63,440 nucleotides of DNA from a virus (Duplodnaviria; Caudoviricetes). The position numbers and the translations under genes are program-made. Location: positions 1 to 63,440 of the IMG/VR virus record IMGVR_UViG_3300047509_000062. One strand, written 5' to 3'. Below are positions 1-63,440 of the stretch, one piece after another; position 1 is the stretch's first letter; the number at the start of each line of letters is the position of its first letter. The notes under the pieces are model-generated. The model worked only from the letters and a program-made list of their open reading frames with translations. It searched no databases and was not told the origin of the DNA.

Positions 1-126
1 AGTTCGATACCGCACCCAGCCGCCTCCGGAGACATTGCGTATTCAAAAAACGCGAGCATTTGCTGGCGAGTTTCAGCGTCGCTCATCTATTCCCTCCGCG
101 CTTCTATGGCGTGCATCTTAATCATC
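1..126. repeat. Terminal direct repeat, copy 1 (circular assembly overlap)
   Basis: Bases 1-126 are identical to 63314-63439; the next base differs (t vs a). Confidence 0.95.
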
Positions 127-273
127 TCGTGCATGAGGCCACTCACACTGGCTCGGATTCCCCCGCACGCACGGCTTCTGCCCGTCTGCACACCGTGAGC
201 AGTTATGGTATGCGAATATGCCGGGGCGCGAATGATCGGGGTCGCGGGGGTCGGGTTTGTGGTCGTCGGTCAT
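118..273 (-). CDS. Small Cys-rich hypothetical protein
   Basis: MTDDHKPDPRD...CSRC...C...C; its start overlaps the upstream stop (ATGA). Confidence 0.5.
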   Translation of the reverse strand: MTDDHKPDPRDPDHSRPGIFAYHNCSRCADGQKPCVRGNPSQCEWPHARDD

Positions 274-647
274 GTCTCTTTCCGCCTCTCGTATTGGCCG
301 AATCCGATCTTGCGCCATTTCTTGGGGTCTGGGCTCCATTGGCGCTTCGGCTTCGTGATGCCAAGATGTTTCTTCCGTGTCTTGGCGACCGATGATTTCT
401 CAGCTACGTCCCTCGCCGTTTTCGGCTTGCAGCAATTCGAACACGCAGGGGCCAAGTTGGCTTCGTTGTTCTCGCCGCCGTTGATGATAGCCTTGACGTG
501 GTCGCATTCCCAATACTCCGAAGCCGATATTTTCCGCTCGCACAGATAGCAGCGTCCGTCGAACCGCTCGAACACGCGGAGCCGAACGCGGGGCGGCGGG
601 ACAGCATCATCGTCCTTACCAACCCATCTATCGACGCTGCGACTCAT
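270..647 (-). CDS. HNH endonuclease
   Basis: GRCYLC...WECDHVKAIINGGENNEANLAPACSNCC HNH/zinc motif; start placed at MSRSVDRW. Confidence 0.85.
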   Translation of the reverse strand: MSRSVDRWVGKDDDAVPPPRVRLRVFERFDGRCYLCERKISASEYWECDHVKAIINGGENNEANLAPACSNCCKPKTARDVAEKSSVAKTRKKHLGITKPKRQWSPDPKKWRKIGFGQYERRKET

Positions 648-657
648 CCCGTCCGCC

Positions 658-1032
658 TCAGTCCGATGGCAGCTCAGGCTCTCCGTCTGGCGGCGGCACT
701 GGGGCGTTCTGGCCGCCAAGTGGTATCGGACGATCCGTCACACCGCTATCGTTCCCGATTGCCGTCTGCGTCTCCCCATTCCCGCCCTTCCGCTTCCTGG
801 GCTTGCTCTGCCGGCGCGGGGCGTCGATGGATTCGACCGCAATCTTGGGGCGGAATATACGCTTGACCGGCGTGCATTGGATTAGGATAGCTTCATCAAC
901 AATGCCATCAACGGCAAGCCGCGCGAAGTCCATTGCTTCGCTCTCGGTGCGGAACTGCTCTCGTGTGCCACCGTGAATGACAGCCCAATGGCCTTTTGCG
1001 TAGTCGATTGATCCGTCTGAAATTGTCGTCAT
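658..1032 (-). CDS. Hypothetical protein
   Basis: 124-aa ORF translationally coupled within the leftward operon. Confidence 0.55.
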   Translation of the reverse strand: MTTISDGSIDYAKGHWAVIHGGTREQFRTESEAMDFARLAVDGIVDEAILIQCTPVKRIFRPKIAVESIDAPRRQSKPRKRKGGNGETQTAIGNDSGVTDRPIPLGGQNAPVPPPDGEPELPSD

Positions 1033-1451
1033 GCTGCGCGTTCCTCATGTTCTGGCGGAACCAAAAGGTCCGCGAATACTGCCGGGTCGATTCCCCATTC
1101 GTCATAAGCCGTCGCGATACACCGCTCGAAAAATGCCGAGAATGCGAGCTGATCCATCTTGGCGAACGAGATGGACTTCGGCAATCGTAACTCGCCGTAT
1201 GTTTTCGAGCGCACGATATCGCAATGGCCGGTCGAAATCTTGAACATCTGAATGACGATATCCGCCGCAACGCCAGTGGCACCCGCGATCCGATGAACGA
1301 GCGCAAAGAACAGGCGGTGATGCTGCAATGATCGCGGCTGCTTCACTTCGCAATGTAATGGCTTCCCGAACGGCAGACGTGAAAACTCCACCGCGCTCTC
1401 GACCGAATCCGGCAAGAGTGCATCGCCTTTGCGCTGGAGCCAGAGGTCCAT
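1029..1451 (-). CDS. DUF1367/NinB-like recombination-associated protein
   Basis: PRSLQHHRLFFAL and PKSISFAKMDQ..F..FF motifs; next to RecT. Confidence 0.75.
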   Translation of the reverse strand: MDLWLQRKGDALLPDSVESAVEFSRLPFGKPLHCEVKQPRSLQHHRLFFALVHRIAGATGVAADIVIQMFKISTGHCDIVRSKTYGELRLPKSISFAKMDQLAFSAFFERCIATAYDEWGIDPAVFADLLVPPEHEERAA

Positions 1452-1453
1452 GA

Positions 1454-2662
1454 CTACGCCGCGCCACCCAATGTTGCGGCCTGCGCCTTATATGCCGCGA
1501 TCACACTGCTATAGGCTCGCGGTGCGCATTCCTCGCACGAATCGAGCGTGGCCGTATTCTCCTGAAGCCATTGCGAAAGCTCGCCAACGCTCTGCGCTGC
1601 TTTGAATGCGCCGATGATGCTGGTTCCCCATGCAACGAAGTCAGGTTGCTTATTGCGCTCTGGCAACGGCAACGCTCGCGGCCCAACCTCGCCGGTCTCT
1701 GGATCATGCTCAGGCGTTTGATGCGCCATGTCCCGGAAGCCATCGCGGTCGATTGCGCGTTGATCGGCTTCGGAGAGGGGTACTAGTTCCGGTTGCGGCG
1801 CGCCAAGGTCCGGCATAGGAACCGTTTGCTTGTGTTCGATGCTTGGCGACGGCGGTGCGGGTGGCGGTGACGGAGGTACAAGCGTCAATGCCGGTTCTGC
1901 CGCTTTCGAGAAATCGAAATTGTCTGCATCGTCGCGCTGGATGATTTCGCGCATCGTATCACAGACCGGCACAGTTTTAATTCCACGGCGAAGAACGGAC
2001 TTACGGTAGCCCTCGCTCTGGAATTTCGTCCACATAAGGCTATCTTTCGCCTTGGACTGGTTCCGCGTCATCTCGATTTGCGCCTTGTCCATGACTTCGC
2101 GATGCAAGATCGTTCCATCCTCGCGTTTGTAGATGCAATATGCGCCGATCATATCTCCGCGTGGCGTGCCGAGTTTGGCAGGCTCATGTTCAATCTTCGG
2201 ATCATCGCCCTGCCGCCAGACGAATGTATCGTTCCCGTGGACAACTTCGGTGTTCGCGATAACGCCGTCGAGTTCCCGGAGCCGCTTGCGGAGTCCGTGC
2301 GCCATCGGGTTCCACTGCGCACGCTTCTCCCATCGGTCCGGTTCGTTTTTCTTTTTATCCGCGACGTTCGTGTTGTAGACGGCTATATGTCCTTCGCGAC
2401 CGTCAGGAACCAATCCATCCTGTGCGGCGCGCACCACAGCCGCCATGACGGAGCGGATTGTTGCCTTAAGAATGTCCGGGTCTTGGCGAACGGCGGCGAT
2501 GACGGTGTTCTTGAACCGATCAATTGAAACCGTTGACGGGAGCATAGACGCGATGCTTTGCGACCGTTCGTTAAGCTCGGCCTCGAATGCGTCATATTGC
2601 ACAAGCGCGCCGTTACCTTTTCTGCCGCCCGGTATGCCTTCGTAGTGCGGTGTTTGTGTCAT
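1454..2662 (-). CDS. recT: RecT-family single-strand annealing protein with a C-terminal extension
   Basis: RFKNTV..AV.QDP.I, AAQDGLVPDGREG, GAYCIYK..DG..HREVMDK.QIE..R..SK, W.KF..E..RKSVLRR. Confidence 0.9.
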   Translation of the reverse strand: MTQTPHYEGIPGGRKGNGALVQYDAFEAELNERSQSIASMLPSTVSIDRFKNTVIAAVRQDPDILKATIRSVMAAVVRAAQDGLVPDGREGHIAVYNTNVADKKKNEPDRWEKRAQWNPMAHGLRKRLRELDGVIANTEVVHGNDTFVWRQGDDPKIEHEPAKLGTPRGDMIGAYCIYKREDGTILHREVMDKAQIEMTRNQSKAKDSLMWTKFQSEGYRKSVLRRGIKTVPVCDTMREIIQRDDADNFDFSKAAEPALTLVPPSPPPAPPSPSIEHKQTVPMPDLGAPQPELVPLSEADQRAIDRDGFRDMAHQTPEHDPETGEVGPRALPLPERNKQPDFVAWGTSIIGAFKAAQSVGELSQWLQENTATLDSCEECAPRAYSSVIAAYKAQAATLGGAA

Positions 2663-2671
2663 ATTTCCCTC

Positions 2672-2893
2672 CTAGAACGGAATATCGTCGCTGGACGACG
2701 GTGCCGGTGCCGGAATCGGTGGCGGTGGAATGATCTCCGATTCCTTTTTCGGCGATAGCGTTACGGTCGCGCCGGAGTATCCAGATATGTTAACGTCCGC
2801 CTCGTGGCTGGTGAGCAGATTGAGATTTTCTAGCGCCCGATCTCCTATGATCTTTTGCGCTTCGCCTTGAGTGAATTTGACGGTGATGTCCAT
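2672..2893 (-). CDS. Small protein ending in an SSB-like acidic tail (DDIPF)
   Basis: 73 aa with a Pro-rich linker and C-terminal SSSDDIPF; good RBS. Confidence 0.7.
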   Translation of the reverse strand: MDITVKFTQGEAQKIIGDRALENLNLLTSHEADVNISGYSGATVTLSPKKESEIIPPPPIPAPAPSSSDDIPF

Positions 2894-2905
2894 GACATGT
2901 CCCTC

Positions 2906-3904
2906 CTAGGTGACTTTGCGTTCTTCGGTGACTGTGCAGCCGCCAACCTCATATCCAGCATCGACGGCCTTCTGTGCGAGCTTCGAAATCAGCGCCTTGA
3001 GTTCCAGATTGGCTTTGAGCGATAGATAGGCGGCATCGAAATCCTGCACGACGCAAATTTTGACGAGCTTGACGGCGGCGGCGCGTCCGTATGCCCCGCG
3101 TATGGCCGTGACGGGCTCTGGCGCTAGCGGCGGTGGGACCGGAACGATTGGCGCAGCCTCCGGCATCGGCGCGTCTGGATGAGCCGCTAATTGAGCCGCA
3201 ATGGCCTTCTGGCGCTCGGCTTCGGCGGCGCGGCGCTCCTCCTCGACCTTGCGGGCTACTTCTGCGACCTCACGAGCCTTTCGGGTTTCATGCGCTCCAA
3301 GGGCCTTGGCAATCCCGTCTGCCGTCGCCTTAGCCGCTTTCACCATCGGATTCCAAAGCGCGTCTATTGTCTTGCCGGCCTCAAGATGGGGAGCTTTGAG
3401 CTTCTCGCGGCGCTTGTCGGCTTCACGGCTCAGTTCCAGAAGCCGCGACCGGACACTCTGTGCCTTCGATGCCGTCTCATCGTCGCGAATCTCAGCATAT
3501 TCGGCTGCATTGGCCGAAGCGGCTGCGATCTGCGCGGCTATGATGTCGGCGTCATCGGTTGGCCCACGATTGTCTCCGATGCCTGGGGTTGCGAGCGATT
3601 GCGTCACGGCCTCGTCCAGATCAGGCCATTTGCCGGTCTCAGACCATGCACGGTATGATGCTTCGGTAACTGGGTACTGCGCTACCCATGTCCAGACATT
3701 TAGAGGATCGACCTGCTCGCCATTCTGCACGGCGATCATGTCTCCGGTTTCTGGGTGTGGAAATATCGCCACTCCAATATAGCCGCCACCTTTGGACGTG
3801 CGCCGGCGGAAAAACCCATATTGCGGTTCTGATTCATGGATTGGTAGCAATTCACTACCAATCTTCTCCCCCGCTATGGCGCGCTGCCACCATTCGTAAG
3901 TCAT
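2906..3904 (-). CDS. Phage coiled-coil hypothetical protein (recombination module)
   Basis: 332-aa ORF with a long helical segment, upstream of RecT. Confidence 0.75.
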   Translation of the reverse strand: MTYEWWQRAIAGEKIGSELLPIHESEPQYGFFRRRTSKGGGYIGVAIFPHPETGDMIAVQNGEQVDPLNVWTWVAQYPVTEASYRAWSETGKWPDLDEAVTQSLATPGIGDNRGPTDDADIIAAQIAAASANAAEYAEIRDDETASKAQSVRSRLLELSREADKRREKLKAPHLEAGKTIDALWNPMVKAAKATADGIAKALGAHETRKAREVAEVARKVEEERRAAEAERQKAIAAQLAAHPDAPMPEAAPIVPVPPPLAPEPVTAIRGAYGRAAAVKLVKICVVQDFDAAYLSLKANLELKALISKLAQKAVDAGYEVGGCTVTEERKVT

Positions 3905-4443
3905 GCGGCCCTCCGTGTTTTAGGCACGCGACGGTTCGCTGCCTGCTGTTCCCATGTTGCCCATCGGCAGTTATCTGGCGAATACCCAGCGTCATTGTTG
4001 CGTCGGTCAAGTGTCAGACCTGCGGGACGTAAACCCATATCAGCCAAGAAGCATTCGAATCCGCTCTTAACTCCATCACCATTTGCCCATTGATCGCATA
4101 CCGTAATTCCGCGGCCGCCGTAGTCTGGGTATGGCTCTGAGTTAGGATTTAGACAGCGATCCTTCATCGCGTACCAGATGCGATATTATGTGGTCTTATG
4201 CCCAGCCCGTGAGTGGCCGTGTTTTGTGAGTGCTTTCACTGTCGCATCGGTACGCAGACATCCGCAGCTTTGAGATTTTCCGGTTCGGACCTGGGCAGGC
4301 TGGAATGTCTTTTCTGTTCCGCAATCGCATATACAAATGACCTTCCTGCCTGTTCCTATCCTAGTAGCTCCTATGCAAACCAATCGGCCAAATCGCCCTC
4401 CTATCATAGCCAGAATTGCAGCAGATTGAGCCGGCCTGCCCAT
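3901..4443 (-). pseudogene. HNH-type homing endonuclease interrupted by an in-frame TAA
   Basis: RFGRL...CICDCG...SQSCGC...KHG then HKTT*YRIWYAMKDRC...YGGRGITVC...LTLDRRNND.GYSPDNCRWAT, all in one frame; stop at 4186-4188. Confidence 0.85.
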
Positions 4444-5945
4444 CAAAACATCCTCCATCCGAAAACGCCGATAACGATGCCAGCCGCAATCGCCGCGAGC
4501 CAGAAGCGGTAGCCCAACCGATGCTCATGCCGTAGCGGACGCCACGGCGCGAGCTGGACGCCTTCGATGGACCATGTGCGCTCACGATAGGCGGCGGCGC
4601 GGTACGGCGAAACGGCTGCCGTGCTACGAGCGATGGGGAATTGTGGCGTCATGGTCGAAACAGCAACTTGCCGCGCTTCAAACGCTTGGCAAGTTTGCCG
4701 CCCTTTATCATCGGTGTGGCGCCGTATCCAAAGCCACTGCGATGGGAACCCCACGAAGGAGACCTTTGCCGTGGCAACTCAGGTTCTGTTGCCTTCGCTG
4801 GCTCCGAGAAGTCCCCCATTCCGAATGCAGCCATTGCAGCCGCTGCCATTCCAACGCTAAGTTTGCTCATGGCTTTTCCTTTGCAACGAACTCGATAACC
4901 CCGCTACCGCGCTTCACCATGCAGATTTCGACGGCTCCAATTTGAAAGAGTGCCTTTAGCGCGTCCATGCTGGCGCAGATGTTCTCTGGCGTATCGAGGC
5001 GGAGCCGGTTGATGCGGACAGCGGTTTCGCTGCGCCGGTCTGCGAGGTCTTTCTGGGTGAGATGGTGGACGGTCATTGCTCGCCAGCCAATCCGCAAAAA
5101 CCGCGCGGGTCTTGTGCATTTTGTGGCCAATTATCTTTCGGCAACGTACCCCAACTATCTCGCCAGCGCCACGCCATGCAATAAGACGCGACACAATGCA
5201 CATTGCAATCGTGTCGATTGACCGGAGGATTGTCAGTCTCGCTTGTGCGTTCAAACATCTGCACTCGCGAAAAGGGACACCACTTCGTTTTCGCCTCGGC
5301 TTCGGAAAGCGCACTCATCGTTCAACCTCCGTCCCCGAATGGCGACATGGATATACCCGCCCGTCTATTGCGAGGAAGGATTGCCGCCCTTCGCAGCGCG
5401 GACAAGCCTCAGCATTCGCCCGCGCCAGCGCGCATTCGGAGCGCCAAGCATCAATGTCGAACGGGGCTGGTGTGAAGTGTATGAGACCGTTGTGACGGCG
5501 GAAACCTTCGCTGCTCATGTTTCATCCTCCGTCAAATCGAGCAACACGGTTTCGCCCACGCTGATCTCCGTGTTATCCTTGCAGAGATGGATACTGTTCT
5601 TGTACTGCATGATGCAGGTGATACCCCATTCGTCATCCGGGAGCGTGAGCCAGACGCGGAGATCGCCGTTTACGCGGTCAAGAGCGTTTCGAAGGTCGCG
5701 AACCGTGATCGTTTTCATGTTATTGCCTTTGCATATTGGTAGAAATCGAGCCGTCCGATGTGTGGCGCAGCGCGGGCCACCATGTCAGCCTTTTCGAAAT
5801 CAAGGTTTTCTGCAATCCAGTCGAACTCGACCGCGCCTGAGTTGCCGCTTGCTTCGCGTCCGCGTACAATGGCCACAGAGTAGGCGCGTCCAGACGAACC
5901 GTAATCGCGCGGCTGGATGATTGCGAAATTGACGTGCGTGCTCAT
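4443..5945 (-). CDS. Run of small coupled hypothetical early genes (4443-4652, 4649-4870, 4867-5076, 5073-5318, 5315-5518, 5515-5718, 5715-5945)
   Basis: Successive ORFs joined by overlapping stop/start codons; 5073-5318 has the EAKTKWCPF...CVASYCMAWRW...GFCGLAG Cys motif seen in phage proteins. Confidence 0.6.
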
Positions 5946-6021
5946 GGCCCCACCAACAGGAATGGGAGGGCGAAACACACCGCCATCAGCACGAGCAGGG
6001 CGAGAAATTCGCGGAGGTAGA

Positions 6022-6807
6022 TCATTTGCCAACCTGTTTGGCCGCGCGCTCGCGCATGTCAGCCAGCGCAGCTTCGTTTGAAGCTCCCCAATTAGGAATT
6101 GGCGCATCAGGTGTCGATTTCAGATAGAGCAGCATTCCCGCGTTAGCCGAACCGAATTTGCGCTCCAGCGCGAACCCTTCTTTGCCAGCTAGGCATATCG
6201 CGTAACCGGCGCGGCAATGTGTCGTGTTGCACCAATTCGTTTCGTCGCACGCCGCGCCATGCCAACGGGCCATTTCGAAGCCGTTAGTTTTCTTCGCCTT
6301 GTTTTCTTCGATGGCAGCGAGAATCGCGGCGTCGATGTTGGGAATGAGCGGGACTGTTTCGAGAATGTCTTTGATTTTTGCACCGCGCAGGACGGCACCG
6401 CTCAGGTCGGCACAGCTCAGGACGGCACCGCTCAGGACGGCACCGCTCAGGTCGGCACCGCGCAGGACGGCACCGCTCAGGTCGGCACCGCTCAGGACGG
6501 CACAGCTCAGGTCGGCACCGCGCAGGACGGCACCGCTCAGGACGGCACAGCTCAGGACGGCACCGCTCAGGTCGGCACCGCTCAGGTCGGCACCGCTCAG
6601 GTCGGCACCGCTCAGGACGGCACAGCTCAGGTCGGCACCGCGCAGGACGGCACCGCTCAGGACGGCACAGCTCAGGACGGCACGGCTTTTGTAAGCCCAC
6701 TTCGCGGCAAGCCCGCGCTTCACATAAACGCTCTCGCTTGCTTCGCATTCGATCTCAGCGGTGAATTGAACCTTGCCGCTAAAGCGGTTGAGAATGTCGA
6801 ATTTCAT
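6022..6807 (-). CDS. Pentapeptide repeat protein
   Basis: About 20 A(V/D)L(S/R)(G/C) repeats between unique N- and C-terminal domains (TTHCRAG). Confidence 0.9.
   Translation of the reverse strand: MKFDILNRFSGKVQFTAEIECEASESVYVKRGLAAKWAYKSRAVLSCAVLSGAVLRGADLSCAVLSGADLSGADLSGADLSGAVLSCAVLSGAVLRGADLSCAVLSGADLSGAVLRGADLSGAVLSGAVLSCADLSGAVLRGAKIKDILETVPLIPNIDAAILAAIEENKAKKTNGFEMARWHGAACDETNWCNTTHCRAGYAICLAGKEGFALERKFGSANAGMLLYLKSTPDAPIPNWGASNEAALADMRERAAKQVGK
6381..6683. repeat. 15-bp tandem repeat encoding the pentapeptides
   Basis: Units g(a/t)cggcac(c/a)gc(t/g)cag. Confidence 0.9.
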
Positions 6808-6962
6808 AGTCCCGCACTCCGATAGATTGATTGGAACATCTCGCCCATCGCCTTTGCTGCATCGAGATTCGCTTCGGCTTCCGCCTCGATCTTCGCATAT
6901 GCTCTGGCGATGACTTCGGCGGACGGATGGCGCTCCCGGAACTCTGCGGCTGTTTCTGGCAT
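6804..6962 (-). CDS. Small hypothetical protein
   Basis: MPETAAEFRERHPS...; stop overlaps the pentapeptide gene start. Confidence 0.5.
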   Translation of the reverse strand: MPETAAEFRERHPSAEVIARAYAKIEAEAEANLDAAKAMGEMFQSIYRSAGL

Positions 6963-6963
6963 T

Positions 6964-7302
6964 TTACCACCTTTTGTCTTTGAGGTCGGAAAGACGAAGA
7001 GGCGAGGATGCGACGGCTCGTTTCGGAAGGGTTTTGTATTCCCACCATTCGGAGCCGTCATATTCGCCGCGCTCAAGCCACCAATCATCCCCGACGATAA
7101 CGAGAGTGGAGACAATTTCATTGCCGCCGTAGCCATCGTCGTATTTGAAGTCCGCCAGAGCGGCGAATTCATCCCACGACCCGGCGGCGTGCGTTGGGAT
7201 CTTGCTGTATTGGTCCGTAGTCGAGCCGACCCAGCGAACGTCTGCCGGCGATTTGCCGTTTCTGGTCAGGGTCTCCAAAGTTTCGGCTAGAAGGTTTTCC
7301 AC
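6964..7302 (-). CDS. Phage hypothetical protein
   Basis: NLLAET...YDDGYGGNEI...LVIVGDDWWLERGEYDGSEWW motif; first gene of the leftward operon. Confidence 0.7.
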   Translation of the reverse strand: MENLLAETLETLTRNGKSPADVRWVGSTTDQYSKIPTHAAGSWDEFAALADFKYDDGYGGNEIVSTLVIVGDDWWLERGEYDGSEWWEYKTLPKRAVASSPLRLSDLKDKRW

Positions 7303-7380
7303 GGCTCAATTCCCTCTTGACGGGGGGACAATTTCAGAATACCGATTGCCTGTCAAGCCGGTCAAGCGAGATAAGTCTGA

Positions 7381-7587
7381 ATGCCGACAAAAAATCCTCC
7401 ACCCCCCCCCAAGCCAGAATATACGGCCAAGATTCTGGCCCTCAAGGTGGGGCAAACAATCTTGCTCGATGGCGAGGCGGCGAGCATCCAGCCGATCATA
7501 ACCAGGATCAAGCGGCGCAACCGCCATCGGTGCCAGTATCAGAGCCAGCAGCAGATGGGCGGCGTTAGGGTGTGGAGGATTGCATGA
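7381..7587 (+). CDS. Small basic putative DNA-binding protein
   Basis: ALKVGQTI...GGVRVWRIA; first gene of the divergent rightward operon. Confidence 0.6.
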   Translation: MPTKNPPPPPKPEYTAKILALKVGQTILLDGEAASIQPIITRIKRRNRHRCQYQSQQQMGGVRVWRIA

Positions 7588-7714
7588 CACCGTGGCATCT
7601 CCTCCTCGCCATCGCCCTCCTTATCGCGTCGTGCGTGGGATCGTTCTGTATCCATCGGTTATATGAGTGCCACAAGGCCGCGAGCGAGCGGGTTTACAGG
7701 AGGCTGTTCGGGCG

Positions 7715-8056
7715 ATGAGCGCTGTTCCTGTTCGGCTCCAATTAAGCCGCAAACGCGGGTTCAATCTGCATCGGCTATCTGTCGAAACGAACGGTTTATT
7801 AGCGGTAAACGTAACACGCCCACATAGCACATTCCAGAACAGATGGAAAATAGGTGTTTGGAGCAATAGGTTGGGAAGAGCCGTGCAAACCATTGAGGAG
7901 GCTGTCGAATGTTTCAGGGCCTCTAGCGGGTGGGCGACCGAGTCTCATATGCGCGGTTATGTTCAAGAGAGGTTGCGCGGACACAATCTCGCGTGCTGGT
8001 GCGGCGCTGATTCGCCATGTCACGCTGACGTTCTTCTGGAGATTGCAAACGCATGA
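7715..8056 (+). CDS. DUF4326 domain protein
   Basis: PVRLQLSRKRGF...VTRP...LRGHNLACWC....CHADVLLEIAN. Confidence 0.85.
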   Translation: MSAVPVRLQLSRKRGFNLHRLSVETNGLLAVNVTRPHSTFQNRWKIGVWSNRLGRAVQTIEEAVECFRASSGWATESHMRGYVQERLRGHNLACWCGADSPCHADVLLEIANA

Positions 8057-8235
8057 CACTCTTATTTGCAACCGTCCGCGGAATCCTCAAGCGCCGCTCG
8101 CGGGCGTATCTGACCATGCACGCTGCAGTACTACGGAGCCAATCAGACGCTGAGCGCATACCGGACAGGCTGACTAAACATCGTGAGCGCTCGGCTGTCT
8201 GGCGGCAGCGGGCGGAATTGGTCGAATTGGCGTAG
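8053..8235 (+). CDS. Small hypothetical protein
   Basis: Coupled 60-aa ORF. Confidence 0.45.
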   Translation: MTLLFATVRGILKRRSRAYLTMHAAVLRSQSDAERIPDRLTKHRERSAVWRQRAELVELA

Positions 8236-8243
8236 GGGTTGAA

Positions 8244-8966
8244 ATGGCTGAGAATACCGCAATTTCATGGTGTGACTCGACCTTTAATCCATGGGTAGGA
8301 TGCACGAAGATAAGCGCTGCCTGCGATAATTGCTATGCCGAATCGTGGGCGAAGCGCAGTGGTCACGCCGAACTATGGAGCGGGGAGCGCAGGCGCACGA
8401 AAACATGGGGCGACCCGCTAAAGTGGAATCGCGAAGCCGGTTTATGGGGCAAGCGTCCGCGAGTGTTCTGCGCGTCTCTCGCAGACGTGTTCGACAATCA
8501 GGTGCCGCGCGAGTGGCGCGCCGACCTGTGGGCGCTGATTTCCGACTGTCCAAATCTCGACTGGCTGTTGCTCACCAAGCGCCCGCAGAATATCGCCAAG
8601 ATGTTGCCGCCAGCGTGGCCGTGGCCGCATGTTTGGCTCGGCACAACAGTCGAATCGCCGCACGAATATCGCCGCATCAAATATCTGCAAGCCATTCCAG
8701 CTACCGTGCGGTTTCTAAGCATGGAGCCGCTTCTAGCGAGGTGTGACGACATTCCGCTGGACGGTATTCATTGGGTAATTTCCGGGGGTGAGAGCGGCAC
8801 GCATCATCGGCCAATCGACAAAGGATGGGTGCGGTCTATTCGCGACCAATGCGCCGCTCGCGGCATCGCATTTCATCACAAGCAATGGGGCGGCGTAAGA
8901 CCAAAGGCGAACGGCTGCGAGCTTGACGGGCGAGAGTGGAAAGAGTTTCCGAGGCTTGCAGCATGA
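8244..8966 (+). CDS. DUF5131 (phage Gp37/Gp68) family protein
   Basis: TAISWCDSTFNPWVGCTKISAACDNCYA, RVFCASLADVFD, LLTKRP, RFLSMEPLL, WVISGGESG, KQWGG. Confidence 0.92.
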   Translation: MAENTAISWCDSTFNPWVGCTKISAACDNCYAESWAKRSGHAELWSGERRRTKTWGDPLKWNREAGLWGKRPRVFCASLADVFDNQVPREWRADLWALISDCPNLDWLLLTKRPQNIAKMLPPAWPWPHVWLGTTVESPHEYRRIKYLQAIPATVRFLSMEPLLARCDDIPLDGIHWVISGGESGTHHRPIDKGWVRSIRDQCAARGIAFHHKQWGGVRPKANGCELDGREWKEFPRLAA

Positions 8967-9322
8967 AGCGGCACAAGTACGGGGCAATCGCCAAGACTAT
9001 CGACGGGCATCGCTTCCCGAGTTTAGCCGAAGCGCGGCGCTACGAGCAACTCTCGATGATGTGCAAGGGGGGAATTATCTTCGGGCTGCGTTTGCAGCCG
9101 AAGTTTGCTATTGTCGTGAACGGGCAACACATCTGCAACGTGATTCCTGATTTCGCCTATTTCGAGGATGGGCAATATGTGGTCGAGGACAGCAAGGCCG
9201 GTGTTCGAACGGCGATGCACTCGCTCAAAGCCAAGCTCCTCAAAGCCACACACAACATCACGATTCGCGAGACCGGCAAATCATCGAAGCGTGTTCTGCC
9301 ACGGAGGGCAAAAGCAGCATGA
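8963..9322 (+). CDS. DUF1064 family putative nuclease
   Basis: HKYGA...IDGHRFPS.AEARRY...LQPKF...PDFAY....VVEDSK. Confidence 0.85.
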   Translation: MKRHKYGAIAKTIDGHRFPSLAEARRYEQLSMMCKGGIIFGLRLQPKFAIVVNGQHICNVIPDFAYFEDGQYVVEDSKAGVRTAMHSLKAKLLKATHNITIRETGKSSKRVLPRRAKAA

Positions 9323-9774
9323 GCGAACACATCCTGCATCGCGGCCACGCACGAAACGCGAAAGGCCGAAACAAATACAGCGACGGCGGCATATGGACCA
9401 CCGAACTGACCGAAGAGATCATTCGCATGTGTCGCGAGCGGTTGTCAGCGGGACAGATCGCAAAGGCGCTGCACATGACGCGCAATCAAGTCATCGGCAA
9501 ATTAAACCGCTTGGGGTTCAAGCTGAACTCGCGAGCCCGCAAGCCGCCGTCTATCCCAGAGCCATCGCCGTCAGAAATCGAAACGCTCAATGTGCCACTG
9601 TCTCAGATGCCGGATCGTGGGGCCTGCAAATTCATCGAGTTCGAACCCATCTATGATGCACTGTGCTGCGGACTGCCGGTCGCGGTTTCTGGAGCATCTT
9701 ACTGTCGTGGGCACATGCGCGTCTGCTATCAGCCAATGAAATCGAAACCTCCTGCGGTGACGGTGGAGGCATGA
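9319..9774 (+). CDS. gcrA: GcrA-like cell-cycle regulator
   Basis: WT......M....LSAGQIAKAL.MTRNQVIGKLNRLG N-terminal domain and CKF...CCG.P.....SYC.GH...CYQP C-terminal domain. Confidence 0.85.
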   Translation: MSEHILHRGHARNAKGRNKYSDGGIWTTELTEEIIRMCRERLSAGQIAKALHMTRNQVIGKLNRLGFKLNSRARKPPSIPEPSPSEIETLNVPLSQMPDRGACKFIEFEPIYDALCCGLPVAVSGASYCRGHMRVCYQPMKSKPPAVTVEA

Positions 9775-11129
9775 GCGAGCGCGTAACTGTCATCCATGCC
9801 GATTGCCGCGAGGCGCTGAAATCACTTGCGGACTGCAGCATTGATGCGTGCATTACCGATCCGCCATATGCGCTTGTGTCTATCACAAAACGCTTTGGAA
9901 AGCCAAACAGCGCGCCCGTCAAGGTCGGCAACGTGCGCGCGTCGAATGATCTCAAAGCCGCTTATGCTCGCCAGTCTGCTGGCTTCATGGGCAAACAATG
10001 GGACAATGGCTCGACCGCATTTGATCCCGACTTCTGGCGCGAAGTTCTGCGTGTTCTCAAGCCCGGTGCGCATGTCGTTTCCTTCGGCGGCACTCGCACT
10101 TATCACCGACTCGTTTGCGCGATCGAGGATGCAGGATTCGAAATCCGCGATCAACTGCAATGGCTATTCGGCAGTGGGTTTCCGAAATCGCATGATGTGA
10201 GCAAGGGCATTGACCGCGCAAACGGAGACGTTCGCGAGGTCGTAGGCATGTCGGCCACTGCCTCCGGTATTTCAAATAAACATGGTGATGTAGGTGGCGC
10301 TACGACGTGGAATCGTGTAGCGGAGCTCGTTCCAATTACTTCGGCGGCTTCGGCGGCTTCGGCGGCTTGGGAAGGCTGGGGCACGGCGCTCAAACCAGCG
10401 AGCGAGCCCATCTGCCTAGCCCGCAAGCCGCTATCGGAGAAGACTGTCGCCGCTAACGTCCTCCGGTGGGGAACCGGCGCGCTGAATATCGATGCATGCA
10501 GGGTTGAGTCGGTTGATATCGTAAGCAACCACGGTGAGACAGGGAACAGCATACCGACCAGCTTTTCTCTTGGTGGGCGTAAGCCGATGCAAACGAATGG
10601 ACCGGCGCTTGGCCGCTGGCCTGCCAACGTCTGCCACGATGGCAGCGAGGAAGTGCTGGCGGCGTTCCCTGAGAGCGACGGACAAGCCGGAACGGTCAAG
10701 GGAACAGAGCCGTCGTCGCCGTTCGCAAACGTTTATGGCGACATGCCAGACAGGGCTGGACGCGCGGAGCCGCGCGGCGATAGCGGTTCAGCAGCGCGGT
10801 TCTTTTTCACGGCGAAAGCGGACGCCGATGATCGGCTAGGCTCAAAGCATCCAACCGTGAAGCCCGTCGAATTGATGCGCTGGCTCGCGCGGCTCGTCAC
10901 GCCTCCCAACGGAATGATTCTAGACCCGTTCGCCGGAACTGGCACGACTGGAATCGCCGCAATCGCTGAGAGCTTCCGCGCCACACTAATCGAGCGCGAG
11001 GACGAATATGTTGCCGACATTCGCACGCGGCTGGAATACTATGCTGGGCGCGGGCCGCTAACCGAACAACTCAAGCAGCGCAATCGCAAGCCGCAAGGTT
11101 CTGCGCCACTATTCGAGGCCGCAGAATGA
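9771..11129 (+). CDS. DNA methyltransferase (N6-A/N4-C, beta class)
   Basis: ITDPPY motif IV, RVLKPG, HPTVKPVELMRWL, ILDPFAGTGTT motif I. Confidence 0.92.
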   Translation: MSERVTVIHADCREALKSLADCSIDACITDPPYALVSITKRFGKPNSAPVKVGNVRASNDLKAAYARQSAGFMGKQWDNGSTAFDPDFWREVLRVLKPGAHVVSFGGTRTYHRLVCAIEDAGFEIRDQLQWLFGSGFPKSHDVSKGIDRANGDVREVVGMSATASGISNKHGDVGGATTWNRVAELVPITSAASAASAAWEGWGTALKPASEPICLARKPLSEKTVAANVLRWGTGALNIDACRVESVDIVSNHGETGNSIPTSFSLGGRKPMQTNGPALGRWPANVCHDGSEEVLAAFPESDGQAGTVKGTEPSSPFANVYGDMPDRAGRAEPRGDSGSAARFFFTAKADADDRLGSKHPTVKPVELMRWLARLVTPPNGMILDPFAGTGTTGIAAIAESFRATLIEREDEYVADIRTRLEYYAGRGPLTEQLKQRNRKPQGSAPLFEAAE

Positions 11130-11286
11130 CCGACCGTGAGGCCGTCTGGGCCACGTCAGAGGAACAGGCTGCCGAATACCAGCGGCAGGGCTACAGGCCG
11201 TCACGGATGCACGAGGTGGCCTGCAATCATAACGAATTCGCCCTACTCCTCGTCCGCGATCTCCCCCCAACTGAGCCTCCCGCAGA

Positions 11287-11700
11287 ATGAGTCCTCCCCG
11301 CTACGGGATGACATGGAGCCGTGCTGAGGACTCCGCAATGTGCGACGGGCTGGCGAATGGCCTGAACCATTTCCAAATCAGCCAACTCCTCGGACGCTCT
11401 CCCGGTGCCGTCAAGGACCGCCGTAGCAGGCTCCATCTCCCACGCCGCAACCCCAGGCATCCACCAAAGGCTGTGTGGGAGATTCTCGCCACGGAAGCGG
11501 CTACAGAGGCCCATGTGGACCCAGTTAAGGTCATGGCTGGCGATCTTAGCCGTCCGGTGTGTGCGGCCCGCTGGCGGGCTTGGAAACGCGCGCATGAGCT
11601 AGGATACTCCCTCGCCGGCATCGGGGCAACGAGCGGGTTTAACCACGCGACTCTGATTTCGGCATTCCGACGTCTGAGGCAAATTGAGGTGCGAACGTGA
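11287..11700 (+). CDS. DNA-binding protein: N-terminal HTH plus a DnaA C-terminal (domain IV)-like domain
   Basis: WSRAED...ISQLLGRSPGAVKDR; AARW.AW..AHELGYSLAGIG..SGFNHATLI.A.RR. Confidence 0.65.
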   Translation: MSPPRYGMTWSRAEDSAMCDGLANGLNHFQISQLLGRSPGAVKDRRSRLHLPRRNPRHPPKAVWEILATEAATEAHVDPVKVMAGDLSRPVCAARWRAWKRAHELGYSLAGIGATSGFNHATLISAFRRLRQIEVRT

Positions 11701-11857
11701 GCAACTACGTGAGCGAATTTCTGGACCGTGTAATCCTCCCCACGGCGATGCACGTCTGGTCCGCACTCACTCTCGCCATGACGGACGCCGAATTCGCGCG
11801 GTTCAAGGCGCGGCTGGTTTACGAGCAGTCTGGACCGCCGCGTGAAACCGATCGCCG

Positions 11858-11885
11858 TTGACAATTAACCGCGTTGCGGTAGTGT
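11858..11885 (+). promoter_or_regulatory. Putative sigma70 promoter upstream of the replication genes
   Basis: TTGACA-16 bp-TAGTGT, followed by the hairpin CTCGGG-TAGCT-CCCGAG. Confidence 0.5.
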
Positions 11886-11981
11886 CGATTCGTCTCGGGT
11901 AGCTCCCGAGCGTTCGTCGTTGCTGGCTGGACTTGGACGTTCCAGGTCGGGTCCAGCAGCAGCTACCTGGAACACGGATCG

Positions 11982-12182
11982 ATGCCTCAAAACCAACTTA
12001 ACGACTTAGAACCGTTTGACGACCCTTACGATTTTTCGGACGACGAGCCGTGCGCGCACGAAGATTTCTCGATAAATTGGGACGGTCGTGCGGAGTGCGA
12101 TTATTGCTCACATTCATGGTGGGCAACGCAAGCGCAGATTGATTCTCACGCGCGCCTAATGTCTGGGCTTGGCGAGCCATGA
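11982..12182 (+). CDS. Small acidic hypothetical protein with a CxxC motif
   Basis: Stop overlaps the initiator start. Confidence 0.5.
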   Translation: MPQNQLNDLEPFDDPYDFSDDEPCAHEDFSINWDGRAECDYCSHSWWATQAQIDSHARLMSGLGEP

Positions 12183-13018
12183 CAGACGCGCTCGATGCCA
12201 CCGGCCTGCCGAGTATGCCCCTCGAAATCGAGCGCCTGAAGCGGTCAAAGACATGGCGGCGATGCAGGACCGAACCATTCCTAGCCTACTACGTAGCGAA
12301 TCTCTGGATGGCTGCCTTCCACGGCGTGCCTGCAGGCAGTCTCGAGGATGACGACGAATTGCTTGCCGAGCTCGCTGGCTGTCTCCCCCTCGAATGGGTG
12401 CGTGTGCGTCCGATCGCCCTCCATGCTTGGCAAAAGAGGGAAGATGGCAGGCTATATCACCCGATTGTCGAGGCAAAGGCCCGCGAAGCCCTCTCAATCC
12501 GATCGGCAGCCAAGCGCATAGTTCGACCCCTTGCGGAACAGCCCAAGGCCGTTCTGGACCTTTTCGAATCTTGGTACGCCGAATATCCACGGAAGGTCGC
12601 GAAGGGCGCAGCTCGGATAGCCTACGGCCACGCGCTGAAGAAATGCGGCGCCGATGTCCTGCTCGAAGCGGCGAAATCCTACGCCCGCAAGGTTTCGTTG
12701 AGCGACCACAATTTCCTCCCATACCCCGGCACTTGGCTCAACAACGAGCGATGGCTTGAAATTAAATTTCCGCGTCTCTCCGAAAAGCGCGTTGACCTTT
12801 CTGGTTCCTGGAATGGTCGCGCTTCACGGCTTCAGGCCGAAATCGGGGAACACGCCTTCCGCGAATGGTTTGGGTCTGCCGAGCTGGTTGAAGGCTCGCC
12901 ACTCGTCATTCGCTTGCCCAAGACATTCCAGCGGGATTGGATCGAGGGTCACTTTGCTGGCCCCCTCCGTCGCGCGGTAGGTGACTTCAGGCTTGAAGTC
13001 GGAAAGCAACAGGTTTAG
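12179..13018 (+). CDS. Phage replication initiator with a C-terminal DnaA N-terminal (domain I)-like domain
   Basis: DUF1376-like N-terminus (PAGSLEDDDELLA...DGRLYHP); FESWY.EYPRKVAK.AA..AY and YPGTWLNNERW; RLQAEIGEHAFREWF...PKTFQRDWIEGHF. Confidence 0.75.
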   Translation: MTDALDATGLPSMPLEIERLKRSKTWRRCRTEPFLAYYVANLWMAAFHGVPAGSLEDDDELLAELAGCLPLEWVRVRPIALHAWQKREDGRLYHPIVEAKAREALSIRSAAKRIVRPLAEQPKAVLDLFESWYAEYPRKVAKGAARIAYGHALKKCGADVLLEAAKSYARKVSLSDHNFLPYPGTWLNNERWLEIKFPRLSEKRVDLSGSWNGRASRLQAEIGEHAFREWFGSAELVEGSPLVIRLPKTFQRDWIEGHFAGPLRRAVGDFRLEVGKQQV

Positions 13019-13128
13019 AAAAGATCAAGGCCGCAGGGCGTCAACCCCGCAGCCTTGATACCGATGTAGTGGCATCGGGCGCGGCCAGCACGGCACTTAT
13101 ATGCCGAGGCCAACCCAAAAATGCAACC

Positions 13129-13428
13129 CCATCGGCTCCCGCGTCCGGAACTTGATTCCGGTGTCCGTGGTCATCACGGCAGGGTCTCGGCAGCGCGCGG
13201 GGTGGAGAAGGTCCAACTGTCGGGACGCGGGCAACATGGGCCGATGGTAGACTGAACGTGGAAAGACCAGCCCGCTTGAGGGGCGCATCCCTCTAAAGCA
13301 AGACCACCGTCGATCGGCCATGCGAGGCTAGATCGATGCTCTAAGCGGCGGACGGCTCCAAAGGGCATGTCGGCACCGGGCAGGGTCTCCACCTCTCAAC
13401 ATCAGAGGGGACAGGAGACTTCTGCCCG
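13129..13428 (+). ncRNA. Highly structured non-coding element downstream of the initiator (candidate origin or RNA); strand uncertain
   Basis: Several nested inverted repeats and no credible ORF (see findings). Confidence 0.45.
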
Positions 13429-13876
13429 TCACAACGGAACTCACCAAAGAACATGTATCGCTCTTAAACAGATACTAATTCTTATAACTACGTCGCGCGC
13501 GAAATTTCCGGTCCCTTCTCCAGGATGATCCAGCGGGGTTAGGAGGTGACGTGGTCGATGAAAGAGTTGGGATTCTCTGCGGTGATGGTTGGCGGCTCAA
13601 GCAACAGATTTGCATTCTCAGGAAACGTAACGCCGAACGCATACATTGCGTCTGCGATATATCGGATGACGAGCCAACCGCTTTTGTCCATGCTGTAGCA
13701 CGCCTCTTTGCCACCCCATGCGAGCTGGCCCAAAGACTGCCACACCGGGTCGTCCTTGTGATCGAAGCATAAATGCGCTACGCTAACACATCGCGCTGGA
13801 GATCGTTCGCCACCCTTCCACGATGAGGCCCATGCAATCCATTCGCTGTATTTTTCTTGGGAATGGTCTTGTCTAG

Positions 13877-14164
13877 ATTTTTCTCGAAATCACTCGTGAA
13901 TCGCAAGCTACTGATTTTGCTACAGGATTCATCTGTTTAGTCCAAAAGCGTACCATTCCGGGCGTCATTGCCGCGTCGTCTGCCGGCCTGACGACACAAG
14001 GAGTCATCACTGCCGGGACGGCGGCGGCGCTCAAAAACCTCAAGACGGAAAACACGTCACCGCAGCTGTCGGCCTGCAAATCCGATGGACTGTTGGACCT
14101 GGATCACGGGCTTTGGAAGATCACGAATAAGGGGCGCGAGTATCTCGCAGCCTCAAAGAGTTAG
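13877..14164 (+). pseudogene. Start-less winged-helix gene remnant
   Basis: Open frame ending SPQLSACKSDGLLDLDHGLWKITNKGREYLAASKS*; no ATG or GTG after the upstream TAG. Confidence 0.4.
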
Positions 14165-14486
14165 GGGGCAGCCGTGCAACCAGCTACCCCCTTATTTCGA
14201 GCCGGGAATTGGCCTTCCCGGAAACTTTGGCTGCAAGTCAGACGGGAGGTGAGGCCGATAAGATAGGGTCACCGTAAGTCCGGGGCCGGACGGGAGCGCG
14301 GCCAGCGTTCCTGCCCGGCACGGCTGGGCTTATAGGTCAACCCCCTGATTCGAGCAAGAAATTTTTTCGCTGGCGATTCAGCGTCCGCTATTTCCATGCT
14401 CTCAAGAATGAAATAAATGCTTGACACAAGGCTGCGGGATGATCCCACGTTACGACAGCAAGTTGCCATGCTGCCGTCCCTTGGGG

Positions 14487-14762
14487 TCAACGAATGTATG
14501 CCGCACCGTAAGCCGTGACATCCTTCGCGCCGTTTGCGATGTTTCCGCGGCTCTGTTTCGCAGGCGTGTTCCAACTCGCCGCTTTCAGGATCGTGCCGTC
14601 AGCGAGATTAACGAAGCAAAAGACACCGCCGCCACTTTCCTTGATCCGCGCGTATTTCTTGCCGGTCGAAAACGTCAGGGCGAAATCTGGAAGCCGGTTC
14701 GGGCGCGCCTTGTTGGCGGCTTCGCGGCAGAATGTTTCAAGCTGTTCGGTGGTGACGGTCAT
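14487..14762 (-). CDS. Small phage protein
   Basis: GKKYARI...VFCFV....G.ILKAASWNTPAK..RGNI motif; AGGAG RBS. Confidence 0.75.
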   Translation of the reverse strand: MTVTTEQLETFCREAANKARPNRLPDFALTFSTGKKYARIKESGGGVFCFVNLADGTILKAASWNTPAKQSRGNIANGAKDVTAYGAAYIR

Positions 14763-14775
14763 GGCTCATCTCCTG

Positions 14776-14830
14776 TTGACAAGGCATACGATAGGCGCAT
14801 AATAGGGCATACGCAATAGGACGGCATACG
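14776..14830 (+). promoter_or_regulatory. Promoter with three GGCATACG direct repeats (putative operator)
   Basis: TTGACA(14776)-16 bp-CATAAT(14798); GGCATACG at 14783, 14806 and 14823. Confidence 0.6.
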
Positions 14831-14835
14831 AAATT

Positions 14836-15060
14836 ATGCGACAGAACGCCACACCGAAAAGAGGCCGACCGCGCCAGTTTGCACAGCGCAAGATCGTTCG
14901 CCTCGACGCCGAAATGCTCAAGGCTATCAAACGGGCTCGCAGGGGCAAGCAAACGGAATCGGATGTGATCCGGGCGGCAATCGCGGCCTATTGCGCCACC
15001 GATCCGCTAGAAGCCATGATTAACGCCGGCTTGCGCCGCGACCAGAAGGCGGCGGCATGA
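14836..15060 (+). CDS. Ribbon-helix-helix (CopG-like) regulator
   Basis: RGRP...KIVRLDAEMLKAI....TESDVIRAAI. Confidence 0.7.
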   Translation: MRQNATPKRGRPRQFAQRKIVRLDAEMLKAIKRARRGKQTESDVIRAAIAAYCATDPLEAMINAGLRRDQKAAA

Positions 15061-15507
15061 GCGAGCGAGCAAAAGATGCGCTTTTCCTGTTGGCTGCTGC
15101 GATTGCTCTAACTGCTGCGATGGAATCGCATTCAGCACTCTGTTCTGTTGTGTGGCTCGCAGGGTATTTTGCTGGTCGCCTTGCCGAATCCACCCCCGAA
15201 AGGCGCGCAAATTGACCCGAGAGGAGATGATTGAGGAAGCCGTAAGACGCACGATCAACGATGAATTTGTCGGCCATTTTGTGCGTCATCTAGTCAAATC
15301 GGCAGAGACGTTCGGAGTGAAAAAAGCTGAACGAAACGGGGATATATCCGTCCCCGCTATCCGCGCCGAATTCCGCCGCCTCTGCGAAAGGGAATCAGCA
15401 TGAGCACGTTGCTGAAAAACGAGGAGATCGGTCTATCAGTGCCGCTACACGATGCGCCGCCTGAATTGCAATTCTTGTATGGACGCATGGACAGCCACAG
15501 AAGGGCA

Positions 15508-15960
15508 TCAATCCGGCGTCTCAGGCCCAGATCGTTTCGGGCGATTACCCTTCCGATGCCGGCCATCCAACCCAGTCTCAGGATCAACACGGCAGAACCC
15601 GTTAGGCTTCCCACGAGACCAGTTGGCACTGGCAACATACGCTCGCAACTCAGCAGCCAAGGCAAGCCCAGCATCACACCTCGCTTCAATCGCCTCAGCA
15701 AGCCGCGCAGCGCGGGCAGGAGGAACCTTCGACACCCCTTTGCGCCACGCCCGCACCGCAGACCACGTGACGCCCAGAACAGCCTCACAACCCTTCCTAA
15801 GCCCAGGATAGCTTCGTAAGCTCCACGGCAGAAACCACGCCAATCCTCGGTCAAGCTCGCAGAATGTAACCCCTGTAAACTTCGGCGGGATTATCGAGCG
15901 GGTGTTCCAAGAGGGGTGGTAGCTTGGAGATTTGCTAGGGATTTGGCCGTTTTCCAGCAT
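15508..15960 (-). CDS. Putative HTH (Cro/Xre-like) protein
   Basis: EAVLGVTWSAVRAWRKG...VPPARAARLAEAI. Confidence 0.5.
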   Translation of the reverse strand: MLENGQIPSKSPSYHPSWNTRSIIPPKFTGVTFCELDRGLAWFLPWSLRSYPGLRKGCEAVLGVTWSAVRAWRKGVSKVPPARAARLAEAIEARCDAGLALAAELRAYVASANWSRGKPNGFCRVDPETGLDGRHRKGNRPKRSGPETPD

Positions 15961-16074
15961 TCCAAGAGCCTACATCGAGCCGAGGTCGAACGCTAGATGT
16001 GGTGTGGAGGTGGGCGTTCCGAGGTCTGTTGATCGACTCTAGGCGATATTATTCAATGATATCAACGCCATGCT

Positions 16075-16102
16075 ATTTCCCATAATACGGATTATACGGG
16101 AA
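16075..16102. other. dif-like XerC/D recombination site
   Basis: ATTTCCCATAA-TACGGA-TTATACGGGAA: 11-6-11 layout with inner ATAA/TTAT, in a non-coding gap. Confidence 0.55.
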
Positions 16103-16253
16103 GCTATCCTATAGGTTTTGTCGAGATTAAGACATTCCAGCACCCCATCGGGACGCTGGCCGCGTCTATATCGGGGAGGTCACTCTATCGCCGCCCCGGA
16201 AAATTTTTGGATTATGCGTTGACGACCTGTAACAGTTACAGTAACGGTTTCAC

Positions 16254-16709
16254 ATGAACGGGGTTTTGATCTTGTGTTTGGGGTGTAAGCAGTGGCACGG
16301 CAATCTCGACCGCTGCCCACCTCCGGGCATGGGATTGCCGCCGCCAGTTTTGAAGGGTGTGAGGGAGGATTGTCCTACCGGGTCGCCGATTGAGACCTTA
16401 CAGGCACCGCGTAAAGACGCAGACAGTCCTAGGCCACTGCCGGCGGTACACGAGGATCGAGGCGTCGTGGTCGAACGCCCCCGGTCGGAGAATTCTCCCC
16501 CTTCGTCTAAAGGCAGGACACCGCGCTTTGGACGCGGCAACCGTGGTTCGACCCCACGAGGGGGAGCCACGGGCGAGCTTGAGGTTCTGAAGGCGAAGAT
16601 TGCTGAGATTGAGGCTGAGAAGGCGGAGCGAAGGGCAAGGACGCTCGAGCGCGTGCGCCGGCACCGGGCGAACGCCAAGGCGAAGGCTGGGAAGGTTGTT
16701 CCTGAATGA
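16254..16709 (+). CDS. Hypothetical protein (N-terminal CxxCxxxH, basic C-terminal helix) that overlaps a tRNA
   Basis: CLGCKQWH...CP and EKAERRARTLERVRRHRA; stop coupled (ATGA) to the next gene. Confidence 0.55.
   Translation: MNGVLILCLGCKQWHGNLDRCPPPGMGLPPPVLKGVREDCPTGSPIETLQAPRKDADSPRPLPAVHEDRGVVVERPRSENSPPSSKGRTPRFGRGNRGSTPRGGATGELEVLKAKIAEIEAEKAERRARTLERVRRHRANAKAKAGKVVPE
16496..16569 (+). tRNA. tRNA-Gln(UUG)
   Basis: Acceptor TCCCCCT/AGGGGGA, anticodon arm CCGCG-CTTTGGA-CGCGG, T arm CGTGG-TTCGACC-CCACG, encoded GCCA end. Confidence 0.85.
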
Positions 16710-16930
16710 CCGTCGAATCGACATTCATCTACCGGGTTGTTGTCGTTACACTGGCGGCGGTGATTGTGTGCGTGGTGGCGGCACTTCTCGTCGGGCTCTT
16801 CGATCCGCGCGTGGACAATGACAAAATCTTCCCCATCGTCGGGCACGCATTTGATACAATCACAGGTGCCTTTGTCGGCATTCTGAGCGGTCTTGTCATG
16901 GGCAAGCAGTCGAGGAAGGAGGGCGAATGA
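16706..16930 (+). CDS. Small two-TM membrane protein
   Basis: Two hydrophobic segments; coupled to genes on both sides. Confidence 0.7.
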   Translation: MTVESTFIYRVVVVTLAAVIVCVVAALLVGLFDPRVDNDKIFPIVGHAFDTITGAFVGILSGLVMGKQSRKEGE

Positions 16931-17745
16931 CCGTGCCGCTTCCACAAAACAAGTACCAGATAATTCAGCAGCATCTTGCCATGCAGCAAGCGGCGCAGCA
17001 GCCGATGGCAATGCAGGGAGTCAGCCTGCAACCGCAACAATATCAAGGATACCTGAACTCACTTATGGGTCAATCGCAAGCCTCAACGGTCATTGCCGCA
17101 GGGGCAGGCTACACCAACCAACTTATGCTAATTTACCATCCACAGGAGATCAACTACGATGGCGCAGATTGGAAAGCCGAAGAAGAAATTTGTTTCGATC
17201 CCGTTGACGGAACCTGTGCCGTCGCTGCCAGAGCCGAACGGGCCTTGCGTCAGGTCGCCAACGCTTCCAGAGTCGCTGCCTATATCGGAGCCTCTCTTTG
17301 CGCCGCCTTCAAACCTCCCATCGAAAACGCCGGAATACGTATAGGCGAGATCGAGGCGTTCCGCTGCTGGAATGTGCTGTGTGGAAAGCTTCAGAGCGTT
17401 GCACATCAAACGATATGGCCTGACGACTGGAAGATTGAGGCCGACAATCTTCCAGAGGAAGACAACTGGCACGGCATCTATGCGTACAAAACCGAGCAGG
17501 ACGCGATAGCTCACGGCGGCATGGTGGCCGGGAAGGTCAAGTTGTGGGGCCAGATTATCGAGCATGAGGAAGGATATCGGGCGCAATATGCGAAGGTCGT
17601 AAGCATCGATCATTTCCTGCACGGTACGTCGCGTGATTGCCTTCGAGTGCGAGAGCCGGAGCGCCAGCCAATTATCGCCAACTCAGGCAACTGGACAGGC
17701 TACGGATTGTGTAATGATGGCTCACTGTATCAGGTAGACCCATGA
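16927..17745 (+). CDS. Phage hypothetical protein with a Gln-rich N-terminus
   Basis: EIEAFRCW...GIYAYK...VAGKVKLWGQIIEHEEGYRAQYAKV motif. Confidence 0.7.
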   Translation: MTVPLPQNKYQIIQQHLAMQQAAQQPMAMQGVSLQPQQYQGYLNSLMGQSQASTVIAAGAGYTNQLMLIYHPQEINYDGADWKAEEEICFDPVDGTCAVAARAERALRQVANASRVAAYIGASLCAAFKPPIENAGIRIGEIEAFRCWNVLCGKLQSVAHQTIWPDDWKIEADNLPEEDNWHGIYAYKTEQDAIAHGGMVAGKVKLWGQIIEHEEGYRAQYAKVVSIDHFLHGTSRDCLRVREPERQPIIANSGNWTGYGLCNDGSLYQVDP

Positions 17746-18575
17746 TTATCGCGCTGGCTTCCGACCACAACGGCGTCACGCTGAAATCCCGTCTCAAGTG
17801 TGATCTTGCTGAGTTGACGAAACACCGCTTTATCGACCTCGGGCCACTCGGTTCATGGGCAGTGGACTATACCACCTACGCCCGCCAGTTGGGGGAGATA
17901 GTTGCGAGCGGAGATGTTGCCCGCGGCATTCTGATCTGTGGGACCGGCGTCGGCATGTCGATCGTGGCGAACAAGGTTGCGGGCGTTAGGGCGGCGCTCG
18001 TCCACAACATGCTCTGCGCCGGCAAGTCTAGGGAGCATAACGACGCCAATGTTCTCTGCCTCGGTTCCTGGGTTGCGAGCGACGAACAGAATATCGCCTT
18101 CGCGCGTGAATGGCTACATGGATCGTTCGGAGAGGGTCGCCATGTTCGCCGCGTCGAGCAGATCGAGCGCAGGCCGGGGCGGCTCGTATTCGCGAACGGG
18201 GTATTTGATATCCTCCATCAGGGCCATATTGATTTGCTGCGCTGGGCCAAGTCGCTTGGCTCGTGGCTGGTTGTCGGCATCAATTCGGATGATAGCGTGA
18301 GGCGGTTGAAAGGCAACGGTCGCCCAATCAATCGCGCCGAAAACCGCAAGGCGATTCTCGAATGCCACCGCTTTGTCGATGAGGTGATTATCTTCGACGG
18401 CGAACCTTCTGAGCTGGTCGAACAAATCCATCCCGATATTGTCGTCAAAGGTTCCGAATGGACGGCGGCGGAGGTTCGTGAGCGCGATGCTATCCCAGAT
18501 TGGTGCGAGGTCAAGGTGTTTCCCATCGTGGCAGGATATTCCACCACGCAGATTGTCGAGAGGATGAGAGCATGA
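17742..18575 (+). CDS. rpiB: Fusion of an RpiB-type sugar-phosphate isomerase and an HldE/RfaE domain II-type nucleotidyltransferase
   Basis: ASDHNG, DY, ILICGTGVGMSIVANKVAGVRAA, REHNDANVLCLG, GRH.RR; then NGVFDILHQGH, VGINSDDSVRRLKG.GRPIN, PDIVVKG, GYSTT. Confidence 0.92.
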   Translation: MIIALASDHNGVTLKSRLKCDLAELTKHRFIDLGPLGSWAVDYTTYARQLGEIVASGDVARGILICGTGVGMSIVANKVAGVRAALVHNMLCAGKSREHNDANVLCLGSWVASDEQNIAFAREWLHGSFGEGRHVRRVEQIERRPGRLVFANGVFDILHQGHIDLLRWAKSLGSWLVVGINSDDSVRRLKGNGRPINRAENRKAILECHRFVDEVIIFDGEPSELVEQIHPDIVVKGSEWTAAEVRERDAIPDWCEVKVFPIVAGYSTTQIVERMRA

Positions 18576-18781
18576 AAAAGAAAATTAACGGAGGAACGGC
18601 CACATTTCATAGAGCAGAGAGAGGATGGCATTGGACGGTACACCGACGTTTGAAAAATCCCCCGCCTCTTATAACCAAAGAGGGAAAGATATTTTATTGT
18701 TGGGATAGCGTGCAGAGCGGCTTCGGATGGGTTCCGTCGCTTAATGCGGCGCGTAGTATGGCCCACAGTTTATTGCGATGA
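18572..18781 (+). CDS. Small hypothetical protein inserted in the sugar operon
   Basis: ATGA coupling at both ends. Confidence 0.5.
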   Translation: MKKKINGGTATFHRAERGWHWTVHRRLKNPPPLITKEGKIFYCWDSVQSGFGWVPSLNAARSMAHSLLR

Positions 18782-19434
18782 ACGTCTCCGAAGCCTGCCG
18801 CGAACTTGCAGCGCACGGCCTTGTCCCGTGGTCGAGCGGGAATGCGAGTGTCCGCGAAAGCCATGTCTCGAAAGAGTGTCCGAGTGGTATGGACTATATG
18901 CGGATCAAAGGAACGGGGTTTCGTTGCTCGCGAGCAACCGACACAAACATAGCCTTAGTACAAATTGTTGACGGGTACATATGTGGAGAGCCTAAACCAT
19001 CCACCGACTCCGAAGCCCACCGCTGGATTTACAACCACCTCCCCGATATCAACGGGGTGGTTCACACTCACAGCCACTATGCTACTACATTCGCGGTCTC
19101 GCACAAGGAAATTCCCTGCTGCATGACGCAGATGGAGGACGTGTTCGGCGGCAATATCCCGCTCTCAGAATACTGCCAGATCGGCGGCGAGGACATCGGC
19201 AAGGAGGTTGTGAGGCTATACGAGCGCACGCATGTCCCTGCCGTCCTGATACGCTCACATGGCCTGTTTACGATAGGCGATACGCTGGAGAACGCAGTCC
19301 GCAACGCCATCCTAGCCGAACACTGCGCCGCAATCGCATGGCGCGCGATGCAGATGGGAAACGTGTTTGTGCCGAGCAAGGAAGAGATTGCGAAGAACCA
19401 CGAACGCTATACGAACGAATACGGCCAGCCATGA
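18778..19434 (+). CDS. araD: Class II aldolase family, L-ribulose-5-phosphate 4-epimerase-like
   Basis: SSGNAS, KPSTD, VVHTHSHYAT, SHG zinc ligands, C-terminal YGQ. Confidence 0.85.
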   Translation: MNVSEACRELAAHGLVPWSSGNASVRESHVSKECPSGMDYMRIKGTGFRCSRATDTNIALVQIVDGYICGEPKPSTDSEAHRWIYNHLPDINGVVHTHSHYATTFAVSHKEIPCCMTQMEDVFGGNIPLSEYCQIGGEDIGKEVVRLYERTHVPAVLIRSHGLFTIGDTLENAVRNAILAEHCAAIAWRAMQMGNVFVPSKEEIAKNHERYTNEYGQP

Positions 19435-20390
19435 ACGTACACGAACTCCTCGCCTCATTCGAGAGCAAGCGTATATTAGTTGTGGGCGATCTCGTCATAG
19501 ATATCGCGACACACCTTGAACGCATCAAGGATGACGACACCGGCAAGCCCACCTACCGCACGATACTGGACGAGCGCGGCAAGGCGGATCGTTTCTCCAT
19601 CGGCGGCGCCGGTCTCGTGGTTCGCAACCTTCTGGAACTCGGGGCCAAGGTGGATTTTATTACCGCGACCGGCTACGGCACAGGCTCTCTCCATGCCGAG
19701 ACATTCCAGCATATCAATCTCACGAAGCACGCAATCAAGGTCGCCAAGCCACAGACAGTCAAGCACCGCTTCTGGTGCGGCGGCGAGAAGGTGATGCAGG
19801 TTGATACGGTGGATAATTCACCGCTTGAGTGGGTTGATGAAACGTCGCTGTGGGTTCAGTGGGATATGAGCGTAGGTCTGTTCTCAAAATCTCACGACGC
19901 GATCATTGTTGCAGATTATCGACACGGACTTATAAACGAGGACACCGCGCACCGCATCGTGAAAGCTCGCAACAAAGATATTCCTCTCTACGTCTCCTCT
20001 CAGGTCGCGCAGTCTGGAAGCAATCACGAATGGTATGTTGCGCCAAATGTCGTCATTGTGATGAATAAACACGAGGCGGAGGAGAGTGGTCTGTCGGCAT
20101 GTGATTCGTTCCGTGAGGCGATAGTAACGGACGGTGATCGCGGAGGGTGGATTTACACACCGAAGGGAATAGAGAATTGGGGTCCGGCATTCGTGAACGC
20201 AATCGATCCGTGCGGTGCCGGCGATGCTTTCCTAGCCGCATACTCTCTCACGCACGACCTGCAATTCGCCAACACATGGGCTGGATTGAGCGTAACCGTT
20301 CAAGGCGCAAATCCTCCGACGAAACAGATGCTCCTCGGCTGGCACGAGAAGCAAAACTTCGAGCCGTTTGAAATGGCGTTCTGCGGATGA
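19431..20390 (+). CDS. PfkB-family sugar kinase, HldE/RfaE domain I-like
   Basis: ILVVGDLVID, GGAGLVVRNLLELGA, T.K.RF, IIVADY.HG, DPCGAGDAF. Confidence 0.88.
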   Translation: MNVHELLASFESKRILVVGDLVIDIATHLERIKDDDTGKPTYRTILDERGKADRFSIGGAGLVVRNLLELGAKVDFITATGYGTGSLHAETFQHINLTKHAIKVAKPQTVKHRFWCGGEKVMQVDTVDNSPLEWVDETSLWVQWDMSVGLFSKSHDAIIVADYRHGLINEDTAHRIVKARNKDIPLYVSSQVAQSGSNHEWYVAPNVVIVMNKHEAEESGLSACDSFREAIVTDGDRGGWIYTPKGIENWGPAFVNAIDPCGAGDAFLAAYSLTHDLQFANTWAGLSVTVQGANPPTKQMLLGWHEKQNFEPFEMAFCG

Positions 20391-20761
20391 AGCGCCAACT
20401 GGAAAGAAAGGTCACATATTGGGGCGGCGTTGATTTCGTCCGCGCCTCGACGGGGCTTGCGGTTAAGGTTATTTACATGCGTTCTGGGTGTCAAAGCAGC
20501 CTCGAATACCATGTCAAAAAGCACGAAATCTATTGGCTGGCGGAAGGCGAATTGAAGATTGGCTTGCGTTCTGGACGCGGCGTCAATTCATCCGTCACGC
20601 TGAAAGAAGGCGAGTGCTATGAGATAGCTCCCGGAACGATGCACATGCGTATCGCGCTCACGGACTGCGCGATATACGAAGCCTGTTCCTATGACGATGA
20701 TTCTGATACGTTCATCGTTGAGCCGGGAGAAACGTATCAACACAAGGACACAATCGCATGA
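20387..20761 (+). CDS. Cupin-fold sugar isomerase-like protein
   Basis: YWGG...SSLEYHVKKHE....EG.L...IAPGTMH...IYEA.SYDDDSDT. Confidence 0.8.
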   Translation: MKRQLERKVTYWGGVDFVRASTGLAVKVIYMRSGCQSSLEYHVKKHEIYWLAEGELKIGLRSGRGVNSSVTLKEGECYEIAPGTMHMRIALTDCAIYEACSYDDDSDTFIVEPGETYQHKDTIA

Positions 20762-21498
20762 GCGAATTTTTCCTCGACAGCGCCAACCTTGACGACATCA
20801 AAGCCTGCGTCGAGCGCGGCATCATCTCGGGAGTAACGGTCAACCAATCTCTCCTCGCCAAGGAGCCGAAGCGGCCCTACGAGGAGCATCTTGCGGACAT
20901 CGTCAACCTGCTGCGTCCCGACAAGCTGCATCTCAGCGCGCCGGTCCCAGAAGGTACACCGGAGCAGATGATTGAAGCCGGTAAACAACTACGTGCCGCG
21001 CTGCGTTACGAAAATCTCGCACTCAAAGTGCCGGTATCGTGGGCAATGCTTCCCGTCATCCACGAACTCAGCAAGACGGGTGCCGTGAATGCGACATGCG
21101 TATTCACCGCGCTACAGGCGAAGCTGGGCGCTGATGCAGGCGCGAACGCTGTCTCCGTATTCGTGGGCCGCATCAATGATGCAGACGAGCCTCAGAAGCA
21201 GGCGGGCTACACGGTGCTGCGCGATGTTCACTTGCGTAGATATAACGACCAACCAATCGAGACACATGCGAAAGCAACCCTATTCAATCCGGCACCCGCG
21301 CCAGAGAAGAAGGTTATTCTCCCCCGCATCATCGCCGGCAGCATCCGCGATTCCGACATGGCTAAAGCGGCCATCCTTGCGGGCGCAGATATCGTCACCA
21401 CCTCTCGCGCCGTTCTGGAAGCAATGGCAACTGACGCACATTCACAGACCTCAATCGACAAATTCAACGCGGACTGGACGGCATGGACCAGCCCGTAA
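20758..21498 (+). CDS. Transaldolase / fructose-6-phosphate aldolase family (TalC/MipB type)
   Basis: FFLDSANL, GVTVNQSL, LKVP (Schiff-base Lys), VNATCVFT..QA, FVGRIND, IIAGSIR, AGADIVT. Confidence 0.88.
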   Translation: MSEFFLDSANLDDIKACVERGIISGVTVNQSLLAKEPKRPYEEHLADIVNLLRPDKLHLSAPVPEGTPEQMIEAGKQLRAALRYENLALKVPVSWAMLPVIHELSKTGAVNATCVFTALQAKLGADAGANAVSVFVGRINDADEPQKQAGYTVLRDVHLRRYNDQPIETHAKATLFNPAPAPEKKVILPRIIAGSIRDSDMAKAAILAGADIVTTSRAVLEAMATDAHSQTSIDKFNADWTAWTSP

Positions 21499-22910
21499 AC
21501 AATCTGTTCTCGCTCCGTCGCAAGCAGGCCATCGAATTCGTCAATCAGGGCGTGATCGACACGAACGGCGCCAATGGACTGCCCAAGAATCCGCAACTTG
21601 GGTATCAGAAAATATGCTCTGCCGTCGAAATCGACCCGACATTCGCGCACGGCTGGTTCAATGTCGGCAACGCGAACGGTGACTTGAAGCTGGGGCGGGC
21701 TGCTGTTGCGGCCTATAGACGCGCGCTACAGATGAAAAAGGGCACCGAGATTGGCGATCTCACGGCGAACTACCGCGCGCATTGCCTCTGCAACCTGGGC
21801 CACAGCCTCTATCATCTGGGAAAACTGGACGAAGCCAAGCAGCACACTCTAGCGTCAATCGAGATGGACAACAAGCTCGCCTTCTCGTGGATCAATCTCT
21901 CCATGATCCAATCCATGCAGGGCGAGGACGAAGCGGCGGAAGTATCAGCCCGCAAGGCACATTTTCTGGACTCGGGGAACGCTGCCATTGAAGTTGGATT
22001 GGCCTTTTCTCTGCTACATCAGAAGAAATATGAGGAGGGTTTACGAGCCTTTGAAGCCCGCTACCCGTATAAGCTCACGCATTTCCTCCAGTACCCATAC
22101 CCGCAATGGAAGGGGGAGAATGGCGCCGAATTATTCCTCTGCTCCGATCAGGGGCTTGGTGATTCGATCGATTTCCTCCGCTTCGTTCCAGAAGTGCAGA
22201 AGCGGTGCAAGCATGTCTGGCTCGGCTGCCAGCAGGAATTGATCTCGACCGTGCAGGCCATGTTCGGCCACTATGAGAATTTTACGTTCCTTCCTCTCCC
22301 CCAACCGTTCCCGCCCGCTACCCATTGGGCGGCGCTGATGAGCCTGCCGACCGCTCTGAGGCTCAACGACAAGCAGATCGCCAATACGCCGATGCCGGAA
22401 TGCAAGGTGCCGGATACCGCTGCACCGTGGAAGAACGAGAACGCAAAGTTTCATGTCGGCATCGCGTGGGCAGGATCGCCGATGAACGAGGTTGACCAAT
22501 ACCGCTCCGCATCGGTGGATAATTTCCTCGAGCTGGCCCGCGTGCCGAATGTTCAACTCTATTCGTTGCAGGTTGGCGAGCGAGCGCCGGAACTGCACAT
22601 CGCAGGCGCGGCCACAATCCTCAAAGACCTGTCGGCGTACATCCGAACGGTCATGGATACGCTTTCCATTCTCAAACATCTCGACATGGTGATTTGCGTC
22701 GATACCGGCGTGGGGCACATGGCCGGGATGATGGATGTGGAAACGTGGATACCCGTGGCGTATAACGGTTGCTGCTGGCGATTTACGCGGCACGGGGAGA
22801 GTGCGTTGTGGTATGGAAAACACCGCCTGTTCAGGCAAGGCGCAGACGCCAAGTGGGAGCCAGTGTTCGAAAATATCGTCGCTGAATTGGATCGGAAAGT
22901 GAATGGCTGA
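21483..22910 (+). CDS. TPR-repeat protein fused to a GT-B, GT9-like glycosyltransferase
   Basis: N-terminal TPRs (AHGWFNVGNA, CNLGHSLYHLGKLDEA); DQGLGDSIDFLRF, VGIAWAGS, YSLQ, LDMVICVDTGVGHMAG. Confidence 0.88.
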   Translation: MDQPVNNLFSLRRKQAIEFVNQGVIDTNGANGLPKNPQLGYQKICSAVEIDPTFAHGWFNVGNANGDLKLGRAAVAAYRRALQMKKGTEIGDLTANYRAHCLCNLGHSLYHLGKLDEAKQHTLASIEMDNKLAFSWINLSMIQSMQGEDEAAEVSARKAHFLDSGNAAIEVGLAFSLLHQKKYEEGLRAFEARYPYKLTHFLQYPYPQWKGENGAELFLCSDQGLGDSIDFLRFVPEVQKRCKHVWLGCQQELISTVQAMFGHYENFTFLPLPQPFPPATHWAALMSLPTALRLNDKQIANTPMPECKVPDTAAPWKNENAKFHVGIAWAGSPMNEVDQYRSASVDNFLELARVPNVQLYSLQVGERAPELHIAGAATILKDLSAYIRTVMDTLSILKHLDMVICVDTGVGHMAGMMDVETWIPVAYNGCCWRFTRHGESALWYGKHRLFRQGADAKWEPVFENIVAELDRKVNG

Positions 22911-23814
22911 ACGGGACATAGTCGAGATGCTTTGTGATCTACACAAGCAGGCGACTGTTGAGCGAAGCCATTATTACACTGGAAAAGTTATCGCGTTAGC
23001 AACATCGGAAATAATCAATCTTCGCTCTGAAAATGCCAGACTAAAAGAAATAGCGAGAGGCACCAATGGTACTGGGCAATGTAAGCCATGATGTAATCCC
23101 GTCTCTGTCTCAGGACGAAGAGACGATCATGATGCTGGCGATCAGTGGTGAATCCATGATGCCTATCGGGCGATGGGAGAAGCCTGTCGAGCATCTCGTG
23201 GAGTTGGGGTTTCTCAATGGTCCTGACCGATTCAACGCCTACATCACGAATGAGGGCAAGAAATTCTGGGCTGCGCATGTTGAGGGGCAACCGCAACGCC
23301 TCGCATCGCAAATAGAGGAAGCGCACGGCTCCATCACGGACGCCATCCGAAAATGCGCAGAGACGTTGGCGGAAGCTGCGCGACAATCCAGCAAGGCAAC
23401 CGGAGACCGGCCACAATTCATCGCGAAGAAATGGAGCAAGGTCATTCTGACCGAAGCGTTGAAGCTCCTCGACCCATGAACGGCGTTGCATTCCTTGACG
23501 AGGACGTGCGGTTCTTCTCGCAGAACACGAAGCGTCAGATACGCATTCGCCGCGCGCATACCGGGGAGCGCAACGAGGAGTTTAACTCGCTAGGCTTTCA
23601 CGACCCGGAGCGCCGTCGCATTATCGCGTGGAAGGTACCGAAGGGCAATCCGTTCGGCGAGGGGCGCATACTGAAAATTCCATATCTGCAATTCGCGGAC
23701 GAAACGATAGTGGACAGCGACGAAGTGTTGCTGCCGATACTGAAAGAGATCATGCTCGACGCGGCGGAGAAGCACGGCATCAAACCGCCAGCGAGGATAC
23801 ACAATGGCTGCTAA
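22903..23814 (+). CDS. Three hypothetical genes (22903-23091, 23066-23479, 23476-23814)
   Basis: Overlapping ORFs between the glycosyltransferase and the terminase. Confidence 0.55.
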
Positions 23815-24022
23815 CATGCGAACGGTGTTTTCGTCCACGGTGTTGGAGATTGGTCACGATCCTGATACGAACGAGTTACACGTCCGCTGGCGCTCAGGAA
23901 AGCATAGCGTATATTCCGGCGTTCCTGCACACCTTGCAGATTCGGTATCGTCCGCGTGGTCGATCGGTAAGGCCATTCACTCACAGGTAAAGCCATTTCA
24001 CGAGCATCGGTATGATGAATGA
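23804..24022 (+). CDS. KTSC domain protein
   Basis: V.SS.V.EIGHDP....L.VRW.SG....YSGVP.......A.SIGK. Confidence 0.85.
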   Translation: MAANMRTVFSSTVLEIGHDPDTNELHVRWRSGKHSVYSGVPAHLADSVSSAWSIGKAIHSQVKPFHEHRYDE

Positions 24023-24270
24023 GTGAAGAAACAGATTTCTCTAAGCCATTCCGTGCGATGGCAACCCGCATAGACATGAACGCGAAAGAGGGGTTCAGCG
24101 GGGCGTTTGTGATTAGACCGCCGGGGGATCAGCCAGAGGTCGCGTTGCTCCTGCTCCATAACAAGGAAGACGCCGCTATGTTCTGGAGTCTCGTGAAAAC
24201 GAAGGCTGAAATCGCGTTGCAGGAACTCGCCTCTGCAGAACAACAAAACCAATGGCATGGACGGCGGTAG
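24019..24270 (+). CDS. Hypothetical protein upstream of the terminase
   Basis: 83-aa coupled ORF. Confidence 0.6.
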   Translation: MSEETDFSKPFRAMATRIDMNAKEGFSGAFVIRPPGDQPEVALLLLHNKEDAAMFWSLVKTKAEIALQELASAEQQNQWHGRR

Positions 24271-24277
24271 ATGCGTC

Positions 24278-26182
24278 ATGTCGTCATGGACAAGGCAAAA
24301 GCGGGAGACATTCGAAGCCGCGTTCTATGAATTTCTAGGCACGGTCTACATCAATTCCAAAGACCTTGGGAAAACATGCCTCGGAGATAACATCTACGAA
24401 GCGCAGCGCCGCTTTATATCCACTGTCCTAGACGGGCTGGAAGAGGACATTCACAACATCTACGTGTTGAAGAGTCGGCAGCTTGGCCTCTCGACTATCT
24501 CGCGCGCCTTCACGGTGTTCTATCTCGGGATGCACGATGGGTTAGGCGGCGCAACTGTATTCGACACGGACGAGAACAAGAACAACGCCCGCCGTGAAAT
24601 CGAGAGCATGATTACTAATCTGCCGAAGTCGATACAGTTTCCGCGCATAAAGGGGAACAATCGTGGCGGGATATTTCTGCAAAACGAATCCGGCATTCGC
24701 TTCATGGCGGCGGGCGTTAAAAAGAGTAAATCGAGCGGCGTGCTTGGTCGATCCGTTGGCCTCTCATTCGCCCACTGTTCGGAGCTATGTTCGTGGGATG
24801 CTGGAGAGGGTGTTGAGGCGTTCATCAATTCGCTATCGGAAGAAAACCCCGACCGTCTGTATATTTGGGAAAGTACCGCGCGAGGATTCAACTTATGGCA
24901 CGAGCTGTGGACCACGGCTCGCGAAGACATAAATCATTCGAAGTGTTTGTTCCTCGGCTGGTATCTGAAGCCAAACCAGCAGATCAAGCGCAGCGATCCA
25001 GATTTCGAACGATACGGCGTCGATCCTCCATCCAAGAAGGAAATGAAGCGCATCAACGAGGTGCGCGAGAAGTACAACTGGAACATCACGCCGGAACAGC
25101 TCGCATGGGTTCGTCGCAAGATGGACCCGACTGCGAAAGCGGAAGGCGATGCAAAGGCGGAATATGTAGGTAGTACGCTTCGATTGCAGGAGCAACCCTG
25201 GACCGAAGAAGACGCTTTCCAGATGACGGGAGCGACGTTCTTTGATCCTCCCACGCTGACGGAGATGGCAAACAAGCACGTCAACAAGAAATTCAAGACC
25301 TATAGTTACGCTCCGGGGATAGAGTTTTCGGATTGCAAGATATATCCGGCTCACAATGCGCGTTCCGTCGAATTGAAAGTGTGGGAGGAACCGGAGGAGG
25401 GAGCAACCTATGTGGTATCTGCTGACGTTGCGTTCGGCATCAACGAGAAGAATGATAGGTCCGCGGTTCAGGTTCTTCGATGCTATGCGGACGGTCTGGA
25501 TCAGGTTGCGGAATACGCTTGGCCGCTGATTAACAGCCGCGCGTTCGGTTGGGTGATAGCTTCGTTGCTAGGCTGGTACGCTGGCGAAACCGCCGATGTG
25601 TATCTCATTCTGGAATTGAATGGCCCCGGCGAGGCGACATGGAACGAACTGCAATCGCTGAAACGCTATCTCGCGATGCCGTATGAGCCGAAGCAGGTGG
25701 AGGAAAAGGGCCTTCGCAACATCTTCCGCAACGTCAAGAGCTATATCTACACCCGTTCGGATTCTATGAGTGCCGGCCATGCGTTGCAATTCAAGACGAC
25801 CACGCAGCTCAAGGTCACGATCATGGAGAGGTTGCGGGATTTCGTCTCCAACGGTATGCTTCATGTGCGGTCTCTGGACACGATAGAGGAGATGAGATCG
25901 GTTGCCCGCGACGGAGATTCAATCGAGGCGCAGGGGTCGAAGAAAGACGACCGCGTTATGTCTCTGGCCCTTGGGGTGCATTGCTGGGAAGCAAAGCCGC
26001 GACGAATCATGATGGCGCAGAAGCTCACTCGGGAGAATGTGATCGCCCGGAAGCGCCTGACCGTCAAGGACCAATATCAGCTTTACAACACAAACCAGTT
26101 GCAGACATTCTTCGATGCGAAGCGTAAGCAGCGGGTGGCGACCGCAGCGGCAATTCGACGGGCGTCATGGAGAAGCAGATGA
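24278..26182 (+). CDS. terL: Terminase large subunit
   Basis: Walker A LKSRQLGLST, Walker B FAHCSE, motif III ESTARG, nuclease VSADVA and KDDRVMSLA. Confidence 0.9.
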   Translation: MSSWTRQKRETFEAAFYEFLGTVYINSKDLGKTCLGDNIYEAQRRFISTVLDGLEEDIHNIYVLKSRQLGLSTISRAFTVFYLGMHDGLGGATVFDTDENKNNARREIESMITNLPKSIQFPRIKGNNRGGIFLQNESGIRFMAAGVKKSKSSGVLGRSVGLSFAHCSELCSWDAGEGVEAFINSLSEENPDRLYIWESTARGFNLWHELWTTAREDINHSKCLFLGWYLKPNQQIKRSDPDFERYGVDPPSKKEMKRINEVREKYNWNITPEQLAWVRRKMDPTAKAEGDAKAEYVGSTLRLQEQPWTEEDAFQMTGATFFDPPTLTEMANKHVNKKFKTYSYAPGIEFSDCKIYPAHNARSVELKVWEEPEEGATYVVSADVAFGINEKNDRSAVQVLRCYADGLDQVAEYAWPLINSRAFGWVIASLLGWYAGETADVYLILELNGPGEATWNELQSLKRYLAMPYEPKQVEEKGLRNIFRNVKSYIYTRSDSMSAGHALQFKTTTQLKVTIMERLRDFVSNGMLHVRSLDTIEEMRSVARDGDSIEAQGSKKDDRVMSLALGVHCWEAKPRRIMMAQKLTRENVIARKRLTVKDQYQLYNTNQLQTFFDAKRKQRVATAAAIRRASWRSR

Positions 26183-26421
26183 GCGAGCTAAAGGTTCTTC
26201 CAACAAGAGAGAGGGAGCGCAGCGCCGATCTGATGGAGAAGTTGGAATATCTAATGGGCCTTGCAAAGAGTGGCGACATCGAATCAATCGTAGCCGTCGC
26301 GTTCAGGCCAAGCGGCAGGTTTGTGAGCGTTCGAAGCGGTGTGAAAGACGGACTTCACGTAATTGGCTGTCTTGAAACTCTCAAGCATGATATGATGAAT
26401 GACATGGACGTTCCGTCATGA
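26179..26421 (+). CDS. Hypothetical protein
   Basis: Coupled ORF, AKSGDIESIVAVA. Confidence 0.6.
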   Translation: MSELKVLPTRERERSADLMEKLEYLMGLAKSGDIESIVAVAFRPSGRFVSVRSGVKDGLHVIGCLETLKHDMMNDMDVPS

Positions 26422-26987
26422 CCAAGATGCGGACCTACGAATGCCCTTCATGCGTTGGACGCTTCGAATATCTGCATCATCCCAATGTCCAAGCTGACCC
26501 CCCTCCCCGTTTCTGTCCTCTATGCGGCTTCGACACGCTCGCGGACGAAGCATTGGCTCTCACGGTTCCTATTACGTCTCCGCACATTCAGAACTCGGCT
26601 GTCGTTAAGGGTGTGGATGGCGCATGGCAGGCCGAACAGGAAGGAGCGAAATTCAGGGCCGAATTGAGTGGCGAATCGTCTCTCTCTATCACGGACATGA
26701 AGGACAATCTCAGGGCGGGGGATATCACGGCAATTCCGGTCAACAATACCGTCACGCAGGCCATGGAGCAGACTCCGGGGCAATTCGGCTGGCAACGCGA
26801 ACAGGGACTAGCCGTGTCTCAACTGGCCCATTCGTTCCCCGATCCACGCCTCGGCAAGGTGATTATGCCCAACGCTGGCGCAAGGGCCATGAATGCTGTA
26901 CGTTCGGCTCACGCGGCGGCTGGCGGGACCATAACCGATACTCCGGCGCTTGAGACGCAACAGCCGGGATATCGGAGACGGGCGTGA
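26418..26987 (+). CDS. Zinc-ribbon (FmdB-like) protein
   Basis: YECPSC..RFE...CPLCG; lies between terL and portal. Confidence 0.65.
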   Translation: MTKMRTYECPSCVGRFEYLHHPNVQADPPPRFCPLCGFDTLADEALALTVPITSPHIQNSAVVKGVDGAWQAEQEGAKFRAELSGESSLSITDMKDNLRAGDITAIPVNNTVTQAMEQTPGQFGWQREQGLAVSQLAHSFPDPRLGKVIMPNAGARAMNAVRSAHAAAGGTITDTPALETQQPGYRRRA

Positions 26988-28708
26988 TCCGGTTAGACAC
27001 TGAAAACCGCAGGAAGCTCACAAGTCAGGTTCTCGAAATTGCCGACTCGTGCCGCGCTTCTCAGGGCATGAGGGCGGCGTATTACAGGCTTCTCAGCGCC
27101 CTTTGCGATACCGGAACACAGGACGGCGAACGCTCGCTAATCAACAAGCTCTATAACCATATCGACCGTCTAGCCGCCCATCTTTTCAGCCCGACATCTC
27201 TGCAATTCAACATCGATTTCGAGAATGTGTATCCGAAGAACGTCATGGAACGTGGACACGCGGCGGCGCGCATTCTCACTCGCCAATTCGAGCGGTCGAA
27301 TACCGACACGACCTTTGCCCGCGGGGTGTTCGAAGCCCTGAAATATGGGGCCGCTATCCTGAAACAATGGCCTGAACAGGTTGAGGACGGCAAGGTAGAG
27401 TATCAGAAATCCATCGTCATGCCGTGGCAGTTTTCGGTCTATCGCGAGGACATGAACGACCTGTCAAAGCAATCTGCCATGTGCGAGACGGCCATGCTTA
27501 CGTTGCCGGAAGTATGGCGGCGCATCTATCACTTCCCGGACGCGGACAAGCTATTCACAAGGATCAAGACGCACGCGCAACGCGGCGATGCCGATTCGGA
27601 ATACAACAGCTTCTTTCATCAGGTGCTATCGACTTCTCAGTTACAGACAGGGATTCAGGGTGCGACACGACCGATACCGGGAGGCATAGTCCAGCTCGCC
27701 AACAATCCGAATCAGGCGGTCATGTCGCCGCAGTTGTCCGTCGATCTCGTCAAATTCCACGAGGTTTGGGTGCAGGGCGAGAAGGATTACGTCACGCTGC
27801 AAATCATCGAGCCTGACGTTCTCATAGCCCCGAGACCGGATTTCAAGCTGTCGAACCTGCTAATTTCCGGCGACAATCATTCAGGAGTCCACCCATACAC
27901 GCTTATCCAGCCCAACGAAGTGCAGGGCTATTTCTTCGGGCGGTCAGAACTCACCGACCTCATGCGGCCACAGGAATTGCTGTCGATATTCACCGACGAT
28001 GCAAAGCGTCTCGTAGGGCTTCAGATCGACAAGATCATCGGATTTGTCGGGTTCGACGGGTTGACAGACGAGCTATACGACCAGCAACGGAACGCCGGAT
28101 TTGTCAATGCCCCACAGGGCACAACGATGACGGACCTTACCCCGAAATTCCCATCCGAACTCCTGCCATTCATCCAGTTTCTGATTACCACCGTTGACCA
28201 GATGGGAGGCTTCGATAACATCCTCGCCGGCAAGGGCGAGCCCGGAGTTAGAGCAGGAAGTCACGCACAGACATTGCTGAAAACGGCTTCTCCACGTCTC
28301 CGGGATCGTTCCTTGCTTGTGGAACGCCAGTGTGCCCAAGCCGCAGATTTGCTTCTAACCGTAATGGAAGCCAAGGACGCGCACAATTACTGGACGGACG
28401 GGACCGATCTAAAGACGATTGAGCAGTCATCCTTCAAGCTGGACGATTTACCGGAAGATCGCCGCGTTTCAGTCGATTCGCATTCTTCCAGCCCGATATT
28501 TGCCGACGATCATCAGCAACTCATCGCGTTCGGATTGCAGGCTGGGATCATCGACGGCCACTATGCAATAGACAATCTGCCGTATCCCGACAAGGAACGG
28601 GCTCACGCGAATTTACGGGACAAGGAAAAGAGGGAAGCGGAATTGCTCCAGCAGCATCCTGAATTGCTGGAGAAGATGGTTGGTAAAGGCGGCGGTCACA
28701 AACACTAG
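26984..28708 (+). CDS. Portal protein
   Basis: 574 aa after terL; FFGRSEL and ILAGKGEPGVRAGSHAQTL portal-like motifs. Confidence 0.8.
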   Translation: MIRLDTENRRKLTSQVLEIADSCRASQGMRAAYYRLLSALCDTGTQDGERSLINKLYNHIDRLAAHLFSPTSLQFNIDFENVYPKNVMERGHAAARILTRQFERSNTDTTFARGVFEALKYGAAILKQWPEQVEDGKVEYQKSIVMPWQFSVYREDMNDLSKQSAMCETAMLTLPEVWRRIYHFPDADKLFTRIKTHAQRGDADSEYNSFFHQVLSTSQLQTGIQGATRPIPGGIVQLANNPNQAVMSPQLSVDLVKFHEVWVQGEKDYVTLQIIEPDVLIAPRPDFKLSNLLISGDNHSGVHPYTLIQPNEVQGYFFGRSELTDLMRPQELLSIFTDDAKRLVGLQIDKIIGFVGFDGLTDELYDQQRNAGFVNAPQGTTMTDLTPKFPSELLPFIQFLITTVDQMGGFDNILAGKGEPGVRAGSHAQTLLKTASPRLRDRSLLVERQCAQAADLLLTVMEAKDAHNYWTDGTDLKTIEQSSFKLDDLPEDRRVSVDSHSSSPIFADDHQQLIAFGLQAGIIDGHYAIDNLPYPDKERAHANLRDKEKREAELLQQHPELLEKMVGKGGGHKH

Positions 28709-28709
28709 G

Positions 28710-28898
28710 TCACTGACACAAACACCCCTCAAGCCATTTCAGAACGTCCGCTTTTGAGTATTTGATTCGACCCCCTATGCGATACCACTTCGGCCCGTCG
28801 CCGCGATGCTTGCGCTGGCGGTCGAGATAGTCGTGAGATTTTCCAATGATGTGCGCCACTTGCTTCACGGATAACCATTCGGTTTCCTGTACGCTCAT
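28710..28898 (-). CDS. Excisionase/AlpA-like HTH DNA-binding protein
   Basis: WLSVKQVAHIIGKS..YL...R....GPKWYRIGGRIKYSKADVLKWLE. Confidence 0.8.
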   Translation of the reverse strand: MSVQETEWLSVKQVAHIIGKSHDYLDRQRKHRGDGPKWYRIGGRIKYSKADVLKWLEGCLCQ

Positions 28899-29077
28899 TG
28901 CTACCCCGTGCGTATGTATGCCGATGGACGCGCGAGTTTGCGTCACATCCAACCTATAGCACGGTTTTTCGAAAAATCCATAGGGTTAGCGGACCTGGGC
29001 CGGTTGCCAACCTAAGCAAGGCTGGCGGCTGAAACGAGGAGTCGCCTGGGTGTGTGCAATCAACCAAGGAGACGACA

Positions 29078-29125
29078 ATGAACATTCGATATCGCCGGAA
29101 GGGTCGCAAGGGCCGCAAGCACTAA
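29078..29125 (+). CDS. Basic micropeptide MNIRYRRKGRKGRKH
   Basis: AAGGAG RBS then a 15-aa ORF; below the size cutoff of the supplied ORF track. Confidence 0.6.
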   Translation: MNIRYRRKGRKGRKH

Positions 29126-29165
29126 GCGGCGCTCGTTCCCCACATTGTCCGAAAAGGACACCGAC

Positions 29166-29204
29166 ATGAAACGTAAGAAAGGCCGTAAAGGCCGAAAGAA
29201 GTAA
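29166..29204 (+). CDS. Basic micropeptide MKRKKGRKGRKK
   Basis: AAAGGA RBS then a 12-aa ORF paralogous to the previous one. Confidence 0.6.
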   Translation: MKRKKGRKGRKK

Positions 29205-29211
29205 GCTGGAC

Positions 29212-29607
29212 TTGATGCCTGACGCCACTCAGCCTTCGCCTACCCCACAGCAAGGACAGCCCCAACCCGGCACGGGTCAGCCGCCATTCGGCTCCTCCCC
29301 AGCGACGGGTCCAACGCAGAACTCGGGTTATCAAGCCCAAGGGATTGCGGGGCTGGCGATGGTCGTCAGCATTCTGGAAAAGCTTGTGCCTCTACTCGGG
29401 GCTAGTACGGAACCCGGACAGGATGCCTTGGACAGTCTGAAACGGCTTGCCAAGCACATCCCGCCCGGTTCCGTCAATCAGGCGGCACAGAACAATCAGT
29501 TGCAGAATCTCATGCTGAAGCGCGCGCAGATGCAGGGCATGGCGCAGAAACCTCAGCAACCTCCACAGCCCCAAGCACAGCCAATGCCTCAACAGGCGGC
29601 GGCGTAG
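29212..29607 (+). CDS. Pro/Gln-rich head-module protein
   Basis: ORF between portal and scaffold. Confidence 0.7.
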   Translation: MMPDATQPSPTPQQGQPQPGTGQPPFGSSPATGPTQNSGYQAQGIAGLAMVVSILEKLVPLLGASTEPGQDALDSLKRLAKHIPPGSVNQAAQNNQLQNLMLKRAQMQGMAQKPQQPPQPQAQPMPQQAAA

Positions 29608-29616
29608 GAGAATCAG

Positions 29617-29793
29617 ATGGCCCAGAATATCTTTCAGAGTGCCATAAAGTCCGTTCCAAAGAGCGATGCAAAAATTGTCCGCGTTGACATGGAACAGCAG
29701 GACATCGGAGGGCGGAAATCGCATCTCCCGGCGCAGTCGAAGTCCGAATATATGGGAATCGATCACGTCCCGAACGCCGACTCGAAGTCCTAA
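29617..29793 (+). CDS. Small head-module protein (MAQNIFQ...)
   Basis: AGGAG RBS; 58-aa ORF that fills the gap. Confidence 0.6.
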   Translation: MAQNIFQSAIKSVPKSDAKIVRVDMEQQDIGGRKSHLPAQSKSEYMGIDHVPNADSKS

Positions 29794-29796
29794 GAG

Positions 29797-30390
29797 ATGC
29801 CAAAGATCGAAGTTGACGAGGCAGAGTACGTCGCCCAACAGCAGGTGACGAAGCTCTTTGCCGACACGCTCGGCAACAAGGAAGCTCGCGAGTTGCTTCT
29901 GAAGGCGAAGAAGATTGTTCGCCCGAACGAAGCTATCCCGGAAATCGATGCTGCGAAGCCGCTGCAGGACGAACTCGGCAAAATCCGCGAGGAGATGAAG
30001 GCCGATCGCGAAGCGCGCGCCGCCGAAAAGGCAGAGCGCGAGGCTTCCGAAAAGGCCAACAAATTCCAGTCCGAATGGGACAAACAGAAAACCTCGCTCG
30101 CCGACGAAGGCTGGAGCAACGAGGGCATCGCCAACATCGAGACGCTGGCGAAAGAGCGCGGCATCCCGGACATGGAAGCAGCGGCGGCCCTCTACAGGAA
30201 ACTCCATCCCGATCCAGAAGTCGTACATCCGTCCGGCATTGGCCGCTTCGATATGTTCGAAGTGCCGAAGGAGGGCGAGAACGACTTCATGAAGAAGCTG
30301 CTCGAATCACAGGGCCAGAACGACTCCATCGTGGACGCCGAAGCCCGCAAGGCCATCGCCGATGTACGCGGCGCCATGCCGAGACGGTAA
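29797..30390 (+). CDS. Putative scaffolding protein
   Basis: Charged helical protein directly before the capsid gene. Confidence 0.7.
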   Translation: MPKIEVDEAEYVAQQQVTKLFADTLGNKEARELLLKAKKIVRPNEAIPEIDAAKPLQDELGKIREEMKADREARAAEKAEREASEKANKFQSEWDKQKTSLADEGWSNEGIANIETLAKERGIPDMEAAAALYRKLHPDPEVVHPSGIGRFDMFEVPKEGENDFMKKLLESQGQNDSIVDAEARKAIADVRGAMPRR

Positions 30391-30407
30391 TCTAGGAGCA
30401 TATTGAA

Positions 30408-31457
30408 ATGCCCGTATCCGGCACTGGTGTCGTCCCAACAGGCTCACTTTACACGGAACTGACGGCTGCTACACGTCGCGCTTTCGTCTCAAGATTATTT
30501 GTGCAAATTTACTTCGCATCGCCCTCATTGTTCTATCTGATGGGCAATGCGCAGCGCGCGGCTGGCGGTGTGAATCAGGTGACTATCCCGATGCAGGGAC
30601 AGTCGATGGTTCAGGGCCAGTTTACCGGCTACGGGGGCGGATTTAATTCACCTGTCATCACGCCGGGGATTCAAAACGGCCAATGGAATCTGGCGTATTG
30701 GGTTGTGCCGATCCCGCTTCCATTCGGCGAGACGATTCTACAGGCGACGGAACGGGAAATCTCGATCCTGAAAGCCCGCATGAACGACGCCTATGCGACA
30801 ACGCGGCAGAATGTAGCGCGGTTGCTATTCACGAACAATTCCGCGAACGCTCTGTTCCCTGACAGCTTCCAGTCCGCATTCGACAACGGCACCAACTTCC
30901 CAACCTATGGCGGCATCAGCCGTCTGGCGGCAGGAAACTCCGCGTTCCAAGGGCAGTATATCAACGCGGGCACTGGAACATGGAACACGAATTATTCCAC
31001 GGCGACTATCGGGTGGAAGCGCAACTCGATGGCGACGTTGCTCAACTATATCACGGACAAGGCAGGCGGCGAAGCGCCTACGTTCGTGGTTATGAACCCA
31101 GCAGACTTCGCAACGCTCAACGTCGATTTTGTCGGGAATGAAAACCAGTACGTCCAGCCGGGTCGCAACTACACGATGGATACGCAGGTGCGGTCCAGCT
31201 TCCCGAACCTGAACGTGTCCGGCATCCCGATATTCCAGGATCACTTCTGCCCTGCCGGAAGTCTGTTCGCGCCTAACATCAAATACACGTCGCTGTATAT
31301 GAGCGAGGATGCAGCGTTCGATTTCTCCGGTTTCTACAGCCTCGTGCCGCTCGGTCAGATCGGGCAGCAAGGCGTCGTGGTTCTCGGTTACGACCTCATC
31401 AGCGCGAAATCATCGTCCGGAGCATGGGTGTACGGCTTCGGCGGCAACGCATTCTAG
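30408..31457 (+). CDS. Major capsid protein
   Basis: 349 aa, position, RBS, YGGISR and VSGIPIFQDHFCPAG features. Confidence 0.8.
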   Translation: MPVSGTGVVPTGSLYTELTAATRRAFVSRLFVQIYFASPSLFYLMGNAQRAAGGVNQVTIPMQGQSMVQGQFTGYGGGFNSPVITPGIQNGQWNLAYWVVPIPLPFGETILQATEREISILKARMNDAYATTRQNVARLLFTNNSANALFPDSFQSAFDNGTNFPTYGGISRLAAGNSAFQGQYINAGTGTWNTNYSTATIGWKRNSMATLLNYITDKAGGEAPTFVVMNPADFATLNVDFVGNENQYVQPGRNYTMDTQVRSSFPNLNVSGIPIFQDHFCPAGSLFAPNIKYTSLYMSEDAAFDFSGFYSLVPLGQIGQQGVVVLGYDLISAKSSSGAWVYGFGGNAF

Positions 31458-31469
31458 GAGCAACACGAT

Positions 31470-32579
31470 ATGCCAGGTCCGTTGAGTGGTCCGGGGATTG
31501 GCCTGCAAACCCCGCAGAACCTCTATCCTTCCCAGCTCTATAATGCGCCAGCCGACGATCCGTCGAACCTTATCACGCTCACAGGCGGCGATGCAGTCGT
31601 GCTTCCAGCAGGCAACTGGTTTGTCGAAGCTGGCAGCATAGCTGTTCTTCAGTATTATGACCCGATTACAAACACCTGGTCTGGCTTTGAATCGGGCCGA
31701 AGCCCTCACATGTACGTCAAAAGTGATGGCTTTAATGTCCGCCTTGCCAATCTGACCGGGTGCCCTGTTGCCTCAATCGTGGTGGCGGGTGGATCGTCCT
31801 ATGTGCAGGCGACTACGACCGTCACGCCTTCGTCCGGCAATTCCACATGGCAGCCGATCGTGGGCGGGATGCTCTCGGTCGTGTCCATGTCGGCAAACGG
31901 CGGCAACTACGGTGTAGCACCTCTGGTATTCATTCCGCCGCCTCCGTCTCCGGGCGTCCCTGCTACGGCCATTGCTACACTATCGAGCGGGACGATCTCA
32001 GGCGTCACCCTGACCAATGTAGGAGCTGGCTACACGTCAGTCCCTACCCCGGTCATTGTGCCTCACCCGTTCGACCCGAACCTGAACGCAGGCATCACGC
32101 AGGCGACCGTGGTCATGGCGCTCAACGCCAGCACGACCTTGGCGGGCGCGATCTCTGCGGTCCTGTGTACGAACCCAGGTGTTCCCACAGCCACGCTCCC
32201 AACCCTTACCATCGCAGGGGCTGGAACTTCAGCCTCTGTGGTCTGCGTGACGCTCTCGACGGTCCTGACGGCTACGGTTTCGGCAGGTGCAGGATACACC
32301 AATCCGTCCGACCTGATCGTATTCGGCGGGCAGCCGGCAGGAACGCCGGCTTACACCAACCCGGCAATCCAGATGACCGGATATCGTCCGCGGAATGCGT
32401 CCATTGGCATAACTGCCGGTGCCACAACCACGACAGTTGGTGCGGTGTACGACAGCGGCTTGTTCGCTGGAACCGGAAACGGCGTCATTCTTGGACTCGC
32501 AACCCCTACCACAGTTGCTGGCGTCACCATCACGCAGGGCACTACGACGGCAACGGTAAAAATTCAGCCGGCGCCCTAA
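31470..32579 (+). CDS. Ser/Thr/Gly-rich virion (capsid decoration) protein
   Basis: Follows the MCP; beta-rich with GxGYT modules. Confidence 0.65.
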   Translation: MPGPLSGPGIGLQTPQNLYPSQLYNAPADDPSNLITLTGGDAVVLPAGNWFVEAGSIAVLQYYDPITNTWSGFESGRSPHMYVKSDGFNVRLANLTGCPVASIVVAGGSSYVQATTTVTPSSGNSTWQPIVGGMLSVVSMSANGGNYGVAPLVFIPPPPSPGVPATAIATLSSGTISGVTLTNVGAGYTSVPTPVIVPHPFDPNLNAGITQATVVMALNASTTLAGAISAVLCTNPGVPTATLPTLTIAGAGTSASVVCVTLSTVLTATVSAGAGYTNPSDLIVFGGQPAGTPAYTNPAIQMTGYRPRNASIGITAGATTTTVGAVYDSGLFAGTGNGVILGLATPTTVAGVTITQGTTTATVKIQPAP

Positions 32580-32655
32580 TAGCCGGATGATGGCGGAGTT
32601 TTCATCGGCAGGAGTGTATCGCTTGCCGCTCCTGTAAAAAGCAGGAACGGTAAAG

Positions 32656-33378
32656 TTGCTCGCAAAATACCTCACGCAGACCGAACAACTACTGCAACTC
32701 CCGCAGGCGCCGACCACGCTTTACGGCACGGTCGCGCTTACCTCGTGGATCAACACGGCTCGGGGCCAACTCGCCGGGGAAAGCGAGTGCATCCGAGCAC
32801 TCGGGCTTCTGACGCTTGCGGCGAACACCCAGAGCTATCCATTCACGAGCATTTCAATCTCGACGGTTGGGGTGCAGGGCGTCCTCAACGTCCGCATGGC
32901 AACGATTCCGGTGACGAATGGAATAGCCCGTCTCGATACATGGCCGTGGGAGTATTTCAACACCTACTATATCCCACAAATATTAGCTCCGACAGGCACA
33001 CCTACCATCTGGTCTCAATACTCTCAGGGTGTAAACGGAACGGTTTTTTTCAGCCCGATCCCTGCCAGCGTCTCAACGGTAACATTCGACACGGTTTGCT
33101 ATCCGATTGACCTTGTGGACGATTCCACTACCGAGGCGATCCCGTTCCCGTGGACGGATGCTATTTGCTACTATGCGGCATATCTGGCGTTTCTCTCGGC
33201 GCAGAGCGCGAACAGACAGGCCGATGCGCTGCGAATGTACGAACTCTATAAGGAATTCGTGAAGCGTGCTCGACTGATGTCAACGGCGAGCGTTCTTCCA
33301 TACCAGTACGAGCAATCGGGCGATATTGTTTCTCCTGCATCGGCTACCAAGCCTCAGCAGCAAGCGGCTGGTGCGTGA
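32656..33378 (+). CDS. Head-tail adaptor/ring protein, paralogue 1
   Basis: INTARGQLAGESEC, WPWEYF, IPFPWTDAICYYAAYLA; TTG start. Confidence 0.7.
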   Translation: MLAKYLTQTEQLLQLPQAPTTLYGTVALTSWINTARGQLAGESECIRALGLLTLAANTQSYPFTSISISTVGVQGVLNVRMATIPVTNGIARLDTWPWEYFNTYYIPQILAPTGTPTIWSQYSQGVNGTVFFSPIPASVSTVTFDTVCYPIDLVDDSTTEAIPFPWTDAICYYAAYLAFLSAQSANRQADALRMYELYKEFVKRARLMSTASVLPYQYEQSGDIVSPASATKPQQQAAGA

Positions 33379-34097
33379 TGCTCTATTCATACCAGAAAGA
33401 CTGCCAGCAAATCCTTGCCGATCTCAAGCAGCAGATCGTAAATCCTGGTATTCTCACGTCATTCATCAATAAGGCGCGTGGTCAGATTGCGGCGGAGGGC
33501 CAATGCGTGCGCGTCATGGGTACGCTCATAACTCTCGGCAACGTCCAGACTTATCCATTTTCGAATATCACGGTCTCATCCGTAAGCGGCGTGTCATCGG
33601 TTCTCAATGTCCGCATGATTTCCGCGTCTAACGGTAGCGGCGGTCAATCGTTCCTGAATTTCTGGCCGTGGGAATGGTTCAACAGGTATTTTCTCTGCGC
33701 TACCACGATTCCGGTTGGCACCCCTATTCAATGGACGCAGTACGCTCAGGGCCAACTTGGGAGCCTGTATCTCAATCCAATTCCCATGAGCAACACGACG
33801 CTATCTCTCGACACCGCATGTCTGCCTATTGCGTTGGTGGATGACACGACCGTTGAGGCCATTCCCTATCCGTGGACAGATGCAGTGCCGTTCTACGCGC
33901 TGTATTTCAGCTATATGTCCACGCAGCGGCAGGAAGAAGCGGCGTTCATGTACCAGCGCTATCAGGAATTTGCGGCTCGAGCCCGCATGTTCTCGACGCC
34001 GGGCGTTCTGCCCTATCAGCATCCTCAGTACCCAACGCCTCCGTCTCCAGTTCCTCCACCGGCTCAACCGCAAGCGGCATTCACGGGTCGGCAATGA
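33378..34097 (+). CDS. Head-tail adaptor/ring protein, paralogue 2
   Basis: INKARGQIAAEGQC, WPWEWF, IPYPWTDAVPFYALY. Confidence 0.7.
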   Translation: MLYSYQKDCQQILADLKQQIVNPGILTSFINKARGQIAAEGQCVRVMGTLITLGNVQTYPFSNITVSSVSGVSSVLNVRMISASNGSGGQSFLNFWPWEWFNRYFLCATTIPVGTPIQWTQYAQGQLGSLYLNPIPMSNTTLSLDTACLPIALVDDTTVEAIPYPWTDAVPFYALYFSYMSTQRQEEAAFMYQRYQEFAARARMFSTPGVLPYQHPQYPTPPSPVPPPAQPQAAFTGRQ

Positions 34098-34819
34098 CGA
34101 ACCTGTTTGATTACATGCAGAACGTCGAACGCCTTGTTGGAGACATGCGGCAGCAACTCGTCAACACAGGCGATATTCAGGTCTATATCAACACCGCTCG
34201 CAAGCAGGTGGCCGGCGAGGGTGAATGCGTGCGGGTGCTTGGCACTCTCGCACTCACTCAGGGCGTGAATAGCTATCCGTTCTCGGCTATCAATGTGTCG
34301 GGTACTGCCGGTGTGCAAGGGCCATACAATGCCCGCATGGTTTTGATTGCGGTAGCCAGCGGGCAGACGCTAATCAAAAACGACCCGTGGGAATGGTTTG
34401 TTCTCTACCATCTTAACAATCCGGTCCCGACACAATCAATCCCTACGTCATGGTCTCAATTCGGGCAGGGTGTAAACGGGTCTCTCTACTTCTCCAATAT
34501 TCCTGATACCAATTACACGGCAACGGTGGATACGTCCTGTATGCCGGTCAATCTGACAGACGATACGACTGCCGAAGCGATACCGTACCCTTGGACGGAC
34601 GCAGTGCCATATTTTGCCGCGTATCTGGCCTATCTGGAAAACCAGCGTGGCGACGATGCGCAGAGAATGTACGCTCTCTATGAGATGTTCACGACTAGAG
34701 CGCGCAAAATGTCCACGTCTGCCGTTCTGCCTCATCATTTCGAGCAGCAGCCGAACGTCACGCGGCCCAATCAGCTTGGTCAGATAAGCCGCAAACCTCC
34801 TGCGCAGGCGGTAGGTTGA
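34094..34819 (+). CDS. Head-tail adaptor/ring protein, paralogue 3
   Basis: INTARKQVAGEGEC, DPWEWF, IPYPWTDAVPYFAAYLA. Confidence 0.7.
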   Translation: MTNLFDYMQNVERLVGDMRQQLVNTGDIQVYINTARKQVAGEGECVRVLGTLALTQGVNSYPFSAINVSGTAGVQGPYNARMVLIAVASGQTLIKNDPWEWFVLYHLNNPVPTQSIPTSWSQFGQGVNGSLYFSNIPDTNYTATVDTSCMPVNLTDDTTAEAIPYPWTDAVPYFAAYLAYLENQRGDDAQRMYALYEMFTTRARKMSTSAVLPHHFEQQPNVTRPNQLGQISRKPPAQAVG

Positions 34820-34820
34820 G

Positions 34821-35813
34821 ATGTTGAACGAATATCTCCAAATGACGCAGCGACTTCTCCGCGACAAAAAACAGGAGCTGTTGGACCCTGCGTCGTTGAT
34901 GGTCTATATCAATCGCGCTCGACGCGAGATCGCGCAGCGCACTCAATGCGTGCGGTCTCTCACGCCGATTTCAGGGCAGATCGTTACCGTCTCCGTGACC
35001 AATCCGGGTAGTGGATATACGGCACCGACCGTCGTCATCACGCCGCCGGATTTTCCAAGCGGAACGCTGCCGTATCCTAACGGAAAGCAGGCGACGGCGA
35101 TTGCGACAGTGAGTGCTGGAACAATCTCAGCCATCAACATTCAATTCGGTGGATATGGCTACTATCAACCGCAGATCACGATAACGGATTCGACTGGCAC
35201 GGGCGCAACAGCTACTCCGAATATGTCGTTCATCAACCAGCTTTTGCAGGGGCAGGAGGTCTATCCGTTCAGCCTCGTGAATTTGAGCGCCAATCCGGGT
35301 ATGCTCGCGGTTTACAAGGTGATTAGTGTGAGCATACTGTTTAGTAATTATCGTTATTCATTGCCGATGTACAGTTTCTCAGTTTATCAGGCACGCATAA
35401 GACAATTTGCGCAAGGCACTTATCAATGGATTCCGACGTTTGGTACTCAGTATGGGGTTGGGACTTCTGGATCGTTCGCGATGTATCCTCTCCCAAATGC
35501 CGCTTACCAAATGGAATGGGACTGTTTATGTGTGCCCGCCAATCTCAAAACCGATACTGATACGGAAGTAATACCATCGCCGTGGACTGACACTGTGCCA
35601 TTCTATGCGTGTTTTTTGGCGATGTTGGAGCTACAGAACCATAATTCTGCCCGGTCATTCTTGGAGATATTTGAGAAGGAGTTACACGTTAGTTCTGCCG
35701 GAGCGATGCCTTCTAGGGCTTCAAATCCTTACGGCAGATGGGCTATCCCACTACTAGCTGGGATGGGGCTTGTTCAGATGTTGATGCACTGCTCTTATGG
35801 TGTCGTGATATGA
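34821..35813 (+). CDS. Head-tail adaptor/ring protein, paralogue 4, with an inserted beta domain
   Basis: INRARREIAQRTQC, IPSPWTDTVPFYACFLA; GSGYT insertion. Confidence 0.7.
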   Translation: MLNEYLQMTQRLLRDKKQELLDPASLMVYINRARREIAQRTQCVRSLTPISGQIVTVSVTNPGSGYTAPTVVITPPDFPSGTLPYPNGKQATAIATVSAGTISAINIQFGGYGYYQPQITITDSTGTGATATPNMSFINQLLQGQEVYPFSLVNLSANPGMLAVYKVISVSILFSNYRYSLPMYSFSVYQARIRQFAQGTYQWIPTFGTQYGVGTSGSFAMYPLPNAAYQMEWDCLCVPANLKTDTDTEVIPSPWTDTVPFYACFLAMLELQNHNSARSFLEIFEKELHVSSAGAMPSRASNPYGRWAIPLLAGMGLVQMLMHCSYGVVI

Positions 35814-36534
35814 CCCTATGCTTCAACAGCAATGAGGCAATGAGATACATATCGTCATCTGTGCCGGTGTTTTTCATTGCATTTACCGCCCATAGGACAA
35901 AACGGCAGTTGGATTGCACATATCCGAGCATGGGCTCAATCTTATCGATGCTTGGAGAAAACATGCTAGGGCCACTTCGGTATTCTGTCTTAAACGAAAT
36001 GCCGGTAAGTGAGCATCGTCCTGTCCATACTGACTTGGCCCATGCCGCTGTCAGATCAAATGTGATACCGTCTTTCTTAGAGCGGGCCTTGGCTCCAGCC
36101 AAAAGGGCGTGCCATGGATAACGCTTTCTTCGCATCTGTGCATTCCTTCTTATATCGGTACAGCGGTCGGACCTGTGTCTCTCGTGGCGCACCCTGTCTC
36201 TATCCTTGTAACTATCTATGTGTTTCAGTCTCATCCTTTTGGCTTTCGCCAAACATTCCGTCCGGTGTGTCTGGTAATGATGCCGACTCGCGCACTTCCG
36301 AGAACACGACTTGGCTTGAACAGCTCGTGGAAAGAACGTCTCCCCACAGAAACAGCACTCTCTTTCAATCAGTTGCCATGTTTTTGGTATGTGCTGGCGT
36401 CCTGCGTTGTTATTTTCCCAATAGGCCGTGGAGCATTTTGGGGAGCATAACACATTGCCTTTGCGGCATGGCTGAAACGTGCCTCCGCAATACAAACATG
36501 GAGACGGCAACGGCTTTATTCTCGCCTTATACAT
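35743..36534 (-). CDS. Free-standing HNH-like homing endonuclease with zinc-finger repeats
   Basis: Two CxxCG.TF...CS.KC repeats; GRCSLTG...SPSIDKIEP..GY..SNCRFV..AVN..K; antisense inside the tail operon. Confidence 0.75.
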   Translation of the reverse strand: MYKARIKPLPSPCLYCGGTFQPCRKGNVLCSPKCSTAYWENNNAGRQHIPKTWQLIERECCFCGETFFPRAVQAKSCSRKCASRHHYQTHRTECLAKAKRMRLKHIDSYKDRDRVRHERHRSDRCTDIRRNAQMRRKRYPWHALLAGAKARSKKDGITFDLTAAWAKSVWTGRCSLTGISFKTEYRSGPSMFSPSIDKIEPMLGYVQSNCRFVLWAVNAMKNTGTDDDMYLIASLLLKHRVISRHHKSSASTSEQAPSQLVVG

Positions 36535-36563
36535 CGCGGCATTTAGCCAATCATAGTGCCTAG

Positions 36564-38879
36564 ATGCAAGTCCAATCCACCATCAAAGCCGAACCACCAA
36601 ACGAGCAGCAGATCGCGCCTCGGGGAACGAACCCGATCATCTTCGATACGTTCGCCGGTCTCAACACGAACGCATCGAGGCCGGGGATTGCAGACGATGA
36701 ATGCTCGTGGATGGACGGCTTCATGCCGTTGGGGAAGAATAACCTTCGCACACTTCCCGGAGTTGGACCATCAATCTACACGTCTCCTGCGGGCGTGACG
36801 ATTGTATGCTTTGCGTTTGCGAATATCGGAACGGCGCCGGTTTGCATCGTGTTTCTTAGCGACGGCTCTATCGTACAGGTCAACATTCAGTCCGGGTTTG
36901 CGTTTCAGATTGCGGCGGCTGGAACGATTCTTTCACCATCGCAGCAGAATGTTGGCGTCAGTCAGTGGGGCAATCAGTTTATCCTGATCGTCGCCAATCA
37001 GACGAACGGCTATTTCATATGGAACGGAGGAGTGCTTTTCAGGGCCGGCACCATCGGGGCGCTCGTCAACGTCACCAACTCTGGCCTGAATTATACCAGC
37101 CAGCCAACATTTATCGTTGAGACTACGGGTGGCGGTTCGGGGGCCACATTCAATGCCATCCTCAACAATGACGTGATTCAGGAGATTGACGTAGGCTTGA
37201 CGGGCGGCGGTTACGGCATAAACGACTTCGTGAATCTCGTAATTCAGGGCGGCGGTTCCGACAATACAGCAAGAGCCACGGCTACGATTGGTCCGGGCGG
37301 CGGGATTCAGACAGTAGCGGTGCTCAATGGCGGCGGCGGATATGCGTTTGGCACGAGTGCGACGGCAGTAGGTGGAGGCGGAACCGGGGCTGAATTGCTG
37401 GTCATGGGATTAGTCCCTGACGGCGGGGCCAATAATATAATTCAGAGCATCACGGTTCTAAGCCCCGGAACTGGCTACACGTCGGCACCTACCATTCAAC
37501 TGCACAATGTCGGCAATCCGACCTCAACCGCAACTTTCGCCGTCAGCATATTCGAGGGCGTAATCACAGCCATCAACGTCACCGATCCCGGCACTGGATA
37601 TGTCACGCCTCCGACCGTGAGCCTCATTGGAGATGGCACGGGTGGGAGTTTCATCGTTCAAATCAATAGCTCGGGACAGATTACTGGAATTGTCGTCAAG
37701 GATGGTGGGCAGGGATACACGAAGGCGCTAGTAAAATTCTCCGGCGGTAATAACGCCGCGGAAGGAGATATCACGATCATGCCGTTCGGTATCCAAGGCA
37801 CATGGGCGGAGACCTATGTAAGCCGCGCATGGGTAGCGAACGGGAACAAGATTAGCTTTACGGCTGCGGACTCGTTGCAGGACTTCGCGACCTCGGATGG
37901 CGGAGGAACGATACAAGCAACGGATTCATTCCTTCGGAATAGTTACACCGTTCTCAGGCAGACGAACGGATTTCTGTATATCCTCGCGGATAGCTCCGAG
38001 AATTACATCTCTGGGGTGACAACGAGCGGTGTTCCTCCAACCACGACATTCAACAATCAGAACGCAGACCCGGAAGTAGGAACGTCGTGGCCGTACACGG
38101 TGCAGGTGTTCAACAGAAACATCCTGTTCGCCAATTCATTCGGCGTACATGTGAGCTACGGCGGCGCGGTGACTAAAATATCGGAGGACTTGGACGGCAT
38201 CTATAACACGGTGTTCAACTTCGGCGGCTTCATTCCAAGCTCTGCCAAGGCCATCATCTACGGCAAGCGCGTGTTCATGCTTCTGCTGCCTGTGGTGGAT
38301 ATTATCTCAGGACAGACGGTCAACAAGCTTTTCATGTGGAACGGCAAGAAATGGTTTTCGTCTCAACAAGACGTGCCACTTACGTTCGTAGCCTCGCAAG
38401 AATTGAATTCCGTGTTGACAGCGTGGGGAACAGACGGAACGCATATCTATCCGCTATTCCAGAAGCCATCGACCGGCTTCAACAAGGTCGTGCAGTCAAA
38501 GCTTTGGGACAAGCCGAACGGCTATATGTTCAACAAGACCGATAGCCGGTTGTGGGGGCTGTTCTATTTCCGCAGTCTGGCAGGTTCCAGCCTTAGCATC
38601 AGTGTTGACAATGAGAACGGCGCATCGTCCAGCCCGATAGGGGTTGGTGGACCTCTTGTCGGATGGGTGAATGCGCTGGCAGTCGTGGTGACATGGGCAA
38701 ACGCTATCGGAAACACAAATGTCCTTTGGACGAATTCAGGCGTGGGGATTGTGGTCATGCAGCCGACTGCGGTAGGGCAGCAAGGCGCGTTGGTAGGTCT
38801 AACGCTTACGACAAACGCAGCGGACATGACGGTGATATCTCTCGCCGTTGAGGCCGATAATTGGAACTACCGAGGATAA
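36564..38879 (+). CDS. Tail nozzle / tubular protein B-like with inserted beta repeats
   Basis: 771 aa after the adaptors; F.GLNT start, propeller-like segments, GxGY repeats. Confidence 0.65.
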   Translation: MQVQSTIKAEPPNEQQIAPRGTNPIIFDTFAGLNTNASRPGIADDECSWMDGFMPLGKNNLRTLPGVGPSIYTSPAGVTIVCFAFANIGTAPVCIVFLSDGSIVQVNIQSGFAFQIAAAGTILSPSQQNVGVSQWGNQFILIVANQTNGYFIWNGGVLFRAGTIGALVNVTNSGLNYTSQPTFIVETTGGGSGATFNAILNNDVIQEIDVGLTGGGYGINDFVNLVIQGGGSDNTARATATIGPGGGIQTVAVLNGGGGYAFGTSATAVGGGGTGAELLVMGLVPDGGANNIIQSITVLSPGTGYTSAPTIQLHNVGNPTSTATFAVSIFEGVITAINVTDPGTGYVTPPTVSLIGDGTGGSFIVQINSSGQITGIVVKDGGQGYTKALVKFSGGNNAAEGDITIMPFGIQGTWAETYVSRAWVANGNKISFTAADSLQDFATSDGGGTIQATDSFLRNSYTVLRQTNGFLYILADSSENYISGVTTSGVPPTTTFNNQNADPEVGTSWPYTVQVFNRNILFANSFGVHVSYGGAVTKISEDLDGIYNTVFNFGGFIPSSAKAIIYGKRVFMLLLPVVDIISGQTVNKLFMWNGKKWFSSQQDVPLTFVASQELNSVLTAWGTDGTHIYPLFQKPSTGFNKVVQSKLWDKPNGYMFNKTDSRLWGLFYFRSLAGSSLSISVDNENGASSSPIGVGGPLVGWVNALAVVVTWANAIGNTNVLWTNSGVGIVVMQPTAVGQQGALVGLTLTTNAADMTVISLAVEADNWNYRG

Positions 38880-38880
38880 C

Positions 38881-39780
38881 ATGGCCTTACCCGTCACGTT
38901 CGCAAGCCTGTCAACAGTCACGCTCTCGCAACTGGATCAAAATTTCAATGCGCTTGGAGCATTGACGCCAATACCGTGCGCGGTCACGGGGACGAACACT
39001 CTGGCGCTCGCTCCCGCTGCAAATACCCCTACCGTAGCAGTCCTCGCCAACTACATGCAATTCACTGGCGTTGCGGCGAACACAAACTCAGGTGCGGTTA
39101 CGGCTAATGTGAATTCTCTTGGCCCTCTGAATGTGTATGTCGATACGCCGTCTGGGCCTGTAGCGGTATCATCCGGGCAGATCGTCCAGAACACATTATT
39201 TACGCTGATGTATGATTCGACGCTCAATACCGGAGCGGGCGGGTTTCATCTGCTCAGTGCCGTGGTTGTGGGGTCATTCCTTCCCCTTGGCGGCGGAACG
39301 CTCTCAGGCGCGTTGGTTGGCACAACTATCACGCTATCCGGACCTATCAAATCGGCAGGGGCGACAATTTCCGGCACGTCCACGCTCGCTAGCGTCAACG
39401 CGAGCGGGAATATCACTGGTTCTGGGTTGATCGGAACATCGGCCACGGTCACGACCTCCACGGTATCCGGCCTCGGAAAGCTAGGGTCATATCAGGTGGC
39501 GAGCGGAGCCGTGATAACCCGTATGCTCATGGCGAGCGTGTCTCTCGCATACGGAGCGGTGGCAGCGAACTCGAGCAGCGATCAGACAATGACGGTGGCC
39601 GGGTGCAGCATCGGGGATGTTGTCATTTCGTCTCCACCTTCAGCGCCTACGGTTGGATTGGCCTTCAACGCCTTTGTGAGCGGGGCAAATATCGTCACGA
39701 TACGAATGCTGAATGTTACGTCCGTAACTCTTGTGCCCCCGTCCGGTACTTACGCGGCGGCGGTCATCGGAAACACCTGA
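38881..39780 (+). CDS. Tail fibre-like virion protein
   Basis: LSQLDQNF, FLPLGGGTLSG fibre motif; Ser/Thr-rich. Confidence 0.6.
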   Translation: MALPVTFASLSTVTLSQLDQNFNALGALTPIPCAVTGTNTLALAPAANTPTVAVLANYMQFTGVAANTNSGAVTANVNSLGPLNVYVDTPSGPVAVSSGQIVQNTLFTLMYDSTLNTGAGGFHLLSAVVVGSFLPLGGGTLSGALVGTTITLSGPIKSAGATISGTSTLASVNASGNITGSGLIGTSATVTTSTVSGLGKLGSYQVASGAVITRMLMASVSLAYGAVAANSSSDQTMTVAGCSIGDVVISSPPSAPTVGLAFNAFVSGANIVTIRMLNVTSVTLVPPSGTYAAAVIGNT

Positions 39781-39781
39781 T

Positions 39782-40120
39782 ATGCCCATCGCTTCGCTCT
39801 ATAACATCCCGGAGACAGACGAGACGCTGTTGCAGTGGTCGTTCGCACACATGGACCATCACCGCACCACGATCGAAGCGATACAGAGGCAGAAGAATAT
39901 CAATCTACCGCTCTACCCATTGGACCCGATGAATTTGCAAGACATGGGAACGTGGGGATATCAGCATCAAACAATGCACAATGACGCAAATGCCGCGCTA
40001 GGCGTGGTTGGGCAAGACCTTGTTGATGTAGATTGGCAGAATGCCGAACAGCGTGCGGTGTGGATCATGCTTCAAGCCCAAGAGCATTTCCAGTGGGCAC
40101 TCAAGACGGGGATAGGATGA
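39782..40120 (+). CDS. Hypothetical virion-module protein (His-rich)
   Basis: ORF in the tail operon. Confidence 0.6.
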   Translation: MPIASLYNIPETDETLLQWSFAHMDHHRTTIEAIQRQKNINLPLYPLDPMNLQDMGTWGYQHQTMHNDANAALGVVGQDLVDVDWQNAEQRAVWIMLQAQEHFQWALKTGIG

Positions 40121-40590
40121 TGGCTCTGGCACAGATACAGGACGAAACGGACGAAGGCGGGGTACTCTCCCATCGGTTTATTCCCCCGGACTTCGACGCA
40201 ATCGGTATCTGGCTTCTGTCCCGTCTCAGGGCTCGATGGACGTGGATGGCGGAGCGTACCGCTTTTGGCTGGCTCAAGGGCGTGATGGACAGCGGCGATT
40301 ATATGTTCCTTCGCAATGGCGGCGGAGTGATTCTCGCGGACAGGACAAACGACCCGCTGGACCCGAGGCCAAAGGTCAGGGTCATCTTCTGCGTCTCGCA
40401 AGATGGACAGTTGCCGGTCACGGTCAATCTCTATGCCGACGTGAAGCGGTGGGCTCTTGGGATGGGCGCAAAGGAAATCGTACTCGGGGAATTCACGGAC
40501 ATACCGCGCCCGATGATTCAGGAAGTCTTCGGAGCGCCAAAAATCAGAACCCGCAACGTGGCCTTCTGGGACATGACAAGTGACAGTTGA
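40117..40590 (+). CDS. Hypothetical protein, possibly GNAT-like
   Basis: KRWALGMGAKEI segment; coupled. Confidence 0.5.
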   Translation: MMALAQIQDETDEGGVLSHRFIPPDFDAIGIWLLSRLRARWTWMAERTAFGWLKGVMDSGDYMFLRNGGGVILADRTNDPLDPRPKVRVIFCVSQDGQLPVTVNLYADVKRWALGMGAKEIVLGEFTDIPRPMIQEVFGAPKIRTRNVAFWDMTSDS

Positions 40591-41335
40591 GCGCATCTTC
40601 GACGCGGATAGGCTGAACGAGGTCTTGAACGATCCCGAAGTCAGGCCGGACGTTGCCGATTTGACGCTCGGCAACCTGGACGTTCGAGGATCAGTCGAGA
40701 ATCCCGATAATGTTCTTCTCATGGGAGAGCATGGCGGGGTGATGTTCTTCAAGATTATGGCCGGCTGTTATGAGTGCCACTCGCAGGTCAGAAAATCAGG
40801 CCGCGGGCAATGGGCAATCGACATGGTTTTGGCATGTGCCCGCCATATGTTCACGAAAACCGATTGCTTTGAAATCACGACGCGTATTCCTCGCGAGCAT
40901 TTGGGCGCAAGAGGTTTGGCGATCAAAGCAGGTATGTCGCACGAATTCAGCGTTGACGACGGATGTGTCTGGCGTGGGCAGAAAATGCCGATGGACATCT
41001 ACAGCTTCAGGATTCAGGACTGGATCAAGGCTGCGGAGGATGTAGAGGACACCGGGCGCTGGTTTCATCGCAGGCTGAATGAAGAAGCGATACGTCTTGG
41101 CATCACCGATCATCCGCACGAAAACGATGACACCCATAACCGCTACGTAGGGGCATCGGTCGAGATGGCGATGGCCGGACAGGTGCAGAAATCAACACTC
41201 TGGTACAATCGCTGGGCCGTATGCGCGCGTCATCCGATCATCCACCTGATTTCCGTCGATCCTCCATGCGTGAAGATGGATATCGGTCTTCTGACAATCC
41301 GTGACGGAGATATCGAGGTTCAATTATGCGCGTGA
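40580..41335 (+). CDS. GNAT-fold DUF2824-like podovirus assembly protein
   Basis: YECHSQV...GRGQWA, F..TDC.EITTRIP....GARGLA..AGM; lies before the ejection proteins. Confidence 0.7.
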   Translation: MTVERIFDADRLNEVLNDPEVRPDVADLTLGNLDVRGSVENPDNVLLMGEHGGVMFFKIMAGCYECHSQVRKSGRGQWAIDMVLACARHMFTKTDCFEITTRIPREHLGARGLAIKAGMSHEFSVDDGCVWRGQKMPMDIYSFRIQDWIKAAEDVEDTGRWFHRRLNEEAIRLGITDHPHENDDTHNRYVGASVEMAMAGQVQKSTLWYNRWAVCARHPIIHLISVDPPCVKMDIGLLTIRDGDIEVQLCA

Positions 41336-42618
41336 TGCAGAGAGACATTCTCGGGCTTGAACCGGATCGCGGGCACGAAAATCCGTTGCTGTGTTCGTTC
41401 GGTATCACCGAAGCGTTGGGCGCGAGCATTGCGTCTTTGCTTGTCAGTTCTGGTGTAGGAACGGCAGCGGCGGCGGGGGGCACTGCGGCAGCGGCAGGGG
41501 GAGGGCTTATCGGGGCTGGGGCGACTACGGCGCTCGGGACCGGATTGGCTGGTGGCATCGAAGGCGCGGCGCTCGGGGCAGGCGAAGCGGCTTTGACGGG
41601 TGGAAACCCGCTCACGGCAGCGGGCATCGGATTCGGCACTGGCGGGCTTGTCAGTGGACTGGCGGGGCCTGTTTCTGGCGCATTGGGCCTTGGCGGCACG
41701 GATGCAGCGGGAGGGGCAGCAGGTGGCGCGGCTGGGGGTGCTTCGGCACCCGCGGCAGGGGCCTCCACAGCCATTCCGGCTGGCGCTACGAGCATTGCTC
41801 CCACGGCAACGGCTCCGGTCGCCAGCGGGGCCATAGGGGCTGCTCCTGCGGGCGCTGGGGCGGCTGGTATCGCTCCCGGACTTGGGGCTATTGCACCCCC
41901 GACCGATCCCACGGCTACGGGCGTGCTTTCGTCTCTCGGTGGAGGGGCTTCTTCGCCGGCAGTTCCCGGATTGCCGGGACAGGCTGTAGCCCCTGGTACG
42001 GCACCGGCTGCAACGGCAACTCCGTCCGTGGCGCAAACAGCGGCCGCTGCTGCAAAGCCTACGTCTGGAGACGCATTCCTGAGCAATCCATCTCTGAGCT
42101 CGTTCGGTGATGTTCTGAAATCAAATCCGGGGGCTGTCCTAAGCGCGTTGGGTCTCGGCTACGATATCATGAATCAGGGCAATGTGCAGGGCCTTGGTAC
42201 GCTCACGAACGAAGCAGGCCAGCTTCAGAAACAAGGGCAGGCTCTCAGCTCCTACGTCAATAACAATACCCTCCCTGCCGGCGCTCAGGCCGCAGTCAAT
42301 CAGGCAAAAGAAGCGGCGAAGGCTCAGATACGGGCCAAGTATGGTCAACTCGGAATGTCGGGCTCGACGGCGGAGACGCAAGACCTCGCAAATTCGGACG
42401 TTCAGGCCGTCGAAGCGCAATACCAAATTGCCTCACAGCTGCTCAATTCCGGCATTCAGGAATCTGGTCTCGCATCTGAATTGCTGGCGCGCATCGTCGG
42501 TATCAATCAGGCTCAGGATGCCGCAACCGGAGCAGCGATAGGAAACTTTGCGTCAAGCCTTGGCAGCAGTGCAAACGACGGTGGTATTCGGCTCTATATG
42601 AATCCTACAGGCCACTAG
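41326..42618 (+). CDS. Gly/Ala-rich internal virion (DNA ejection/pilot) protein
   Basis: Glycine-zipper N-terminus; YGQLGMSGSTAE motif. Confidence 0.65.
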   Translation: MRVMQRDILGLEPDRGHENPLLCSFGITEALGASIASLLVSSGVGTAAAAGGTAAAAGGGLIGAGATTALGTGLAGGIEGAALGAGEAALTGGNPLTAAGIGFGTGGLVSGLAGPVSGALGLGGTDAAGGAAGGAAGGASAPAAGASTAIPAGATSIAPTATAPVASGAIGAAPAGAGAAGIAPGLGAIAPPTDPTATGVLSSLGGGASSPAVPGLPGQAVAPGTAPAATATPSVAQTAAAAAKPTSGDAFLSNPSLSSFGDVLKSNPGAVLSALGLGYDIMNQGNVQGLGTLTNEAGQLQKQGQALSSYVNNNTLPAGAQAAVNQAKEAAKAQIRAKYGQLGMSGSTAETQDLANSDVQAVEAQYQIASQLLNSGIQESGLASELLARIVGINQAQDAATGAAIGNFASSLGSSANDGGIRLYMNPTGH

Positions 42619-42619
42619 A

Positions 42620-44209
42620 ATGGCAACCGCTCAAAACGTCGTGTCTGATATGTCGGGCGGCAATCCTGCTGGGCCGAACATCTCGACGTTGCAGGGCGCG
42701 ACCAATCGTTATCAGGCGATCGAGAAGAAACAGGAAACCGATCCGGCTCTCAAGGGCGCAGAAAATGAATTCGAGACCAGCTCTGCCGAAGCCAAGCAGA
42801 CCATCTCCGACGTTCAGCAGAAGCTGAAAGGCGTTGACCACGATGCAATGCTCAAGCCGTGGGATGCTCAGGCAGAGGGGGCTAAATACACCACGCCGAT
42901 GATGCAGCAATTCGGCTCAGTCGCCTCTGCATTTGCGCTCATTGCCTCTGCCTTCACCCATCAGCCGCTCATCAATGGTTTGAACGGCGCCGCGGAAGCC
43001 ATGAAGGCGATACAGAAAGGCGATTCCGACGCATACAACCGCGCCTACGATGCCTTCAAGGAGAATTCCGATCTCGCGATCAAGCGTCACGAGATGGAAA
43101 TGCAGGACTGGAAGGTAGCCGCCGATCTTGCTATCGAGAAGCCAGCCCTTGCCGAAGCGACGTACAAGATGCTGTCGGCAAAATACGGCGATGAGAAAGC
43201 GGCGGCGCTATCAGAAGCCGGTCTCATTAAAGACCGCGAGCAGCTTGCAATCAGCCGCTCCGAACTTGGCCTGAAATACAAGGAATTGCAGACCAAGATG
43301 GTGCCGTTCGACATATTCCATCAGTCGATCAAGGAATTCGAGCAACAGAACAAGCGCAAGCCGAATGCGCAGGAAACGGCGGGCCTCTGGGGCCAAGCCA
43401 ATATGTCAGCACAGCTATCCTCCATGACACCGGAGGACCGTCAGTCGATGGGCGCAATGGCAGCAAGTGGAATGCCGTTAAGCCAAGTCGTTCCTGGGTG
43501 GGGAGGGGCTGCTATTCAGCAGCGTCAACAGGCGCGGCACGACGCGATAGAACTCATCCGCAAACAAACCCCCGGCATGTCCGCGACTGAAGCCGGTCAG
43601 GAGTTGGCAAATAGGACCGTCGAGTATCAGAGCGGCAAGCGTTCGGTCGGACAACTTTTCACGATGCTAGGTGCCACTCGGCAAGCCGTGTCTCAGCTTG
43701 ATTACAACATCGAGCAGACCAAAGAGGACATGAAGAAACTGCCGTCCAGCGATATTTCACCGATCATCAACGCGATTGCGCGCGGTGAGCAGAAATGGAC
43801 GGGTAACCCGGCGTACTCAAGTCTGTTCTATCACATGGCCGCGACTGCCACTGAATCGGCTCGCATTCTGTCTGGCGGTCAGGCATCTGTGGCACAATTA
43901 CATGCGGGAGCTCAGGCAGAGGCCCAACAGTGGGCCAATGTCAACATGACGCGGTCGTCTTTCTTGGACCCGAAGAACGGCGTTGCAAAAGCCATGACGG
44001 AAGAAGGCCATTTCCGCCTCAAGACATTCGAGGACGCGATTGGCTATCAGTTGAAGTCCACGACAAGCGGTGGAATGTCGGGCGGCAATCAGGCTCAGGA
44101 GCAATATACCGTTGGGCAGGTTCTAACTGGATCGGATGGCAAGCAGTATCGGGTCAAGAGTATTGATCCTAACGACCCGTCAGACCCTGACGTGGAGCCA
44201 GTGCAATGA
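42620..44209 (+). CDS. Internal virion / ejection protein
   Basis: Helical 529 aa in the ejectosome position. Confidence 0.6.
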   Translation: MATAQNVVSDMSGGNPAGPNISTLQGATNRYQAIEKKQETDPALKGAENEFETSSAEAKQTISDVQQKLKGVDHDAMLKPWDAQAEGAKYTTPMMQQFGSVASAFALIASAFTHQPLINGLNGAAEAMKAIQKGDSDAYNRAYDAFKENSDLAIKRHEMEMQDWKVAADLAIEKPALAEATYKMLSAKYGDEKAAALSEAGLIKDREQLAISRSELGLKYKELQTKMVPFDIFHQSIKEFEQQNKRKPNAQETAGLWGQANMSAQLSSMTPEDRQSMGAMAASGMPLSQVVPGWGGAAIQQRQQARHDAIELIRKQTPGMSATEAGQELANRTVEYQSGKRSVGQLFTMLGATRQAVSQLDYNIEQTKEDMKKLPSSDISPIINAIARGEQKWTGNPAYSSLFYHMAATATESARILSGGQASVAQLHAGAQAEAQQWANVNMTRSSFLDPKNGVAKAMTEEGHFRLKTFEDAIGYQLKSTTSGGMSGGNQAQEQYTVGQVLTGSDGKQYRVKSIDPNDPSDPDVEPVQ

Positions 44210-45633
44210 AATTGTCCGAAATCGGCGGGGCTCCGCAATCAGATCAAAAGACAATGAAGCTGTCTCAGGTCGGGCAGCAGGATTCTCCAAAGTTATCATC
44301 CACCGCCGATTCCGTAGGGCAGGACATGCTCAACACGTTCGGCGGAGAGATAGAGGGCGCGTGGAACAAGCTCAGAACCGATTTCGAAACGACGATGCCG
44401 AACAAGAATTACATTAACGAGGATTTCTGGAACAAACTGAAGGACGATTATCGCCAGACGGTAGCGGCTGGAAGCCTGCCTATTGATGCGTTCAACCTTG
44501 TAATTTCTCCGATAGCTGGAGCGATCAAAGCGGGGCCTGTCAAAGCGGTGGCAGCCGGGGAGCGTGCAGCTATTGGCGCATTGCCTGGTATCGACAAAAG
44601 TAAACTGCCAAGTCAATCCGATACTGAAAATCAGCTCATGGGCGATTTGTCTGCAATAGCCCCCGAAAAAGGCGTGTCATTGGCAGCGCCAGCATCCGCC
44701 GCTGTGCCAACCGTGGATGCTCTGAAAACCGCAGCCCGCAAGGCGTACACGATTGCCGACAGCTCTGGAATGCAGATTGAGCCTCATGCGATCAAGAGCC
44801 TTCATGGCACCATCGCGGCAGACTTGGCGAAGAAAGGCTTTCACGAAAAGCTGATGCCAAAGACGGATGTTGCCGTAAATGAAATCAAGGCAATGGCTGA
44901 AGACAAGAACCCGAAATCTCTTCAAGACATTGATGTGCTCAGGCGTATTGCTGGTCACGCGGCAGGAGCTAGTGAAAAGGCAGACAGGACGATGGCGCGC
45001 GTCGTCAAGGATCATATTGACGACTTCGTTGACAATCTTGGACCGCAACATCTGACGGGCACGAAAGACAACGCGGCGATTGACGCTCTGCATACTGCTC
45101 GTGACGCATGGAAGCGTGCCAGCAAGGGCGAAATCATCGAAGGCGCTATTGAGAAGGCAAAAACGAACGCGAGCCAATTCAGCCAATCCGGGGTCGAGAA
45201 TGCCTTGCGGGTGCAATTCCGCAAGATAGTCAACAACGACCGGGCCATGTCGCGGTTTACTCCCGAGGAACGTGAAGCCATCAAACAGGTCGCGAAGGGC
45301 GGTCCTATTACGAACGCGCTTCGCATGATCGGAAAACTGGCTCCGCACGGGATTGTGTCTCTCGGTCTCAGCAGTGGTGGAGGATATGCGGTTGGCGGCC
45401 CGGTCGGAATGTTGGCCGTTCCTGCTATCGGAGAGGCTGGCAGATTGGCTGCAACGGCCATGACGGAGAGAAACGCTCGTCTTGCATCAGAATTGGTGCG
45501 CAGAGGTGCCAAGCCGCAAGTGAGCGCCGCGAGTGGCGCGCAGAAGATTTATCCGGCAGCTTCGGCAGCAAACGTCCTGCAACCGCGCTCTGCCCGTGAT
45601 GTAGTTGGTCAGCTTGCGGGAGCTACTCCATGA
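44206..45633 (+). CDS. Internal virion / ejection protein
   Basis: Helical 475 aa; SGVENALRVQFR and FTPEEREAI..V.KGG; hydrophobic C-terminus. Confidence 0.6.
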   Translation: MKLSEIGGAPQSDQKTMKLSQVGQQDSPKLSSTADSVGQDMLNTFGGEIEGAWNKLRTDFETTMPNKNYINEDFWNKLKDDYRQTVAAGSLPIDAFNLVISPIAGAIKAGPVKAVAAGERAAIGALPGIDKSKLPSQSDTENQLMGDLSAIAPEKGVSLAAPASAAVPTVDALKTAARKAYTIADSSGMQIEPHAIKSLHGTIAADLAKKGFHEKLMPKTDVAVNEIKAMAEDKNPKSLQDIDVLRRIAGHAAGASEKADRTMARVVKDHIDDFVDNLGPQHLTGTKDNAAIDALHTARDAWKRASKGEIIEGAIEKAKTNASQFSQSGVENALRVQFRKIVNNDRAMSRFTPEEREAIKQVAKGGPITNALRMIGKLAPHGIVSLGLSSGGGYAVGGPVGMLAVPAIGEAGRLAATAMTERNARLASELVRRGAKPQVSAASGAQKIYPAASAANVLQPRSARDVVGQLAGATP

Positions 45634-46156
45634 CCAAGAAATCCGCTCTCACTGGCTCGTGCGCCAAACTCGCGCAGAAATTAATCGATCAGGCGCTTGA
45701 GGAAGGCGTGACGATAGAGGACCGGCTTGAAGTCCTAAAAATCGCTGGCGGGTTCTGCTTGGGGAGCGAGAAGATCAAAATGAAAACTCCGGATGATGAC
45801 AACGACGCTCCGTCGTTTGCCAATTTCCGCAACCGCGTCAACGGAACACCGAGGGAGACATCACAATGACGGCCAAATCGTTCAAGATCGTTGGGGAAGA
45901 AGAGGCTCAGGAGCTTCCTCCAAACCCGAAGATCAACACGGACACCGAGAAGGCCATGCAAATCCTGATGCTGTCTCTCGTGGTCGTGGGCAAGCGGTTT
46001 ATCACGGCTCTATCTCACCTGTTCACGGCGGCTGCTCTGCTGTCGGCGTGGCTGTTGTGGCGGTCGGTTCTCCCCTCGCCGACCGTCACTCAGCTTATCG
46101 GGGTGACGCTGTTCGGGGCATTCGTGCTTGCGATCGAATGGGTCAGGAGAAAATAG
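45630..46156 (+). CDS. Two small genes (45630-45869; 45866-46156, two TM segments)
   Basis: Coupled ORFs. Confidence 0.6.
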
Positions 46157-46157
46157 T

Positions 46158-49100
46158 ATGTTCCGGGGCTGGGCGTTTCTTGCCGGATTGTTGTGCCTGC
46201 TCGTAAGCCTCGCGGCTGATGGGCAAGTGGCTCAGACGGGGGATGTCACTATAGGGCATCCTCCGGTTTGGGAATTTAACGGCGTCATCGGCGATGCAGG
46301 CCCGCCCACAAATGGCATTCTGACCGGCGTAGGTGTCACAAACAATTCCGTCACCGGCTTCTGCCAGAACTCTCACCCCATCACGCAGCCATATGTAGAA
46401 TTATGCTTCGGCGTCACGGATTCCATCGGTCAGATCACGCTACAGGGCGTGAACGAAGCTACACCGGGAATGCAGCTCTGCATCAATGGAACATGCTATC
46501 CGTTGCCTCCTGCTGGGGGTGGCGGGGCAATTCTCAATGCTCGCCAGATCGTAACCGGCACGACGGATTCCGGCATCACTGCGGACGGCATTATCTTCTG
46601 GGACAGTGCCTCGACCGGAGCGAAGACAGAAACTCTCTACACCTGCAACGCGGGCACAAAAGGCTACAGCATAGTCGTCGCGGACGAGATCGGAACGGCA
46701 GGGACGTATCCTATCAATATAGTAGCCGCTGGAGGAAATACTATCTTCGGCGTTGCTCAGGCTCCAGTGCAGGCCAATTTCGGCAGTACGAAAGTCATTT
46801 GTGACGGCGTATCGAATTGGCAGGCGGTTCCTACGCCTCTCAATGCGGTATTCAACTGGATCAATATACAGGCTCCGGTTTACGGGGCGGTAAGTGACGA
46901 AGACGATTCCACGACCTGCACATGGACGGCAAGCGTCAAATCCATTACCTGCCCGAACAAGACATTCTCCGCCGCTAACGTCGGGCAAACGCTGGCAATC
47001 GACTACGCCGGTTCATCCTTCCATGCGTTCGTGACGAAATTCACGGGCTTCACAAGCACGCATGTCATGGCACTACAGGATGCGCCTACGACAGGCGGCA
47101 CGCTCACGCATGTCACAGCGTTCGGGAAACCTGCCGTGCAAGGGACCGGCTACACCATCGGGGCTACGCTCAGTCTCGTATGCGGGGCAGGGTGTGCGCA
47201 GATCAATCAGGCGCAAGGCGTCGTCAATGCGATAACGGCTGTCAGTGCTACGGACGCGGTTGCCGGTTCTGGTGGGACAGCATCCGCAACATGCGTTCTG
47301 ACCGGGACGACCGGAACAGCACTCGCGGGACAACTATTCCAAGCCAATGTGACGCTCAACGGCAGCGGCAACATGGGTGCCGGTTCTGTCATCAATTCCA
47401 TATCGCGACCCGGTGTTTACACCGCAGGTATGACCGATATTACCCAAGAGCCGGTTACGGCTGCATCCAACTGCGGCGCGCTCACGGGCGTAAAGCTCAA
47501 TGTTGTGATGGGCGTTTATAACGTCTATGCGAAAACAAGTACCGGCTTCTATTCCGCTCTGACATGCAGTGGGTCAACGGCCTATTCCACTACGTCCAGT
47601 GATTCCGGCACCGGGGCAACCGTCAACTGTAACACAATGCCTGCTGCGGCGCGTTGGGGAACGGATAACACGGCGGCATTTACGGCTGCCATGACGACGC
47701 AGAACACGTTTTCCGTTGCTCACACTCCGAACTGCATCTATCTCCCGGCGGGAAAGTATCTCACCAAACCGTTGAATGTGGCGGTGAACGGGTATGGCTG
47801 TGTTCTTGGAGATGCACAGTTTCAATCGACAATCTTTCTGATCCCAAACACGGCTGGCGATTTCTTTCAGGCTGTCGATTGCGGGAATAACGGCGCGCTG
47901 CAAAATCAGGGCGGCACATTCACCTATTCCGACGATGCGTTTCCCAACAAGGCCGGAAGCCGGTTTGCGGGGTTCACTATCATCGGCATGAGATCGTCCA
48001 GTACGATCCAGAACGGGCTTATGTTCGCCGGTCGATGCCAATGGGTGACGATAGACAACTATCAGACGTACTATGTGCGAGGACGGAGCATTGGCGTTGA
48101 GGGTGATGCAAGCGGTTCTCCATTCGGGAGTTTGCTGGAAACGGCCATCTCGAATACACGATTTGAGAACGGCGGCGATCCGGGAACGGTCGGTGCGAGC
48201 CCACAAGGCACGAACGGTATTCCGATGGTCGATCTGGCGGCTGTTGGGTCAACATCAGGGGCAAACAATCTGCACATTTGGGCCATGCGTATATTCCATC
48301 CGTTCGGTCCCGGCGTCGTGATCCGGTCATGCGCTGCGGCTGACAATGCACATCTCATTGTTCTGACGGATTCGCACTTTGAGCAGTCCGGGCAGGACGG
48401 GACTACGGCAACCGGCGACTTGCTTCAACTCGGGGACAATAACTGCACCGGCGAGACATTTCCGACCATAACCGGGGGAACGGTCGCCGGCACTGCCAAT
48501 CTGTCCGTTGCCGGTGTTACCGCAGCCAACAACACATTCAACAATATGATCGCTGGCTATGCGGCGATACATCTTGAGGGTATTACCGGAACCCCCGGAT
48601 CGACAAACGCAAACAATAACTTCAGCGGCAATATCGTAGGCACTGGGTCATCTCTCGGGGCCGGTATAAAACAGGATGCAGGCCGCAATAACTCATACAC
48701 GTTTTCAGAAAACGCCCCGTCCGACTACGGCATCATCTTTCAATCGACGCCGAACGCGAGTCAGAACGGCGCTAATAATTTCTATAACGGACTTGGTTTG
48801 GGAACGGAAGCCAACGTCAATGCCAATATCGAAGCGGCACTGCAGCCCACAGGAAACAATCCGGTTTCCTATCCAACATATACGACCTCGCCGGGACATC
48901 CTCTCGGGCAGTTTTATATCCAGACCGTTGGCGTAGCGAACGCCGCTGGCGGAAACAATTCTATGGTTGGATCAGGTGTTGGAGGATCGGACCTCGGTGC
49001 GAACTACGCAGTAGTCGGAACTAATATGGATTTCTACGCGGCTGGAGAATACTCGTCAGCGGCAAGTCCTGGCAGCCTTGTTTTCAACTGGAAGTTTGGT

Positions 49101-49415
49101 GGCCCGGTGCTTCTATCAACTACAGTTTCAACCCTGAAGGTAAACGCTACCGCAGTTCCGTGGAATATCGAAGGTCATTGCACATTCCTGACAATAGGGA
49201 CGAGTGCCACCGCATATTGCTGGGGAATGCTTAGGATTACAAATGCCGCAGGCGTATTGCTGAATGTGTTTCTGACGCCAACCGCAATCCCCATCACCGG
49301 ACTCGACACCACGACCATAGGCGGAACGGTGGAGGGCTTCACGACGCAGTGGGGCACATTTGCCACCGGGGATTCCATCATCGCCGACTATCTTGTGTGG
49401 TCGGTTCCAAACTGA
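46158..49415 (+). CDS. Tailspike-like protein with a pectate-lyase-type beta-helix and an N-terminal signal peptide
   Basis: AGGAGA RBS; MFRGWAFLAGLLCLLVSLAADG; YGAV.D...GTDNTAAFTAA...IYLPAGKY. Confidence 0.75.
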   Translation: MFRGWAFLAGLLCLLVSLAADGQVAQTGDVTIGHPPVWEFNGVIGDAGPPTNGILTGVGVTNNSVTGFCQNSHPITQPYVELCFGVTDSIGQITLQGVNEATPGMQLCINGTCYPLPPAGGGGAILNARQIVTGTTDSGITADGIIFWDSASTGAKTETLYTCNAGTKGYSIVVADEIGTAGTYPINIVAAGGNTIFGVAQAPVQANFGSTKVICDGVSNWQAVPTPLNAVFNWINIQAPVYGAVSDEDDSTTCTWTASVKSITCPNKTFSAANVGQTLAIDYAGSSFHAFVTKFTGFTSTHVMALQDAPTTGGTLTHVTAFGKPAVQGTGYTIGATLSLVCGAGCAQINQAQGVVNAITAVSATDAVAGSGGTASATCVLTGTTGTALAGQLFQANVTLNGSGNMGAGSVINSISRPGVYTAGMTDITQEPVTAASNCGALTGVKLNVVMGVYNVYAKTSTGFYSALTCSGSTAYSTTSSDSGTGATVNCNTMPAAARWGTDNTAAFTAAMTTQNTFSVAHTPNCIYLPAGKYLTKPLNVAVNGYGCVLGDAQFQSTIFLIPNTAGDFFQAVDCGNNGALQNQGGTFTYSDDAFPNKAGSRFAGFTIIGMRSSSTIQNGLMFAGRCQWVTIDNYQTYYVRGRSIGVEGDASGSPFGSLLETAISNTRFENGGDPGTVGASPQGTNGIPMVDLAAVGSTSGANNLHIWAMRIFHPFGPGVVIRSCAAADNAHLIVLTDSHFEQSGQDGTTATGDLLQLGDNNCTGETFPTITGGTVAGTANLSVAGVTAANNTFNNMIAGYAAIHLEGITGTPGSTNANNNFSGNIVGTGSSLGAGIKQDAGRNNSYTFSENAPSDYGIIFQSTPNASQNGANNFYNGLGLGTEANVNANIEAALQPTGNNPVSYPTYTTSPGHPLGQFYIQTVGVANAAGGNNSMVGSGVGGSDLGANYAVVGTNMDFYAAGEYSSAASPGSLVFNWKFGGPVLLSTTVSTLKVNATAVPWNIEGHCTFLTIGTSATAYCWGMLRITNAAGVLLNVFLTPTAIPITGLDTTTIGGTVEGFTTQWGTFATGDSIIADYLVWSVPN

Positions 49416-49425
49416 GGCAAGCGAC

Positions 49426-50205
49426 ATGATGAAGCGGCTAATTCTCTCCTTCTGTGCCTTCTGGATGATGGCTGTGCAAGCGGCGGCGCAGCAGCAAGTC
49501 ATTCCTATGGTCGTGAACGGGTCCAATCCGGCCATCAAATGCCAACTCAGTTCATCTTGCCCCATTCCAACCACGGCAAGCGGCTCATTCTCGTCTGCCA
49601 GCGTAGGAACAAACAACGCTACTGCTCCGGGGTCGTCCGACCAGATCGGCTCTCAGGACGGTTCGGGCAAATTGCAGCCCGCGAGTTCGACAAATCCGAT
49701 ACCAGCCACCGATGCCACCACGCACACCAATCAAACCGTTGTGCAGGCGGCTCCGTCTGCCGCAACTCCCGGCACGGTCAATTTCGAAGAGCCTGTCGAT
49801 GTCAACGGGGCGCAGCCGAATTATAGCACGCCTGTAGGCACCTATCCAACGCCTCAGACGGCATCGACGGCAGGAATAGCCGAAGGAGCCTCAACGTCTG
49901 TCGAATCAGGTCATGCGATCAAGGGCAGCGCCGGAATGCGTTACGACATTCAGGTGACTGCGGGAGCCAGTGCAGGAAATTTGATGATCTTTAATTCGAC
50001 AACGGTTCCCGGAGACGGCGCAGTAACGCCAGTGAGATGCGTATCTGTTGGAGCCAATACCACCGTAGATATAGGCGCAAGCGGCGACCCGCCATCATAT
50101 CATTCGACAGGCATATCTGTTGCGTTTTCCACACCAGCAGGCTCGGCGGCTTGTCTAACGAAAACGGCCTCAGCAACCGCATTCTTCTCGTGGAAGGTGC
50201 AGTGA
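49426..50205 (+). CDS. Signal-peptide-bearing virion-associated protein
   Basis: MMKRLILSFCAFWMMAVQAAA-QQ; C-terminal MIFNSTTVPGDGAVTP..C...STGISVAFST domain. Confidence 0.7.
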   Translation: MMKRLILSFCAFWMMAVQAAAQQQVIPMVVNGSNPAIKCQLSSSCPIPTTASGSFSSASVGTNNATAPGSSDQIGSQDGSGKLQPASSTNPIPATDATTHTNQTVVQAAPSAATPGTVNFEEPVDVNGAQPNYSTPVGTYPTPQTASTAGIAEGASTSVESGHAIKGSAGMRYDIQVTAGASAGNLMIFNSTTVPGDGAVTPVRCVSVGANTTVDIGASGDPPSYHSTGISVAFSTPAGSAACLTKTASATAFFSWKVQ

Positions 50206-50819
50206 TGCGCGGTATATTCGCCCCCCTTCTGGCGGCTCTCTTTTGCACGTCGTCATTCGCAGACGAGATTTCGAACAGCGTCCCGATTCCTCTCCCGGCA
50301 ACTTCTGTATCAGGTTTAGCCGCTAGTGCCACAACCGATACGACTAATGCGGCCAATATCGCCTCTGGTTCCCTCCCAATCGGGCGCGAGATCGCCAACG
50401 CTACCTTTCAGGGCACAACCGTTACTGTAGCTCCGAACAGCACAAGCGTTTTCACGATGGGCGGGTTTACCGGGGCGCTCACTCCGACGCGAACCGGCAA
50501 GATTCTGGAATGCTTCTCGGGGTGGATTACCAATTCTGCCGTGACCGTCGATGAAGGGCTGATTATTCAGCTCTCGCATGGTACTGGAACCGCTCCGACA
50601 GCGAATGCGACTCTCACCGGCACTCAGGACGGGGCGCAGGTTACGGGCTCTATTCAGGTAGCCGCTACCGCTGCCGCCGATGTCAACATTCCAATAAGCA
50701 TGTGCGCAGTCGTGACCGGGCTTGCCATAAGCACTGCCATCTGGATCGATGTTGCATCCAAGGGCCTTACGAACACGACAAACACGCTTCACGGCACTCT
50801 ATCGGCTATTGAACTATGA
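50205..50819 (+). CDS. Signal-peptide-bearing fibre-like protein
   Basis: MRGIFAPLLAALFCTSSFA-DE; GLAASATTDTTNAANIASGSL fibre-like motif. Confidence 0.7.
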   Translation: MRGIFAPLLAALFCTSSFADEISNSVPIPLPATSVSGLAASATTDTTNAANIASGSLPIGREIANATFQGTTVTVAPNSTSVFTMGGFTGALTPTRTGKILECFSGWITNSAVTVDEGLIIQLSHGTGTAPTANATLTGTQDGAQVTGSIQVAATAAADVNIPISMCAVVTGLAISTAIWIDVASKGLTNTTNTLHGTLSAIEL

Positions 50820-52801
50820 GACGGTTTCTCGCTGCACTGTTGTTCGTATTCGCGGCTCTTCCGGCCTATGCCGCTGGCAACGACTGGCCCGCGCTGGAAT
50901 TTCATTTCGCCTACGACCCAGATGCGCTGGCGTATTTCAGCGCGCTTTCCTCGAATGGCTGCGCGGCTCCAAGTGGGCAATTCAAGAACGCCTTCAATAA
51001 TTACGTCATCGGCGAGAAGTCGAACGGGTTCTGGGGCACGCAGGCGATGGGGTATCTGTTTACCACGACAGATTCCTGCACGGCTGCGGTCAATATATAT
51101 CAGCCCGTCCTCTACAAGGTCACATGGAACGGCTCACCTACGTTCACGGTCGCGACAGGATTAAAAGGCGACTCTGCAACCATCGACGGCGATACGAATA
51201 TAAATGAGAACGCAATTCCTCTTCTGGCGCAGAACAATTCGCACATTGCGATATGGTCGGCGGCAAATCAGACCAATCTTCTTGGGCAGTCGGCAGGAAC
51301 GATAGTGCAGTTCTATTCGAACGGCGGCTCCAACAATCTTAACACCCGCTGCACTACCTCAACGACCGTCACGGACACAGGAGGCGGAACGGCGGGGCTC
51401 GGCTATTGCGACCGGACTGACTCGGCACATGTGACGACCGGCAAGAACGGCATTGTCCTGTCCAATAATGTCGCCAGCACGTCCGTAGCCCCACAAGCGC
51501 AGCACATGCTGATTTGCCGTAGCGCTGCGGTATTTTGCGCAAGCACTGCGAATATCCTGTTCGTGGAAGTGGGAAGCGCAATATCGAACGAGCAGCTTCA
51601 CTATAACGACGTGAATACGATGCTCGCCGCCATCCAGACTGGCGCTCCTCCAAATCCTGACCAATGCAACGGCGTCGGCAGCGATCCATGCCTGCCGGCG
51701 TATTTCACAGGCTCAGGTGGGGGAACCAATCAGGCTACGGTTGTTGCCGGAACGCTTGCTGTCTCAGCTCATGCGCCATTGCCGAAAGACAACACGATAG
51801 ACCAGACGACGTTCAAGTTCTTCCCGGCCACGATGTTCGAGGGCTCAAACCCGCGTTCCAATGCGAACAGCACCTATTTGAACGGCGGCGGCGTCGGATA
51901 TTTCTCATGGGCGTATCGCAGCAATGGTGTTGATGCCACGCGGGTTGTCACGCCGAATCCTGTAACGCCTATTCAATACTACACGACCGGCGGCAAGAAC
52001 TATCAATGTCTCGTGCCGATGAGTTCGATTGCAAAAGCGGACGCCGCCACCCAAGCGCGAATCGCATGGGCTATCGGCTATCCGGCGCACGATGTCAGCG
52101 GCTTCGGCTATCTCGATCTCACAGAGGCGCAGGGAATCGCTGATGCGCATGTGCTGTTCTATGATTCGGTCGATGGAACACCTAACCTCGCGGACCAAAT
52201 CCAGACGCTATGCACGGATATCACTACCTATCCCGGCTATGCGGCACTCCCTAATGATTACGTCGTACTGCCATACGGGCAGCTCTCGACGCTCTCGACC
52301 ACACCGAAAGATGTCATGGTCGATTGGGAAGTGCAGGAAGGTCATACGTGCGCACAGACGACGGCGCAGATGACAAAGCTCGCATCCATCGTGCATTCGA
52401 AGAGCATGAACTTCGTCGTCTATACCAATCCTCTGGATGCTGGAACATCGCCCTATAACGGCTGGTGTTTGAATGGAGCGGCGGGGGCCAATCTCGATAC
52501 CGTACAGGCGCTGGTCGATTACTTCGGCATCATGTTGTTAGACGGTAACAAGATTGGCACGGTTCAACAGGAACTCGCCTACGCAGTGGCCGGATTTTCG
52601 AGCATCAACTATGCGAAGACCATGCTTATCCCACTTATCAACAAGATCACGGTCTCGGATGCGACCTATCTCCGAAGCCAGATCGTCGCCAACAGCATCG
52701 GTCGCGTCGATATATTCCTGAACGGGGCGATACCGGGAGGCCAATGCTCACGTCCCACGAACGAGAAGATCGGAACTCTTATCGGGATAGCGACGTGCTG
52801 A
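50816..52801 (+). CDS. Signal-peptide-bearing Cys-rich multidomain protein
   Basis: MRRFLAALLFVFAALPAYA-AG; many Cys; the C-terminal part (VMVDWE) may be glycoside-hydrolase-like (uncertain). Confidence 0.7.
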   Translation: MRRFLAALLFVFAALPAYAAGNDWPALEFHFAYDPDALAYFSALSSNGCAAPSGQFKNAFNNYVIGEKSNGFWGTQAMGYLFTTTDSCTAAVNIYQPVLYKVTWNGSPTFTVATGLKGDSATIDGDTNINENAIPLLAQNNSHIAIWSAANQTNLLGQSAGTIVQFYSNGGSNNLNTRCTTSTTVTDTGGGTAGLGYCDRTDSAHVTTGKNGIVLSNNVASTSVAPQAQHMLICRSAAVFCASTANILFVEVGSAISNEQLHYNDVNTMLAAIQTGAPPNPDQCNGVGSDPCLPAYFTGSGGGTNQATVVAGTLAVSAHAPLPKDNTIDQTTFKFFPATMFEGSNPRSNANSTYLNGGGVGYFSWAYRSNGVDATRVVTPNPVTPIQYYTTGGKNYQCLVPMSSIAKADAATQARIAWAIGYPAHDVSGFGYLDLTEAQGIADAHVLFYDSVDGTPNLADQIQTLCTDITTYPGYAALPNDYVVLPYGQLSTLSTTPKDVMVDWEVQEGHTCAQTTAQMTKLASIVHSKSMNFVVYTNPLDAGTSPYNGWCLNGAAGANLDTVQALVDYFGIMLLDGNKIGTVQQELAYAVAGFSSINYAKTMLIPLINKITVSDATYLRSQIVANSIGRVDIFLNGAIPGGQCSRPTNEKIGTLIGIATC

Positions 52802-52802
52802 G

Positions 52803-53231
52803 ATGAACCAGATTGCGATTGATTTTATCAAAGAACGGGAATCATGTCGGCTCGTAGCCTATGCGGATTCTGGCGGCGTGCAGACTATCGGCTGGGGCGC
52901 AACGGGGCCTGAGATATATTCTGGCACCGTCTGGACACAGCAGCAGGCAGATGATCGTCTCGCTGCCGATGTTGGGAAGGTCGAAAGCTCAGTGTCTGTG
53001 CTTGTCGCATCCGTTCGGCTCGGGCAGCATCAAATGGCGGCGCTGATTTCCTTTGCGTATAATGTTGGGGTCGGAGCGCTGAGTGGATCACACCTTCTGC
53101 AATTCGTTCTGGAGAAAAACTGGATCGAAGCTGCCAAGGCGTTCATCCAATGGGATCACGTCGGCAAGATGGAAGTCAAAGGGCTTTTGAAGCGCAGGCT
53201 GCTTGAGGCCGCGCTGTTTCTGGAGGATTAA
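52803..53231 (+). CDS. Endolysin, GH24 lysozyme
   Basis: E.C.L.AY.D.GGV.TIGWG.T, ALISFAYNVG, GLLKRR..E..LF. Confidence 0.92.
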   Translation: MNQIAIDFIKERESCRLVAYADSGGVQTIGWGATGPEIYSGTVWTQQQADDRLAADVGKVESSVSVLVASVRLGQHQMAALISFAYNVGVGALSGSHLLQFVLEKNWIEAAKAFIQWDHVGKMEVKGLLKRRLLEAALFLED

Positions 53232-53594
53232 ATGCCAAGTGACGGCCTACTCAAAGCAATTCTTCTCGGCCTCCTTCGCCAATTCGGCGGCTGGCTTGCA
53301 GGCATCCTCATTGCCCACGCTGGAATCACGCTCGCGAAATACGGGATTTCATCCGATACCGCAAGCCAGCTTGTAATCGAGGCCGTTGCCGCAATCGGCA
53401 TGACAGGGTTCGCCTTCGTCTATTCGGTAAAGGACAAATACGCGGTCGCCGGAAAGATCATCGATGTTGCGCAGACTGTCGCGAACGATCCGACGCTAGG
53501 CCCAAAGATCGCAAAAGCCGTGAACGCGGACATTCAGGGCAAAACGCTGCCGCCTTCGCAAACGCTTGTGCAACTCACCAAGGCGGTTCCGTGA
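53232..53594 (+). CDS. Putative holin
   Basis: Membrane protein directly after the endolysin. Confidence 0.55.
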   Translation: MPSDGLLKAILLGLLRQFGGWLAGILIAHAGITLAKYGISSDTASQLVIEAVAAIGMTGFAFVYSVKDKYAVAGKIIDVAQTVANDPTLGPKIAKAVNADIQGKTLPPSQTLVQLTKAVP

Positions 53595-53623
53595 GCCGCT
53601 GATTAACTCGGCAGGGGATACGT

Positions 53624-54118
53624 ATGTCAAAGCTAGACGCAAAGCATTTGAGATCAGTGCTTAATTATGATCCGATCACTGGATTGTTTGTTTGGCGAAA
53701 GAGTGGTGCTGGGCACCGAAGCAATTTCTTAGCCGGTAGTGACAAATCCCACCAGTACAGCAGAATCGCGGTTAGTGGGCACCTGTATTATGCCCATCGC
53801 CTTGCGTGGCTCTACATGACTGGAGAATGGCCGCCAAGTGATATAGATCACATCAATGGCATAAAAACTGACAATCGTATAAGAAATCTTCGTGTTGCAA
53901 CTAGAAGCCAAAATATTGCTAATTCTAGGACTGCGACGACAAACTCCTCCGGATTTAAAGGGGTGCATTGGGAAGCGGTACGCTCGAAATGGAGAGCACA
54001 GATAGTAGTTGACGGTAAAAGGAAATGGAGCGCTCGTTTTGACACTCCGGAGGCAGCGCACGCGGCATATATAGATGCCGCAGTAGAATACTTCGGAGCA
54101 TTTGCTAGAAGCGGATGA
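53624..54118 (+). CDS. HNH endonuclease with an AP2-like domain
   Basis: LNYDPITGLF.W, YAHRLAWLYMTGEWP..DIDHINGIKTDNRI.NLR, NSSGFKGV.W. Confidence 0.92.
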   Translation: MSKLDAKHLRSVLNYDPITGLFVWRKSGAGHRSNFLAGSDKSHQYSRIAVSGHLYYAHRLAWLYMTGEWPPSDIDHINGIKTDNRIRNLRVATRSQNIANSRTATTNSSGFKGVHWEAVRSKWRAQIVVDGKRKWSARFDTPEAAHAAYIDAAVEYFGAFARSG

Positions 54119-54119
54119 C

Positions 54120-55062
54120 ATGCCTGACCAGTGGAATTTCGACACATTCAAGGAATATGTGGATGAGGCTTTCGCTGCAAAAGACCTTCGGGACAGCCAG
54201 CGATTTGAGGCTCAGAAGGAAGCCCTCGCTGCCGCTCTCGCCGCTGCCGAGAAAGCCAATATCACTGCCCTTGCTGCTGCCGAGAAAGCCGTCACCAAGG
54301 CCGAAGTTGCCGCTGAAAAACGGTTTGACGCCGTTAATGAATTTCGGCGCACTCTGTCCGATATCGTTGCTACGTTCATGCCACGAGCCGAAACGATGGC
54401 GTTGATCGGGGCGCTTACGAAAGACGCGGACCTGAACAGGGGACGGCTCGACAAGATTGAGGGAAGCGGTGGTGGAAAGCACGATCTTGGCATCATCATA
54501 TTTGCTGTCTGTGCTGCGGCTTTCGGGTTTGTCAGTTCGTTGGCGGCTATTTGGACGATATTCCATAAATGAGCGATCGCGGCCCTCCTCGACCAAACGG
54601 CGACACGGAACTGCGAAAACTACAGCGCCGGCTTGATAAGCTCGAATACGACCTTGCGGACTTCAAGCAGCAGCATCGGGCCGATATGGATAGCGTAAGG
54701 CAAACCGTCGAATCCAAGGAGCGGGTTGTGGTGGCGCTCCACGAGAAAATTGACGAACTCAAGCGGTCTGGAAAGTGAACCAAGTGGCCGAGCAGAACAT
54801 TACCGAAAACGGCATGAGACGCGGCTTCGAACAGGTCATCACCTACCTCATTGGTGCCGGCATCGTCGGCATCATCATCTCGCTATGGGCGCTCAACAGC
54901 ACGGTATCCCGGCTTGACGACCGGACCCAGGTACAGGCTTCGGCCATGTCCCAGATGGCGCAGGACGTGAGCAAGCTCACAAGCGATGTGGGGGTTCTGA
55001 CGGGGCGGCTTGAGCAATACGCGAACGACAACCAGCGCCCGGAAGCGGCTAAGAAGCGATGA
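54120..55062 (+). CDS. Three coiled-coil/membrane lysis-region genes (54120-54572, 54569-54778, 54775-55062)
   Basis: Coupled ORFs with TM segments and coiled coils. Confidence 0.6.
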
Positions 55063-55074
55063 GCGAGTGCGGCA

Positions 55075-55760
55075 ATGCGCCTGACTGATCTTGATCCCCG
55101 CTGGCTTGTCAAAGATGGGAAGCGTGTCGGCTTTATGTTCAAATCTCCAAAGGTAGACAGTGGATATTTCCAAAGCTGCCTCTCGGTCGCTATGCCAAAG
55201 CGCGAGCAATTCCGATTGTTCGAGGCCGCTGTTGGCGAAGACGAGTATAAGGTGCAGCCGTGTAAGCCTGAATTTGCGTGGACAATCGCTGGCGGAATAG
55301 ACGCCGCTACGTTTGAGACGATGACTGTAACGCCTTCGCTAGACGGAAGTGCTGGCGGTCTCTGGCACGGCTTCATTACGAACGGCGAGATAAAATGAAA
55401 CTCTCCAACCTTGTGCCACACTGGATACATCCGGGCCAATGGTCCGCGCAATCTCCGCCGTTCTATATTGGTGTATCGTTCTTGTGCCCAAAGTGCTCGC
55501 CGAATGCTTGTCCAACATGCGGATATAATCTAAACAGACGAGTTGCGGTGTCTTTTTGGCCTCCCATTGATCCAGAAGAGAGCGAGAAGAAATATGGGAT
55601 CGAGCTACCGCACGAAGGATATGCAGAGCGCGTGCGAGGCGATACGTTCGCAACTCTGACGCTTGAACAGATAATTACTGTTCGTCATGAAAACCCGGAG
55701 CATACATTCACCTTCATGCTGCGCGACGGTGCTCTTGATGAACGTTTGGTGCAAAGATGA
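55075..55760 (+). CDS. Two tandem related small proteins (55075-55398, 55395-55760), DUF6527-like
   Basis: Shared M(R/K)L..L.P.W, G..F..PK, TF.T(M/L)T(V/L) and G at the end; TPSL...WHGFITNGEI in the first. Confidence 0.55.
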
Positions 55761-56970
55761 GCGATCCTGTACAAGTAGAGGCTACGGGGAACGCTTCGGC
55801 GGTCTCGATACGGCTTGTGGCGATGGACAAACCTTTTTTCATTGCCCTCGCGGTCACGCTCGCGATTGGCGCCGGCGTCATGGCGTTCTGGGCAGAACGC
55901 GAGGCGCGGCTTGCGGAATATTACGCAATCGATCTTGAGATGAAGATGGCTCAAGCGGGAATGCATCCGCCTCCCGATCCTTGGCGGAAGGACACAGGAG
56001 AGAAGAAATGAGCGGCGGCGGCGGAATAATTATCATCGGAGCGAAAAACAGCCAAGGGACTCCCATGTCCCCGACCCTGAACAATGGACCGGCGAAGGTG
56101 CAGAAGGTCATCAATCTGTGCGCCGCGTCCAGCGACCCGGACGTGATTGCGGTATGCAATAGCCTGCAAACGGCTGTCACTTACGCCGAGTCGTAGCCAT
56201 CGGGGCATCTCGCGCGTTGTGACATAGCGGGCCTTTGCGCCCAAGGAGCGTACTAGCCATGTCTCTCATCGGAATTATCGTTCTTCTCATCGTTGTGTGT
56301 GTTGTCATATGGGCAGCCCGCGCCATTCTCACCGCGTTCAACGTGCAAGACCCGATCAAAACCGTTGTTTGGGTTTTGATCGTCCTTGTATGCGTTCTCG
56401 CGTTGGCGGACCAGACGGGTATCCTTGGCGGCGGCGGCTTCCATCTTGGCAGGCTTGGCGGCTGCTCGTAGCCGTCTCGCAATCGTCGCGTTCGGGGCGT
56501 AAGGTGTGCCGATGGACCTTGACCATTTCGAGAAGCGCCTATTTCGCGCGCTCGACAGAATTGAAGAACTTCTCGAATGTCGCCGGCACAGGCCGCGCCG
56601 GGACATTTGCTACACTATCGCAGCCGGCCCAAAGGGATACACGACCATGTTGAATTTGGAACCCGGCGAATCCGGGACAGTCATCGCTACCTATCAGGAC
56701 ACGAATCAGAACCCTCCCGTGTCGCTTCCTCTGACTTCTCCGGCGAGCGCGACCGTGGACAACCCGTCCATCACGCTCACGCAGGTCAAGGATGGCACCA
56801 CGGACGGCATTGCGACTTGGACAGCACTCGCCGCTGTCGGATCGACCCCGGGGCCGTTTACGGTCACGAGCGCTGCTACAGGCCCCAATGGACCAATTCC
56901 CGGAACCTACGGCGGCGCGATCATGGCACCCGGCGATAATAGCGTGGTGATGTCCTCGACCGTCCCTTGA
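55757..56970 (+). CDS. Small late genes (55757-56011, 56008-56196, 56259-56471 two TM segments, 56506-56970 beta-rich)
   Basis: ORFs with RBS or coupling; hydrophobic segments. Confidence 0.55.
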
Positions 56971-57032
56971 CCCCATCGCCCGATGCTGCCCATGATGGCG
57001 CGGATGCAAACCCCTTAATCACCCCCAAACTG

Positions 57033-57055
57033 ACCCGCCGCGTTGGCGGGTTTTT
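57033..57055 (+). terminator. Rho-independent terminator
   Basis: ACCCGCC-GCGTT-GGCGGGT followed by a T run. Confidence 0.8.
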
Positions 57056-57259
57056 CTTTGCTCCCGGCTTGTAATTCCAAATAATCGGCGCATCATTACC
57101 CCGTCAGGCAGGCAAGGGCGGTTGTGTTCCTGCCTGGACTCCTTGAGTAGCCCTAGCCTGTCTGGCGAGCCTTGGCGATGGAGCGTTCGCGTATAAGCTC
57201 GCTAGCGGCCCATGTGGCAGCACCCTATTAACACGGGTTTTGAAGGCGGACGTTCTTTC

Positions 57260-57388
57260 GCTGCGGCGGCGTGGAAAGCAGACACGCCCTATAGCACTGG
57301 ATCGCGTCGCCCTGCTCGGCCCGCGACCTTAGAGGAGGTCGCCAACAACCTGGAGGCGACTAGCCGGGGTAGCGTCCGGCCCGCAGCA
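57260..57388 (+). ncRNA. tRNA-like RNA with an expanded central domain
   Basis: Acceptor GCTGCGG/CCGCAGC+A, D-like arm GCGTG/CACGC, T-like arm GCCGG/CCGGC. Confidence 0.55.
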
Positions 57389-57437
57389 TCGAATTTGCCA
57401 GCGATTCTGGCAGCGGCATTAACTCAAGGAGACAGAC

Positions 57438-57797
57438 ATGATCCGAAAACTTCTACTCGCAAGCGGGATGGCGATCATGCTGTCGGCTTGCGGAACCACA
57501 GGCGGCGGCACGGCAACAACCTGCTCGACCCCCATCTGCGTATCCGAAAAGCTCCTGACCGGCGCCCATGACGTTCATGCAGCCATCGCAACCGTAGCCG
57601 ACCAGCTCGCGGTGAGCGGCGTCCTACACGGCACACAGGCAACGCAGGTCAAGCAACTCATCGACCAATCCGAAGCGATCTTAACAACGGCTGATACTGC
57701 CGTCGCCGCAGGAAACGCAACCACCGTAGCGCAGCAAGTGGCTGAAGCAACCACTCTTGTCGCGCAGATTCAAGCCATCATCGGAGGCATGAAATGA
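57438..57797 (+). CDS. Lipoprotein
   Basis: Signal peptide with lipobox LSAC; AAGGAG RBS. Confidence 0.8.
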   Translation: MIRKLLLASGMAIMLSACGTTGGGTATTCSTPICVSEKLLTGAHDVHAAIATVADQLAVSGVLHGTQATQVKQLIDQSEAILTTADTAVAAGNATTVAQQVAEATTLVAQIQAIIGGMK

Positions 57798-58069
57798 GCC
57801 AACCTCAAGACATCGGTTGGGCCGTGAAGCAAATGCACAACGGCTCAAAGGTGGCACGCAGCGGATGGAACGGCAAGGATATGTTCCTGTTTCTCGTTCC
57901 CGGCTCGACTTTCAAGGTCAACCGTGCGCCGTTGCTAGGCATCTATCCCGAAGGAACGGAGATTGACTATCATCCGCACGTCGATATGAAAACGGCGCAA
58001 GGCTACGTTGTTCCGTGGCTTTGTTCGCAAGCAGATTTGCTAGCTATTGATTGGGAGATCGTCCAATGA
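57794..58069 (+). CDS. DUF2829 / Tad2-like anti-defence protein
   Basis: IGWAV..M.NG.KVARSGWNGKDMFL...HVDMKTAQG..VPWLCSQADLLA.DWEIV. Confidence 0.85.
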   Translation: MSQPQDIGWAVKQMHNGSKVARSGWNGKDMFLFLVPGSTFKVNRAPLLGIYPEGTEIDYHPHVDMKTAQGYVVPWLCSQADLLAIDWEIVQ

Positions 58070-58275
58070 GCGCCCTCGGAGCCATCCTTTTGCAGCTTAT
58101 CCCGCTGATTCCATCGGCAATTCCGGCGTTCGTCGGCTTCTACAACCAGATCAAGGGGCTTCTGACGCCTAGCGACCAGACAGCGATCGATCAGGCTCTT
58201 GCCGCTGCGCAATCTTCGGACGCGGCAGCGACGGCCCAAGCCGATACAGACCTCGCGGCGGCTGCGAAGAAGTGA
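58066..58275 (+). CDS. Small Ala-rich protein
   Basis: Coupled ORF. Confidence 0.6.
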   Translation: MSALGAILLQLIPLIPSAIPAFVGFYNQIKGLLTPSDQTAIDQALAAAQSSDAAATAQADTDLAAAAKK

Positions 58276-58366
58276 TTCGCTTTCTCCGTCGTCTGACCGC
58301 CAGCGACTACGGCTATCTATTTGGCCTCGCGGTCGCGTGCGGTGGTATATTCTGGCTGAGGTGGGG

Positions 58367-58543
58367 ATGAAACAGGCTCAGATCAAATGCCCATGCTGCG
58401 GCGTAAAAATCTTGGTTCGCCAGCGAGACGCAGCAGCGATCATTGCAGCCCGAAAGATATTCAAGGCTGCCGACGAAATGTTTACGGCAATGGACGCTGG
58501 ATTCAAAAAGGTTTTTGATCCATCGCTATGGCGTAAACTATGA
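58367..58543 (+). CDS. Small CxxC protein
   Basis: MKQAQIKCPCCG. Confidence 0.5.
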   Translation: MKQAQIKCPCCGVKILVRQRDAAAIIAARKIFKAADEMFTAMDAGFKKVFDPSLWRKL

Positions 58544-58776
58544 CCTGGATCATGGCCGCGATAAACTTCATCCTCGGCCTCATGGGCTATTCCAAGGGCA
58601 CGAGTGACGGTACAATCGCGGCGCAGGAAGCCGAACGGGCGGGGGGCGCGGAGCAACGTGCCTCAGACGCCACTGCAGCCGCCCAGAGCGAGGCTCGCGT
58701 GGCGCAGAGCGAGGCTCAGGACGCGGGGCAGACGAGCGCGGACGTGGACAAGAGGATTTCCGATGGCACGTTTTAG
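58540..58776 (+). CDS. Putative i-spanin (Rz-like)
   Basis: N-terminal hydrophobic segment plus coiled coil, ending in DGTF; overlaps a lipoprotein gene. Confidence 0.55.
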   Translation: MTWIMAAINFILGLMGYSKGTSDGTIAAQEAERAGGAEQRASDATAAAQSEARVAQSEAQDAGQTSADVDKRISDGTF

Positions 58777-59005
58777 CCTCCTAGCCGCTCCGTGGGCCGC
58801 GCTGGTTCTCGCGGCCTGTTCCACCCCTCAGCCGCTTCCGCCGCCGCCAGCCAAGGCGCTGTGCCTGCCTGTGGTCTCGTACAGCCAAGCCCAAGGCAAA
58901 GAGCTTGTCGCGGAGAAAAACCGCCTCCGAGACCATTCTATGATTGATCGCTATTTGGCTGGATATTCGGCGCTGCGGGATGCTGCCCGCGCGGCTTGCC
59001 GGTAG
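58763..59005 (+). CDS. Putative o-spanin (Rz1-like lipoprotein)
   Basis: LVLAAC lipobox, Pro-rich, CLPVVSYS...LRDAARAAC. Confidence 0.65.
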   Translation: MARFSLLAAPWAALVLAACSTPQPLPPPPAKALCLPVVSYSQAQGKELVAEKNRLRDHSMIDRYLAGYSALRDAARAACR

Positions 59006-59024
59006 CAGTCTCGCTCGCCTGCTC

Positions 59025-62000
59025 CTATGACGTGGCGCTGGCGGGATTGTAGCGACGGCCAAGTGCTGCCGTTAAAATATCGTGCAGGGCTTCCATTTGC
59101 TCGCGCGACAACTCAATGTCCAAAACGCCGTGGCCGACGAGCGCGCTCCTAACCTGATCGACAGGCATTCTCAGCGCGGAATAGCCGCCATTGCGCTTGA
59201 GGATAGCAAATAAAGGCGGCAACTTGTGTGATGTCATTTTAACGTCTCCTCATTCGTGGCGCTGGCGGCTGGCGGGGAGAGGGCGCGGATGGCAGATACA
59301 GCGCGTTCTAGTCCGAAGTTGAATAATGACATTGCTTCGCGGCCCCATTGATATCCGTCGGGCAACTTTGCCGTCGCTGCCGCTACAATCGCTCGCTCTA
59401 TCGTCTCGCGCTCGATGGTCGCGATCGCTGCATTGGCAATCGCGCGCCATATTGATCTGGCTTCTGTAGATTCATGCTCCCAAGCGAGCCGCGTTATCGG
59501 CTTGTCGCCAAATTCCGCTGATTTGTAGTACGCCGCGCGCGCCGCCGCTTCCAGCCTTTTCGCCAGATCGCTCATGGCTTGCTCCTCGTGAGCGCCAACA
59601 ACTTAAAAACCAGCTCCAACCCCTGTCCAGCCGCGAACCCAAACCAGAACCACGAGAAAGCGACCTTATTTGCGATGATCCACGCGCTCATCCTTCCGTC
59701 TCCTTCGTTGCAGGCGGGGAGGGGTGTGGTTTGCGAAGCTGGAATATCAGCTCGTCGATGTTCTCGAATGTGAGCGGGCGTTTTCGATCTCGCGTGCCGA
59801 GCGAATCTAGAATGCCAGCAAGCTCAAGTTTCCAAGATGGGACAGCGCCGCAATCGCACGGTCTCGCTGGTTTGGCTGGCATGTTGTGGATGGCGCAGTC
59901 GGAATCATGTTGAACCGTCATTGGAACTTCCTTTCGAGGATGGGTGGGGAGATAGGGCTGCTTTGGCGCGGACAAAATCCATGCAGGTCAGACCGTCGAA
60001 AAGCCGCGCCCCCATAGGCAATCGTAGCTTGCCTTCGTCAGTGTCTTTCACGCGCGCCGCAAACGGCTCCAGCGCCGCCCGCAGCCGTTCGATCTCGGCG
60101 CGGAGAGAGGCTATGGTGGCACTATACTCGCACACCAGCTTCGCGACTTGGAGCGCGCATGGGCCGTCGATATTGCAGATGAACTTGTAATCCGACTTGC
60201 GGTGGATCGCGTAGTATATTTCGCCGTTCTCACCGTCGTCGCGCTGATAAATCAACTTGTCGTGCGAGGCATCGAACGCTTCAACGACCCCGTCGCCAGC
60301 GATCTTTTCAAACGTCGAACGAGACAATCCTTTACCCATCACGATCTTCCATCGAACATAGACTTGAGTTTCGCATTGTTGAATGCCCAAAACGCTGCGG
60401 CCACAAGCACAACGCCAGCATGACTTCTATTCCTCACAGGCTAGCGCGACGCTTCGCGGAGATTTATATCCGACCAAACCCGCAATCTGGCGCAAAGAAT
60501 AACCGTGTTCGCGAAGCACCCGCGCCATTTCGCGGCGCGTGTCACGTTCATCTTTCCGTTGTGGCTTTGGTTCCGGCAATGAGCCAGAGCCTCTGCATAT
60601 CGGGCAAATTGTTGGGCCAGAAAGTTGGCGATGAGGTTTCATAGTGTCTCACTCCTTTTTCTATGAAGATACGGAATCGCGAGCCGCAGCATCAATCGCC
60701 GCCATCTCGTCATCGACCGCGCTAAACGCATCGGCGACAATCTGGTTGAGATTGCGGTGCCCAACTCCCGGACTCCCATTGTGCGAAACGTGCTCCCGCA
60801 ATTCCTTGATAAGCTTCGCGAGCTTCGTGGTGTGTTCATGGCGCATCTTTTGTGCTCCGTTCCCGTGAGGACGACGCGGAGTGTTACCTCCGCGTCGATA
60901 ATGTGTCAGCCGTAATTGGCAGGGCGGTAATGCTCGCTCGTGTTGCCTTCCCAGTTTTCGAGAAGGCCCCATCCCCACCAACTTCCATCGCCGGAATGCA
61001 AATGGTTGTCGTCGCGACCGAACGCGGTCATTCCCTCTTCCGGTTCGCCAACATAGTGAGTGATGTAGTCGTTGTTTTGATCCGAGACGAAGCCCGTTAT
61101 CTCCAGTCCGCGGCATTCTTTGCCAATCTGATTCGTGACAACGCTATGCACGGCGATGATTTTTGATTGAATGGCTCCAGCTTTCGGGTGTCTTCGGTAT
61201 AGTTTCAGCGTGAACATGCTACTTCTCCTGCTTCTGCTATGCGCGGAACCGCCGCGCGTCGGTTGATCATTCTCGTTCCTGCGAGGATGGGTGTGCGCGC
61301 AATGCAGATTCCCACCCGGTCATAAATGCCGCCCACAACGCCCCTTCGACATTACTTTCGCGCTGCTCAATCGGCATGACCTCGAATCGACGTTGGCGTT
61401 CAGTCGCGGTTGGGAATGGCGCAAGCTGCAAAGCCCATCCCTTGCTACGCTCGTAGGCGAATGTAGCTCTGTAAGCGTCCCACGCTTTCCGCAGATCGCT
61501 TTCGACGGGGACAGCCGTTGAGACTTCAATTTCCTCTATCGTTCCGTCAGGTCTGATGGTGACCGACGGCGGGTCTTCGCTGTTTAGCATCTTCTCAAGC
61601 CTGTCGATTTGACTCTCGCTCATGGTTTCGTCTCCTGCGTCGAGGATGGGTGGGGAGATAGAGCTTCGTCGATCTGCATGTGGATGGCAGCAAGCGTCCC
61701 GTCGAATTGATAGCCGCTAAGTGCTTGCCACTCTGGAATTGCGTCGAGGGATTTCCCGTCCTCAGAGAAATTCCCGATTTGCAGAACATCAAGCGCCATC
61801 GTTTGCAGCATCGCCTTTGCGTCTACCAGCGCCGCCCGCATCCGTTCGATCTCGGCTCCACGCGATTGTGCAACTGACAGATTGATCTTGGCTGTGTTCC
61901 GACACGTTGTCAGTTCCGCTGTGAGCCGTTCGATCTCGGCGCGGAGAGAGGCGAGTTCAGTGGCGTGGATCATTACGACTTCTGGTTCTTGTGGCAGCAT

Positions 62001-63399
62001 CACTTTCCTCGTAGCCAAATTCGTTCCGGGGTATCCATCACGTTCCTCCATCGAGCGCGGCACGACCACTCATTAGACGCTCGGTAAGATCGGCGGTTTC
62101 CAACGTGAGTCTTTTGACGCGCTCGCGTTCCTCCAAATAGCACTCGCGCAGATAATCATATTCGCCAGCACGTTGCTTCAGTTCCGCTTTCATCCGTTCT
62201 ATCTCCCCCTCAAGGGCGCGGAGGCGATCTGCGCGGACGTATTCGATGGTCTTATCCTCCACCCACAGAACGGGCGTTGGCTTCAAATTGCTGTCGTCCA
62301 CAGAGAATGTGAGATAGTCGCCCTTCATGGACTGTCTCAACAACAACCGTTCGGGCGCGTGCACTATGTCTGCCATCACGTTCCTCCATCGAGCGCGGCG
62401 AGGGCGTCTTTTGCAGCTTCTCGGAATGACGCTCGCGTTGCATCTTGGCTATTCATCATCCGCTCAAGTATCGGACGCACTTCCTCGACCACCCGTTTCA
62501 TCCGGGCTATCTCCCGCTCAAGGGCGCGGACTGTGGCCTCGCTCTTTGCACAACGCTTCGCAAATTGGTCAATTTCCTCCAGATACTTTCGCTCCCACTT
62601 ATTGCTTTCCGTCTCAAGGGCGAGGAGGCGGGAAGATGCTTTGCTAACCGTTGCAGCCCACTCCTCACGAGTATCCCACGGGATCGGCCACGCGGAACCG
62701 GAAACTGTTAATATTTGCTCGGCGAGTTTGTCCAAATCCGTCGCCTTCTCCGCCCGCGCTTCGATGGATGCGATGGAAGTCATGGTGATTTTCCCCAAGT
62801 TTTCTCGATGCTGGCGATAACCGCGCTTGGATCATCCTCGCTCATAATGAAATCGCCATCAGGTAAATCCGGCGAGCGGACAACAAGAGTAACAATCGGG
62901 TTTTTGAATAGCTCTCGGATCGCATCCAATTTCGGAGCAACCTTGCCGTACAAATTGCGCTTCTCGATCTCGGATAACATCTGTCACGCCCGTGCTTCGA
63001 TGTCGGGGAGGGTGGGAGAGGGATCGGTCATGATGTTCCTCGCGTTGGGGAAGTAACGTCAGACGGCAGAACGCCGGACGCTCGCATTGTCATCGTCTCT
63101 TTGCATTGGCTCTCAAGATCATCAAAATATTGGAGCACAGACACTTCACCGATGGCCTCGCGCTCAGCGGCGCTCATGATCTGCAAGCGCTTCACGGCAT
63201 CAGCTTTTGTGCCGCGCGCAAATTTGCGGCCCCATCCCGGATTGAACGCCATCGCTTTGTCTCCGACACGAATATATGTTCGCCAGCCTTCCACATCGTC
63301 CCAGATATTACCGAGTTCGATACCGCACCCAGCCGCCTCCGGAGACATTGCGTATTCAAAAAACGCGAGCATTTGCTGGCGAGTTTCAGCGTCGCTCAT
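59025..63399 (-). CDS. Leftward array of small early genes (59025-59237, 59234-59575, 59688-59921, 59905-60339, 60427-60642 HTH, 60661-60846, 60906-61217, 61267-61623, 61620-62000, 62038-62379, 62376-62798, 62780-62980, 63028-63399)
   Basis: Coupled ORFs sharing modules (LRAEIERL, ALSPHPSS, AALDGGT); 60427-60642 has CxxC plus GYSLRQIAGLVG HTH. Confidence 0.6.
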
Positions 63400-63439
63400 C
63401 TATTCCCTCCGCGCTTCTATGGCGTGCATCTTAATCATC
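63314..63439. repeat. Terminal direct repeat, copy 2
   Basis: Identical to 1-126. Confidence 0.95.
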
Positions 63440-63440
63440 A

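What the first reader, a model, noticed from the sequence alone, without database searches (positions are those of the whole stretch)
17742..22910. Self-contained phage sugar-nucleotide operon ending in a TPR-GT9 glycosyltransferase: candidate virion/protein glycosylation system
Seen: six overlapping, coupled enzyme genes (RpiB fused to an HldE-type nucleotidyltransferase, AraD-like epimerase, HldE-type kinase, cupin, transaldolase-like, TPR+GT9-like), on the same strand and just upstream of terminase/portal/capsid. Established: HldE kinase and adenylyltransferase make ADP-heptose, which GT9 enzymes use. TPR arms usually select protein substrates. AAH/TibC heptosylate Ser residues of proteins, and some mycobacteriophages glycosylate their virions with phage-encoded transferases. 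Inference: this phage builds its own activated sugar from pentose-phosphate intermediates and transfers it to proteins, most plausibly its Ser/Thr-rich capsid and tail proteins. Host LPS or host proteins are alternative targets. This is a donor-plus-transferase pathway, not the isolated talC-type metabolic gene of cyanophages.
Basis: partly seen in the sequence, partly recalled or inferred. Interest (0 to 1): 0.88.

Follow-up and report, generated by a model that had tools for sequence, protein, structure and literature searches.

The report
Phage sugar-nucleotide operon with TPR glycosyltransferase
An uncultivated soil phage carries a bacterial-type operon for making an activated heptose-like sugar directly in front of a glycosyltransferase shared by its whole phage family, which suggests that these phages attach sugars to a protein or surface target that has not been identified.

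Summary
Window 17742-22910 is a same-strand chain of overlapping genes. It encodes an RpiB fused to an HldE-II-type nucleotidyltransferase, an extra 69-aa ORF, an AraD-like class II aldolase, a PfkB kinase (start 19431), a small cupin, a short transaldolase, and a TPR protein. The C-terminal half of the TPR protein has a GT9 heptosyltransferase fold (VIA Z 15.9-17.6 against 12.5 or less for other GT-B), although it misses the Pfam GT9 threshold.

Two histories are joined here. The TPR-GT9 gene is a core gene of a large clade of 62-67 kb uncultivated phages. It was present in 80 of 80 loci examined, upstream of terminase in 77, and none of these loci has the cassette. Most of them carry a nucleotide-sugar epimerase instead. 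The five-enzyme cassette is a bacterial-type operon. Its closest cellular relatives are in Acidobacteriaceae MAGs (57-61% identity), where a GT9 gene lies next to it in 3 of 3 genomes. It appears to have been captured once by this phage subclade.

A donor-plus-transferase reading is therefore supported. "Self-contained" is not, because the record has no phosphatase. The acceptor (virion protein, host protein or envelope glycan) is untested. I rate this a new variant of a known kind, of moderate interest.

The parts
16927..17745 (+). Upstream 272-aa ORF of unknown function. It is the first member of the overlapping gene chain.
   Evidence: ATGA overlap with 17742. No Pfam or PHROG family. tblastn homologue in 7 of 80 relatives' loci. 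Matches a 273-aa upstream ORF of L066.
17742..18575 (+). Fusion protein: an RpiB-type sugar-phosphate isomerase (aa 1-143) joined to an HldE-domain-II-type nucleotidyltransferase (aa 148-277).
   Evidence: PF02502 1.9e-44, PF01467 2.2e-16. NF004051 148.9 bits (cut-off 135); TIGR02199 148.1 bits (cut-off 181.5). phrog_7878 4.7e-31. The motifs CGTGVG, FDILHxGH and STT are kept in 10 of 10 phage-clade homologues.
18572..18781 (+). Small 69-aa ORF, coupled at both ends, function unknown.
   Evidence: ATGA overlaps at 18572 and 18778. No Pfam family. No tblastn match in any fetched locus.
18778..19434 (+). Class II aldolase/epimerase, similar to AraD (L-ribulose-5-phosphate 4-epimerase).
   Evidence: PF00596 4.6e-42. 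NF005123 211.4 bits (cut-off 251). Best solved relative is 1jdi, L-ribulose-5-P 4-epimerase, 2.5e-22. Present in the cassette copies of L082-084, L141 and L142, but not in L143-146.
19431..20390 (+). PfkB-family sugar kinase, a distant relative of the HldE kinase domain.
   Evidence: PF00294 3.2e-12. TIGR02198 73.7 bits (cut-off 345). In the bacterial operons the orthologous kinase is the best rfaE_dom_I match in each genome, at 188-193 bits. The start at 19431 follows from the ATGA overlap.
20387..20761 (+). Small single-domain cupin of the mannose-6-P isomerase / lyxose isomerase type.
   Evidence: Weak in Pfam: Cupin_2 1.6e-3, Cupin_1 3e-3. phrog_7851 5.5e-12. Atlas feature scores 0.97-0.98 and TM 0.83-0.93 to viral cupin clusters in which minorities carry PMI or lyxose-isomerase families. 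Homologues lie near HldE-type NT genes in 28 of 59 viral loci.
20758..21498 (+). Short transaldolase / fructose-6-phosphate-aldolase family enzyme (TalC/FSA type).
   Evidence: PF00923 7e-32. TIGR00875 112 bits (cut-off 246). Best solved relatives are short transaldolases 3r8r and 1vpx. phrog_440 6.9e-35.
21483..22067 (+). TPR arm of the transferase, about 10 helices, aa 1-195.
   Evidence: TPR_2 1.3e-9, TPR_1 2.6e-9. In the AF2 model (pLDDT 94.5) helices span residues 11-203. The whole model matches the TPR + GT-B architecture of SPY/OGT.
22068..22910 (+). Compact GT-B catalytic domain with a GT9 (heptosyltransferase) fold, aa 196-475.
   Evidence: AF2 domain model pLDDT 90.2. Foldseek top hits are WaaF 1psw (5.9e-7), WaaC, 3tov and TibC. 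VIA-align Z 17.6, 17.3, 16.7 and 15.9 for GT9 chains against 12.5 or less for other GT-B. PF01075 scores only 15.2 bits at 22665-22736. hhalign to a GT9 alignment gives only a 41-column motif match, probability 25.8%. 27 of 30 Atlas feature hits fall in clusters where 43-57% of members carry PF01075.
22903..23091 (+). 62-aa ORF overlapping the end of the transferase gene, function unknown.
   Evidence: 8-nt overlap. No tblastn homologue in the relatives' loci.
24257..26182 (+). Large terminase. Context only: it marks the start of the packaging and structural module.
   Evidence: phrog_24361 terminase 2e-6. Found downstream of the TPR-GT gene in 77 of 80 relatives at 49-62% identity.

Best explanation
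Window 17742-22910 is a translationally coupled gene chain in a nearly complete uncultivated tailed phage of about 63 kb. It joins two things.

(1) A bacterial-type five-enzyme operon, captured once by an ancestor of this phage subclade. It takes pentose-phosphate-pathway intermediates to a nucleotide-activated heptose or other higher-carbon sugar. All of the following steps are inferred:
- The short transaldolase, the RpiB domain and the AraD-like enzyme supply or shape a ketose phosphate such as sedoheptulose-7-P.
- The cupin or the RpiB domain isomerises it to the aldose phosphate, taking the place of GmhA.
- The PfkB kinase phosphorylates C1.
- A host phosphatase removes the distal phosphate. 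The phage encodes none.
- The HldE-II-type domain makes the NDP-sugar.

(2) An older core gene of the whole phage clade: a TPR arm fused to a compact GT9-fold transferase. It transfers the sugar to a macromolecule selected by the TPR arm. That acceptor is most likely a protein, and a phage virion protein is the leading but untested candidate.

In most relatives the transferase works without the cassette, presumably on a host-made nucleotide sugar tailored by a phage SDR epimerase. The cassette here therefore reads as a donor-supply or donor-switch module.

What is shown: gene content, fold, synteny and evolutionary pattern. What is inferred: substrates, product and acceptor.
For: - Domain calls for all enzymes.
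- The transferase domain has a GT9 fold: VIA Z 17.6/17.3/16.7/15.9 for WaaF, 3tov, TibC and WaaC against 12.5 or less for other GT-B, and Foldseek agrees. The whole model resembles TPR-GT-B protein glycosyltransferases SPY/OGT.
- The QGxGD motif occurs in 115 of 120 homologues, and a DTGVGH motif aligns with the GT9 D-S-G-P-x-H-L-A region.
- Cassette and GT9 genes are linked in independent settings. A PF01075-positive gene (84-90 bits) lies about 1 kb beyond the operon in 3 of 3 bacterial genomes (coordinates cross-checked). A PF01075-positive gene lies directly upstream of the cassette in L083. A canonical HldE plus a HAD phosphatase (L260) or an NT-kinase fusion (L267) lies next to distant TPR-GT9 homologues, in 2 of 80 metagenome loci.
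- The operon enzymes are dedicated paralogues. The bacterial genomes also hold a stand-alone RpiB and long transaldolases elsewhere. The operon kinase is their best HldE-kinase-like gene.
- The clade pairs the transferase with sugar-nucleotide genes. An extended-SDR nucleotide-sugar epimerase (phrog_540 4.3e-50; Fcl/HldD-like) lies about 1.1 kb upstream in 43 of the 54 loci that have at least 5 kb of upstream sequence. A sugar C-methyltransferase does so in 3.
- The subclade holds both genes.
- Unbroken overlapping junctions. Catalytic motifs kept in 10 of 10 phage-clade fusion proteins.
Against: - The transferase occurs in 80 of 80 relatives with none of the five enzymes. Adjacency could reflect insertion into a variable region rather than shared function.
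- In most relatives a serine recombinase gene lies between the SDR and the transferase (42 loci).
- The transferase misses the Pfam GT9 cut-off, and profile-profile homology to GT9 is only local (probability 25.8%).
- The kinase and nucleotidyltransferase are below their equivalog cut-offs, so the sugar may not be heptose.
- No phosphatase or GmhA in the record.
- The TPR-GT9 homologue in bacterial genome G001 lies on another contig from the operon.
- No evidence of any kind for the acceptor. Structural proteins show no Ser/Thr-rich tails. Neighbours of 56 distant homologues gave no recurrent acceptor gene; FliD_C appeared in 2 of 120 ORFs.
Confidence: 0.45

Rival explanations
1. The cassette and the transferase remodel a host envelope glycan (LPS inner core or exopolysaccharide) during infection. 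This could mask receptors, block superinfection, or stop progeny from adsorbing to debris. The TPR arm would serve for membrane or complex docking rather than for choosing a protein substrate.
For: The best structural matches include the LPS heptosyltransferases WaaF and WaaC. In bacteria the operon lies near a Bac_transf initiating sugar transferase and a conventional GT9. Metagenomic surveys have read phage hldE and heptosyltransferase genes as LPS-related auxiliary genes (passages read in PMC10747093 and bioRxiv 10.1101/2021.02.03.429590).
Against: The N-terminal (acceptor) half of the GT-B domain is much shorter than in WaaC/WaaF: 232-248 of 320-344 target residues aligned. It is fused to a TPR arm, the layout of protein glycosyltransferases. 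The gene is a core gene next to the packaging module in every relative, which is unusual for a host-conversion gene.
Confidence: 0.25
2. The TPR-GT9 enzyme glycosylates a host protein (takeover or counter-defence). It would act like bacterial protein heptosyltransferases or O-GlcNAc-type enzymes, with the cassette providing the donor.
For: TPR + GT-B architecture similar to OGT/SPY. TibC, a protein O-heptosyltransferase, is among the top fold matches (Z 16.7). Cellular TPR plus the same domain are widespread: 16 full-length matches in 12 of 201 genomes searched, and Atlas structural neighbours at TM 0.87-0.91.
Against: No candidate host target. No NCBIfam hit to the Aah/TibC model at E<=0.01. 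The gene lies at the head of the late module rather than among early genes.
Confidence: 0.15
3. The five enzymes are a metabolic auxiliary module. They redirect the pentose phosphate pathway toward ribose-5-P and nucleotide supply, or supply host LPS synthesis. They landed by chance in a variable region next to an unrelated core TPR gene.
For: 0 of 80 relatives with the TPR gene have the cassette. The region upstream of the TPR gene is variable: HNH genes, recombinase and methyltransferases. Transaldolase is a common phage auxiliary gene family (phrog_440).
Against: The kinase and an HldE-II-type nucleotidyltransferase have no role in nucleotide supply. The operon is GT9-linked in 3 of 3 bacterial genomes and in L083. 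The bacteria keep separate housekeeping RpiB and transaldolase genes. There is a 16-nt coding overlap between TAL and the TPR gene.
Confidence: 0.12
4. The transferase glycosylates phage DNA, as the glycosyltransferases of T-even phages and other phages with hypermodified DNA do.
For: Phage-encoded glycosyltransferases that decorate DNA are well known. I saw this only as a citation (Pyle et al. 2024) inside PMC12619734.
Against: No thymidylate-synthase-family hydroxymethylase in the 99%-complete record. A TPR arm is not a feature of known DNA glycosyltransferases (recalled, not tested). The fold is GT9.
Confidence: 0.03

Closest known systems
ADP-heptose pathway (GmhA, HldE, GmhB, HldD) with the GT9 LPS heptosyltransferases WaaC/WaaF
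   Same: HldE-II-type nucleotidyltransferase (TIGR02199 1.4e-43) and an HldE-I-like kinase. GT9 fold of the transferase. Supply from sedoheptulose-type pentose-phosphate intermediates is plausible.
   Different: No GmhA or GmhB. The nucleotidyltransferase is fused to RpiB rather than to the kinase. There are extra cupin, short transaldolase and AraD-like genes. The kinase is far below its equivalog cut-off. The transferase is a compact domain of about 280 aa behind a TPR arm and is below the Pfam GT9 threshold.
BAHT protein O-heptosyltransferases (TibC, AAH) of enterobacterial autotransporters
   Same: A GT9-related fold that uses ADP-heptose on protein serines. TibC is a top fold match (Z 16.7, rmsd 3.6, 245 aligned).
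   Different: No hit to TIGR04414 at E<=0.01. No TPR in TibC. The iron site and dodecamer were not examined. The acceptor here is unknown.
TPR-guided GT-B protein glycosyltransferases: OGT, SPINDLY, Caulobacter FlmG
   Same: An N-terminal TPR arm followed by a GT-B catalytic domain. The whole-model Foldseek top hits are SPY and OGT (E 3.4e-11 and weaker). FlmG is described as a TPR N-terminal domain plus a GT-B C-terminal domain that modifies flagellins (passage read in PMC7591256).
   Different: The catalytic domain is closer to GT9 than to GT41: XcOGT Z 10.1 against 17.6. The donor is probably a heptose-type sugar, not UDP-GlcNAc, GDP-fucose or CMP-pseudaminic acid.
Mycobacteriophage virion glycosylation (Freeman et al. 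2023)
   Same: Phage-encoded glycosyltransferases near the structural genes that decorate capsid and tail-tube subunits. I saw this only as a summary and citation in PMC12619734; the paper itself is not held.
   Different: Different transferase families and hosts. No donor-synthesis cassette is described in the passage I read. No Ser/Thr-rich C-terminal extensions are evident here. Glycosylation is not demonstrated.
HldE-type nucleotidyltransferase / kinase / cupin / epimerase islands of cyanomyoviruses and Streptomyces phages (phrog_7878)
   Same: Nucleotidyltransferase homologues at 37-46% identity in 67 phage records. Some have a carbohydrate kinase (S-SSM7), or a cupin annotated 'cysteine dioxygenase' and a nucleotide-sugar epimerase (P-TIM68) beside them. 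In IMG/VR, 26 of 59 loci have a kinase nearby and 28 of 59 a cupin.
   Different: Those lack the RpiB fusion, the AraD-like gene and, mostly, the transaldolase (6 of 59). Their function is also unknown. Only weak TPR-GT9 homologues exist in isolated phages: 5 records at 23.5-26.3% identity.
Lincosamide GDP-octose pathway (LmbR transaldolase, LmbN isomerase, LmbK phosphatase, LmbO nucleotidyltransferase)
   Same: The same logic: a dedicated transaldolase builds an unusual ketose phosphate, which is then isomerised, phosphorylated and nucleotidylated. The gene-function table was read in PMC12945683. The order of steps is recalled, not read.
   Different: No sequence relationship was tested. It is offered only as a precedent that a pathway-specific transaldolase can point to a sugar larger than heptose.

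Membership tests
CAZy GT9 / Pfam PF01075 heptosyltransferases | Scores above the Pfam Glyco_transf_9 gathering threshold (22 bits) | tested here: not met
   No hit at E<=0.01. 15.2 bits over model positions 179-202 in the six-frame search. Some distant homologues do pass or come close: L260 at 19.9 bits, and 3 of 120 neighbourhood ORFs.
CAZy GT9 / Pfam PF01075 heptosyltransferases | GT-B fold closest to solved GT9 enzymes | tested here: met
   VIA-align against 48,161 chains: 1psw Z 17.6 (rmsd 3.4, 244 aligned), 3tov 17.3, 4rap 16.7, 2h1f 15.9. The next unrelated GT-B scores 12.5. The Foldseek top 10 are all GT9 or TibC chains.
CAZy GT9 / Pfam PF01075 heptosyltransferases | N-terminal G-D catalytic-base motif and C-terminal D-[ST]-G-x-x-H donor-binding motif. 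The roles of these motifs are recalled from the WaaC literature and come from no call. | tested here: inconclusive
   QGLGD at residue 223 and DTGVGH at 407. QGxGD occurs in 115 of 120 homologues, and the second motif in 79 of 120. hhalign aligns the second motif with the DSGPMHLA region of GT9 genes, but at probability 25.8% only.
CAZy GT9 / Pfam PF01075 heptosyltransferases | Uses ADP-heptose as donor | not testable with these tools
   Only context is available: HldE-type genes next to the gene here and next to distant homologues.
BAHT (Aah/TibC) protein O-heptosyltransferases, TIGR04414 | Match to the equivalog model | tested here: not met
   No TIGR04414 hit at E<=0.01 for the window protein. 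Fold similarity to TibC (Z 16.7) is no higher than to WaaF.
GT41 (OGT/SPINDLY) | TPR arm followed by a GT41 catalytic domain | tested here: not met
   The architecture is similar, but the catalytic domain aligns better to GT9 (Z 17.6) than to XcOGT 2jlb (Z 10.1).
HldE (bifunctional heptose-7-P kinase / heptose-1-P adenylyltransferase) | Kinase domain reaches the TIGR02198 cut-off (345 bits) | tested here: not met
   73.7 bits.
HldE (bifunctional heptose-7-P kinase / heptose-1-P adenylyltransferase) | Nucleotidyltransferase domain reaches the TIGR02199 cut-off (181.5 bits) | tested here: not met
   148.1 bits, E 1.4e-43, over the full model length 3-143 of 144. This is a close relative but not an equivalog.
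Canonical ADP-heptose pathway | GmhA (SIS) isomerase and GmhB (HAD) phosphatase present | tested here: not met
   No SIS_2, TIGR00213 or Hydrolase_like match in the 63,440-base record. Controls rang in 11, 11 and 14 of 14 genomes.
RpiB/LacA/LacB sugar-phosphate isomerases | Reaches the subfamily cut-offs, and the catalytic Cys motif is present | tested here: met
   TIGR00689 147.6 bits (cut-off 88.3) and NF004051 148.9 bits (cut-off 135). The RpiB equivalog TIGR01120 scores 130.7, just under 138.65. CGTGVG at residue 66. The role of the motif is recalled.
Transaldolase / fructose-6-P aldolase (PF00923) | Reaches the Pfam cut-off; short TalC/FSA subtype | tested here: met
   111.4 bits (cut-off 27). 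The equivalog TIGR00875 scores 112 against 246, not met. The best solved relatives are short transaldolases.
Phage virion glycosylation systems | Glycan detected on virion proteins and dependent on the phage transferase | not testable with these tools
   No isolate and no proteomic data. Only gene position next to the packaging module is available.

The most novel reading that the evidence does not exclude
A large, uncultivated clade of soil phages has as a core function a TPR-guided GT9-type protein heptosyltransferase that coats virion proteins. Its members swap the donor-sugar module: an SDR epimerase in most, and a captured five-gene operon here. The glycan coat would then be a diversifiable trait. 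The operon itself would be an undescribed, GmhA-independent route (RpiB/cupin isomerase plus a dedicated short transaldolase) to a nucleotide-activated heptose or octose, also used by Acidobacteriaceae.
Probability: 0.2. Interest if true: 0.8.

Novelty: new variant of a known kind. Interest (0 to 1): 0.58.

Why it matters
Virion or target glycosylation by phages of Gram-negative soil bacteria is essentially unexplored. Here the transferase is not an occasional accessory gene. It is a core gene in at least 239 IMG/VR contigs. It is paired with interchangeable nucleotide-sugar genes, which gives a concrete family in which to test what phages glycosylate and why. The cassette also points to an uncharacterised bacterial operon (RpiB-nucleotidyltransferase fusion, kinase, cupin, short transaldolase, adjacent GT9). 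That operon may be a variant heptose-activation route in Acidobacteriaceae, a group whose envelope chemistry is poorly known. If the acceptor turns out to be host LPS, the finding is more ordinary: an auxiliary LPS gene set.

Tried and rejected
- DNA-level similarity of the whole segment to 50,697 phage records: no match.
- Sequence searches of the transferase against PDB gave only TPR hits for the full length. A profile of the catalytic domain gave no hit at all at E<=10. The GT9 assignment therefore rests on fold.
- hhalign of the catalytic-domain alignment against six Pfam-positive GT9 genes gave only a 41-column local match (probability 25.8%).
- The first metagenome scan, with the single protein, found nothing. 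It returned relatives of 43% identity or less and many cellular homologues near 30%, but not the 48-63% relatives seen.
- The promoter and terminator scan was at chance level: 7 found against 6.8 expected, and 12 against 12.9.
- A Pfam tally was run on 120 randomly drawn ORFs, out of 144 ORFs within 3 kb of 61 distant homologues. It gave mostly other TPR proteins (10), then GT2 (4), GT9 (3), FliD_C (2) and PfkB (2). No recurrent acceptor emerged.
- Host assignment through prophages failed. The terminase gave one weak partial match in 201 genomes of the family of G001. The RpiB-NT fusion at E<=1e-60 was found only in G001 itself among the 201. The host is therefore only tentatively acidobacterial.
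- Chimeric contig or recent host copy: rejected. Cassette GC/GC3 is 0.559/0.649 against 0.558/0.634 for the structural genes. The junctions overlap. Identity to bacterial versions is at most 61%. The phage versions are monophyletic in a quick tree.
- DNA glycosylation: set aside, because no hydroxymethylase family member was found.
- Complex prediction was not run. There is no single candidate acceptor, and I do not claim a specific binding pair.
- The careful tree search did not finish in the time allowed, so the quick tree is what I report. It has 63 rows: P0121-P0175 plus L082, L083 and L141-L146. P0176-P0240 and L084 were left out.
- Supplementary files of papers were not consulted. They may hold gene tables of the cyanophage and huge-phage studies that bear on prior annotation of such cassettes.

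Full report
**What is there.** The window is a virus record of 63,440 bases rated 99% complete. Between 16927 and 23091 nine ORFs on the + strand follow one another, and every junction overlaps: ATGA six times, plus 16 nt and 8 nt.

The products are:
- An RpiB-type isomerase fused to an HldE-domain-II-type nucleotidyltransferase (17742-18575). PF02502 scores 1.9e-44 and PF01467 2.2e-16. TIGR02199 scores 148 bits, under its 181.5 cut-off.
- A 69-aa ORF without a family (18572-18781).
- An AraD-like class II aldolase (18778-19434).
- A PfkB kinase, best started at 19431. TIGR02198 scores only 73.7 bits.
- A 124-aa cupin (20387-20761).
- A short TalC/FSA-type transaldolase (20758-21498).
- A 475-aa TPR protein (21483-22910).

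The cupin is weak in Pfam. It matches phrog_7851 (5.5e-12) and viral cupin clusters of the mannose-6-P isomerase / lyxose isomerase kind.

**The transferase.** Pfam, NCBIfam and PDB sequence searches see only TPR repeats. An AlphaFold model built on 40 homologues is confident (pLDDT 94.5). As a whole it resembles the TPR + GT-B enzymes SPINDLY and OGT.

Residues 196-475 were modelled alone (pLDDT 90.2). Their best matches are GT9 enzymes:
- Foldseek: WaaF 1psw at 5.9e-7, then WaaC, 3tov and TibC.
- VIA-align against 48,161 chains: Z 17.6, 17.3, 16.7 and 15.9 for these, 15.1 for a chain of a plant NDH-PSI complex (7wff), and 12.5 or less for other GT-B folds, including XcOGT at 10.1.

At sequence level the link is thin. 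PF01075 scores 15.2 bits against a 22 cut-off, and hhalign gives only a local 41-column match to six Pfam-positive GT9 genes (probability 25.8%). Atlas feature neighbours are GT9-annotated clusters: 27 of 30, with PF01075 on 43-57% of members. The structural neighbours are bacterial proteins that combine TPR repeats with the same domain. I call it a compact, divergent GT9-fold domain, not a certified GT9 member.

**Two histories.** The TPR-GT9 protein has 263 homologues at E<=1e-3 among the 6,903 candidates scored. It also has 239 confirmed relatives in IMG/VR, many on contigs of 62-67 kb.

In the 80 loci kept:
- The gene is present in 80.
- A KTSC-domain gene follows it in 78.
- The terminase homologue follows it in 77.
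- None of the five cassette enzymes is found at E<=1e-5.

54 of the 80 loci have at least 5 kb of upstream sequence. Clustering of the 888 upstream ORFs of these 54 loci shows a conserved block:
- Two unknown proteins of about 349 and 431 aa.
- An extended-SDR nucleotide-sugar epimerase or reductase in 43 loci, about 1.1 kb upstream (phrog_540 4.3e-50; Fcl/HldD-like in NCBIfam).
- A serine recombinase in 42 loci.
- A sugar C-methyltransferase directly upstream in 3 loci.

The window has no SDR and no homologue of that block. So the transferase is a core gene, and what varies is the sugar-nucleotide gene set beside it.

**The cassette.** The RpiB-nucleotidyltransferase fusion has thousands of homologues: 7,190 at E<=1e-3 among 8,000 scored. 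All of the 120 listed are fused, and the named ones come from Acidobacteriaceae or Terracidiphilus MAGs at 57-61% identity.

Six genome-collection loci hold the full-length fusion. Of these:
- L143, L144 and L146 (Acidobacteriaceae MAGs) and L145 have fusion, kinase, a two-domain cupin and the short transaldolase in the same order.
- L141 and L142 also have the aldolase.

In the three genomes that hold L143, L144 and L146:
- A PF01075-positive gene (84-90 bits) lies convergently about 1 kb past the operon in 3 of 3 (coordinates checked).
- The operon kinase is the best HldE-kinase-like gene in each (188-193 bits).
- A stand-alone RpiB and long transaldolases exist elsewhere.
- A GmhA-like gene exists elsewhere in 2 of 3.

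The operon enzymes are thus dedicated paralogues tied to a GT9 gene, not housekeeping pentose-phosphate enzymes. Three IMG/VR contigs (L082-084) carry all five genes in the same order at 30-54% identity. In L083, the one whose neighbours I scanned, a PF01075-positive gene lies directly upstream, with further sugar-tailoring genes around it. Two of 80 metagenome loci with distant TPR-GT9 homologues have a canonical HldE plus a HAD phosphatase (L260), or an NT-kinase fusion with a Maf-like MptE gene (L267), next door.

**Origin in the phage.** I could not fetch these contigs. In a quick maximum-likelihood tree of 63 fusion proteins, the window and those five sit in one 10-row clade (SH-aLRT 96). 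That clade is sister (support 84) to a 45-row clade holding the Acidobacteriaceae sequences (careful search unfinished, midpoint root).

Cassette GC/GC3 (0.559/0.649) equals that of the structural genes (0.558/0.634). Active-site motifs of the fusion are kept in 10 of 10 clade members. It argues for one old capture followed by vertical descent.

**Mechanism.** The families, and the repeated link to GT9 genes, make a nucleotide-activated heptose-type sugar the most likely product. The steps themselves are inferred.
- A ketose phosphate, with sedoheptulose-7-P the obvious case, is supplied or shaped by the transaldolase, the RpiB domain and the AraD-like enzyme.
- It is isomerised by the cupin or the RpiB domain, since no GmhA is present.
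- It is phosphorylated by the kinase.
- It is dephosphorylated by a host enzyme, since no GmhB or HAD phosphatase is in the record.
- It is nucleotidylated by the HldE-II-type domain.

A dedicated transaldolase leaves room for a larger sugar. The lincosamide GDP-octose route is a precedent: I read its gene table in PMC12945683, and the order of its steps is recalled.

The transferase then moves the sugar to an acceptor chosen with the help of the TPR arm. By analogy with OGT, SPY and FlmG (FlmG passage read in PMC7591256), a protein is the likeliest acceptor. By position at the head of the packaging module, and by analogy with mycobacteriophages (seen only as a citation), a virion protein is the leading candidate.

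Nothing here tests the acceptor:
- The structural proteins have moderate Ser/Thr content and no Ser/Thr-rich tails.
- The neighbourhoods of distant homologues are uninformative.
- DNA is unlikely as the acceptor.
- Host envelope glycans and host proteins remain live rivals.

**Comparison and novelty.** HldE-type nucleotidyltransferases already form a PHROG (phrog_7878). They occur in 67 phage records, mostly cyanomyoviruses and Streptomyces phages, some with kinase, cupin or epimerase neighbours. In IMG/VR, 26 of 59 loci have a kinase nearby and 28 of 59 a cupin. Metagenomic papers list hldE and heptosyltransferase genes as phage auxiliary genes.

My three literature searches on phage heptosyltransferase/TPR, virion glycosylation and phage hldE returned no description of any of the following in their listings or in the passages I read:
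- The TPR-GT9 gene as a clade-wide core gene.
- The exchange of donor modules beside it.
- The RpiB-fusion operon with its cupin and short transaldolase.

This is a limited search of open-access text, made without supplements. I rate the finding a new variant of a known kind, with interest 0.58: a coherent and testable system whose key claim, what gets glycosylated, is still open.

Noticed in passing
window 16496-16569 (+): A single tRNA-Gln (anticodon TTG) lies just upstream of the gene chain and overlaps mechanically listed ORFs.
   Followed up: no
window 6022-6807 (-): A 261-aa pentapeptide-repeat protein (PF00805, 1.2e-33) in the early region. Its role is unknown. Proteins of this kind can mimic DNA (recalled, not tested).
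   Followed up: no
window 1454-2662 (-), 8244-8966 (+), 9663-11129 (+), 12179-13018 (+): The early/replication region holds RecT (2.7e-25), DUF5131 (2.7e-83), a DNA methyltransferase (phrog_67, 4.4e-63) and a DUF1376/DnaA_N protein. No thymidylate-synthase-family gene is present.
   Followed up: partly
window 23804-24022 (+): A 72-aa KTSC-domain protein (7.9e-10) lies between the transferase and the terminase. A homologue is found in 78 of 80 relatives' loci.
   Followed up: partly
window 31470-32579 and 36564-38879 (+): Both proteins match PHROGs only through stretches that different virion-protein families share (head closure Hc2, baseplate wedge, tail fibre). The proposed portal (26984-28708) and capsid (30408-31457) match no Pfam or PHROG family.
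   Followed up: partly
L001-L080, about 0.3-5 kb upstream of the TPR-GT9 gene: Most relatives carry, upstream of the transferase, two conserved proteins of about 349 and 431 aa with no Pfam, NCBIfam or PHROG family. They also carry a small serine recombinase immediately upstream (42 loci). None of these is detectable in the window.
   Followed up: partly
L267 213-7373: A metagenome contig carries, in a row, a Maf-like MptE-domain protein, a GT2, a nucleotidyltransferase-kinase fusion in reversed domain order, a DAO oxidoreductase and a 575-aa TPR-GT9 homologue. This looks like a protein (flagellin-type) glycosylation island.
   Followed up: no
L083 6502-20505: An IMG/VR contig carries the same five-gene cassette inside a larger sugar cluster: methyltransferase, GT9, Glyco_trans_1_2, GFO oxidoreductase, DegT aminotransferase and a C-methyltransferase. 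Whether this contig is really viral was not checked.
   Followed up: no
L143 11796-12668 (-) and the bacterial genomes G001-G003: A second CTP_transf_like protein (290 aa) lies between the bacterial operon and its GT9 gene. The RpiB-NT fusion at E<=1e-60 was found in only 1 of 201 sampled genomes of that family, so it is patchy in that group.
   Followed up: partly

Follow-up and report, generated by a model that had tools for sequence, protein, structure and literature searches.

Among tailed phages, a close counterpart of the locus analysed here is the branched tailspike complex of CBA120, in which TSP4, with an N-terminal region built as AD-XD1-XD2-XD3, is the hub of TSP1–4, its N-terminal part (TSP4-N) holding TSP1–3 and fixing the set on the baseplate; G7C gp66 is a hub of similar type (PMC8825819). 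Known hubs are cytoplasmic and the crystallised TSP4-N starts at residue 1, with no signal peptide, whereas the largest protein of the present locus (A) carries a predicted signal peptide and 22 cysteines. The two systems are alike in having four consecutive receptor-binding-protein genes, the largest of which encodes an anchor-position region, a T4 gp10-like XD domain and a beta-helix. However, CBA120 is a myovirus and the present phage is podovirus-like, the other three proteins (B, C and D) are only presumed to associate with A, and A has an XD1-type domain with no recognisable XD2 or XD3, at sequence identities of ~15–18%.

In podoviruses of the T7 type the gene order is adaptor, nozzle, internal core proteins, tail fibre gp17 and lysis genes. 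The present order resembles this in that the adaptor- and nozzle-like genes are followed by genes for large conserved proteins, then by A and then by the lysis genes, but differs in that the nearest relatives carry the A-type gene between adaptor and nozzle. Envelope-active phage proteins that carry signal peptides include pIII and pVIII of filamentous phages, of which pIII needs periplasmic disulfide formation, as well as Llp of T5 and Cor. However, the filamentous phages have no tail and their assembly takes place at the membrane, and Llp and Cor are lipoproteins of small size; A–D, by contrast, are large, resemble tail proteins and lack a lipobox. Two exported (Sec or SAR) endolysins, Lys44 of fOg44 and P1 Lyz, are likewise late phage proteins that use host Sec and are kept in the envelope up to the time of holin action (PMC6116005), but these are lysis enzymes rather than virion or receptor-binding proteins, and the endolysin of the present phage has no signal peptide according to the heuristic described below. 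Pantoea WceF (PMC7949094) and Vibrio RbmB also combine a polysaccharide-active beta-helix fold with an export signal. Unlike those of A–D, their genes are chromosomal and belong to biofilm or EPS functions, WceF is exported through Tat rather than Sec, and neither is known to have a gp10-like XD domain or a phage tail context.

The window, meaning the whole 63,440-nucleotide stretch analysed, is the 99%-complete genome of an uncultured podovirus-like phage. An earlier note on this DNA had placed four consecutive genes, starting at 46158, 49426, 50205 and 50816, between ejection and lysis genes. All four open reading frames are there, as tightly packed late genes ending at the endolysin and, as expected of such genes, translationally coupled to it and to their other neighbours (Table 1). 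The lysis side of that placement holds, given the Phage_lysozyme match, while 'ejection' for 41326–45633 is a label by position and analogy. The start codons are fixed by gene packing and Shine-Dalgarno sites. The ATG of A (46158) is 1 nt past the upstream stop with GGAG at -12, that of B (49426) has GAGG at -12, and those of C (50205) and D (50816) overlap the stops of B (TGATG) and C (ATGA), respectively. Longer TTG or ATG starts at 46128, 49360 and 50037 were rejected, as each would run into the preceding gene. The A–D region has the same GC content as the rest of the genome and no excess of promoter- or terminator-like sites.

Around the cluster, the 96-aa protein directly upstream belongs to no Pfam family and has counterparts of the same pattern in three related loci (L004, L005 and L006). 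The 771-aa protein would be the nozzle, judging from its size and gene order. The 299-aa fibre-like protein has no family match in Pfam or PHROG.

Table 1. Features of the A–D cluster and of related genes in the window
Feature	Coordinates	Strand	Remarks
Head-tail adaptor (SU10 adaptor family), candidate docking ring	34094..34819	+	PF24175, E 1.5e-10; start set by alignment with relatives
Adaptor paralogue with inserted Ig-like domain	34821..35813	+	In sister phages the A-type gene directly follows the paralogue
Conserved 771-aa tail protein, nozzle-like	36564..38879	+	40–52% identical in relatives; follows the A-type gene in sister phages
299-aa fibre-like protein without signal peptide	38881..39780	+	2 Cys; homologue in L022
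79-aa soluble protein	45630..45869	+	In L004 and L006 similar small proteins likewise precede the signal-peptide cluster (by eye)
96-aa protein, two predicted membrane helices	45866..46156	+	Directly upstream of A; hydropathy segments at residues 31–49 and 72–90
Gene A	46158-49415	+	1085 aa; signal peptide, anchor-position domain, XD1-like domain, poorly modelled middle, beta-helix, C-terminal beta domain
A signal peptide (predicted Sec)	46158..46217	+	Residues 1–20; heuristic score 5.65
A N-terminal subdomain	46218..46517	+	Residues 21–120; opens with QTGDVTIGH..W, the A version of the conserved family motif QSGxVTPGH..W; Cys 69/83, 108/113
A XD1-type domain, T4 gp10-like	46527..46841	+	Residues 124–228; Cys 163/215
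A right-handed parallel beta-helix, depolymerase-like body	47655..48887	+	Residues 500–910; pLDDT mostly 80–98
Gene B	49426-50205	+	259 aa; signal peptide (residues 1–19), Ser/Thr/Ala-rich linker, C-terminal domain of ~125 aa
Gene C	50205-50819	+	204 aa; signal peptide (residues 1–19), linker, beta-rich C-terminal part
Gene D	50816-52801	+	661 aa; signal peptide (residues 1–19), N-terminal domain (residues 31–256), C-terminal 380 aa
Endolysin, GH24 phage lysozyme	52803..53231	+	1 nt past the D stop; PF00959, E 3.9e-33; phrog_7
Holin-like small hydrophobic protein	53232..53594	+	Named by position; weak Phage_holin_10 match, E 0.072, below cut-off

Signal peptides were called by a crude home-made score of n-, h- and c-regions, not by SignalP, together with conservation, over 113 N-termini in the window, those of 112 ORFs and that of gene C. 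The three highest of these 113 scores belong to D (6.02), A (5.65) and B (5.51), and C ranks fifth (4.83), below a lipoprotein-like ORF at 58763 (5.11) whose signal peptide ends at a lipobox-like cysteine. By this heuristic all four have the Sec-type shape that the earlier note had described, here with one or two basic residues, an uncharged hydrophobic core of 14–15 residues and a cleavage-like site near residue 19–20 whose -3 and -1 positions are small. D begins M-R-R, and its peptide of just 19 residues is strongly hydrophobic. Neither a lipobox cysteine at +1 nor a twin-arginine Tat motif with a long n-region was found in A–D; the cysteines within the h-regions of A, B and C have no lipobox before them, and a lipobox scan of the window returned only ORFs 57438 (+) and 54843-55031 (-, inside an antisense frame). 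For want of a lipobox, receptor-blocking lipoproteins of the Llp/Cor type were rejected as a description of A–D. The signal-peptide region of A is poorly conserved in sequence, yet hydrophobic in 51 of 51 signal-peptide-bearing family members, and AlphaFold models residues 5–20 as a helix detached from the beta domains.

As modelled, A is a tailspike with a confidently predicted beta-helix body, which agrees at the level of fold with what the earlier note had seen in the largest protein. This right-handed parallel helix, of the kind that defines the pectate-lyase superfamily, has 92 Foldseek matches in the PDB at E<=0.001, including phage tailspikes, AlgE4 epimerase and RbmB lyase. In BFVD there are 216 matches to A at E<=0.001, many of them named tail fibre, pectate lyase or gp9/gp10. 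Using VIA-align, residues 124–228 superpose on residues 78–179 (XD1) of CBA120 TSP4 with a Z score of 13.3 and an rmsd of 2.1 Å over 100 residues, and also on T4 gp10 (Z 11.2) and T4 gp9 (Z 10.0). An exhaustive scan of 48,161 chains placed TSP4-N first (Z 13.0, 133 residues, model 58–228 against chain 25–179), and the N-terminal subdomain aligns in part with the anchor region of TSP4. The full-length model is poor over residues 230–500, and the fold matches on either side give A the predicted arrangement of a branched-tailspike hub, with a gp10-like XD domain after an N-terminal anchor region, and a beta-helix body. Because no Pfam profile hits A at E<=0.1, no PHROG family includes it and tblastn gave no match in 50,697 phage records, this resemblance is one of fold only; relatives in L014 and L012 do match PF12708. 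A is the sole carrier in the genome of a motif of the QSGxVTPGH..W type, in its own version QTGDVTIGH..W.

Like A, the other three proteins belong to no Pfam family. The C-terminal domain of B is common to many metagenomic proteins. By BLAST, C weakly matches an ORF of 233 aa in L004 that also carries a signal peptide, and the Atlas neighbours of C are viral hypothetical proteins, which provide a lead only. The N-terminal domain of D occurs in a phage family (phrog_17104, E 6.9e-10); D also matches a Microcystis phage, and its residues ~24–277 have structural neighbours in the Atlas. No docking module was recognised in B, C or D, and no relation to TSP1–3 was found.

The mature parts of A, B, C and D contain 22, 4, 2 and 14 cysteines, all even numbers. 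For A this is the count the earlier note had estimated, mostly in neighbouring pairs, and the three pairs it quoted (108/113, 342/346 and 254/265) are present along with 69/83 and 1008/1021. The non-exported virion proteins of the window are cysteine-poor, with 1 in the capsid protein, 3 in the 771-aa protein and 1, 0 and 0 in the three proteins at 41326–45633. Within the A family, cysteine columns co-occur pairwise (37/47, 69/83, 163/215), and 163 and 215 are present together in 32 of 34 informative rows. Even counts, co-varying pairs and loss in non-exported relatives form the pattern expected, at the level of sequence, of disulfide-bonded proteins.

Conservation of the signal peptides in homologues, which the earlier note had proposed as a check, is extensive. 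A has 574 homologues at E<=1e-3, and a signal-peptide-like N-terminus is found in 121 of the 150 examined, as well as in 85 of 119 listed homologues of the B C-terminal domain. The mature cysteine count is even in 110 of these 121 and 83 of these 85, and in 42 of 43 complete signal-peptide-form ORFs of the fetched loci. A survey of the motif covered 104 ORFs in 68 loci, some of which duplicate one phage (L006/L029, L007/L034, L009/L010, L051/52/54, L049/50/59 and L065/66). In 62 ORFs the motif comes right after the predicted cleavage site, and 60 of these have at least two cysteines in the N-subdomain (50 of 50 among those fully aligned). In 37 others it lies at the extreme N-terminus, leaving no room for a signal peptide; 29 of these have no cysteine there, seven have one and one has two. 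Among relatives without a signal peptide P0113 is the closest, with 52% identity over A residues 24–122 and all four cysteines replaced. The coupling of signal peptide and cysteines, as read from these sequences, nevertheless goes back to few independent switches: on a poorly resolved tree five changes are required, three of them forced, and the three independent pairs all point in the same direction (sign test p 0.25).

In sister phages, whose capsid proteins are 67–77% identical, the adaptor paralogue is followed by the A-type gene and then by the nozzle-like gene. The A-type gene has a signal peptide in L022, L007 and L046 (the last too short to include the capsid gene), with 20 cysteines in both complete examples (L022 and L007), and has none in L010 and L013. 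That two forms of the motif protein, one with signal peptide and cysteines and one with neither, share a slot makes export and oxidative folding of A–D a well supported prediction from sequence. The proposal of the earlier note that the four proteins would be exported and folded oxidatively outside the cytoplasm is likewise borne out by the homologue signal peptides, the even cysteine counts and the cysteine-less relatives without signal peptides. In 23 of 29 cases among relatives, the signal-peptide form comes after a protein of ~160 aa that shares the motif but has no signal peptide. The window lacks this partner, which may itself be the component that is truly bound to the virion.

A–D are best explained as an accessory host-recognition apparatus, a branched tailspike and fibre set like the CBA120 complex but made as Sec pre-proteins. 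We consider the chances about even that they serve the virion as receptor-binding proteins, maturing in the periplasm and attaching to particles at lysis through a presumed docking step. The main rival, which is less likely, is that they are exported but never in the virion, having descended from tailspike or fibre genes that gained signal peptides, and act in the envelope of the infected cell. Such proteins could destroy or mask the receptor from within, resulting in superinfection exclusion and protecting progeny from debris; they could loosen capsule or EPS, aiding release at lysis; or they could be depolymerases freed into the surroundings. The evidence for export serves both readings equally, and export would take A–D out of the compartment in which tailed phages assemble. 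The cluster also adjoins endolysin and holin-like genes, bacterial exported glycanases with a tailspike fold exist (WceF, with a Tat signal, PMC7949094; RbmB by fold match), and the signal-peptide-less fibre of the window could be the real receptor-binding protein. However, the TSP4-like anchor/XD module and the motif are strongly conserved in the signal-peptide forms, for which a free enzyme would have no obvious need, and those forms occupy the same adaptor–nozzle slot as the forms without signal peptides. In addition, A–D differ from Llp/Cor-type blockers as noted above, and no separate moron promoter or terminator signature is present. Between joining virions and acting as free secreted enzymes or blockers, fold and synteny tilt the case to the virion-bound branch.

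Much less probable is that the N-termini are uncleaved inner-membrane signal-anchors, or that downstream starts (for A, GTG at codon 24) give cytoplasmic forms that assemble in the ordinary way. The signal-peptide calls are heuristic, the modelled helix at residues 5–20 of A would be the membrane anchor, and starting at the in-frame GTG would give A an N-terminus much like those of its signal-peptide-less relatives. However, the cores are short for a membrane span and are followed by small -3/-1 residues in all four proteins, and no Shine-Dalgarno-like GGAG or GAGG precedes the GTG. Even cysteine counts, with pairs limited to signal-peptide forms and replaced elsewhere, are also hard to explain without an oxidising compartment. 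A moron block of bacterial secreted proteins unrelated to virion function, which would suit the lack of Pfam families and the many homologues of the A beta-helix module that have neither the N-terminal domain nor a known context, is very improbable given that the motif occurs at one locus in representative genomes of 185,579 species against 14 in viral and 53 in metagenome contigs, that structural or other phage genes of the window have homologues in 23 of the 68 loci, that the fold matches are phage tail proteins, and that base composition does not set the region apart.

For virion proteins matured in the periplasm, we infer each step of the following route. Late in infection the four proteins would be translocated into the periplasm, and signal peptidase I would remove the signal peptides, leaving the anchor motif of A a few residues from the new N-terminus. 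The cysteines would be oxidised to disulfides and A–D would assemble there, which would explain the signal peptide on all four. DNA-filled cytoplasmic particles would be completed by adding the conserved tail proteins and the fibre that lacks a signal peptide. Sec export would separate A–D from cytoplasmic capsids, and virion attachment would therefore need a post-holin or post-lysis step: particles would meet the periplasmic set only upon lysis or once the inner membrane has been breached by the holin, and the N-terminal anchor/XD module of A would then dock on the adaptor/nozzle region. We know of no precedent for attaching exported tail proteins in this way, and maturing host-recognition proteins outside the cytoplasm is, to our knowledge, unlike any studied tailed phage. 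No published precedent for Sec-exported, periplasmically matured tailspikes was found in the literature. As the window also has a fibre-like gene without a signal peptide, A–D could be dispensable for infection.

More broadly, and with chances slightly short of even, this would be a widespread uncultured podovirus-like lineage with a periplasmic, disulfide-stabilised receptor-binding set, pre-assembled on a TSP4-like hub and added after the holin acts, in which fibres of one gene family have repeatedly switched between a cytoplasmic and a periplasmic route as a signal peptide and cysteine pairs were jointly acquired or lost.

The four neighbouring genes A to D, which encode tailspike- or fibre-like proteins, are tightly packed. 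A starts 1 nt past the upstream stop codon, the B/C and C/D junctions overlap as TGATG and ATGA, and Shine-Dalgarno-like sequences (GGAG, GAGG and AAGG) lie upstream of A, B and C, respectively. Gene packing and the Shine-Dalgarno sites fix the starts, and wrong start codons were discounted on that basis. Each N-terminus is laid out in n, h and c regions like a signal-peptidase-I substrate. All signal-peptide calls reported here come from a simple and crude heuristic score of our own (112 ORFs of the window plus C), not from SignalP. The earlier note had proposed signal-peptide-like N-termini for four genes; the ORFs are real, and D (6.02), A (5.65) and B (5.51) hold the top three scores and C (4.83) the fifth, below a lipoprotein-like ORF at 58763. 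Their mature parts contain 22 (A), 4 (B), 2 (C) and 14 (D) cysteines, all even numbers; the other large virion proteins of the window contain 0–5. Tat export was rejected on account of the shortness and strong hydrophobicity of the signal peptides, and a lipoprotein-blocker reading because a lipobox is lacking. A scan for promoter- and terminator-like sites found no excess in the cluster, as expected for late co-expression with the tail and lysis genes. Two small genes, encoding a soluble protein and a two-helix membrane protein, precede A, and look-alikes precede the signal-peptide clusters of three related loci (L004, L005 and L006).

A phmmer search of 1.84 billion cluster representatives with A alone found 574 relatives at E<=1e-3, each a cluster at 50% identity, and 223 at E<=1e-10. 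Nearly every full-length relative begins with a signal peptide of its own, unrelated in sequence, and directly after the predicted cleavage site lies a conserved motif, QSGxVTPGH..W..G.(I/V).D.G. When signal-peptide conservation was checked, the heuristic was positive for 121 of the 150 A relatives examined; the other 29 include some that truly lack a signal peptide, along with fragments and a few in which one was missed. Cysteine number is even in 110 of the 121 signal-peptide-positive protein-library relatives. The C-terminal domain of B behaves similarly: 85 of its 119 listed relatives have a signal peptide, 83 of these 85 have an even number of cysteines and none has zero. Clearly signal-peptide-less B relatives have ordinary-fibre-like starts and 0–1 Cys.

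The coupling between signal peptide and cysteines was followed in 68 loci of related uncultured phages and contigs (14 viral, 1 genomic and 53 metagenomic) obtained by pattern scans (alignment A3), several of which are duplicates of one phage. Viral contigs searched with A alone, or with A and P0011, gave no confirmed locus. An HMM of the N-subdomain (A residues 21-120) identified 104 ORFs starting with the motif. The motif follows a signal peptide in 62. The subdomain carries two or more cysteines in 60 of these, including every one of the 50 that align fully, and the other two are truncated at a contig end. Another 37 are signal-peptide-less, with the motif 0–8 residues from the initiator Met or an upstream frame that is closed or without a hydrophobic segment. 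Here the subdomain contains no cysteine in 29, one in 7 and two in 1 (of the rest, 4 are unclear and 1 is cut). All complete ORFs of the signal-peptide form contain cysteines, and in 42 of the 43 their number is even. Cysteine columns also co-occur, with both, only one or neither present in 23, 2 and 3 cases for 69/83, in 32, 1 and 1 for 163/215 and in 6, 1 and 25 for 37/47. The paired cysteines, about 22, noticed earlier in the largest protein are consistent with this pattern and with the count in mature A. P0113, the nearest signal-peptide-less relative (52% identity to A 24-122), has Val, Val, Glu and Leu at the positions of A Cys 69, 83, 108 and 113. The tree, which is poorly resolved, implies 5 changes of signal-peptide state, 3 of them forced, and the 3 independent signal-peptide/Cys pairs are all concordant, which is not significant (p 0.25). 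Signal-peptide conservation, even cysteine numbers and loss of cysteines in signal-peptide-less relatives support, at the sequence level, the export and oxidative folding that had been suggested for A–D.

A signal-peptide-less protein of ~160 aa occurs in 29 loci (L003, L004, L017, L021, L030, L051 and others), in 23 of the 29 cases directly upstream of a signal-peptide-form gene. Its first 35–40 residues, which contain the QSGxVTPGH..W motif, are the sole part in common with the exported form. This protein could be a docking-site placeholder, a short fibre or a partner. An HMM of these proteins finds nothing in the window, where A is the sole carrier of the motif.

Among relatives of A two modules can be distinguished, the N-terminal region at residues 1-224 and the body at about 230-900. 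The AlphaFold model of A (97 rows) contains a confident beta-helix at residues 500-910 and is poor at 230-500 (mean pLDDT 65). Foldseek gives 92 PDB matches at E<=0.001, including phage tailspikes (Geobacillus virus E2 ORF18, AS12 gp42, Sf6, CBA120 TSP2/TSP3 and K5A lyase) and the bacterial beta-helix enzymes AlgE4 and RbmB; the beta-helix anticipated for A is thus upheld by model and matches alike. The N-terminal 230 residues modelled alone (37 rows, pLDDT 86) form a helix at 5-20, corresponding to the signal peptide, and two beta subdomains. The best PDB matches of this model are the CBA120 TSP4 N-terminal fragment, the Klebsiella phage KP1 gp10-like baseplate protein, T4 gp10 and T4 gp9. 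Residues 124-228 align with TSP4 78-179 at Z 13.3 (rmsd 2.1 Å, 100 residues), and T4 gp10 reaches Z 11.2. An exhaustive scan of 48,161 chains places TSP4-N first (Z 13.0 over 133 residues, pairing model 58-228 with chain 25-179), with only 7 chains at Z>=8. BFVD gives 216 matches at E<=0.001, many labelled tail fibre, pectate lyase or gp9/gp10. Based on the TSP4-N/gp10-type matches, the beta-helix tailspike matches and the BFVD names, A as modelled has the architecture of a branched-tailspike hub.

There is no Pfam family for A–D, and among them only the N-terminal domain of D matches a PHROG; that profile has 10 positions before the domain, leaving no room for a signal peptide. In 50,697 phage records, tblastn gave zero matches for A, B and a signal-peptide-less relative and one weak match for D. 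BLAST of B, C and D gave two weak matches, a word-index search with D found a single weak relative, which lacks a signal peptide, and phmmer of all three in the first 15 loci gave nothing. No relationship between B and C was detectable. Atlas matches (scores 0.83–0.89) are leads only: they hint at LamG/GH18 for D and are viral hypothetical proteins for C. PF12708 (pectate-lyase-like) is present in a signal-peptide-bearing cluster protein of L012 (10390-12171) and also in a signal-peptide-less motif protein of L014 (9989-12052).

The record (63,440 bp, ~56% GC across the whole window) is 99% complete by CheckV, indicating a complete or nearly complete virus. The late block lies on a single strand and makes up the right half.

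Features of the window, in order of position
Feature	Coordinates	Strand	Remarks
RecT-family recombinase	1454-2662	-	early/left part
DNA methylase	9663-11129		early/left part
tRNA-Gln(ttg)	16496-16569		early/left part
PfkB-family sugar kinase	19338-20390		early/left part
TPR protein	21483-22910		early/left part
Terminase	24257-26182		opens late block
Portal-sized protein	26984-28708		late block; named from size
Capsid protein	30408-31457		late block; 34% identity to annotated capsid proteins of two uncultured phages
Tail-protein-like ORF	33375-34097		same tail-protein PHROG as adaptor and paralogue
SU10-family head-tail adaptor	34094-34819		PF24175, E 1.5e-10; true start from alignment with relatives
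Adaptor paralogue	34821-35813		shares N- and C-terminal blocks with adaptor; Ig-like insertion
Cys-rich gene	35743-36534	-	263 aa, 14 Cys; NinG-like match weak (E 0.0075, below cut-off)
Conserved tail protein	36564-38879		771 aa; 3' of adaptor paralogue
Fibre-like protein	38881-39780		299 aa; 3' of 771-aa protein
Three large conserved proteins	41326-45633		directly before gene-A region
Soluble protein	45630-45869		79 aa
Two-helix membrane protein	45866-46156		96 aa
Gene A	46158-49415	+	1085 aa
Gene B	49426-50205	+	259 aa
Gene C	50205-50819	+	204 aa
Gene D	50816-52801	+	661 aa
GH24 endolysin			starts 1 nt after D; PF00959, E 3.9e-33
Holin-like gene	53232-53594		3' of endolysin
Homing-endonuclease-like gene	53624-54118		HNH_3 + AP2; just 3' of holin-like gene
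Lipobox ORF	57438-57797		lipobox then Cys
Lipobox ORF	58763-59005		lipobox then Cys

Neither a tape-measure nor a sheath gene turned up among the window ORFs scanned, and we read the phage as podovirus-like. The scanned ORFs also showed no integrase. No close cultured phage was found by tblastn in the 50,697 phage records or by capsid and terminase searches, which returned solely distant uncultured or unrelated phages. A pattern scan of the genome collection gave a single 3-kb contig from a Planctomycetales MAG; this MAG has no match to the capsid protein and so indicates nothing reliable on the host. The two small ORFs with lipoprotein-type signal peptides could encode outer-membrane spanin or exclusion lipoproteins, and suggest a diderm host. 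Further small membrane or coiled-coil ORFs lie downstream of the homing-endonuclease-like gene. A 475-aa protein (44206-45633) matches phrog_21712, 'major head protein' (E 1.4e-41). The capsid protein is clearly that at 30408-31457, so either the label is in error, as seems probable, or this is a further protein associated with the head or internal.

Homologues of window proteins other than A–D occur in 23 of the 68 loci, and most of the others are short contigs. In sister phages, whose capsid proteins are 67–80% identical to that of the window, A-type genes occupy two positions. The first, as in the window, follows the large proteins 3' of the nozzle-like gene (the 771-aa protein, so called from size and position) in L004, L005, L006 and L012, in clusters of 2–5 signal-peptide genes. 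The second is a tail-gene slot between the adaptor paralogue and the 771-aa protein. This slot contains the signal-peptide form in L022, L007 (the same as L034) and L046, with 20 Cys in each of the complete L022 and L007 examples, and signal-peptide-less forms with 7, 0 and 8 Cys in L010 and L013. That the same slot holds either form argues for one function via two maturation routes. In the window it is occupied by the reverse-strand Cys-rich gene, which has homologues in L013 and L014.

Our favoured reading of A–D is that of a set of branched tailspikes matured in the periplasm. The proteins would be exported by Sec late in infection and cut by signal peptidase I, which in A would place the anchor motif close to the mature N-terminus, a few residues in, as signal-peptide-less relatives have it. 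In the periplasm their cysteines would form disulfides and the proteins would assemble; a common compartment would explain signal peptides on all four. Joining to cytoplasm-built particles would occur via the anchor/XD module of A, either once the holin has opened the inner membrane or following lysis. We infer complex formation and docking from fold and synteny; a complex prediction with adaptor, adaptor paralogue and A 21-125, run without controls, scored 0.00 and gives no answer either way. For the whole sequence of export, periplasmic maturation and addition to particles, we consider the chances evenly balanced.

Tailed-phage virions are thought to be assembled wholly in the reducing cytoplasm, and to our knowledge Sec-dependent phage proteins are lysis or exclusion factors. 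In the full-text literature searched, Sec export of a tailed phage's tail fibres or tailspikes is nowhere reported, an absence limited to that collection. The closest Sec-use precedents in tailed phages are exported and SAR endolysins (PMC6116005), not virion proteins. The closest architecture is that of the CBA120 TSP1-4 complex and G7C gp66, as described in PMC8825819. In that account TSP1-4 are encoded by four consecutive genes, and the N-terminal part of TSP4 both attaches the four-tailspike complex to the baseplate and binds TSP1-3 via gp10-like XD domains. An XD-type domain, a beta-helix and a multi-gene layout are common to both sets. However, unlike the CBA120 complex, A–D carry signal peptides and disulfide-type cysteines, and their phage looks podovirus-like whereas CBA120 is a myovirus. 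With 15–18% identity to the TSP4 type and no Pfam or PHROG family, A has no sequence-level membership, and XD2 and XD3 of TSP4 are not recognised in it.

In the main rival reading, A–D are exported but never become virion-bound, and act as envelope enzymes of tailspike origin, either destroying or masking the receptor from the inside or aiding release. Exported bacterial tailspike-fold enzymes provide a precedent, e.g. WceF with its Tat signal (PMC7949094). Set beside the position of A-type genes among tail genes in sister phages, this reading is possible but somewhat doubtful. An in-frame GTG at 46227 (codon 24 of A) lies just before the conserved motif, with no Shine-Dalgarno-like sequence ahead of it, and if used would yield a signal-peptide-less isoform resembling the cytoplasmic relatives. 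Internal initiation at this codon, or persistence of the signal peptides as uncleaved anchors, seems improbable. Bacterial cargo is a reading to which we give hardly any credence.

Members of the large A family resemble tail proteins, pair canonical signal peptides with cysteine patterns that clearly point to disulfides, and lie in the tail-gene slot within a coherent group of phages. This pattern is large in scale, consistent within itself and at odds with how tailed-phage assembly is usually pictured, and simple fusions and proteomics could test whether or not the proteins are virion parts. If they are not, they would represent a large class of phage-encoded, tailspike-derived envelope enzymes. 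If A–D are virion parts matured in the periplasm, assembly would follow a two-compartment route with a holin-timed last step, disulfide-stabilised receptor-binding proteins would be possible, the phage would rely on host Sec and Dsb functions for its infectivity, and a signal peptide would no longer serve annotators as evidence against a structural role.
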